Origin: Kineococcus radiotolerans SRS30216 = ATCC BAA-149
GTDB taxonomy: Bacteria > Actinomycetota > Actinomycetes > Actinomycetales > Kineococcaceae
Length of the DNA stretch: 32,000 nt
NCBI RefSeq assembly: GCF_000017305.1
Contig: NC_009664.2
Coordinates: 3,150,001 to 3,182,000 of the forward strand
Direction: 5' to 3'
Made by a program: the position numbers and the translations under genes. This document shows, one piece after another, positions 1-32,000 of the stretch. The notes below the pieces were generated by a model. The model searched no databases, was not told the origin of the DNA, and saw only the letters and a program-made list of their open reading frames with translations. The stretch's first letter is position 1; every line of letters starts with the position of its first letter.

Positions 1-81
1 CCCAAGCGGTTCCCGGTCTGCCCGACCTGCAAGGAGATCTACGAGACGCTGTCCGGCAAGGGCGGGGACGACAAGGACTGA
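1..81 (+). CDS. C-terminal fragment of a DUF3039-like protein (5' end outside window)
   Basis: Frame 1 from the window edge reads PKRFPVCPTCKEIYETLSGKGGDDKD, with stop TGA at 79-81. The CPxC tail resembles actinobacterial DUF3039 proteins, which usually sit next to this helicase. Confidence 0.5.
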   Translation, partial: PKRFPVCPTCKEIYETLSGKGGDDKD

Positions 82-82
82 C

Positions 83-107
83 GGGTCCCGCCCGCCGGGC
101 GGGGCCC
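83..107 (+). terminator. GC-rich hairpin after the DUF3039 gene (no U tract)
   Basis: CCCGCCC (87-93) pairs with GGGCGGG (97-103) around a 3-nt loop. The stem can extend to 83/107 with one G-U pair. It starts 2 nt after the stop codon. Confidence 0.35.
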
Positions 108-149
108 CGGCGCGTCGCCGCGCCGGAGCACCCCCGGGCCTCGTCTACG

Positions 150-1946
150 GTGGACGGACCGATGAGCACCACCGAACGCGAACCCCAGCCGGCCCCGGCC
201 GCCACCCCTGGTGTCCCCGCCGCCCGCCCGCTGCGGGCGTGGCAGGACGCGGCCCTGGAGCGATACTTCGACCCCGAGCGGGACGAGCCAGCCGACTTCC
301 TCGTCACCGCGACGCCGGGCGCGGGCAAGACGACCTTCGCCCTCGCCCTGGCCCGGCGGCTGCTGGACACCCGCCGGGTGGACCGGGTCGTCGTCGTCGC
401 CCCCACCGACCACCTGCGCACCCAGTGGGCCGAGGCCGCCCACCGCGCCGGGATCGAGCTGGACCCGACGATGACCAACGCCGTCGGCCCGGTCCGCGCC
501 GACGTCAAGGGCTACGTCACCACCTACGCCCAGGTCGCCGGGCACCCGATGCTGCACCGGGCCCGGGCCACCGCGAAGCGCTCCCTGGTGGTCATGGACG
601 AGATCCACCACGCCGGGGACGGCCTGTCCTGGGGCGACGCGGTCTTCGAGGCCTTCGCCGACGCCCGCCGCCGGCTGTCGCTGACCGGGACCCCGTTCCG
701 CACCAAGGCCGACGAGCGCATCCCGTTCGTCCAGTACGTCGACGACGACTCCCCGGAGTCCGAGGGCGGTCTGCGCAGCGCCGCGGACTTCACCTACGGC
801 TACAAGGAGGCGCTGGCCGACGGCGTGGTCCGCCCGGTGGTGTTCGCCGCCTACACCGGCGTCTCGCGGTGGCGGAACTCCGCCGGCGAGGTCGTCGCGG
901 CGTCCCTGACCGACGCCACCACGAAGGCGGTGGAGTCGCTGGCCTGGAAGACCGCGCTGGACCCGCGCGGGGACTGGGTGCCGCACGTCATCGCTGCCAT
1001 GGACGAGCGCCTGGACCACCTGCGCGAGCACGGCATGCACGACGCCGCCGGGCTGGTGCTGGCCTCGGACCAGGAGGACGCGCGCGCCTACGCCAAGATC
1101 GTGCAGCGGGTCACGGGGGAGAAGCCCGCGCTGATCCTGTCCGACGACCCCAAGGCCTCGCAGCGGATCTCCGACTTCGCCGCCGGGGACCAGCGGTTCG
1201 CGGTCTGCGTCCGGATGATCTCCGAGGGCGTCGACGTGCCGCGGGCGGCGTGCCTGGCCTGGATGACGTCCTACCGGACCCCGCTGTTCTTCGCCCAGGC
1301 CGTCGGCCGCGTCGTGCGCTCGCGCGTCCCGGGGGAGTCCGCGACGGTCTTCCTGCCCGCGGTCCGGCCGCTGCTGACCCTCGCCGCGGAGATGGAGACC
1401 GACCGCAACCACGTCATCCCCCCGCCGCCGTCGGTGTCCTCCGACGAGGTCGACGAGGGCGGTCTGGACCTGCTGCCCCCGCCCGAGCGCGAACCGGGCG
1501 GTCCCAAGGAGTACGAGGCGCTGGAGGCGCAGGCGGAGTTCGCCCACGTCCTGCACGGCGGCAAGGCCCTCACCGGGGGGGCCCTGCCGCAGGTCAGCGT
1601 CGACGAGCAGGACTACCTCGGCCTGCCCGGGCTGCTCTCCCCCGAGCAGACCGCGGCCCTGCTCTCGCAGCGCGACGCGGAGATCCGCAGGCGCACCGCG
1701 ACCCCGCGCGCGGTGGAGGACGTGGTCGAGGTCGCCGAACCCGAGCAGGAGGACGCCACCTGGCACACCGCCGCGCTGCTGCGCAAGGAGATCCACGGCC
1801 TCGTGGGGCGCGTCGCCGCGGGCCGGGCGATGCCCCACGCCAGCGTCTACTCCAAGCTGCGCGCCGCCGTCCCCGGCCCGCCCTCGGCCTCGGCGCCGGT
1901 GGACGTGCTGCGCCGTCGGCGCGATCACCTGCTGTCCATGGTCTAG
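150..1946 (+). CDS. Superfamily-2 DEAD/DEAH-box helicase (type III restriction Res-subunit-like core)
   Basis: 598-aa ORF starting at GTG 150 (alternative ATG 162). Helicase motifs are readable: Walker A TPGAGKT, motif II VMDEIHH, motif III LTGTP, motif VI QAVGRVVR. GC3 is high in this frame. Confidence 0.85.
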   Translation: MDGPMSTTEREPQPAPAATPGVPAARPLRAWQDAALERYFDPERDEPADFLVTATPGAGKTTFALALARRLLDTRRVDRVVVVAPTDHLRTQWAEAAHRAGIELDPTMTNAVGPVRADVKGYVTTYAQVAGHPMLHRARATAKRSLVVMDEIHHAGDGLSWGDAVFEAFADARRRLSLTGTPFRTKADERIPFVQYVDDDSPESEGGLRSAADFTYGYKEALADGVVRPVVFAAYTGVSRWRNSAGEVVAASLTDATTKAVESLAWKTALDPRGDWVPHVIAAMDERLDHLREHGMHDAAGLVLASDQEDARAYAKIVQRVTGEKPALILSDDPKASQRISDFAAGDQRFAVCVRMISEGVDVPRAACLAWMTSYRTPLFFAQAVGRVVRSRVPGESATVFLPAVRPLLTLAAEMETDRNHVIPPPPSVSSDEVDEGGLDLLPPPEREPGGPKEYEALEAQAEFAHVLHGGKALTGGALPQVSVDEQDYLGLPGLLSPEQTAALLSQRDAEIRRRTATPRAVEDVVEVAEPEQEDATWHTAALLRKEIHGLVGRVAAGRAMPHASVYSKLRAAVPGPPSASAPVDVLRRRRDHLLSMV

Positions 1947-1949
1947 GTT
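1944..1949 (+). promoter_or_regulatory. Candidate -10 box TAGGTT, 6 nt upstream of the SRPBCC GTG (possible leaderless start)
   Basis: TANNNT hexamer, then 6 nt (gctgag), then GTG 1956. It overlaps the helicase TAG stop, so this may be coincidence. Confidence 0.25.
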
Positions 1950-1955
1950 GCTGAG

Positions 1956-2411
1956 GTGCCCGAGATCGTCCAGCGGACCATGGTCCGCGCACCCCTCGCC
2001 GAGGTGTTCGACGTGTCCCTCGACCTCGACGTCGAGCGCGTCGCGGGGAAGCGGTTCAAGGTGCGGGCCGTCGAGGGCGCCGGGCGCACCAGCGGGCGGA
2101 TCGGGCTGCACGAGGAGGTGCGGTGGCGGTTGCGCCTGTGGGGTTTCCCGGTGACGCACACCTCCCGCATCGTGGAGCTGGACCGGCCCCACCGCTTCGT
2201 CGACGAGATGTCCTCCGGGGCGTTCGCGCGGTTCCGGCACGAGCACTCCTACGAGCCCGAGGGCCCGCAGATGACGATCATGACCGACCGGATGGCGTGG
2301 CGTTCGCCCTGGGGGCTGCTGGGCCGCGTCGCCGACGTGCTGTTCGTGCGCCGCACCCTGCACCAGCTGCTGGCCGACCGGAACTCCGAGATCGTCCGCC
2401 GCTTCAGCTGA
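1956..2411 (+). CDS. SRPBCC (START/cyclase-dehydrase fold) family protein
   Basis: 151-aa ORF. The N-terminus VQRTMVRAPLAEVFDVSLDLD and the overall pattern are typical of SRPBCC ligand-binding proteins. Confidence 0.75.
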   Translation: MPEIVQRTMVRAPLAEVFDVSLDLDVERVAGKRFKVRAVEGAGRTSGRIGLHEEVRWRLRLWGFPVTHTSRIVELDRPHRFVDEMSSGAFARFRHEHSYEPEGPQMTIMTDRMAWRSPWGLLGRVADVLFVRRTLHQLLADRNSEIVRRFS

Positions 2412-2446
2412 GGAACCGCGCGCGACCCCCACCCGTTGGACGGGAC

Positions 2447-2905
2447 ATGGGATTCCTCGACTCGCTGAAGAACAAGGGTGCGCTCGCGGGCGACCAGCTC
2501 AAGACCAGGGTCGGTCAGTTCAAGACCAAGGACTTCGCCGAGGCCAGCATGGCGACGTGCGCCCTCATCGCCGCGGCCGACGGCAGCATCGACCCCGAGG
2601 AGCGCCAGAAGACCGCGGCGTTCATCGCCAGCAACGACGTGCTGTCGGTGTTCAACGCGGGGCAGCTGCGGGAGTCCTTCGACAAGTGGTGCACCAAGCT
2701 GACCTCCGACTACGACTTCGGCAAGATCGAGGCGCTGCAGGCGGTCGGGAAGCTGCGCAGCAAGCCCGAGCAGGCCCGCGCGGTCGTGCAGGTGGGCATC
2801 GTCATCGGCGGCGCCGACGGCGACTTCGACCCCAACGAGAAGCGCGCCGTGCGCGAGGTCTGCCAGTCCGCGGGCATCGACCCCTCCGAGTTCGGCGTCG
2901 CCTGA
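2447..2905 (+). CDS. terB: Tellurite-resistance TerB family protein
   Basis: Internal ATG 2447 of the ORF 2123-2905. The 152-aa product MGFLDSLKNKG...ADGSIDPEERQK...ADGDFDPNEKRAVREVCQSAGIDPSEFGV lines up along its length with classical TerB, including the two ADG..D..E repeats. Confidence 0.85.
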   Translation: MGFLDSLKNKGALAGDQLKTRVGQFKTKDFAEASMATCALIAAADGSIDPEERQKTAAFIASNDVLSVFNAGQLRESFDKWCTKLTSDYDFGKIEALQAVGKLRSKPEQARAVVQVGIVIGGADGDFDPNEKRAVREVCQSAGIDPSEFGVA

Positions 2906-2925
2906 ACCTGGCACCCTTGTCGACC

Positions 2926-3702
2926 ATGAGCACGCCCGCCGGGTGGTACCCGGACCCCTCCGCCCCCAGCGCGACGCACGACCCCGCGGGGGTGCAGCTG
3001 CGCTGGTGGGACGGGGGGCGGTGGACCGAGCACGTCCACCGGAACACCCCCGGCCCCTCGCTGACGAAGGCGCCGCACCCCGGTTCCCGCCCCGCGGTGC
3101 CGCACGACCCCTACGCCGCGCAGCACGACCCCTACGGGGCGCCGCGGCCCGCGTACCCGCCGTCGCAGTACCCCCTGCCCGGGGTGAAGGCCATCGCCAC
3201 CCCCGACGGGCAGGCCCTGGGCGGGCTCGGGGCGCGCCTGCTGGCCCGGATCGTCGACCTCCTGCTCACGACGCTCATCGCCGTCGCCGCGGGCTGGTCC
3301 TCGCTGCGGACGATGAGCACCCTCTACGCGGAGGCGCTGGAGGGGGTCAGCCGCACCGGGGACACCTCCGCGGTCTTCGCCCTCCTGGAGAACGCCGGCT
3401 TCGCCGCGGCGTCGCAGACGTGGACGCTGGTGCTGCTCGCCGTCAGCGCTGCCTACACGATCCTCACCGTCCGCTTCGCCGGGGCCACGCCGGGCAAGCT
3501 GCTGCTGCGCCTGCGGGTGCGCGACTGGGAACGGCCCGGGCTGCCGAGCTGGGGTCAGGCGATCGTGCGGTGGCTGGGCAGCGACCTGCTCGGGCAGCTG
3601 CTGATCCTCTGGTACCTCCTGGACTTCCTCTGGCCGTGCTGGGACCAGCGCCGCCAGGCCCTGCACGACAAGATGGGCCGCACCGTCGTCGTGAAGCGCT
3701 AA
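2926..3702 (+). CDS. DUF2510 + RDD domain membrane protein
   Basis: Internal ATG 2926. The N-terminus GWYPDPS...LRWWDGGRWTEHV is the DUF2510 motif. A Pro-rich linker with a repeated HDPY follows, and then an RDD-type membrane domain (GARLLARIVDLLL...RQALHDKMGRTVVV). Confidence 0.8.
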   Translation: MSTPAGWYPDPSAPSATHDPAGVQLRWWDGGRWTEHVHRNTPGPSLTKAPHPGSRPAVPHDPYAAQHDPYGAPRPAYPPSQYPLPGVKAIATPDGQALGGLGARLLARIVDLLLTTLIAVAAGWSSLRTMSTLYAEALEGVSRTGDTSAVFALLENAGFAAASQTWTLVLLAVSAAYTILTVRFAGATPGKLLLRLRVRDWERPGLPSWGQAIVRWLGSDLLGQLLILWYLLDFLWPCWDQRRQALHDKMGRTVVVKR

Positions 3703-4328
3703 CCCGCCACGACCGGCTCCCCGACGAGGGCGACGCCCGCGCGGCGCAGCTGCGCCAGCGCGGGCTCCACCGTGGCCGCCGAGATCCCGGCCGTCAGCCC
3801 CAGCAGCACCGTCGTGCGGAAGCCCGCCGCCACCGCGTCCAGCGCCGTCGCCCGCACGCAGTGGTCGGTGGCGATCCCCACGACGTGGACCTCCTCGACG
3901 TCGTGGGCCCGCAACCAGTCCGCGAGGCCGGTGTCGAGCTCCCCGCCCTGCTCGTCGACGCGGCTGGTGGTGCCCTCGAAGCCGGAGTAGGCGGCGGCGT
4001 ACTGGCCCTTGCGGAACACCGCCTCGATCCGGCGGGTCTCCAGCGCGTCGTGCAGCAGCGCCCCGTAGCTGCCGGCGCGGCAGTGCGGGGGCCAGCTGTC
4101 GACGAAGTCGGGCTCGTCGGAGAAGTGCGGGCCGGGGTCGATGTGGAAGTCCTGGGTCGCGACCACGTGGTCGTAGCCGATGCCGCGCTCGAAGGGCCCG
4201 GTGGGGGAGGCGCCCCGGGCGATGAGCTGCGTGATGCCGGCGGCGACCTCGTCGCCGCCGGCCACGGCCAGCGACCCGCCGGGGCAGAAGTCGTTCTGCA
4301 CGTCCACCACGACCAGGGCGCGGGTCAC
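3699..4328 (-). CDS. pncA: Nicotinamidase/pyrazinamidase (isochorismatase family)
   Basis: GTG at 4328, 209 aa. ALVVVDVQNDFCPGGSLAV, WPPHC and ATDHCV match the PncA catalytic Asp/Lys/Cys context. The start overlaps the pncB stop as GTGA (4325-4328). Confidence 0.85.
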   Translation of the reverse strand: MTRALVVVDVQNDFCPGGSLAVAGGDEVAAGITQLIARGASPTGPFERGIGYDHVVATQDFHIDPGPHFSDEPDFVDSWPPHCRAGSYGALLHDALETRRIEAVFRKGQYAAAYSGFEGTTSRVDEQGGELDTGLADWLRAHDVEEVHVVGIATDHCVRATALDAVAAGFRTTVLLGLTAGISAATVEPALAQLRRAGVALVGEPVVAG

Positions 4329-5617
4329 CGCCGCACCGCCCGGTCGGCGTCGAGCACGGTCGTGGGGATGGCCGGGTCGCCCTTGGAGAGGGCCAGGCCG
4401 TCCCAGGGCAGCGTCACCAGCGCGCGCCGCAGGTGCTCGCGCGAGGCCTCCAGGTCCGGCAGGCCTGCGACGCGCTCGCCGTCGCGCACGAAGGGGACCT
4501 GCAGCGGCCGGTCGTTCGGCTCGCGCGGCGGGGTGAACCCGACCCCCAGGACCTCGTCGGTGGCCGTCCCGGTGGGCCGGTGCCGGCGGACGGCGGTCTT
4601 CCGCCCGCCCTGGGTGACCTTCGACGTCGAGCGCTTCGCGACCGGGCGGCCCTCGACCTCGACGAGCTTGTAGACCAGGCCCGCGGTGGGGGCCCCGGAC
4701 CCGGTGACCAGCGAGGTCCCCACGCCGTAGCCGTCGACGGGGGCCGCGGCCAGCGCGGCGAGGGCGTACTCGTCGAGGTCCCCGGAGACGACGATGCGCG
4801 TGGAGGTCGCGCCCAGGGAGTCCAGCTGCTCGCGGGCCTGGACGGCGAGGACCGACAGGTCCCCGGAGTCGATGCGCACCGCGCCCAGCTGCGGGCCGGC
4901 GACCTCGATGGCCGTCGCGATCCCGGCGGTGATGTCGTAGGTGTCCACCAGCAGCGTCGTGCCGACCCCCAGCGCCGCGACCTGCGCGGCGAAGGCCTCC
5001 GCCTCGGTGTCGTGCAGCAGGGTGAACGCGTGCGCGGAGGTCCCCGAGGTCGGGATCCCGTAGGTGGCGCCCGCCTGCAGGTTCGACGTGGAGGTGAACC
5101 CGGCCAGGTAGGCCGCGCGCGAGGCGGCCACCGCGGCCCGCTCGTGGGTGCGCCGCGAGCCCATCTCGATGATCGGGCGGTCCCCGGCCGAGCGGGCCAT
5201 CCGGGCCGCGGCCGCGGCGATGGCGCAGTCGTGGTTGAGGATCGAGAGCACCACCGTCTCCAGCACCACGGCCTCGGCGAAGGTGCCGGTCACGGTGAGG
5301 ATGGGGGAGCCGGGGAACCACAGCTCGCCCTCGGCGTAGCCCTCGATCGAGCCGCGGAAGCGGTAGCCGGCCAGCCACTCCAGCGTCGGCTCGTCCAGCA
5401 CCCCGCGCAGCCCCGCCAGCACGTCGGGGTCGAACGTGAAGTCCCGCACGGCGTCCAGCACGCGCTCGGTGCCGGCCACCACCCCGTAGCGGCGCCCCTC
5501 GGGCAGCCGGCGGCCGAACACCTCGAACGTGCAGGCCCGCTCGCCCGTCCCGTCCGAGAGCGCGGCCTGCAGCATCGTGAGCTCGTAGTGGTCGGTCAGC
5601 AGAGCTGTACTCACCAT
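4325..5617 (-). CDS. pncB: Nicotinate phosphoribosyltransferase
   Basis: 430-aa ORF. The N-terminus LLTDHYELTMLQAAL and the length are typical of actinobacterial PncB. It is followed directly by pncA. Confidence 0.9.
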   Translation of the reverse strand: MVSTALLTDHYELTMLQAALSDGTGERACTFEVFGRRLPEGRRYGVVAGTERVLDAVRDFTFDPDVLAGLRGVLDEPTLEWLAGYRFRGSIEGYAEGELWFPGSPILTVTGTFAEAVVLETVVLSILNHDCAIAAAAARMARSAGDRPIIEMGSRRTHERAAVAASRAAYLAGFTSTSNLQAGATYGIPTSGTSAHAFTLLHDTEAEAFAAQVAALGVGTTLLVDTYDITAGIATAIEVAGPQLGAVRIDSGDLSVLAVQAREQLDSLGATSTRIVVSGDLDEYALAALAAAPVDGYGVGTSLVTGSGAPTAGLVYKLVEVEGRPVAKRSTSKVTQGGRKTAVRRHRPTGTATDEVLGVGFTPPREPNDRPLQVPFVRDGERVAGLPDLEASREHLRRALVTLPWDGLALSKGDPAIPTTVLDADRAVRR

Positions 5618-5623
5618 GCCGGG

Positions 5624-5629
5624 AATCTA
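5624..5629 (-). promoter_or_regulatory. Candidate -10 box TAGATT for leaderless pncB
   Basis: The minus strand reads TAGATT-cccggc-ATG, a TANNNT hexamer exactly 6 nt upstream of the pncB ATG (5617). There is no Shine-Dalgarno sequence. Confidence 0.4.
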
Positions 5630-5646
5630 GCGACCGCGCGGCTGCC

Positions 5647-5652
5647 TAGACT
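5647..5652 (+). promoter_or_regulatory. Candidate -10 box TAGACT for leaderless clpS
   Basis: TAGACT-gctcgg-GTG, a TANNNT hexamer exactly 6 nt upstream of the clpS GTG (5659). There is no Shine-Dalgarno sequence. Confidence 0.4.
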
Positions 5653-5658
5653 GCTCGG

Positions 5659-5958
5659 GTGCCCGTCGTCCTGACCGCTCCCACCGAGCTCGAGCGTCCG
5701 GAGACCGACCTCACCACCGTCCCGGACACGCCCTGGGTCACCCTCGTCTGGAACGACCCGGTGAACCTCATGTCCTACGTGGCCTACGTCTTCCGCACCC
5801 ACTTCGGCTACTCCCAGGCCAAGGCGGACGCGCTGATGCTCGACGTGCACCAGAAGGGGCGCGCCGCGGTGAGCGCGGGCAGCCGCGAGGCCATGGAGCG
5901 CGACGTCGAGGCCATGCACGGCTACGGGCTGTGGGCCACCCTGCAGAAGGACGAGTGA
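5659..5958 (+). CDS. clpS: ATP-dependent Clp protease adaptor ClpS
   Basis: 99 aa. [27 protein letters not shown]...[12 protein letters not shown] is the ClpS core signature. Confidence 0.9.
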
Positions 5959-6563
5959 GGCGCCGCGTGGCGACGTTCCGCCGGACCCGCAACGGCCACT
6001 TCTCCCTCACCCTGCACGCCGCCGAGGCCGACCTGCTGGCCTCGCTGGCGCGCGAGGTCCTGGAGCTCCTCGAGGTCCCCGCCGCCGCGCCGCCGCGGCC
6101 GGTGGACCCGCTGCAGGCCGAGCTCGGGCTCAGCGACCTCCCCGGCTTCGACACCCCCCTCGACGACCTCGCCGGCGACGGGCCGGTGGCCCCGCCCGAG
6201 GACGAGGTCCTGCGGCGGCTGCTGCCCGACGCCTACGGCGACGACCCCGACGCCTCGGCCGACTTCCGCCGCTTCACCGAGCGCGGCCTGCGCGAGCGCA
6301 AGGCGGCCGCGGCCAGCGGCCTGCTCGCCGGCCTCGCCCCCGTCGAGGGCCAGGGCGGACGGGTCCAGCTCGACGCCGACGGCGCCCGCACCTGGCTGGC
6401 CGCGCTCAACGACATCCGCCTCGCCCTGGGCACCCGCCTGGGGGTCAGCGAGGACGCCGACCCCGACGCCGACCTCGCCGAGGACGACCCCGCGCGCTGG
6501 GCGTGGGCGGTCTACGACTTCACCACCCACCTGCAGGAGACCCTCGTGAGGTCGCTGTCGTGA
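5955..6563 (+). CDS. DUF2017-like protein (conserved clpS neighbour)
   Basis: GTG 5955 overlaps the clpS TGA as GTGA. The product is acidic and 202 aa. The position downstream of clpS matches the usual actinobacterial DUF2017 gene. The start could also be a later codon. Confidence 0.6.
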
Positions 6564-7408
6564 GCCCGGCCCGACCCGACGCCGACCTGCCCATCGGCAT
6601 CTTCGACTCCGGGGTGGGCGGGCTCACCGTCGCCCGCGCCGTGCTGGACCAGCTGCCCCACGAGGCGGTCCACTACGTCGGCGACACCGCGCACGCCCCC
6701 TACGGGCCCAAGCCGATCGCCGAGGTGCGCCGCCTGGCCCTCGACGTCCTGGACCGGCTCGTGGAGTCGGGGGTGAAGATGCTGGTCATCGCCTGCAACT
6801 CCGCCTCGGCGGCGATGCTGCGCGACGCCCGCGAGCGCTACGACGTGCCCGTGGTGGAGGTCATCCAGCCCGCCGTCCGCCGGGCGGTGCGCGCCACCCG
6901 CAACGGGCGGGTCGGGGTCATCGGGACCCGCGCGACGATCTCCTCCCGCGCCTACGAGGACGCCTTCGCCGCCGCTCCGCACCTGGCCCTCACCACCGCC
7001 GCCTGCCCGGCGTTCGTGGAGTTCGTCGAGCGCGGGGTCACCAGCGGCCCGGAGCTGCTGACCGCCGCCCGCGGCTACCTCGCCCCCGCGATCGCCGCCG
7101 ACGTCGACACCCTCGTCCTGGGCTGCACGCACTACCCGCTGCTCATGGCCGTGCTGCGCAGCGTCGTCGGGGACGACGTGACCCTCGTCTCCAGCGCCGA
7201 GGAGACCGCCTTCGACGTCTACCGCGAGCTCGCCGCCCGCGAGCTGCTGCGCCCCGACGACCGCCCCGAGCCGCGGCACCGGTTCACCTCCACCGGCGAC
7301 TCGGCCGCGTTCCGCCACCTGGCCCGGCGCTTCCTGGGCCCGCAGCTGGGCCCGCAGCTCGTCGACGTCGACGAGACGGGACCGCTGTACCTGGGCGCCC
7401 TAGGGTGA
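6560..7408 (+). CDS. murI: Glutamate racemase
   Basis: GTG 6560 overlaps the upstream TGA as [25 protein letters not shown] and LGCTHYPLL are the MurI catalytic-cysteine motifs. Confidence 0.9.
7401..7406 (+). promoter_or_regulatory. Candidate -10 box TAGGGT, 6 nt upstream of the rph GTG
   Basis: TAGGGT-gagggc-GTG (7413). It lies in the last codons of murI and could be coincidental. Readthrough from murI is an alternative. Confidence 0.25.
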
Positions 7409-7412
7409 GGGC

Positions 7413-8159
7413 GTGACCACCCCGACCCCCGCCCCCGCCCGCGCCGACGGCCGCGCCGTCGACGAGCTGCGCCCGGTGACCATCACCCGGAACTGGCTCG
7501 ACCACGCCGAGGGCAGCGTCCTCGTGGAGTTCGGCCGCACCCGCGTCCTGTGCGCCGCGTCCTTCACCGAGGGCGTCCCGCGCTGGCGCAAGGGCTCCGG
7601 GCAGGGCTGGGTGACCGCCGAGTACGCCATGCTGCCGCGCGCCACGAACACCCGCGGCGACCGCGAGTCGGTCAAGGGGAAGATCGGCGGGCGCACCCAC
7701 GAGATCTCCCGCCTCATCGGCCGCAGCCTGCGCGCCGTCGTCGACACCAAGCAGCTGGGCGAGAACACGATCGTCCTGGACTGCGACGTCCTGCAGGCCG
7801 ACGGCGGCACCCGCACCGCGGCGGTCACCGGGGCCTACGTGGCGCTCGCGGACGCGATCTCCTGGGCGCGCGGCCAGGGCATCGTCAAGGCCTCGCGCCA
7901 GCCGCTGACCGGCTCGGTCTCCGCGATCAGCGTGGGCGTCGTCGACGGCGTCCCCGTCCTGGACCTGCCTTACGTCGAGGACGTGCGCGCCGAGACCGAC
8001 ATGAACGTCGTCGTCACCGGCGACGGCCGGTTCGTGGAGGTCCAGGGCACCGCCGAGGGGACGCCCTTCGACCGCGCCGAGCTCGACGCGCTGCTCGACC
8101 TCGCCGTCGGCGGCTGCGCGCGCCTGGCCGCGCTCCAGGCGGAGGCGCTGGCCCGGTGA
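7413..8159 (+). CDS. rph: Ribonuclease PH
   Basis: 248 aa. [38 protein letters not shown] and [14 protein letters not shown] are canonical RNase PH motifs. Confidence 0.95.
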
Positions 8160-8803
8160 GCGCGACGACGCCGCAGCGGGTCGTGCTGGCCACCCGCAAC
8201 GCCCACAAGGTGGGGGAGCTGCGGGCGGTGCTCGCCCCGCTGCTGCCCGACGTGGAGGTCCTCACGGTCGACGCGTTCGAGGGGGTCCCCGAGGTCGCCG
8301 AGACGGAGGTCACCTTCGCCGGCAACGCCCTGCTGAAGGCGCGCGCGGTCGCCGCGGCGACGGGCGTGCCCGCGATCGCGGACGACTCGGGGATCAGCGT
8401 GGACGTCCTCGGCGGGGCGCCGGGGATCTTCTCGGCCCGCTGGGCCGGCCGCCACGGCGACGACGCGGCGAACCTCGAGCTCCTGCTCGCCCAGATCGCC
8501 GACGTCCCCGCCGAGCACCGCGGCGGGGCGTTCGTGTGCGCGGCGGCCCTGGCCCTGCCGGGGGGGACCTCCGCGGTCCGCACCGGGGAGCTGCGCGGCA
8601 CGATCGCCACCGCCCCCGGCGGGAGCGGCGGGTTCGGCTACGACCCGGTCTTCGTGCCCGCCGGCGCCGGGCGGACCCTCGCCGAGCACAGCGCCGAGGA
8701 GAAGAACGCGATCAGCCACCGCGGGGCGGCGTTCCGCGCCCTGGCCCCGCTGGTCGTGCAGGCGCTGCGCGACGGGACGCTCGTCCCACCCATCCACGGC
8801 TGA
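8156..8803 (+). CDS. rdgB: RdgB/HAM1 non-canonical purine NTP pyrophosphatase
   Basis: GTG 8156 overlaps the rph TGA as [45 protein letters not shown] and KNAISHRG are the family motifs. Confidence 0.9.
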
Positions 8804-8816
8804 GCCGGCTCCGAAG
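8790..8816 (+). promoter_or_regulatory. Candidate SigK-type ECF promoter (CCATCC-N15-CCGAAG) for the Mo-oxidoreductase
   Basis: The -35-like CCATCC (8790-8795) and -10-like CCGAAG (8811-8816) are 15 nt apart, and the -10 ends 8 nt before GTG 8825. It has the same architecture as the site at 10501-10527. It matches the mycobacterial SigK consensus as I remember it (CCATCC / CCGAAT). Confidence 0.4.
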
Positions 8817-8824
8817 AAGAGGGT

Positions 8825-10396
8825 GTGAGGACAGCCACGCACACGGGGGAGAACGCACCGGCCGACGCTCCGGAGGGGAAGCGTCGGGGGACCGGTGCGC
8901 TCTCGGGCGTCCTGAGCGCGGGACTGACGCTCGGCGTGGGGCAGCTGGTCGCGGGGATCGTCTCCCCGTCGGCCGCGCCCCTCGTCGTCGTCGGGGCCGC
9001 GGTGGTGGACCGCGTCCCCGCCGGGCTGAAGGACTTCGCGATCCGGACCTTCGGCGCCCACGACAAGGTGGTGCTGCTGGCGACGATCGCGGTCCTGGTC
9101 ACCCTGCTCGCCGCGCTGGCGGGGGTGCTGGCGCGGCGCCGCCTCGCCGTCGGCGTCGGGCTCGTCGGCGCCCTCGGGCTCGTCGGCGTGCTCGCCGCCG
9201 CCACCCGCCCCGACGCGACCCCGCTGTCCCCGCTGCCCTCGGTCCTGGGGGCGGGGGCGGGGGCCTACGCCCTCACCGTCCTGACCCGCCGTCTCGCCGG
9301 GCCCGCGCTGCGCGCCGCCGGGGGGCCGCGGCGCCGGGCGGTCCTGCTGGGCGGCACGGCGGTGGCCGCGGCCGCGACGGGCGGGGCGGGGCAGCTGCTG
9401 GTGACCACCCGCAGCGCCGAGGACTCGCGCGCCGGGGTCGTCCTGCCCGCGCCCGCCGACCCCGCCCCGCCGCTGCCCGCCGGCCTCGACCCGGCCGACG
9501 CGCTGGCCAGCGGGCTGACCACGTACGCCACCAGGACCGCGGACTTCTACCGCGTCGACACCGCCCTCGTCGTCCCCGACGTGCGGGCCGAGGACTGGTC
9601 GCTGCGGGTGCACGGCCTCGTCGACCGCGAGCTCACCCTGAGCTTCGACGACGTGCTCGCGATGCCGCTGCGGGAGCGCTGGATCACCCTGACCTGCGTC
9701 AGCAACGAGGTCGGCGGGAGCTACGTCGGCACCGCGCGGTGGCTGGGGTACCCGCTGGCCGAGCTGCTGGAACGGGCCGGGGTCCGGGCCGGCGCCGACA
9801 TGCTCTACGCCACGAGCACCGACGGGTTCACCCTGTCCACCCCGCTGGCCGAGGCCACCGACGGCCGTGACGCGATGCTCGTGGTGGGCATGAACGGGGA
9901 ACCGTTGCCGCGCGAGCACGGCTTCCCGGTGCGCCTGGTCGTCCCCGGGCTGTACGGCTACGTCTCGGCGTGCAAGTGGGTCACCGACCTCGAGGTCACC
10001 CGCTTCGCGGACAAGACCGCCTACTGGACCGACCGCGGCTGGGCGGCGAAGGGCCCGATCAAGACGGCCTCGCGCATCGACGTGCCGCGGTCCTTCGCGA
10101 AGCTGCGCGCCGGGCGGGTCCCGGTCGCCGGGGTCGCCTGGGCCCAGCACCGCGGGATCAGCGCCGTCGAGGTCCGCGTCGACGAGGGGGAGTGGCGGCC
10201 GGCGAAGGTCCTGCCCTCCGCCTCCGAGGACACCTGGTGCCAGTGGGTCTACGACTGGGACGCCTCCGAGCCGGGGAACCACACCGTCCAGGTCCGCGCC
10301 GTCGACGGGACGGGCGAACCGCAGACCGACGTCGTCGCCGCCCCCATCCCCGACGGCTCCAGCGGGTACGACTCGGTGTCCGTCACCGTCGAGTAG
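8825..10396 (+). CDS. Membrane-anchored molybdopterin-dependent oxidoreductase (sulfite-oxidase family)
   Basis: 523 aa. The N-terminal ~200 aa contain about six hydrophobic helices. A Moco-binding domain follows (WSLRVHGLV..., [12 protein letters not shown] with the Mo-ligand Cys, [21 protein letters not shown]), and then an Ig-like C-terminal domain. Confidence 0.85.
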
Positions 10397-10414
10397 GACC
10401 CCCGCGCCCGCGCA

Positions 10415-10446
10415 CCCCCGGTCAGGAACCTCCTGGCCGGGGGTTT
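10415..10446 (+). terminator. Intrinsic terminator after the Mo-oxidoreductase gene
   Basis: CCCCCGGTCAGG (10415-10426) pairs with CCTGGCCGGGGG (10432-10443), giving 12 bp with one G-U pair and a 5-nt loop. A TTT tract follows at 10444-10446. Confidence 0.55.
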
Positions 10447-10499
10447 CGCCGTCCCCGCGGGTCGTCGCGACGAGTTCCCGCGAAGACTTGCGGTGCAGA

Positions 10500-10527
10500 C
10501 CAATCCATTCGCGCCGCGGGTTCGAAT
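10500..10527 (+). promoter_or_regulatory. Candidate SigK-type ECF promoter (CAATCC-N15-TCGAAT) for fasciclin-sigK-rskA
   Basis: CAATCC (10501-10506) and TCGAAT (10522-10527) are 15 nt apart, about 55 nt upstream of GTG 10582. The ATCC and CGAA cores have the same spacing as in the 8790-8816 site. Confidence 0.45.
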
Positions 10528-10581
10528 CCCTGGTGTTCGACCGGCCGGGCACCTCGCCCGGAACACCACAGGAGGAAACCC

Positions 10582-11265
10582 GTGAAGCTCATGCAGACCC
10601 GCCGCGCTGGAACCCTCATGGCCATCGCCGCCACCGCCACGTTCGGTCTCGCGGCCTGCGGCGGCGGCTCGGACACCGCGTCCTCGGACACGACGTCCTC
10701 GAGCAGTTCCAGCAGCACCACCTCGAGCTCGCCGTCGATGACCAGCTCCAGCCCCTCGATGGCCGCCATGTCCGGGCCCGTCGGCCCCGGCTGCGCGGAC
10801 TACGCCGCGGCCAACGCCTCCGGTCCCGCGTCGGTCGACGGCATGGCCGCGGACCCGCTGGCCACCGCCGCGAGCAACAACCCGCTGCTGAAGACCCTCA
10901 CCGCGGCCGTCTCCGGCCAGCTCAACCCGCAGGTGAACCTGGTCAACGACCTCAACGGCGGGGAGTTCACCGTCTTCGCCCCCGTCGACGACGCCTTCGC
11001 GAAGATCGACCCGGCCACGATCGAGGGCCTCAAGACCGACAGCGCCACGCTGCAGAAGATCCTCACCTACCACGTCGTGCAGGGCCGGATCGCCCCCGAC
11101 CAGCTCGCCGGCACCCACGCCACCCTCGAGGGCGGCGACGTCACCGTGGCCGGGACCCCGGAGGCGCTGACCGTCAACGGCAGCACCAACGTCATCTGCG
11201 GCGGGGTCTCCACGGCCAACGCGACGGTCTACCTGGTGGACTCCGTCCTCATGCCGCCGGCCTGA
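10582..11265 (+). CDS. Fasciclin (FAS1) domain lipoprotein, MPT70/MPT83-like
   Basis: AGGAGGA (10570-10576) lies 5 nt upstream of GTG 10582. The signal peptide has the lipobox FGLAAC. A Ser/Thr-rich linker with a duplicated TSSSPSM follows. FAS1 motifs are [10 protein letters not shown] and TYHVVQG. Confidence 0.85.
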
Positions 11266-11325
11266 GACCGGTCCGAGGTGAGCCCGGGTGTGCCCACCCT
11301 GGTCCGGGGTGGCACAGTGACCGCG

Positions 11326-11901
11326 ATGTCGACCTCGAGCCCACGGGACGCCGCGGAGACCAGCGCTGAATCCGCGCTGGTCGCCGCGGCCCGTGGCGAC
11401 CAGGCCGCCTTCGCGGCGTTCTACGACGCCACCGCCGCGGCCGCGCACGGCACGGTCCTGCGCGTCCTGCGCGACCCGGCCCAGTCCGAGGAGGTCGTCC
11501 AGGAGGTGTTCCTGGAGGCGTGGCGCACCGCGGCCCGCTTCGACCCGGCCCGCGGCAGCGCCCGGGCGTGGGTGGTGACCATGGCGCACCGGCGGGCGGT
11601 GGACCGGGTCCGCGCGGCGCAGGCCAGCGCGAACCGCGACGAGAAGGTCGGCGTGCGCGAGCTCCCGCCCTACGACAGCGTCAGCGAGGAGGTGCAGGTG
11701 CTGCTCGAGCAGGACGAGGTGCGCCGCGCGCTCACCTCCCTCACCCCGCTGCAGCGCGAGGCCATCGACCTCGCCTACTACGGCGGACGGACCCACCGGC
11801 AGATCGCCGACGACCTCGCGGTGCCGCTGGGTACCGTGAAGACGAGGCTGCGCGACGGCCTCATCAGACTGCGGGACGCGATGGGGGTGGTGTCGGCGTG
11901 A
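11326..11901 (+). CDS. sigK: ECF RNA polymerase sigma factor SigK (ECF19-type)
   Basis: GDQAAFAAFYD, VQEVFLEAWR, AWVVTMAHRRAVDRVR, LQREAIDLAYYGG and LGTVKTRLRDGL align closely with M. tuberculosis SigK. ATG 11326 is chosen by N-terminal length. GTG 11278 is an alternative start. Confidence 0.85.
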   Translation: MSTSSPRDAAETSAESALVAAARGDQAAFAAFYDATAAAAHGTVLRVLRDPAQSEEVVQEVFLEAWRTAARFDPARGSARAWVVTMAHRRAVDRVRAAQASANRDEKVGVRELPPYDSVSEEVQVLLEQDEVRRALTSLTPLQREAIDLAYYGGRTHRQIADDLAVPLGTVKTRLRDGLIRLRDAMGVVSA

Positions 11902-12782
11902 ACCCCCTCGACGAGAACTCCCGCGACCGCTCCCACGACCACCGCCCCACCCCTTCGGAGGACCCCTTGCTCGCCGCCGCCTGGGCGCTCGACGCGCTCG
12001 ACGACGACGAGCGCGCCGCCTACGAGGAACGCCTGCGCACCCGCCCCGAGGAGCGGGCCGACGCCGACGCGCTGCGCGAGACCGCCGCCCGGCTCGGCGC
12101 GGCCGTGCCCGTCGAGCCCCCCGCCCGGCTGCGCGCGGGGATCCTCGCCGCCCTGGCCACCACCGCGCAGGAACCCCCGGGACAGGAACTCCCCGCGCAG
12201 GAACCCCCCGCGCAGGAACCCCCGGGACAGGAACCCCCCGCGCAGGAACCCTCCGCGCAGGAACCCCCCGCGGTCACCGACCTCGGCGCAGCCCGGGCCG
12301 CCCGGCGGGACCGGACGCGTCGTCCCGCCCGCTGGAGCGTCCTCGTCGCCGCCGCCGGGCTCGTCGTCGCGGCGGCCGGCATCGGCGTCGGTGTCGGCGC
12401 GGGACCCGACGACCCGCCGGTCGTCAGCGCCCAGGAGGCCGCGCGCCAGGAGGTCGCGGACCTCCTCGCCGCCCCCGGGGCCCGGGTCTCCACCGTCACG
12501 GCCAGCGACGGCGGTACGGCCACGCTCGTCCGCGCCGACGGCCGCCTGGGCGTCCTGACGACGGGTCTGCCCGCCGCCGGCGCCGGGCGGGACTACCAGC
12601 TCTGGCTGGCCAGCGGCGAGGCCGTGTCCTCCGCCGGGATGCTCGGCGTGGGAGCGGGGGGAACGGCGGCGACGGTGGTGGAGGTCGGGGACTCCGACGG
12701 GGTCGGGATCTCCGTCGAACCCGCCGGGGGCTCGCCGCAGCCCACCACGACCCCCGTGGTGTTCACCGCCCTGCCCGCCTGA
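11898..12782 (+). CDS. rskA: Anti-sigma-K factor RskA
   Basis: GTG 11898 overlaps the sigK TGA as GTGA. The N-terminal anti-sigma helix is LLAAAWALDALDDDERAAYEERL. There is a single TM helix (WSVLVAAAGLVVAAAGIGVGV). The C-terminal RskA domain shows DYQLWL...GISVEPAGGSPQPT. Confidence 0.85.
   Translation: MNPLDENSRDRSHDHRPTPSEDPLLAAAWALDALDDDERAAYEERLRTRPEERADADALRETAARLGAAVPVEPPARLRAGILAALATTAQEPPGQELPAQEPPAQEPPGQEPPAQEPSAQEPPAVTDLGAARAARRDRTRRPARWSVLVAAAGLVVAAAGIGVGVGAGPDDPPVVSAQEAARQEVADLLAAPGARVSTVTASDGGTATLVRADGRLGVLTTGLPAAGAGRDYQLWLASGEAVSSAGMLGVGAGGTAATVVEVGDSDGVGISVEPAGGSPQPTTTPVVFTALPA
12168..12272 (+). repeat. Seven tandem 15-nt repeats (CAGGAACCCCCSSSR) encoding (QEPPx)7 inside rskA
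   Basis: The units start at 12168, 12183, 12198, 12213, 12228, 12243 and 12258. They are in frame and encode QEPPGQELPAQEPPAQEPPGQEPPAQEPSAQEPPA, between the anti-sigma domain and the TM helix. Confidence 0.9.
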
Positions 12783-12802
12783 GGTCCGGCCGCCGCCGGA
12801 CC
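12783..12802. terminator. Perfect 8-bp hairpin between rskA and the tRNA-Leu 3' end (possible bidirectional terminator)
   Basis: GGTCCGGC (12783-12790) and GCCGGACC (12795-12802) flank the 4-nt loop CGCC. The hairpin starts 1 nt after the rskA TGA and ends 5 nt before the tRNA 3' end. Confidence 0.5.
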
Positions 12803-12807
12803 GACCG

Positions 12808-12889
12808 TGCGGGAGACGGGACTCGAACCCGCACGCCCGGAGGCACAGGAACCTAAATCCTGCGTGGCTGCCAGTTACACCACTCCCGC
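12808..12889 (-). tRNA. tRNA-Leu (anticodon UAG), type II with long variable arm; no encoded CCA
   Basis: The minus strand reads GCGGGAG-TG-GTG..CAC-G-CAGGA-TTTAGGT-TCCTG-TGCCTCCGGGCGT-GCGGG-TTCGAGT-CCCGT-CTCCCGC-A. The acceptor stem is 7 bp. The anticodon loop has U33 and anticodon TAG. The T-loop is GTTCGAGTC. Confidence 0.85.
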
Positions 12890-12899
12890 TCGCGGGCCC

Positions 12900-12905
12900 A
12901 GCGTA
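12900..12905 (-). promoter_or_regulatory. Candidate -10 box TACGCT upstream of tRNA-Leu
   Basis: The minus strand reads TGA(bcp stop)-gtgcccg-TACGCT-gggcccgcga-GCGGGAG(tRNA +1). The TANNNT hexamer lies 10 nt before the mature 5' end. Confidence 0.3.
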
Positions 12906-12912
12906 CGGGCAC

Positions 12913-13392
12913 TCACGCGTCCAGGCCGAGGTCCCTGCGCAGCTTCGCGACGTGGCCCTTCGCGCGCACGTTGTACTGCGCGAGCTCCACCGTCCCCCCG
13001 GGTCCCACCACGACGGTGGAGCGCACGACGCCCACCGAGGTGCGCCCGTAGTTCGTCTTCTCCCCCCACGCCCCGTACGCCTCCAGCACCGCGTGGTCGG
13101 GGTCGGACAGCAGCGGGAAGGTGATCCCGTCGCGCTCGGCGAACCGCGCCAGCTTCGCCACCGGGTCCCTCGAGATCCCCACCACCCGGTGGCCCGAGGC
13201 GTTCAGCGCGTCCAGGGAGTCGCGGAAGTCGCAGGCCTGCGTCGTGCAGCCGGGGGTCATCGCCGCGGGGTAGAAGTACACGACGACGCGCCCGCCCTGC
13301 GCCAGCAGACCCTCCAGCGAGACGGTCGAACCGTCGTGGGCGGGCAGCGCGAAGCCGGGAGCGCGGTCACCGGGGGAGAGTCGGGCGGTCAT
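12913..13392 (-). CDS. bcp: Thiol peroxidase Bcp (peroxiredoxin)
   Basis: Internal ATG 13392, 159 aa. GDRAPGFAL and VVYFYPAAMTPGCTTQACDFRD contain the peroxidatic and resolving Cys spaced as in Bcp/PrxQ. Confidence 0.9.
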   Translation of the reverse strand: MTARLSPGDRAPGFALPAHDGSTVSLEGLLAQGGRVVVYFYPAAMTPGCTTQACDFRDSLDALNASGHRVVGISRDPVAKLARFAERDGITFPLLSDPDHAVLEAYGAWGEKTNYGRTSVGVVRSTVVVGPGGTVELAQYNVRAKGHVAKLRRDLGLDA

Positions 13393-13398
13393 GCCGGG

Positions 13399-13404
13399 AC
13401 GATA
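13399..13404 (-). promoter_or_regulatory. Candidate -10 box TATCGT for leaderless bcp
   Basis: The minus strand reads TATCGT-cccggc-ATG, a TANNNT hexamer 6 nt upstream of the ATG (13392). The spacer cccggc is the same as at pncB. Confidence 0.35.
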
Positions 13405-13519
13405 ACGACCGGGCCGGGCGCGTGCCCCGCCGGGAGAGCGGGCCCGGGCTCCGGTACGGTTCCGGGGACGCTGGACCAGGACGACCCACGACGACGCAGG
13501 ACGAGCACAGGAGGTGGCC

Positions 13520-13810
13520 GTGGCGGCCAGCGACGGCAAGGCCGAGATCACGACGACCGACCCCCGGGCCCTGGAGCGCGAGGTCGAGGCGCGGCGTGCC
13601 CACCTCGCCGGCACCATCGACGAGCTCACGTCGCGGCTGGCCCCGACCGCCCTGAAGGACCGCTCGGTGGCGACGGTGCGCGCCAAGGTGAACGGCTTCG
13701 CCTACGACCACCGGGGCGGGCTGCGCGTCGAGCGCGTCGCCGCGGTCGGGGTGGCCGTCCTGGGCGTCGCGACGGTCCTCGTCGTCCGCGCGGTGCGCAA
13801 GCGCCGCTGA
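13520..13810 (+). CDS. DUF3618-like small membrane-anchored protein
   Basis: AGGAGG (13509-13514) lies 5 nt upstream of GTG 13520. GTG 13514 is an alternative start. LEREVEARRAHLAGTIDELTSRLAP is followed by a C-terminal TM helix and an RKRR tail, which is typical of DUF3618. Confidence 0.6.
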   Translation: MAASDGKAEITTTDPRALEREVEARRAHLAGTIDELTSRLAPTALKDRSVATVRAKVNGFAYDHRGGLRVERVAAVGVAVLGVATVLVVRAVRKRR

Positions 13811-13834
13811 CCCCCCGCGGAAGCACCTCCCGCC

Positions 13835-13867
13835 GCGCCCCCGGACCCGCCTCGGGTCCGGGGGCGC
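13835..13867 (+). terminator. Strong 14-bp hairpin after the DUF3618 gene
   Basis: GCGCCCCCGGACCC (13835-13848) pairs perfectly with GGGTCCGGGGGCGC (13854-13867) around the 5-nt loop GCCTC. There is no U tract. Confidence 0.55.
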
Positions 13868-13873
13868 TACGGT
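13868..13873 (+). promoter_or_regulatory. Candidate -10 box TACGGT, 7 nt upstream of the GroES-like GTG
   Basis: TACGGT-tcccgcc-GTG (13881). It follows directly after the terminator hairpin. Confidence 0.25.
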
Positions 13874-13880
13874 TCCCGCC

Positions 13881-14228
13881 GTGACACCCCCCACCGACCC
13901 CACGACGCCCCCCGCGGACCGGCTGCCCGTGCGGATGCTGCACGACCGCGTCCTCGTCCTCCCCGACGACGCCGCGGAGCGCAAGTCCTCCGCCGGCATC
14001 CTCATCCCGGCCACCGCCGCCGTCGGCAAGCGGCTCTCCTGGGCGCTGGTCGTCGCCGTGGGGCCCCACGTCCGGCAGGTCGAGCAGGGGGATCGGGTCC
14101 TCTTCGACCCCGAGGAGAAGGCCGAGGTCGAGCTGCACGGCAAGGGGTACACCCTGCTGCGCGAACGCGACCTGCACGCCGTCGCCGCCCCGGGCGTCGA
14201 GGACGGCGGCACCGGGTTGTACCTCTGA
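13881..14228 (+). CDS. GroES (Cpn10) family paralogue with an N-terminal extension
   Basis: 115 aa. LHDRVLVLPDDAAERKSSAGILIP...VVAVGP...GDRVLF...LLRERDLHAV follows the GroES fold pattern (mobile loop, VVAVG). There is no groEL nearby. Confidence 0.75.
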   Translation: MTPPTDPTTPPADRLPVRMLHDRVLVLPDDAAERKSSAGILIPATAAVGKRLSWALVVAVGPHVRQVEQGDRVLFDPEEKAEVELHGKGYTLLRERDLHAVAAPGVEDGGTGLYL

Positions 14229-14272
14229 ACCGCTACTCGCCGCTCGACGTCGCGGGGCCGCTGCCCCTGGAC

Positions 14273-15562
14273 ATGGTCCGCGCCGTCCCCGCCATCGTGC
14301 GGGCCCCGCACCTGTTCCTCGCCGAGGTCACCCGCCGCCACGGCCCCGTCGCGGCGATCCCGTTGCCGCGCACGCCCGTCCTCGTCCTCGCCGACCCCGA
14401 CGGGGTCCGCCGGGTCCTCGTCGAGAACGCCCGCGGCTACGGCAAGGCGACGATCCAGTACTCGGCGCTGGCGACGGTCACCGGCCCCGGGCTGCTCGCC
14501 GGCGACGGGGAGGTCTGGAAGCAGCACCGCCGCACCGTCCAGCCCGCCTTCCACCACGGCAGCCTCGAGGACGTCGCCGCCCACGCCGTGCACGCCGCGC
14601 GGGGGCTGGTCGCCGAGGCCGACGCCCTGCCCCCGGGCACCCCGCTGGAGGTGCTCGGCGCGACCTCCCGCGCCGGTCTGGAGGTCGTCGGGCACACCCT
14701 GGCCGCGGCCGACCTCTCCGGGGACGCCCCGCTGCTCGTCGAGGCCGTCGGGCGGGCCCTCGAACTCGTCGTCCGCCGCGCCGCGAGCCCCGTCCCCGCG
14801 GCCTGGCCGACCCCCGCCCGGCGGCGGCTGGCCCGCGAGGTCGCGGTGATCGACGAGGTCTGCGCCCGCATCGTCGCGACGCGGCGCGCCCGCCCGCTCG
14901 AGGACCCCCGCGACGTCGTCGGGCTGATGCTGGCCGCCGGGATGGACGACCGGCAGGTCCGCGACGAGCTCGTCACCTTCGTCGTCGCCGGGCACGAGAC
15001 CGTCGCGTCCTCCCTCACCTGGACCCTGGACCTGCTGGCCCGCGCCCCCTCCGTCCTGGCCCGGGTCCACGCCGAGCTCGCCGGCGCCCTCGGGGGGCGC
15101 GAGCCCGGCTGGGACGACCTGGGGAAGCTGCCGCTGCTGCGGGCCGTCGTGGACGAGTCGCTGCGCCTCTACCCCCCGGCGTGGGTGGTGACCCGCCAGG
15201 CCCTCGCCGACGACGTCGTCGCGGGCGTCGCGGTCCCCGCGGGGACGCTGGTCATCGTCTGCACGTGGGGGCTGCACCGCGACCCCGCGCTGTGGGAGGC
15301 GCCGGAGGAGTTCCGCCCGGACCGCTTCCTCGACGCCCCCCGCCCGGCGGCGGGCAGCTACGTCCCCTTCGGGGCGGGACCGCGGTTGTGCATCGGGCGC
15401 GACCTCGCCCTCGTCGAGGAGGTCCTGGTCCTGGCGACGCTGCTGTGCGAGCGCACCGTGCGGCCCGCCGGCCCGGCGCCGCGCGTCGATGCGCTGGTGA
15501 CGCTGCGCCCGCGCGGGGGGCTGCCGCTGCACGTGGAGCGTCTGGCACCCTCGGCGTCGTGA
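14273..15562 (+). CDS. Cytochrome P450
   Basis: 429 aa. The I-helix is VVAGHETVASSL, the ExxR motif is DESLRLYPP, and the heme-thiolate loop is FGAGPRLCIGRDLAL. Confidence 0.9.
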   Translation: MVRAVPAIVRAPHLFLAEVTRRHGPVAAIPLPRTPVLVLADPDGVRRVLVENARGYGKATIQYSALATVTGPGLLAGDGEVWKQHRRTVQPAFHHGSLEDVAAHAVHAARGLVAEADALPPGTPLEVLGATSRAGLEVVGHTLAAADLSGDAPLLVEAVGRALELVVRRAASPVPAAWPTPARRRLAREVAVIDEVCARIVATRRARPLEDPRDVVGLMLAAGMDDRQVRDELVTFVVAGHETVASSLTWTLDLLARAPSVLARVHAELAGALGGREPGWDDLGKLPLLRAVVDESLRLYPPAWVVTRQALADDVVAGVAVPAGTLVIVCTWGLHRDPALWEAPEEFRPDRFLDAPRPAAGSYVPFGAGPRLCIGRDLALVEEVLVLATLLCERTVRPAGPAPRVDALVTLRPRGGLPLHVERLAPSAS

Positions 15563-15972
15563 ACGAGAGCCGCCCCGCCAGCCGCAAGGAGACCTTCGTC
15601 TTCGCCGCCTCCGACGGCGTGCCCCCGCAGGTCGGCCCGTTCGCGCACGCGACCCGCCTCGGCGACCTGGTCTTCCTCACCGGCCAGATGCCCACCGACC
15701 CCGCCACCGGGGAGCTGGTGGGCGGCGGGATCGTCGAGCAGGCCGAGCAGGTCCGCGCGAACCTCGCCGCCGTCCTCGCGGGGTTCGACCTCACCCTCGA
15801 CGACGCCCTGCAGGTCCGCGTCTACCTGCGGCACTTCGACGAGCACTTCGAGGCGTTCAACGAGCGCTACCGGACGTGGTTCGCCGGGCCGCTGCCCGCC
15901 CGCACGACGATCGGGGTCACCGGGCTCGCCGTGGGCGCCCTCGTGGAGGTCGACGTCACCGCGGGCCGGTGA
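15559..15972 (+). CDS. RidA/YjgF/Endoribonuclease L-PSP family protein
   Basis: GTG 15559 overlaps the P450 TGA as GTGA, 137 aa. GPFAHATRLGDLVFLTGQ, QVRANL and ARTTIGVTGLAVGALVEVD are family motifs. Confidence 0.85.
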   Translation: MNESRPASRKETFVFAASDGVPPQVGPFAHATRLGDLVFLTGQMPTDPATGELVGGGIVEQAEQVRANLAAVLAGFDLTLDDALQVRVYLRHFDEHFEAFNERYRTWFAGPLPARTTIGVTGLAVGALVEVDVTAGR

Positions 15973-16088
15973 CGGCGCCTGCTCCGGACGGGTGGTCCCG
16001 GGGCCCGGGGGCTCGAGCCCGGCCCCCGGCCGGTCGATGGACCGGGGACGGCCGACGGCCGTGGTCACGAGATCGAGGAGGATCCATC

Positions 16089-16445
16089 GTGAAACCGCTC
16101 CAGCAGGTCCTGCGGGACCTCGAGTTCGCCGCGGGCCAGGGCACGCTCACGCCCTCGTTCCTGGACTGCTACGCCCGCCGCCACGGCGAGAAGGTCCTCG
16201 CCCTCTACGCCCTCGCCGCCCACCACGGCCTGCCCGTCGCCGACGAGGACGGCCGCAACGACCACCTCGCACCGCCGCGGGAGTGGCGCTCCTCGGTAGA
16301 CCTCGGGGCCGTGGAGCGCGAGCTCGACGCCCGCAGCGCCGCCGTCGTCCGCGAGGTCCACGACGCCGCCGACGACGGGCGCCCCGCGGTGCTGCGCAAG
16401 CGCGACCGGCGCGGCTCCCACCCGCTCACCACGACCGGCGGCTGA
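16089..16445 (+). CDS. Hypothetical protein (118 aa), no recognisable domain
   Basis: GAGGAGGA (16075-16082) lies 6 nt upstream of GTG 16089. GC3 is strong in this frame, so the overlapping antisense ORF 16065-16421 is rejected. Confidence 0.6.
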   Translation: MKPLQQVLRDLEFAAGQGTLTPSFLDCYARRHGEKVLALYALAAHHGLPVADEDGRNDHLAPPREWRSSVDLGAVERELDARSAAVVREVHDAADDGRPAVLRKRDRRGSHPLTTTGG

Positions 16446-16459
16446 GGGGCGGTCTCAGG
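16442..16459. repeat. Copy A of the stop-to-stop junction motif CTGAGGGGCGGTCTCAGG
   Basis: It contains the TGA of the 118-aa gene (16443-16445) and the TCA (stop complement) of the 160-aa gene (16455-16457). It matches 17910-17928 at 18 of 19 positions with a 1-nt indel. Confidence 0.8.
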
Positions 16460-16937
16460 GCATCTCCACCGTCTCGGCCCGGCGGACCTCCGCCAGGGCC
16501 GCGTCGATCCGCCGCCGCAGCGGGGGACCCGCCGAGGCGCCCCCGGCCGCCACGAGGTCGTGGACCAGCAGCAGGGAGTGCTGCAGGACCAGCGCGTGGC
16601 CCAGCCGGGGGACCTCCTCGGGGTCCGGGTGCTCCCCGAGCGCCGCGGTGAGGACCAGGACGAGGATCCGGGCGTCCAGCGCCGGGAACCAGCCCGCCGC
16701 CCGCGCCGTCCGCGCCACCGCCTCCCGCAGGTCGTCGGCGTCCAGGCCGTCGGGGTGGCGCTCCTCCAGCCCCTGCCGCAGCACCCAGCCCAGCACGGTC
16801 CGGGCCTGGTCGGCGTCGAAGCCGGCCAGCTCCGCACCGGCGCCGTCGAAGTCCTCGGCGTCCGCGCGGGCGACGGCGTCCACGGCGCGGGTGAGCAGGC
16901 GGGTCAGCAGGGCGGGGTCGGCCGGGGAGGGGGTCAC
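16455..16937 (-). CDS. Hypothetical protein (160 aa, acidic, predicted helical), divergent from the LysR gene
   Basis: GTG at 16937, with GAGAGGA 7 nt upstream on the minus strand. GC3 is high. I recognise no domain. Confidence 0.6.
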   Translation of the reverse strand: MTPSPADPALLTRLLTRAVDAVARADAEDFDGAGAELAGFDADQARTVLGWVLRQGLEERHPDGLDADDLREAVARTARAAGWFPALDARILVLVLTAALGEHPDPEEVPRLGHALVLQHSLLLVHDLVAAGGASAGPPLRRRIDAALAEVRRAETVEMP

Positions 16938-16977
16938 CGGGCCATCCTCTCCCGCCCTGCCCGGGCGCGGCCGGTCC

Positions 16978-16983
16978 TACGCT
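16978..16983 (+). promoter_or_regulatory. Candidate -10 box TACGCT for a leaderless LysR gene
   Basis: TACGCT-tccggg-GTG (16990), a TANNNT hexamer 6 nt upstream of the start. There is no Shine-Dalgarno sequence. Confidence 0.3.
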
Positions 16984-16989
16984 TCCGGG

Positions 16990-17913
16990 GTGTCCCTCGA
17001 CCGCGTCCCCGACCTGACCTCGCTGCGGCTGTTCGTCGCCGTCGTCGAGACCGGGTCGATCGGGGCGGGCGCGCGCAGCGTGGGGATCACCCAGCAGTCG
17101 GCCTCGGACCGGTTGCGCGGCGTCGAGGCCCAGGTCGGGGCGGCGCTGCTGCGCCGCAGCCGCCAGGGGTCGGTGCCCACCGAGGCGGGCGTCGTCCTCG
17201 CGGGGTGGGCGGCCCGGCTGCTGGACGCCGCGGCCGAGGTCGCCGAGGGCATCGCCACCCTGCGCGCCGGCAGCGCCGCCCGCCTGCGGGTCGCGTCCAG
17301 CATGACGATCGCGGAGCACCTCGTGCCGCGGTGGCTGCTGGTGCTGCGCCAGCGGGCGACCTCCGCCGGTGCCGTCCCGCCCGCGGTGGAGCTCACCGCC
17401 ACCAACAGCGTCCACGTCCTGGCCGCCGTCGAGCGCGGCGACGTCGACCTGGGGTTCGTCGAGGGCCCGAGCGTGCCCCGGGGTCTGCGCAGCCGCCCGC
17501 TGGCCGAGGACCACCTGGTGGTGGTCGTCGCCCCCGGCCACCCCTGGACCCGCCGCCGGCGCCCGGTGACGCCGCAGGAGCTCGCCGCGACGGCGCTGGT
17601 CTCGCGCGAGGCCGGGTCGGGGACCCGCGAGGTCCTGGAGAACGCCCTCGCCGCCGCGGGTCTGCGCGCGGGGCCGCCCGCGGTGGAGCTCACCACCGCG
17701 ACGAGCGTGCGCGAGGCCGTCCGGGCGGGCACGGGGGTCGCCGTCCTCAGCCGCCTCGCCGTCACCGACGACCTCGACGCGGGCCGGCTGCGGGCCGTCC
17801 CCGTCGAGGGCCTCGACCTCGGCCGCACGCTGCGCGCGGTGTGGGCCGGGCCCGCCCGGCTGCCGCCCGGTCCCGCCCGCGACCTGCTGGGCGTGGCGGC
17901 GGCGGAACGCTGA
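16990..17913 (+). CDS. LysR family transcriptional regulator
   Basis: Internal GTG 16990, 307 aa. The N-terminal wHTH is LTSLRLFVAVVETGSIGAGARSVGITQQSASDRLRGVEAQVGAALL. A LysR substrate-binding domain follows. Confidence 0.85.
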   Translation: MSLDRVPDLTSLRLFVAVVETGSIGAGARSVGITQQSASDRLRGVEAQVGAALLRRSRQGSVPTEAGVVLAGWAARLLDAAAEVAEGIATLRAGSAARLRVASSMTIAEHLVPRWLLVLRQRATSAGAVPPAVELTATNSVHVLAAVERGDVDLGFVEGPSVPRGLRSRPLAEDHLVVVVAPGHPWTRRRRPVTPQELAATALVSREAGSGTREVLENALAAAGLRAGPPAVELTTATSVREAVRAGTGVAVLSRLAVTDDLDAGRLRAVPVEGLDLGRTLRAVWAGPARLPPGPARDLLGVAAAER

Positions 17914-17928
17914 GGGGCGGGTCTCAGG
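17910..17928. repeat. Copy B of the stop-to-stop junction motif CTGAGGGGCGGGTCTCAGG
   Basis: It contains the LysR TGA (17911-17913) and the TCA stop complement of the binding-protein gene (17924-17926). Confidence 0.8.
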
Positions 17929-18808
17929 AGCAGGCGAGCCCGGAGCGCAGCGCGTCGAGGTTCTCCCGCATGAGGCCGAGGTAGTCCTCGTCGGCGTCCA
18001 CGCGTTCCACCGGGTGCAGCACCGCCGTGCGCACCCCGAGCTCCGCGGCCAGCTTCTCCGCGACGGCGGGGTTGGCGGTGGACTCGAAGAAGATGGTCGT
18101 CACGGCGTTCTCGCGCGCCACCTCCAGCACGTCGCGGATCCGGGCGGGGGAGGGTTCGACCGACGGGTCGATCCCGGCGATGCCGATCTGCCGCAGGCCG
18201 TACCGCCCGGCGAGGTAGCCGAACGCCTCGTGGGAGGTGACCAGGGCGGCGTCCCGGCAGCCGGCCAGCGCCCCGGCGTAGTCGGCGTCCAGGGCCTCCA
18301 TCCGCTGCCGCAGTTCGCCCGCCCCGGCGGCGTACGCGGCCGCGTGGTCCGGGTCCACCTCGGACAGCTCCGCCGCCACGTCCTCGCCGAGGTCGGCCAT
18401 CCGCACGGGGTCGAGCCAGAAGTGCGGGTCCCGCTCGTCGTCGGCGTACCGCGCGGCGTCGACGAGGTGCGCGGGCGGGCGGGTGGACAGGGCGTCGTCG
18501 ACCGCCGGTTGCAGGCCCGACAGGTGCACCACCACGTCGGCGCCGGTCACGTCGGCGAGCTGGCGGGTGGAGATCTCCGCGTCGTGGCTGTCGGCGCCGG
18601 GGGCGACGAGGTTGCTCACCGCCGCCCGATCGCCGGCCACCGCGGAGGCGACGTACTCCAGCGGGTGCGACGTGGTGACGACGGTCAGGCCGTCACGCGC
18701 GCCACCCGCCCCGTCCCCGCCGGCTGCGGGGTCCTCCGCGCTGGAGGACCCCCCGCAGCCGGCGAGCAGGACGAGGGCTGCGGCCCCGCCCAGGAGGGCG
18801 GACCTCAC
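17924..18808 (-). CDS. Metal (probably zinc) ABC-transporter substrate-binding lipoprotein, cluster A-I (ZnuA/AztC-like)
   Basis: GTG at 18808, 294 aa. The lipobox is LLAGC. Metal-ligand contexts are TTSHPLEY, GADSHDAE and VTSHEAFGYL, and DPHFWLDP is present. There is no long His-rich loop. The start overlaps the upstream stop as GTGA (18805-18808). Confidence 0.85.
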   Translation of the reverse strand: MRSALLGGAAALVLLAGCGGSSSAEDPAAGGDGAGGARDGLTVVTTSHPLEYVASAVAGDRAAVSNLVAPGADSHDAEISTRQLADVTGADVVVHLSGLQPAVDDALSTRPPAHLVDAARYADDERDPHFWLDPVRMADLGEDVAAELSEVDPDHAAAYAAGAGELRQRMEALDADYAGALAGCRDAALVTSHEAFGYLAGRYGLRQIGIAGIDPSVEPSPARIRDVLEVARENAVTTIFFESTANPAVAEKLAAELGVRTAVLHPVERVDADEDYLGLMRENLDALRSGLACS

Positions 18809-20058
18809 TCGGTGACCTCGCCGGGGACGCCGGTGAGCTCGTTCGGCTGCACCGTGAGGGTGCCGCTGGCGTAGACCTCGCCGGTCTCGATGTCGACCGC
18901 GTGGATCTCCTTCGTGGCCGGCTCGGTGACGTACGCGGTGCCGTCCATGGTGAAGACCTGCGGCTGCGGGGCCTGCCAGTCCTCCTGGACCTCCCACGGG
19001 TCGACGACCGGGGTGGAGCGGGTGACGGTGCCCGCGACGGTGTCGACGAGGTGCAGCTGACCGTCGGTGCCGAGCACGACGCCCTCGCCGTTCTCGCCGC
19101 GGCCGAGGGAGCGGTACCAGTAGGAGGTGCCCCCGGGCAGTTCCACGAGGCGCATGCTCGCGGTGGTGGTGTCGATGAGCGAGACGCGCGTGGTGAGGTC
19201 GATCTCGGCGTCCGGGTTCGACTTGTAGTCGCCGAGGACGATCGGGGACTCCTCGGTGCCCCACTGGTTCCCGATGCGGCCGTAGGCGTCCGGGCTCTGG
19301 ACCTTGGTGATCTCGGTGCCCTTGACGACGAGGACGCCGTCGCTGCAGCCGATGACGACGGTCTCGTCCGCGGCGACGGTCTCGCCGTGGGTGTTCGGGC
19401 ACTGGTCGTTCGCGGCGATCTCCCGGTCCTGCGCGTCGAGGATGCGGATGCCCGTCCGGGCCTCCTCGGTGCCCTCGGTGACGACGAGCGTCCCGTCGCT
19501 GCGCTCGACGGCGACGCCGTGGTGGGCGGCGGGGGTGGTGTGCTCGCGGGCCTCGCCCTCGGCGACGGCGTCGTGGCCGACGTGCTCGGAGTCGAAGGAC
19601 ACGACGTGACCGGTGCCGTCGTCGAACAGCGTCGTCCTGCCGGCGTGGCGCACGACGTGGCCGGGCTCCTCGGCCCCGTACACCACGCCGGTGTCGTGCG
19701 GTTCGCCCGTGTAGTGGTGCGCGTGGTCGCCGTGCGGTTCGCTCCACGCGCCGGCGTCGACGACGTGGAAGCCGCCGGTGGCGGAGACCACCACGTGCCG
19801 GCCGTCGCCCGCGGGGTTGAGGCGGGTGAAGCCGTCGAAGGGCAGGTCGGCCAGCACCTCGAAGGTGGCGGCGTCGAGGACCTGGACGCCGCCGTCGTAG
19901 GTGACGGCCACGCGCGGGGCGGCGGCGGCGACCTCGGTGGCGGGGCGCTCGGTCGCGCTGCTGGTGGCGGGAGCGGCGGGTTCCTCCGCGGAGCTGCCGC
20001 CGCAGCTCGTGAGCAGGGCCGCGGTGAGGGGGAGGGCGAGGAGGGGGCTGCGGCGCAC
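18805..20058 (-). CDS. His-rich beta-propeller-like lipoprotein, probable zinc metallochaperone (AztD-like)
   Basis: GTG 20058 gives the lipoprotein signal VRRSPLLALPLTAALLTSC. The GTG at 20109 would give a 36-aa signal, so it is rejected. The product is 417 aa with HGDHAHHY, HVGHD and AAHHG clusters and repeated beta-strand blades. It is translationally coupled to the binding-protein gene. Confidence 0.6.
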   Translation of the reverse strand: MRRSPLLALPLTAALLTSCGGSSAEEPAAPATSSATERPATEVAAAAPRVAVTYDGGVQVLDAATFEVLADLPFDGFTRLNPAGDGRHVVVSATGGFHVVDAGAWSEPHGDHAHHYTGEPHDTGVVYGAEEPGHVVRHAGRTTLFDDGTGHVVSFDSEHVGHDAVAEGEAREHTTPAAHHGVAVERSDGTLVVTEGTEEARTGIRILDAQDREIAANDQCPNTHGETVAADETVVIGCSDGVLVVKGTEITKVQSPDAYGRIGNQWGTEESPIVLGDYKSNPDAEIDLTTRVSLIDTTTASMRLVELPGGTSYWYRSLGRGENGEGVVLGTDGQLHLVDTVAGTVTRSTPVVDPWEVQEDWQAPQPQVFTMDGTAYVTEPATKEIHAVDIETGEVYASGTLTVQPNELTGVPGEVTE

Positions 20059-20107
20059 GGTGCGTTCTTCCAACCTGGTCGGGGGCTGTGGACGGGGCGA
20101 CGCTAAC

Positions 20108-20135
20108 ACAACTGAGAATCGTTCCCGTTGTCAGT
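20108..20135. promoter_or_regulatory. AT-rich interleaved inverted repeats; candidate metalloregulator (Zur-like) operator
   Basis: The sequence is ACAACTGAGAATCGTTCCCGTTGTCAGT. ACAAC/GTTGT and ACTGA/TCAGT form inverted pairs. The left half TGAGAAT resembles a Zur half-site (TGAAAAT), and the right half is GTTGTCA. This is the most AT-rich patch of the divergent aztD-like / GH13 intergenic region. Confidence 0.3.
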
Positions 20136-20227
20136 GGTCGCCCCGTCGGCCGCCCTCCGGTCGAGAAGGAGCCCGGTCTGTGGTGGGGTGAGCGGAGGCA
20201 TCGGCAGGGCGAGGCGGAGGAGTGTTC

Positions 20228-22552
20228 GTGAACGAGGTCGGCAGCACGGTCGAGGACGGCGCGGAGGCGTCGGTGGCGGTGGAGGCGGCCGACGGGGTGG
20301 AGATCGCCGGGCACGAGCCCACCGAGATCACCTACGACGAGCAGCGGTACGACTCCCGCCCGCGCGCCTTGCGCCGGCCCCGGCCCCAGGCGCGGCTGCG
20401 CGGCACCGACGCGCCCCCGCGCCCCGCCGCGGGGGAGGGTCCCGCCGACGGCAGCAACCCCGAGTACGTGCGGTGGCTGCTCGTGCAGTCCATGCTCCAG
20501 GACGCACAGAAGATCAGCCGGCAGTTCTCCGGCCAGGCCAGCATGTGGCAGAACCCCTACGCCAAGCCCGACCCCCGCCGGGCCGTGGACACGGCCGCGG
20601 TGTGGTTCACCGCCTACCCGATCTCGCTGGTGACCCGCCCGGGCCGCTCGTTCCTCGGGTCCCTGGGCGACCCGGAGCTGTGGGAGGCGTTCCAGCGCAT
20701 CGGGATCGACGCCGTGCACACCGGCCCGGTGAAGTCCGCCGGCGGGCTCGACGGCTGGCGCCAGACCCCCAGCGTCGACGGCCACTTCGACCGCATCTCC
20801 ACCGAGATCGACCCGATGTTCGGCACCGAGGGCGAGTTCCGCCACCTGTGCGAGGTCGCCGCCGAGCACGACGGCAGCGTCATCGACGACATCGTCCCCG
20901 GCCACACCGGCAAGGGCGCGGACTTCCGCCTCGCCGAGATGGCCTTCCAGGACTACCCCGGCATCTACCACATGGTCGAGATCCCGCCGGAGTGCTGGAA
21001 CCTGCTGCCCGACGTCCCCCCCGGCCACGACGCCGCGAACCTCGACGCCGCGGCCGAGGCGGCGCTCTCCGAGCACGGCTACATCATCGGCCAGCTCCAG
21101 CGCGTCATCTTCTACGCGCCGGGCATCAAGGAGACGAACTGGTCCGCGACCCGCGAGGTCGTGGGGGTCGACGGGGTCACCCGCCGCTGGGTCTACCTGC
21201 ACTACTTCAAGCAGGGCCAGCCCTCGGTGAACTGGCTCGACCCCTCCTTCGCGGGGATGAAGCTCGTCATCGGCGACGCCCTGCACTCCCTGGGCGACCT
21301 CGGGACCAGCGCGCTGCGCCTGGACGCCAACGGCTTCCTCGGGGTGGAGAAGAGCGTCGAGGGTCCCGCGTGGTCGGAGGGGCACCCGCTCTCCGAGGCC
21401 GCCAACCACCTCATCGCCGGGATGGTCCGCAAGGTCGGGGGGTTCACCTTCCAGGAGCTGAACCTCACCATCGAGGACATCCGCGACACCTCCGAGGTCG
21501 GCGCGGACCTCTCCTACGACTTCATCACCCGCCCCGGCTGCCAGCACGCCGTCGCGACGGGGGACACCGAGTTCCTGCGCCTGTGCCTGCGCGAGGCCCT
21601 CAGCCTCGGCGTCGACCCGGCCTCGCTCGTGCACGCCCTGCAGAACCACGACGAGCTCACCTACGAGCTCGTCCACTGGGCGACCCGCCACGCCGAGGAC
21701 GAGTACGACTACCACGGCGCGAGAATCACCGGCGGTGCGCTGGCCGAGCGGATCCGCGCCGACCTCGTCGAGAAGCTGACGGGCGAGAACGGCCCGTACA
21801 ACCTCGTCTTCACCACCAACGGGATCGCCTGCACCAGCGCCAGCGTCATCGCCGCCAGCCGCGGGCACCGCGACCTCGCCGAGCTCACCGGCGAGGACGT
21901 CGAGCAGATCAAGCGGGCGCACCTGCTGATGGCGATGTTCAACGCCTGGCAGCCCGGGGTGTTCGCGATGTCCGGCTGGGACCTCCTGGGCATGCTGCCG
22001 CTGCCGGTGGAGAGCGTGAAGCCGCTGCTGTCCTCCGGGGACACCCGCTGGATCGAGCGCGCGGCCCACGACCTCATGGGCGTGGCCCCCGAGGCGACGG
22101 TCTCGGCCTCCGGCGTGCCCGTCGGCCGCTCGCTCTACGGGACCATCCCCGAGCAGCTCGCCGACGAGGGCTCCTTCGCCAACCGGCTGAGCGAGGTCCT
22201 CACCGTCCGCCGCGACCACAAGATCGCCACCGCCCGCCAGATCGACATCCCGCCCGTGGCGCACCCGAGCATGCTCGTCATGGTCCACGCCCTCGACCCC
22301 GCCGACCACGACGGCCGGGAGGTCCTCCAGGTGACGGTCCTGAACTTCGGGGCCGAGACCATCGAGGGCTCGGTGCGCTCGGAGCACTTCACCCCGCGGG
22401 TCCCGGTCCGCGACATGACCTCCGGCGCCGAGATCGGCTGGGTCGACGACCTCAAGAGCTTCGGGGTGTGGCTCGCGCCCTACGCGGGGCTGTCGCTGCT
22501 GCTCAAGCCGGCCGACCCTGAGGAGGACGTGCGCACCTCCGCCACCGCCTGA
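20228..22552 (+). CDS. GH13 (alpha-amylase family) alpha-glucan enzyme, TreS/TreY-like (possibly maltose alpha-D-glucosyltransferase)
   Basis: GGAGGA (20216-20221) lies 6 nt upstream of GTG 20228. GTG 20222 is an alternative start. GH13 conserved regions are visible: [25 protein letters not shown] and ALQNHDELT. Confidence 0.75.
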
Positions 22553-22566
22553 GCGGGGCGGGTCAG
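22549..22566. repeat. Third, looser copy of the stop-to-stop junction motif (CTGAGCGGGGCGGGTCAG)
   Basis: It contains the GH13 TGA (22550-22552) and the LacI TCA stop complement (22563-22565). It shares the decamer GGGGCGGGTC with copy B. Confidence 0.5.
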
Positions 22567-23600
22567 CGTTCCCGGCCGGGGACGTTGAACGGGGTGAGGA
22601 CCTGGATCGCCGAAGCCGTGCCGACGTGCTCGTCGCGGGCCAGGGGGGCCCGCAGCAGCAACCGGCAGGCCCGCCGGCAATCGGTGCGCAGGTCGTGGTG
22701 CAGGACCGCGGAGACGTCGCCGCGGGCCAGCATCGCCGCGTTCTCGCCGTCGAGGTCGTGCACCACGAACGGCACCGGGCGCGTCCCGCGCCGCTCGAAG
22801 CCGCGCAGGACGGCCGGGTTCCCGCCCGCCCCCGCGCACATCGAGTAGACCGCCCGCAGACCTGGTCGCTCCCCGAGGACCGCCACCACGGCGTCCTCGA
22901 GGACGGCCGGGTCGCGGTCGTCGTCGACGACGTCGACGACCGGGCGCACCGAGCCCTCCAGCTGGGCCAGGGTCGCCTCGAAGCCCCGGGACCGCTCGCG
23001 CTCGTTGTCCAGGTGCTGCCGGCTGCGGACGACGAGCACGGGTTCCTCGGGGTCGGGGGCCCACTGCGTCAGCAGGTACGCCGCGGTGGAGCCGGCGCCG
23101 CGGTTGTCCGCCCCCACGTACCCCCGGCGGGCGCTGCCGGGCAGGTCGGTGGCCAGCGTCACCACCGGGACGTGCGCGTCGGCCAGCCGCTGCACGGCGG
23201 CGCGGACGGCGGGGGAGTCCGGGGCCTGCAGGACGACGCCGTGGGAGCCGGTGCGCAGCACCCGGTCCAGCTCCGCGGCCACCCACGCCCCGTCCGCGCC
23301 GGCGCAGGTGCGGAACCGGGCCCGCACCGTGGCCGGGTGCAGGGCGGGCAGTTCCGCCTCCAGGGCGGTGCGCACCGCGTCCGCGAAGCGCCGCGGGGCG
23401 GACATCACGACGTCGAGCACGACGACGCGGCCGGTGAGGCGCACCTGCGACTGCTGCCGCTCGAGGTCGGCGAGGGCCCGGCGCACCTGCTCGACGGTGC
23501 CCGCGCGCACCCCGGGACGCTCGTGCAGCACCCGGTCGACGGTGGCCTCGGACAACCCCGCCTGCACGGCGATGTCGCGCACGCTGAACCTCCGCCTCAC
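22563..23600 (-). CDS. LacI family transcriptional regulator
   Basis: 345 aa, GTG at 23600 with AAAGGA upstream. The HTH is VRDIAVQAGLSEATVDRVLHERPGV. A periplasmic-binding-protein-like sugar-binding domain follows. Confidence 0.85.
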   Translation of the reverse strand: MRRRFSVRDIAVQAGLSEATVDRVLHERPGVRAGTVEQVRRALADLERQQSQVRLTGRVVVLDVVMSAPRRFADAVRTALEAELPALHPATVRARFRTCAGADGAWVAAELDRVLRTGSHGVVLQAPDSPAVRAAVQRLADAHVPVVTLATDLPGSARRGYVGADNRGAGSTAAYLLTQWAPDPEEPVLVVRSRQHLDNERERSRGFEATLAQLEGSVRPVVDVVDDDRDPAVLEDAVVAVLGERPGLRAVYSMCAGAGGNPAVLRGFERRGTRPVPFVVHDLDGENAAMLARGDVSAVLHHDLRTDCRRACRLLLRAPLARDEHVGTASAIQVLTPFNVPGRER

Positions 23601-23612
23601 CGGGGGATCCTT

Positions 23613-24281
23613 TCACCCCCGGTAGCGCCCCGGCCGGTGGTTCATCGACAGCACGAGGTTGAGCACCACCGCGCCCAGCGCCGACAGGGCGACGACGGGC
23701 GGGGCGACGACGCTGAACGCGGAGAGCACGACGACGACGTCGAGGACCATCTGCACGTACCCGGCCCGCCAGCCCAGGCGGTCCTGCAGCAGCAGGGCGA
23801 GGATCCCGAACCCGCCCAGGCTCGCGCGGTGGCGGAACAGCACGAGGATCCCCACCCCGGCGGCGAGGTTCCCGAACAGCGCCGCGTACACCGGGGCCAC
23901 CGACAGGTCCGGCAGCGCGGCGGCGTGGACGGAGGAGAACAGCGAGACCGCGACGACCGCGACCAGCGAGCGCAGCGTGAACGACCACCCGCGCGTGCGC
24001 ACGGCGAGGACGAAGAACGGCAGGTTCACCAGCGGGAACAGCACCGCGAAGGGCACGGGCAGGGCGTAGCTGAGCAGCAGGCCGAGCCCGGCGGTCCCGC
24101 CGGTGACGGCGGCGGTGCTGTGCAGCAGGAACAACCCGAAGGAGGCCAGGAACGTCCCCACCACCACGCCCGCGACGTCCTCGGCGCGGGTGTGCGGGGG
24201 TGCGGCGTCGGGCGCGGGGGCGCCCGGGGCCCCGCCGCGGGGGTCGGCGCGGTGCACCCGGCGCTCGGGGGTCGTCGTCAC
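23613..24281 (-). CDS. YitT/YczE-type integral membrane protein
   Basis: GTG at 24281 (alternative 24257), 222 aa with about six TM helices. GGTAGLGLLLSY and HRASLGGFGILALLL resemble YitT-family (DUF161) proteins. It sits 12 nt upstream of the LacI gene on the same strand. Confidence 0.65.
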   Translation of the reverse strand: MTTTPERRVHRADPRGGAPGAPAPDAAPPHTRAEDVAGVVVGTFLASFGLFLLHSTAAVTGGTAGLGLLLSYALPVPFAVLFPLVNLPFFVLAVRTRGWSFTLRSLVAVVAVSLFSSVHAAALPDLSVAPVYAALFGNLAAGVGILVLFRHRASLGGFGILALLLQDRLGWRAGYVQMVLDVVVVLSAFSVVAPPVVALSALGAVVLNLVLSMNHRPGRYRG

Positions 24282-24371
24282 CCCGCCAGCGTCGGCGACC
24301 GCGGGAGGTCGCACAACAGAGCCCCCGCGGACTGCGCACGATGACCCCGTCGCCGGGCGGGAGGTGGCAAA

Positions 24372-24878
24372 GTGCCCACCGTGGACACCCTCGACGCGTT
24401 GGACGCCCGGATCCTGCTGGCCCTGGACGCCGCGCCGGACGCCACCGTCCTGGCCCTGGCCCGGGAGCTGGGGGTGGCGCGCAACACCGTGCACGCCCGG
24501 TTGCTGCGGATGAACGCCGCCGGGGCGCTGGGGGAGTTCAGCCGCCGCCTGGACCCCGTCGCCCTGGGCTACCCGCTGGTGGCGTTCCTGTCCGTCGCGC
24601 TGAGCCAGGCGTCGGGGCCGGAGGCCATCGCGGCGCTGCGGGAGGTCCCCGAGGTGGTGGAGATGCACGCCACGACCGGCGACGCGGACCTGCTGATGAA
24701 GGTCGTCGCCCGCGACACCGCCGACCTGCACCGGATCACGACGTCGCTGTTCAGCGTCCCCGGGGTCGTGCGCACGAGCACCTCGATCTCGCTGGCGACG
24801 GAGCTGCCGCCGCGCCACCAGGCCCTGCTGCACCGGGCGGCCGCCGCGGCCCTGGTGCGTCGCGGGGCGAGAGGCTAA
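24372..24878 (+). CDS. Lrp/AsnC family transcriptional regulator
   Basis: GGGAGG lies 7 nt upstream of GTG 24372, 168 aa. The HTH is LDALDARILLALDAAPDATVLALARELGVARNTVHARL. The RAM domain shows VEMHATTGDADLLMKVVARD. Confidence 0.85.
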   Translation: MPTVDTLDALDARILLALDAAPDATVLALARELGVARNTVHARLLRMNAAGALGEFSRRLDPVALGYPLVAFLSVALSQASGPEAIAALREVPEVVEMHATTGDADLLMKVVARDTADLHRITTSLFSVPGVVRTSTSISLATELPPRHQALLHRAAAAALVRRGARG

Positions 24879-24961
24879 CCTTCGGGCAGGTTGTACGACC
24901 AGCCTGAGAACGACGGCTCCCGCGACTACGCGGGCCCCGTCCACCGGTGCAGGAGTCCTCC

Positions 24962-25342
24962 GTGACCCGATCCCCCTCTGCCAGCCCCTGGGTCTTCCAC
25001 CCGGACGACGTCCTCGAACCCGTCCTGCGCGTGCGCCTGGACCCCCGCCCCGACCACCTGCGCGTGGTGCCCGTCGGCGAGCTGGACGACTCGTCGGTGG
25101 ACCTGCTGCGCGCCGCCGTCGAGCACGCCCTCGCCCAGCGCCGCGACGTGCAGCTGGTCATGGCCGAGGTCACCTTCTGCGACGTGGCGGCGGTGGAGGA
25201 CGTCCTGCGGCTGCAGCGCACCGCCCACGACGCCGGGCACCGCCTCGTCCTCACCGGCGTCCGGCCGTTCCTGCTGCACGTGCTCACCGTCCTGGGGGTC
25301 GCGGACGTCCTCTGCCCGCACCTCGTCCGCCGGGTCTCCTGA
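24962..25342 (+). CDS. STAS domain protein (anti-sigma-factor antagonist fold)
   Basis: AGGAG (24951-24955) lies 6 nt upstream of GTG 24962. GTG 24947 is an alternative start. LRVVPVGELDDSSVDLLRAAVEHAL...VQLVMAEVTFCDVAAVEDVL...LVLTGVRPFLLHVLTVLGV follows the SpoIIAA/RsbV pattern. Confidence 0.75.
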   Translation: MTRSPSASPWVFHPDDVLEPVLRVRLDPRPDHLRVVPVGELDDSSVDLLRAAVEHALAQRRDVQLVMAEVTFCDVAAVEDVLRLQRTAHDAGHRLVLTGVRPFLLHVLTVLGVADVLCPHLVRRVS

Positions 25343-25394
25343 CCGCCCCGGTTCGCCGGGTGCCCGTTCGCCGCGCGCGTGCGAGGCTGTGCGG

Positions 25395-25436
25395 GTCCGG
25401 TGCGGGACGGCACCGGGCGGCACCGAGCGGGGTGCC
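25395..25436 (+). promoter_or_regulatory. Two abutting hairpins, each with a 6-nt loop, in the leader of the ANTAR gene
   Basis: Hairpin 1 pairs CCGGTGC (25397-25403) with GCACCGG (25410-25416) around the loop GGGACG. Hairpin 2 pairs GGCACC (25419-25424) with GGTGCC (25431-25436) around the loop GAGCGG. The arms are cross-complementary, because GGTGC and GCACC each occur twice. The GGAGG ribosome-binding site is at 25448-25452 and the GTG at 25458. Confidence 0.35.
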
Positions 25437-25457
25437 TCGTGACGAGCGGAGGTCGCC

Positions 25458-26711
25458 GTGCAGCGCGCCCGGATCCACGCCGAGGGCGCCGACCCGGCCC
25501 GGCGCCTCGAGGTCGTCACCGAGGAGCTGGCGGTGGCCACCGAGGAGCTGGCCGCGCAGCAGCAGGAGATCACCGCCCTCCTGGCCCGCGAGGCCTCCGC
25601 GCACCGGGTGCTGCGCGCGGTGGCGGAGTCGGTGGACCTGCCCGTCGTCACCACCGACGCGGACGGGGCCGTGACCGCGGCCAACGAGGCCGCCTCGGCC
25701 CTGCTGGGCGTCCCGCTGGCCCGGTTGCCGCGCGCCCCCCTGCTCACCCACGTCGCCGCGCCCCACCGGGCCCGGGCCCGCCGCCTCCTCGCCCTCGCCC
25801 GGGAGGCGGGGGGCGCCTCCGGCGAGCTGGACCTGGTCCCGCGCCACGGGGACCCCGTGCACGCCCACGTGGCCCTCACCCCGGCCGAGGACGGCCCGCG
25901 GGCGGGGGCCTGGGGCGGGGGCGCCGTCTCCTGGGTCCTGTCCACCCCCGGGGAGCCGCCGCACCGGGAGCCACTGCTGCGGGCCCTGGCCGACCTCACC
26001 TCGCTGCCCGTGGCCGACGGCGACCGGCACGGGGCGCTGGCCCGGCTGACGGCGAGCACGACCGCGGCCGTCCCCGGGGCGGCCTGGACCAGCGTCACGC
26101 TCGGCAGCCCCCTCGCGCCGGAGGAGGTCGTGGCGGACTCCACCGGGGCCCAGGCGTTCGACGGGGCGCAGTGGCGGGCCGGCGAGGGGCCCGGGGTCGT
26201 GGCCGCCGAGGGGGGCGCCGTCGTCGGGGTCCTCGACGTCCGCGCCGACGCCCGGTGGCCGCGGCTGACGGCCGCGGTGGCCGCGCTGCCCGTGCGCTCG
26301 GTGCTGGCCGCCCCGCTCGTCGTCGACGACGAGGTCGCGGGGGTGCTGACCGTGGGGTCGGAGGAACCGGGGGCGTTCGCCGGGGAGGGCCCCCGCGCCC
26401 GGGCCGAGGTGTTCGCCGGGGCCGCGGCGGCCCTGCTGGTGTCCCTGCGGCAGGTGGGGGAACTGCGCTCGACGGCGGAGCACCTGCAGCTGGCCATGGC
26501 CTTCCGCTCCACCATCGAGCAGGCCAAGGGCCTGGTGGCCGCGTGGCTGGGGTGCTCGATCGAGCAGGCCTTCGACGTCCTGACCCAGCTCAGCCAGGAC
26601 CGCAACGTCAAGGTGCGCGACGTCGCGGCGCTGCTGGTGAAGGACCCCGGCGACCAGGCCCTCCTGGCGCTGCTGCGCCGGGCGGCGGTCCGGGTGGTCC
26701 GGCGCGCCTGA
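25458..26711 (+). CDS. Coiled-coil / PAS / GAF / ANTAR domain RNA-binding regulator
   Basis: 417 aa. The N-terminal coiled coil is EELAVATEELAAQQQEI. The PAS-like segment shows VVTTDADGAVTAANEAASALLG. A GAF-like middle region follows. The C-terminal ANTAR signature is STIEQAKGLVAAWLGCSIEQAFDVLTQLSQDRNVKVRDVA. Confidence 0.85.
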   Translation: MQRARIHAEGADPARRLEVVTEELAVATEELAAQQQEITALLAREASAHRVLRAVAESVDLPVVTTDADGAVTAANEAASALLGVPLARLPRAPLLTHVAAPHRARARRLLALAREAGGASGELDLVPRHGDPVHAHVALTPAEDGPRAGAWGGGAVSWVLSTPGEPPHREPLLRALADLTSLPVADGDRHGALARLTASTTAAVPGAAWTSVTLGSPLAPEEVVADSTGAQAFDGAQWRAGEGPGVVAAEGGAVVGVLDVRADARWPRLTAAVAALPVRSVLAAPLVVDDEVAGVLTVGSEEPGAFAGEGPRARAEVFAGAAAALLVSLRQVGELRSTAEHLQLAMAFRSTIEQAKGLVAAWLGCSIEQAFDVLTQLSQDRNVKVRDVAALLVKDPGDQALLALLRRAAVRVVRRA

Positions 26712-26782
26712 GGGCGGCGCCCGGTTGCCGGCCGGGGGGTTCCGCGGGACGGTGGTGCCAGGAACGGACGAGGAGGAACGTC

Positions 26783-27184
26783 GTGGCCCGGCTCGAACTC
26801 GACGCGCACCTGTCCTCGGTCGGCACCGCCCGGCACTGGGCGGCGGGGGAGTTCCTGCGCACCGGCCGCGGCGGGGACGCCGCCGCCCTGGGTGTCCTGG
26901 AACTCCTCGTCACCGAGACCGTCGCCAACGCCGTCCACCACGGCCGCGGGCCGCTGCGCCTGGACCTGACCCGGGACGGGGCCACCGGTCGCGTCCGGGT
27001 GTCCGTGCACGACGGTGAACCGCGCCCCCCGGTCCTGCGCACCGTCGGCCCGCGCGCCACCGGGGGACGGGGCATCGCCCTCGTCGACCGCCTCGCCGCC
27101 GCCTGGGGGACCGACCTGGAGGGTCCCGCGGGCAAGACGGTGTGGTTCGACGTGGCCCCCGGCCCCGTCCTCGCGGCCGCCTGA
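26783..27184 (+). CDS. RsbW/SpoIIAB-like HATPase_c anti-sigma-factor-type serine kinase
   Basis: AGGAGGA (26771-26777) lies 5 nt upstream of GTG 26783, 133 aa. The N-box is LVTETVANAVHH, the G1-like box is VHDGEP, and the G2-like box is GGRGIALVDRLA. Confidence 0.75.
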   Translation: MARLELDAHLSSVGTARHWAAGEFLRTGRGGDAAALGVLELLVTETVANAVHHGRGPLRLDLTRDGATGRVRVSVHDGEPRPPVLRTVGPRATGGRGIALVDRLAAAWGTDLEGPAGKTVWFDVAPGPVLAAA

Positions 27185-27218
27185 GGACCCCCGCCCGTTC
27201 CGTCCCACGACCGGCGGA

Positions 27219-27254
27219 GGGGCCGGTGGGGCGCCGTCGCGCCCCACCGGCCCC
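27219..27254. terminator. Perfect 16-bp hairpin between convergent genes (bidirectional terminator)
   Basis: GGGGCCGGTGGGGCGC (27219-27234) pairs perfectly with GCGCCCCACCGGCCCC (27239-27254) around the loop CGTC. Confidence 0.65.
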
Positions 27255-27280
27255 CGGGTCGTGCCGTCCGGTGGTGCCGC

Positions 27281-29203
27281 TCAGGTGCCCGCGGGCACCG
27301 GGTAGTCGACGACGTAGCTCGGCGTGCCGGTGTTGCTGTTGTCGACCGGGGCGCCGGTGTCGTTGACGACGTGGTCGATGGTGCCGGCGCTGAGGTTGAC
27401 GGTGAGGACGTGGTGCAGCCTCACCCCCGGGGTGACCGGGACCTCGAAACCGCGCGTCGCGTGGATCGAGGGGTCGTTGCTGGTGAAGACGTAGGACCCG
27501 CCCCCGTACAGGCGGTGCCTCTGCACGTCGTCGGCCACCTTGTACGCCGCCCAGCCCAGGACGCCGTCGTGCTGCCACGCGGCCTGGTTAGGCGGGTCGT
27601 AGGGCAGTTCGTTCTGGAAGAAGACGGTGGTCCCGTCCTCGCCGTTCCAGATGACGTTGTACTCCTGGAAGTGCTCGACGAACAGGCCGGTCGCGGTGAC
27701 GCGGTCGCCGTTGACGACGACGCCGTTGCGGCCGGTGCTGACCGCCCAGCGCTCGTCGTCGTTCGCGAAACCCTCGACGCCGTGGTCGGCGCGCCACACC
27801 CAGGTGTGGTCGACGAGGACGTCGTCGCTGTTGATCTCGAGGCTGACCTCGGCCTTGCCCACGTGCGGGCCGCCGACGCGGAAGTACACGTCGGACAGGG
27901 TCGTCGGGTTCGCCGGGTCGCTCTTGCCGGGGTTCTGCCGGCCGTGCCGGTCGCCGACCCGCAGCAGGGCCGGGGACTCCACGGTGCCGGCGTCGAAGGA
28001 GACGCCGGCGACGATCACGCCGGGGACGTCGGCGACCGTCATGGGGACGGCGCCGCCGACGGCCGTGAGCGTCGCGTGGCCCAGGCCCAGGACGACCGTG
28101 CCGGCGCGCTTGACGGCGATGCTCCTGGCGACGTCGTAGACCCCCGGCGTGAGGAGGAGGTTCCGGCCGCGGGCGAGTTCCCGGTTGATCTCCTGCACGC
28201 TGCTGGAGGGGCTGGCGACGAAGAAGTCGCTGAGCGGCAGGGTGCGCCCCGCGGTCGGGCCCTCGTCCCAGGAGACGCCGGAGGAGTTCCGCTGCGCCGA
28301 CGGGACGCGCACGTTGTACTTCCCGTCCCGGCCGAGGAACAGGTAGGGCTTCTCGCGGCTGACCGGGGTCGTGGCGAGGGTCGTGTACGGCGGGGTGGGG
28401 AACCCGGTCTCGGCCGGGGCGCCCTCGACGCCCGAGAAGACCTGGTTCCAGACGCCGTTGCTCCAGCTGCCGATCGTGCTGCCGCGGGTGTACCACTGCT
28501 GCTGGGAGCCGTTGACGACGTCGCCGGTCTTCGAGTCGGCGATGTAGCCGCCGCTGGCGTACTGCGGGCCCGCGGTGCAGTAGTCCATCAGCGACAGGGT
28601 CCCGCCGGTGACGTTCACCCGGCGCATCGAGACGGCCTGGGAGACCGCCCAGAAGTTCGCCGTGCCGCGGCAGTCGTCCTGACCCGCGCCGTTGACGTCG
28701 ATGGTGAGGTTGGACAGGGTGCGCCAGAAGTTGACCAGGGCGAGGCAGTTGCTCGTGCCCCCGCCCTCCAGGCAGCGGTTGTAGACCTCCACCTTGCCGT
28801 TGATGGTCACGTCGCTCGGCGACGCCCCGAGGCCGGCGACCTCGGTGTAGTAGCCGACCTGCATCTGCAGCGGGTTCTCGTCGGTGCCGTAGACGCCGGG
28901 CTTGAACAGCAGCGCGTAGCGCTGGGTGCCCATCTCGGCGTCGATCTGCTGGGCGTTGACCTCGTCGACCTTCTGCTGGATCTGCTCGACCGGCATGCTC
29001 GGGTCGAAGACCACGACGTTGGTGCCGAGGCCGGGGGCCGCCGGGCCGGGCGCGCGCGGCGGGGCCGCCGCGGCCGGGGGGACGACCGCCGCGCCGGTCG
29101 TCACGGCGACGGCGAGGGCCAGGGCGCGGGCGAGGTGGCGGGGGCGGCGGTGGGGGCCGGCCGGTGCCCGGGAGCTGCTCGTGGGGGGTGCTGCGGTCTG
29201 CAC
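27281..29203 (-). CDS. Secreted right-handed beta-helix (pectin-lyase-fold) protein, probable polysaccharide hydrolase/lyase
   Basis: GGAGAGGA lies 6 nt upstream of GTG 29203, 640 aa. The signal peptide has an HRRPRHLARALALAVAV core and an AAA cleavage site. Repetitive beta-helix-like segments are present (VNGxxV turns, LTIDVNG, VVVNGDRV). The exact family was not recognised. Confidence 0.7.
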   Translation of the reverse strand: MQTAAPPTSSSRAPAGPHRRPRHLARALALAVAVTTGAAVVPPAAAAPPRAPGPAAPGLGTNVVVFDPSMPVEQIQQKVDEVNAQQIDAEMGTQRYALLFKPGVYGTDENPLQMQVGYYTEVAGLGASPSDVTINGKVEVYNRCLEGGGTSNCLALVNFWRTLSNLTIDVNGAGQDDCRGTANFWAVSQAVSMRRVNVTGGTLSLMDYCTAGPQYASGGYIADSKTGDVVNGSQQQWYTRGSTIGSWSNGVWNQVFSGVEGAPAETGFPTPPYTTLATTPVSREKPYLFLGRDGKYNVRVPSAQRNSSGVSWDEGPTAGRTLPLSDFFVASPSSSVQEINRELARGRNLLLTPGVYDVARSIAVKRAGTVVLGLGHATLTAVGGAVPMTVADVPGVIVAGVSFDAGTVESPALLRVGDRHGRQNPGKSDPANPTTLSDVYFRVGGPHVGKAEVSLEINSDDVLVDHTWVWRADHGVEGFANDDERWAVSTGRNGVVVNGDRVTATGLFVEHFQEYNVIWNGEDGTTVFFQNELPYDPPNQAAWQHDGVLGWAAYKVADDVQRHRLYGGGSYVFTSNDPSIHATRGFEVPVTPGVRLHHVLTVNLSAGTIDHVVNDTGAPVDNSNTGTPSYVVDYPVPAGT

Positions 29204-29231
29204 GTGGAGTCCTCTCCATCGAGGGGTGTCC

Positions 29232-29256
29232 CCGCAGTGACTCGTGTCACCTGCGG
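29232..29256. promoter_or_regulatory. Imperfect 25-bp inverted repeat; candidate LacI-family operator
   Basis: The sequence is CCGCAGTGAC-TCGT-GTCA(C)CTGCGG, with 10 paired positions, one bulged C and a central CG. It lies 29-53 nt upstream of the beta-helix gene start, in the region it shares with the divergent LacI gene. Confidence 0.35.
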
Positions 29257-29338
29257 TGCTCGCTAGCCTAGGGCCGGGCCCGGGGATGTCAACGGACCGC
29301 GTGGCGCGGGTGCGGTCGGGTGAGCGGGAGGGGGAGCC

Positions 29339-30328
29339 GTGGGGCGGGTCACCAGCAGCGACGTCGCCCGCGCGAGCGGCGTCTCGCGGACGACGGTGAG
29401 CTACGTCCTCAACGCCCGCGAGGGCGCCCTCATCTCCGAGGCGACCCGCGAACGGGTCAAGGCCGCCGCCGCGGCCCTGGGCTACGCCCCCTCCGCCGCG
29501 GCCCGCACCCTGCGCGCGGGACGCAGCGACCTCGTGGTGTGCGTGCTGCCGGACTGGCCGACGGGTCCCGTGGTCGACTCGGTGCTGGACCACCTCGCCG
29601 ACGCCCTCGCCGAGCGCGGTCTCGCCCTGCTCGTGCACCACGCCCGCGACGAGCGGCCCCTCTCCGACCTGTGGCCGGTGGTCACCCCGCGCGCGGTCGT
29701 CGGCCTGAGCGCGTTCACCCCCGAGGACGAGCGGGTCATGCAGCAGGCCGGCATCGAGGTCGTCGTGGTCCTGCAGGAGGAGGACCCCCACCGCCCCGGC
29801 GCCCTCACCGCCTCCCAGGGCGGGGTGGGGGGGCTGCAGGTCCAGCACCTGGCCGCCGCCGGGCACCGCCGCACCGGCTACGCCTACCCCACCGACCCCC
29901 GCCTCGCGGGTTTCGCCGACCTCCGCCTGGCCGGGGTCGTCCGCCGCTGCGCGGACCTGGGGCTGCCCGCGCCGCTCGTCGAGCCGGTGTCCCTCGACGT
30001 CGCCTCGGCGGTGCGCGCGGTCACCGCCTGGCGGCGCGCGAACCCGCCGGTCACCGCCGTCGCCGCCTACAACGACGAGGTGGCCCTCGCGGTGCTGGCC
30101 GGGCTGCGCGCCGAGGGGCTGGCCGTGCCCGGCGACGTCGCCGTCATCGGCGTGGACGACGTCCCCGCCGCCCGGCTGGTGACCCCGGCCCTGACCACGG
30201 TGTCCCAGGCCGCCGAGGTCCAGGCCGGGCACCTGGCCGCCCAGGTGGTCGACGCCCTCGACGGCGGGGGGAACCCGCCGCCCGACCCGGGCGACGTCCT
30301 GGGGCTCGTGGTCCGCGAGTCCGCCTGA
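29339..30328 (+). CDS. LacI family transcriptional regulator
   Basis: GGAGG lies 7 nt upstream of GTG 29339, 329 aa. The HTH is VTSSDVARASGVSRTTVSYVLN, followed by KAAAAALGYAPSAAARTLRAG and a sugar-binding domain. Confidence 0.85.
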   Translation: MGRVTSSDVARASGVSRTTVSYVLNAREGALISEATRERVKAAAAALGYAPSAAARTLRAGRSDLVVCVLPDWPTGPVVDSVLDHLADALAERGLALLVHHARDERPLSDLWPVVTPRAVVGLSAFTPEDERVMQQAGIEVVVVLQEEDPHRPGALTASQGGVGGLQVQHLAAAGHRRTGYAYPTDPRLAGFADLRLAGVVRRCADLGLPAPLVEPVSLDVASAVRAVTAWRRANPPVTAVAAYNDEVALAVLAGLRAEGLAVPGDVAVIGVDDVPAARLVTPALTTVSQAAEVQAGHLAAQVVDALDGGGNPPPDPGDVLGLVVRESA

Positions 30329-30396
30329 GGGACCCGCGCCGCCCTGCGCTGGCCCGCGCCGCCGGCTCGCGCACGAACGCTTCGCCCGCGAACGGG

Positions 30397-30402
30397 TAGC
30401 CT
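30397..30402 (+). promoter_or_regulatory. Candidate -10 box TAGCCT for a leaderless MarR/OhrR gene
   Basis: TAGCCT-gcggag-GTG (30409), a TANNNT hexamer 6 nt upstream of the start. Confidence 0.3.
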
Positions 30403-30408
30403 GCGGAG

Positions 30409-30870
30409 GTGCCCACCACCGACGAGACGGCCGATCCGCTCGCCCTCGAGCGCCAGGTCTGCTTCGCGCTCGTCGTGGCCGCCCGGAGCGTGCTGTCGGT
30501 GTACCGGCCCGTGCTGGAACCGCTCGGGCTGACCCACCCCCAGTACCTCGTGATGCTGGCCCTGTGGGGGAACGAGCCCCTGTCGGTCAAGGACCTCAGC
30601 GAGGCCCTCCAGCTCGACCCGCCGACGCTGTCGCCGCTGCTGAAGCGCCTGGAGGCCGCGGGCCTGCTGGAGCGCCGGCGCCTGCCCGAGGACCAGCGCT
30701 CGCTGGCCGTGACCCTCACCGGGCGGGGCCGCGCGCTGCGCACCGAGGCGCTGAGGGTGCCGCCGCAGATCGTCGAGCGGCTGGGGATGGACGTGCACGA
30801 GCTGGAGCAGCTGCGCGACGGGCTGACCCACGTCATCGGCGCGGCCGTCCGCGCCGGCGAGGGCTCCTGA
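30409..30870 (+). CDS. ohrR: MarR family regulator, 1-Cys OhrR-like
   Basis: 153 aa. LALERQVCFALVVA holds the single Cys, in the OhrR sensing context. LGLTHPQYLVMLALW and RRRLPEDQRSLAVTLTGRG form the wing. Confidence 0.7.
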   Translation: MPTTDETADPLALERQVCFALVVAARSVLSVYRPVLEPLGLTHPQYLVMLALWGNEPLSVKDLSEALQLDPPTLSPLLKRLEAAGLLERRRLPEDQRSLAVTLTGRGRALRTEALRVPPQIVERLGMDVHELEQLRDGLTHVIGAAVRAGEGS

Positions 30871-30888
30871 GCGGAGCCCCCGCGGCCC

Positions 30889-32000
30889 TCACGTCCCGGG
30901 GCCCGTCACGTCCCGCGGCCCCTCGCCCGCCGCGTCGGCGGGGCGGTACGGCAGCTCCAGCTGAGCCGCCTGCGGCACCGGGCCCGGGGACCGTTCCCGC
31001 CGGCGCCCCGAGCGGCGCCGGGTGGTCCCCACCGCCCCCTCCCGCTTGGCCCGGTACATCGCCCCGTCGGCGTCGGCGAGGAGGTCGTCGGGGGTGGTGC
31101 CCTCCCCGCTGAGGGCGATCCCGATGCTGGCCGAGACCACGATCTCGGTGCCGGCGCAGGCCACGGGCTCGGCCAGCGCCCGGCGCAGCCGGGTGACGAC
31201 GCCGTCCAGGCCGTGCGACAGCTCCTCCGGGCTGGACTGGGGGAGGTCCTCGCAGAGCAGGACGAACTCGTCCCCGGCCAGCCGCGCCAGCGTGTCCTCG
31301 CCCCGCAGCGCGGCCTGCAGGCGGTGGGCGACCGTGACGAGGACGGTGTCCCCGGCGGCGTGCCCGTACGTGTCGTTGACGGCCTTGAACCGGTCGAGGT
31401 CGATGAACAGGCAGGCCACGGACTCCCGGCGGCGCCGGGCCGCGGCCAGCGCCCGGTCCAGGCGGTCGAAGAGCAGCACCCGGTTGGGCAGGCCGGTCAG
31501 CGCGTCGTGGGCGCTGTGGTGGGCCAGCTCCCGTTCCGCGCGCCGCGCCTCGTCGCGGTCGGCCGCCATCACCAGGTAGGACGCGGTGACCTGGGCCAGC
31601 AGCCGCGTCCAGGTGAGCTCGGGCAGCTGCCACGTCCCCGCCTCGCGCCGGTACAGGTCGAGCGCGCCCCAGACCCGGCCGCGGGCCACGAGCGGGAGCG
31701 CGACGACCGACCGGAAGCCCAGGTCGAGGACCGCGGGGACGTACTCCTCCCACGCGGTCTGGACCGGGTCCTCCAGGTCGTCCACGACCACCTCGACCTG
31801 GAAGGCCATCGCGTCCTGGCAGGGGCCCTCCTGCAGCACCTGCTGCAACCGCTCGGGCCCTGCGACCGCGGGCGGGTGGGCGTGCACGAAGCGCGCGGTC
31901 CCGCCGCCGTCCTCGTCGAGGACCATGACGCCGACGCCGTCGACGGCGAGGTGGCGGCCGGCGACGTCGGCGAGGCCGCGCAGGAGCTCGTCGGGGGTGG
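30889..32000 (-). CDS. GAF-GGDEF diguanylate cyclase (5' end outside window)
   Basis: The reading frame stays open to the window edge upstream of the listed Met at 31926 (reads ...PPDELLRGLADVAGRHLAVDGVGVMVLDEDGG). A GAF-like region is followed by DALTGLPNR, FIDLDRFKAVND, an RGED I-site, and the active-site variant AGDEF. Confidence 0.85.
   Translation of the reverse strand, partial: TPDELLRGLADVAGRHLAVDGVGVMVLDEDGGGTARFVHAHPPAVAGPERLQQVLQEGPCQDAMAFQVEVVVDDLEDPVQTAWEEYVPAVLDLGFRSVVALPLVARGRVWGALDLYRREAGTWQLPELTWTRLLAQVTASYLVMAADRDEARRAERELAHHSAHDALTGLPNRVLLFDRLDRALAAARRRRESVACLFIDLDRFKAVNDTYGHAAGDTVLVTVAHRLQAALRGEDTLARLAGDEFVLLCEDLPQSSPEELSHGLDGVVTRLRRALAEPVACAGTEIVVSASIGIALSGEGTTPDDLLADADGAMYRAKREGAVGTTRRRSGRRRERSPGPVPQAAQLELPYRPADAAGEGPRDVTGPGT

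Follow-up and report, generated by a model that had tools for sequence, protein, structure and literature searches.

A STAS, PAS-GAF-ANTAR and RsbW-like gene trio in Kineococcus radiotolerans as a possible recent case of an actinobacterial association between GAF-ANTAR and partner-switching genes

Within a 32,000-nucleotide stretch of the Kineococcus radiotolerans SRS30216 chromosome (NC_009664.2, positions 3,150,001 to 3,182,000; hereafter the window, numbered from its first letter), in which 36 genes were called and three lack a Pfam match, three neighbouring genes encode a STAS protein (24962-25342), a coiled-coil-PAS-GAF-ANTAR protein (25458-26711) and an RsbW/SpoIIAB-type HATPase_c_2 protein (26783-27184). 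A sequence-only reading had proposed that they form a partner-switching module whose output is an RNA-binding antiterminator instead of a sigma factor. Its description of the genes is borne out: all three open reading frames lie on the forward strand with coding-type GC3, each start codon follows a purine-rich Shine-Dalgarno sequence (AGGAG for STAS, GGAGG for ANTAR and GAGGAGG for the kinase gene), and Pfam recovers the assigned domains (STAS_2, 2e-14; PAS, GAF and ANTAR, the last at 1e-17; HATPase_c_2, 3e-12). A plasmid search returned no near match to the window, and therefore no evidence for a plasmid-borne locus.

The STAS gene (forward strand; STAS_2, 2e-14; STAS, 7e-9) encodes 126 residues from a GTG at 24962, a start located 8 nt after its AGGAG sequence and backed by three 126-residue homologues (P0050-52). 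An alternative GTG start lies at 24947. The product aligns to SpoIIAA (PDB 1th8 and 1tid) as an antagonist of the single-domain type. However, the position of the phosphorylated Ser58 of SpoIIAA is occupied by Val, in the motif TFCD-V-AAV, and not by a phosphorylatable Ser or Thr; P0050-52 carry the same Val. Because of this replacement, a classical kinase/phosphatase cycle on the STAS protein, and hence gating through STAS phosphorylation, is excluded as judged from the encoded residues. We also considered redox control through an RsfA-like disulfide. Although the TFCD Cys is conserved, P0051 has Arg in place of the C-terminal one; with no consistent Cys pair, this candidate was rejected.

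The 417-residue product of the central gene (forward strand) matches Pfam PAS (52-148), GAF (195-325) and ANTAR (341-394), the ANTAR match spanning the full model; the family is very large, counting 17,471 cluster representatives at E<=1e-3. An AlphaFold2 model (pLDDT 85.9) contains an N-terminal helix, PAS and GAF domains, a long helix (310-364) and an ANTAR bundle, with the helices of the ANTAR region (310-364, 368-382, 386-395 and 400-416) at local pLDDT above 90. The coiled coil that had been read from the sequence corresponds in this model to the long helix of residues 13-58, and Foldseek matches the model to PAS-GAF tandems. The protein thus combines features of ANTAR regulators, namely a C-terminal three-helix domain behind a long helix and an N-terminal PAS-GAF input, and has no Pfam Response_reg match of the kind that would make it a REC-ANTAR protein. 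On sequence and model, it is predicted to be an RNA-binding one-component regulator.

The third gene (forward strand) encodes a 133-residue GHKL protein, the candidate kinase of the trio, whose family profile finds SpoIIAB (5e-12) and then RsbW (6e-9) as best matches over the full length, with Rv1364c also matched. Across the family, E45, N49, D77 and G97 do not vary, but the G1 box is degenerate (DGEPRPP in place of DxGxG) and the lid falls about 8 residues short of that of SpoIIAB. Orthologues with 69-81% identity are found in four related loci (L006, L007, L011 and L012).

The trio had been presented as a unit closed off by a terminator, and of this description the shared direction stands while the single operon is doubtful, because the ANTAR and kinase genes keep their own upstream regions whatever gene precedes them. 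The ANTAR gene is preceded by a conserved leader (25376-25457, forward strand) made up of a GTGCGAGGCT box, two small hairpins (GUCCG-loop-CGGAC and GGCAYC-loop-GGUGCC) and the GGAGG sequence. It is kept in L004, L005, L009 and L010 regardless of the upstream gene, and its hairpins show no convincing covariation. Upstream of the kinase gene, a promoter-like motif (26725-26753, forward strand; TTGCCG, 17 nt, GACGGT), which may function as a promoter, is common to the window, L006, L007, L011 and L012, where the preceding gene is variously ANTAR, AsnC, OCD or MFS. By eye only, this motif fits better than a SigF/SigB-type promoter (GTTT-N17-GGGTA), which we set aside. The putative terminator (27219-27254), an inverted repeat, pairs 16 bp without mismatch around a 4-nt loop, but it has no T tract and sits between convergent genes.

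A search of the three spacers of the trio for an ANTAR target RNA gave no convincing candidate, and targets may be located in other places. Rfam gave no match in 24300-27400, no tandem hexaloop hairpins of the A..G.. type were found in the three spacers, the loops of the ANTAR-leader hairpins (GGGACG and GAGCGG) are not of that type, and folding z-scores were close to zero in two of the spacers, with z -2.6 upstream of STAS.

Comparison with relatives places the trio in a locus with a stable backbone, LacI-YitT-AsnC-[variable slot]-kinase-MarR. The AsnC/Lrp regulator gene (24372-24878, forward strand; Pfam) marks the upstream edge of the slot and is 87-96% identical in L006, L007, L009, L010 and L012. 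The MarR-family gene (30409-30870, forward strand; Pfam MarR, 3e-17) is 82-88% identical in L006, L007, L011 and L012, where it lies directly 3' of the kinase gene across a gap of 46-64 bp. In the window this pair is split by a genome-specific block (27281-30328) with a pectate-lyase-like gene (27281-29104, minus strand) and a LacI-family gene (29339-30328, plus strand), both assigned by Pfam. Together with the 16-bp hairpin, which relatives lack between their kinase and MarR genes, these genes form a block of about 3.2 kb that is missing in L006, L007, L011 and L012.

Between AsnC and the kinase, relatives carry nothing, AsnC2-OCD, AsnC2-OCD-MFS, ANTAR-AsnC2 or STAS-ANTAR. The kinase gene is present and paired with MarR in every relative seen, ANTAR is found in some and STAS in fewer; the RsbW-like gene is an old resident of the backbone, and ANTAR and STAS are slot occupants in some relatives. 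Conservation of the trio as a neighbourhood is accordingly partial. It is retained, at 71-83% protein identity, in the nearest relatives, namely L010 and the combination of L009 with L011 (one metagenome), but in L006, L007 and L012, which are as closely related or a little less so, the kinase sits by itself between AsnC and MarR. Kinase identity is the same with these genes (80%, L011) and without them (81%, L006). The nearest ANTAR orthologues outside the clade (L004 and L005, 63-65%) have an AsnC paralogue downstream where the window has the kinase, and in L005 the ANTAR orthologue has no upstream STAS gene. In a paralogous Kineococcus island (L002), PAS-GAF-ANTAR is followed by CheR and CheB, and these by STAS and a kinase-like gene. 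From these comparisons the trio is no old module, and it appears to represent a weak, recently assembled case of a STAS/RsbW-ANTAR link.

The cluster itself contains no sigma factor gene, as first described; the window, however, holds an ECF sigma gene 13 kb away (11317-11901). This sigma factor is not of the SigB/SigF type and has its own RskA-type anti-sigma partner encoded next to it (11898-12782). By Pfam, the 36 window genes (three without a match) include no group-3 sigma gene, and the reported lack of a PP2C gene in cluster and window is upheld by the same set, which includes no SpoIIE/PP2C match. Among Actinobacteria, a missing neighbouring sigma gene carries no diagnostic weight. SigF of Mycobacterium smegmatis is fed in trans from separate loci that encode three RsbW paralogues and two STAS antagonists, one of these proteins acting only as a kinase and one only as an antagonist (PMC7693655).

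We then asked how GAF-ANTAR genes, whose architecture dominates among actinobacterial ANTAR proteins (10.1101/660928), are placed elsewhere; STAS_2 and SpoIIE are among the domains of Pfam's most abundant ANTAR architectures (PMC12591593). An alignment-based contig scan gathered 79 actinobacterial GAF-ANTAR loci (the single ANTAR protein as query gave no hits). Within 700 bp of these genes, STAS genes occur at 12.0 hits per 100 kb, compared with 1.0-2.9 farther out (Poisson P 4e-7), and RsbW-like genes at 12.9 compared with 0.5-3.2 (Poisson P 8e-9). Both families are thus enriched about 6-7-fold, and the co-occurrence anticipated for the trio is found at the level of the family. A STAS and/or RsbW-like neighbour is present at 21 of the 79 loci and in 10 of 34 clusters at 60% identity, and Pfam confirmed 13 of 13 STAS and 13 of 14 HATPase_c_2 neighbour calls. 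Among 111 neighbour genes, STAS (11) and HATPase_c_2 (8) are the commonest families and sigma-70 region 4 is found in just three; sigma neighbours were counted through Pfam families, phmmer with the window's ECF sigma factor being too insensitive. For PP2C no enrichment was seen across the 79 loci, a tentative result because the profile is weak and built from two sequences. Of seven annotated GAF-ANTAR loci on plasmids, two, both of them in Streptomyces, have a SpoIIE/PP2C gene next to them.

Moreover, some STAS/kinase-ANTAR arrangements are conserved across genera. Four Amycolatopsis species share [REC-PAS-SpoIIE-HATPase_c_2]-STAS-GAF-ANTAR-kinase, four Geodermatophilaceae have a divergent kinase/GAF-ANTAR pair, and one Blastococcus locus encodes MEDS-STAS, MEDS-HATPase_c_2 and GAF-ANTAR. 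STAS is also joined to GAF-ANTAR in single polypeptides in two domain orders, as STAS-GAF-ANTAR (P0024 and P0199; P0053 via full-length alignment only) and as GAF-ANTAR-MEDS-STAS (P0183). About 19 full-length PAS-GAF-ANTAR relatives have an adjoining STAS gene in only two cases and an adjoining kinase gene in none. A metagenome scan with a narrow alignment of the kinase (a broad alignment was too diverse) gave 29 distant loci, two with GAF-ANTAR within about 1.2 kb and one with an adjoining STAS gene. Kinases that adjoin ANTAR genes elsewhere are just 27-39% identical to the locus kinase, so a dedicated ANTAR-associated kinase subfamily is unsupported. A literature search found no functional study, and no physical or genetic data, on a STAS/RsbW-ANTAR link.

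We tentatively favour the view that the cluster is a recently assembled, lineage-restricted case of a widespread actinobacterial association of GAF-ANTAR with partner-switching proteins (STAS and RsbW-like GHKL). The idea of an antiterminator gated by the kinase/STAS pair draws on the family-level enrichment and fusions, but it loses STAS phosphorylation to the Val residue and has a recently assembled locus as its exemplar. As a family-level hypothesis, an ANTAR output for partner-switching proteins survives because STAS and RsbW-like genes are enriched and STAS/GAF-ANTAR fusions exist; the Kineococcus locus is not strong evidence for it. Under such a scheme, the PAS-GAF-ANTAR protein would bind RNA as a dimer, its own PAS/GAF sensor and contacts with the STAS protein together determining how active it is, and the RsbW-like protein would probably be the competitor, with either STAS or the ANTAR protein as its partner. 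With Val in the STAS protein and no PP2C gene close at hand, the switch would have to work by binding or sequestration and not by STAS phosphorylation and dephosphorylation. Somewhat more doubtful is the broader proposition that STAS and RsbW-like proteins, sometimes with SpoIIE-type phosphatases, are a widespread actinobacterial input for GAF-ANTAR proteins and that the Kineococcus trio is a phosphorylation-independent version; STAS would then fill the role of the receiver domain in REC-ANTAR regulators.

The strongest alternative, although we consider it unlikely, is that the STAS and RsbW-like proteins are outlying parts of a dispersed network whose target is a group-3 sigma factor of the SigB/SigF/FliA type with its gene elsewhere, the ANTAR protein being independent of them. 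The mycobacterial paralogues acting on SigF from separate loci are a precedent, K. radiotolerans has FliA and no recognisable FlgM (PMC2587704), and the kinase is nearest to the anti-sigma factors SpoIIAB and RsbW. The kinase also persists in relatives without STAS or ANTAR, and its clade may normally act in trans because 28 of the 29 metagenomic relatives lack an adjoining STAS gene. However, no group-3 sigma gene lies in the window, and a sigma network leaves unexplained both why STAS and RsbW-like genes are enriched 6-7-fold next to GAF-ANTAR and why STAS/GAF-ANTAR fusions exist.

A little less probable is that STAS and ANTAR are the sole functional pair, STAS being a detached regulatory domain, and that the kinase belongs with MarR and came to adjoin them through deletions in the slot. 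Fusions in two domain orders, the conserved kinase-MarR pairing, the promoter-like motif of the kinase gene and the AsnC paralogue that takes the place of the kinase after ANTAR in L004 and L005 are all consistent with this arrangement. Yet L005 has an ANTAR orthologue without STAS, and the enrichment of RsbW-like genes beside GAF-ANTAR equals that of STAS. Chance juxtaposition, in which indels in a hotspot brought unrelated paralogues together, is improbable, but chance adjacency is not negligible because Kineococcus genomes are rich in such paralogues. Slot cargo differs among relatives, and each gene seems to have its own upstream control region; family-level enrichment and fusions, however, point to a non-random combination, and the nearest relatives retain the trio. 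This genome abounds in STAS, ANTAR, GGDEF and similar genes, and Kineococcus signalling islands are dense. Finally, the reverse direction, with the ANTAR protein controlling the neighbouring STAS or kinase genes through leader RNAs, is highly improbable: ANTAR regulators often target operons next to their own genes, as EutV, NasR and AmiR do, and the spacers upstream of STAS and of the ANTAR gene are structured, but the three spacers of the trio lack tandem hexaloop hairpins and Rfam matches, and the 71-nt kinase leader is conserved also in genomes without the ANTAR gene.

Compared with the SpoIIAA-SpoIIAB-sigmaF and RsbV-RsbW-sigmaB modules of Bacillus, the locus has the same small STAS protein and GHKL protein of about 130-140 residues of the SpoIIAB/RsbW type. 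It differs in having neither a sigma gene in the cluster nor PP2C, in the Val of STAS, in the degenerate G1 box and shorter lid of the kinase, and in the RNA-binding ANTAR gene between the STAS and kinase genes. RsfA is an antagonist without phosphorylation control, like the Val-containing STAS protein. The mycobacterial SigF network to which it belongs (RsbW1/RsbW2/RsbW3 and RsfA/RsfB; UsfX in M. tuberculosis) is likewise actinobacterial, with paralogues encoded away from the sigma gene and divided into binder-only, kinase-only and antagonist roles (PMC7693655), but its output is demonstrably SigF and it includes no ANTAR protein. AmiC-AmiR, EutW-EutV and PdtaS-PdtaR share the ANTAR output behind a long helix; they couple it to a (pseudo)receiver and a histidine kinase or ligand-binding protein, whereas the locus has PAS-GAF and candidate STAS/RsbW-like partners. 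AmiR is kept inactive by its partner AmiC, a precedent for control of an ANTAR protein by sequestration. STAS-GAF-ANTAR and GAF-ANTAR-MEDS-STAS fusions contain the same domains in one polypeptide, although STAS is a separate gene at the locus and P0024 has Ser at the phospho-site where the locus protein has Val. HsbR-HsbA, SypE-SypA and BtrW-BtrV are partner switches with non-sigma outputs, but they need the STAS phosphorylation that is excluded here, and we know of none that controls an RNA-binding antiterminator.

For ANTAR regulators outside two-component systems, hardly any input signals have been described. RsbW-like and STAS proteins far outnumber SigB/SigF-type sigma factors in Actinobacteria, and many of them therefore have no known client. 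Better models than the Kineococcus locus are offered by the Amycolatopsis cluster, with its PP2C-kinase fusion, Ser-containing STAS protein, GAF-ANTAR protein and second kinase, and the Geodermatophilaceae kinase/GAF-ANTAR pair is likewise a cleaner model. If the association proves to be functional, orphan partner-switching proteins would gain a function and GAF-ANTAR proteins an input pathway. Partner switching would then extend from transcription initiation to RNA-level control, and post-transcriptional control, whether by antitermination or at translation, would constitute a new class of partner-switching output.

The window, whose G+C content is about 75%, carries three co-directional genes, as supported by codon-position G+C gene calling and Pfam, and each start codon follows a purine-rich Shine-Dalgarno (SD) sequence. 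They encode a 126-aa STAS protein (24962–25342; STAS_2, 2e-14), a 417-aa PAS-GAF-ANTAR protein (25458–26711; PAS 52–148, GAF 195–325, ANTAR 341–394, 1e-17) and a putative 133-aa RsbW/SpoIIAB-like kinase (26783–27184; HATPase_c_2, 3e-12), so that the gene layout described in the sequence-only reading holds. The kinase shares 99% identity with a protein assigned by NCBI to Kineococcus radiotolerans. NCBIfam matches below trusted cut-offs related the STAS protein to anti-sigma-factor antagonists and the kinase to RsbA-type anti-sigma regulators, and a kinase-family profile gave full-length matches to SpoIIAB (5e-12), RsbW (6e-9) and the Rv1364c kinase domain. This family retains Glu and Asn of the N box, the Asp that contacts adenine and the glycines of G2, with a degenerate G1 box and a short lid. 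The ANTAR protein, modelled with AlphaFold2 (pLDDT 85.9), is predicted to fold into an N-terminal helix (13–58), PAS, GAF, a long helix (310–364) and an ANTAR bundle; Foldseek searches with this model returned nothing beyond generic PAS-GAF tandems.

The sequence-only reading had proposed that the kinase/STAS pair may gate an ANTAR antiterminator instead of a sigma factor, and the neighbourhood statistics it suggested show that STAS and RsbW-like genes are enriched near GAF-ANTAR genes. We scanned one genome per species with an alignment as query and recovered 79 actinobacterial (PAS-)GAF-ANTAR loci, drawn from the best 80 matches to one query and each taken with at most 6 kb of sequence to either side; six-frame ORFs were searched with our own profiles, and matches were binned by distance from the ANTAR gene. 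At 0–700 bp, 700–2000 bp, 2–4 kb and 4–6 kb, STAS matches per 100 kb were 12.0, 1.0, 2.9 and 1.6, and RsbW-like matches 12.9, 0.5, 1.1 and 3.2. Within 700 bp we observed 13 STAS matches against 2.1 expected (Poisson P 4e-7) and 14 RsbW-like matches against 1.8 (P 8e-9), counts inflated by kinship among the loci. One or both families occurred within this distance in 21/79 loci, and in 10/34 clusters of ANTAR proteins (single linkage, 60% identity). Pfam confirmed 13/13 STAS and 13/14 HATPase_c_2 calls, and STAS (11) and HATPase_c_2 (8) were the commonest families among the 111 genes within 4 kb in 17 loci of this kind. In the full-length PAS-GAF-ANTAR subfamily closest to the window protein, such adjacency was seen in only 2 of ~19 loci. 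Among 29 metagenomic kinase relatives sampled in reverse, a GAF-ANTAR gene lay within ~1.2 kb in two, and STAS adjoined the kinase in only one. Our PP2C profile was weak and probably undercounts a PP2C/GAF-ANTAR association. On two Streptomyces plasmids (L093, L094), annotated SpoIIE/PP2C genes directly adjoin GAF-ANTAR genes on the same strand.

Among the sampled loci, several STAS/kinase/GAF-ANTAR arrangements are conserved in more than one species or genus. Four Amycolatopsis species (L069, L073, L079, L084; ~1400–7200) share the order [REC-PAS-SpoIIE-HATPase_c_2]-STAS-GAF-ANTAR-kinase, with a large REC-PAS-SpoIIE-HATPase_c_2 protein, a STAS protein bearing the Ser and a convergent small kinase gene; as a candidate module, this cluster is more complete than the window trio. 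A divergent kinase/GAF-ANTAR pair occurs in Geodermatophilus, Blastococcus and Trujillonella, Saccharothrix has the order kinase-GAF-ANTAR-STAS, and one Blastococcus locus (L066) has MEDS-STAS and MEDS-HATPase_c_2 as separate genes adjoining GAF-ANTAR. Fusion proteins combine the domains in either of two ways: STAS-GAF-ANTAR, assigned through Pfam in P0024 and P0199 and through alignment with P0024 over the full length in P0053, or GAF-ANTAR-MEDS-STAS (P0183, 547 aa). STAS_2 and SpoIIE stand, without functional comment, in a 2025 review's list of domains from the eleven commonest Pfam ANTAR architectures (PMC12591593), and work on actinobacterial ANTAR RNAs describes architectures dominated by GAF and PAS with unknown upstream signals (10.1101/660928). 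Our full-text literature search found no functional study joining ANTAR with STAS, anti-sigma, partner-switching or anti-sigma-factor antagonist. The best-supported reading, which we hold tentatively, is that the trio arose recently, within one lineage, as a case of a genuine but uncharacterised association between GAF-ANTAR and partner-switching proteins.

A dispersed sigma-directed network, with the ANTAR protein a bystander, is a somewhat unlikely alternative. In M. smegmatis, RsbW and STAS paralogues of the SigF system are encoded apart from the sigma gene and act in trans, with roles divided among them (PMC7693655); therefore, the missing sigma gene at the trio is not evidence for a new output. 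Sigma-70 region 4 was found in only 3/111 genes of the 17 loci above.

The statement that the window holds no sigma factor gene proved wrong: an ECF sigma gene (11317–11901) is translationally coupled to the RskA-type (anti-sigma-K) gene directly after it (11898–12782), whose start it overlaps, and is an unlikely client of an RsbW-type protein. As claimed, no PP2C gene was found in the window: a SpoIIE/PP2C domain occurs in 0/36 called genes, three of which (16089–16445, 16455–16937, 18805–20058) have coding-type composition and no Pfam match. The STAS protein has Val opposite the SpoIIAA phospho-acceptor Ser, as do 3/3 close homologues in the alignment, which excludes a classical cycle of kinase and PP2C acting on STAS and agrees with no phosphatase gene having been found. 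If the trio is a GAF-ANTAR/partner-switching association, its switch would act through binding, not STAS phosphorylation.

Contigs bearing the closest homologues of each trio protein define a backbone, LacI-YitT-(aminotransferase)-AsnC-[slot]-kinase-MarR, with a variable slot. The slot is empty in L006 (71 bp from AsnC stop to kinase start; kinase identity 81%), contains AsnC2(-)-OCD, where AsnC2 is an AsnC paralogue, in L012, and AsnC2(-)-OCD plus MFS in L007 (kinase identity 69–71% for these two). On L004 and L005, short contigs ending before the kinase, an ANTAR orthologue (63–65% identity) is followed by AsnC2(-) with 90–94% identity to that of L012, so the ANTAR gene apparently occupies this slot too, followed there by AsnC2 at least; in L005, a divergent weak GAF-ANTAR gene, not STAS, lies upstream. 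L009 and L010 show AsnC-STAS-ANTAR, and L011, from the same metagenome as L009, shows ANTAR-kinase-MarR (identity to the window: STAS 75–82% by tblastn, ANTAR 71–76%, kinase 80%). The trio is kept as a neighbourhood in L009+L011 and L010, whereas L006, L007 and L012 have the kinase without STAS or ANTAR. The pattern looks nested, with the kinase present wherever a contig extends that far, ANTAR confined to a subset of relatives and STAS to a smaller one, and the trio is young.

That a STAS-ANTAR pair merely adjoins an unrelated kinase-MarR unit is unlikely. On the independence of the genes, conservation of the kinase is the same whether or not STAS/ANTAR adjoin it, and MarR follows it within 46–64 bp in every relative. 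A promoter-like motif upstream of the kinase gene (TTGCCG-17 nt-GACGGT, 26725–26753; kept in L006, L007, L011, L012) is retained in every slot configuration, whichever gene precedes, which suggests an independent transcription unit, and the ANTAR gene likewise has a conserved leader of its own; the trio is probably not one operon. In the window, the kinase-MarR pair is interrupted by a ~3.2-kb block (27185–30408) comprising a hairpin, a pectate-lyase-like gene and a LacI gene. The hairpin, described earlier as a terminator closing off the trio, is present, its 16-bp arms matching perfectly around a 4-nt loop (27219–27254), but it lacks a T tract and the closure is limited to the window genome. 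A conserved MarR-proximal box with the palindrome CGAACGCTTCG still lies upstream of MarR despite the block.

Chance adjacency is quite improbable; the enrichment across the 79 loci speaks for association. Regulation of neighbouring genes' RNAs by the ANTAR protein is extremely improbable. The ANTAR gene leader (25376–25457), conserved in L004, L005, L009 and L010 regardless of upstream gene, has two small hairpins beside the SD, with invariant stems and variable loops, showing no convincing covariation across the conserved loci compared and matching nothing in Rfam; this leader may serve in autoregulation, or be merely promoter and UTR. The AsnC-STAS spacer (24881–24941) has two predicted hairpins (folding z -2.6), the second of which may terminate AsnC transcription.

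Elsewhere in the window, the sole Rfam/ARAGORN match is a tRNA-Leu (anticodon TAG; 12807–12889, minus strand). A GroES/Cpn10-like gene lies immediately upstream of cytochrome P450 and RidA genes (13929–15972), with no GroEL nearby, and a GAF-GGDEF diguanylate cyclase gene occupies the edge (30889–31998, minus strand); the K. radiotolerans genome paper counts 116 diguanylate cyclase domains. Dense signalling islands were seen in two further Kineococcus contigs: 9 kb of K. aurantiacus (L001, 2348–11254) holds four ANTAR-family genes, CheR-PAS, CheB, SpoIIE and two STAS genes, both without the phospho-Ser, and Kineococcus sp. SYSU DK003 (L002) has a STAS and kinase-like pair 3 kb from a PAS-GAF-ANTAR paralogue.

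For a partner switch whose output would be ANTAR, the window locus offers weaker evidence than the clusters in Amycolatopsis and Geodermatophilaceae.
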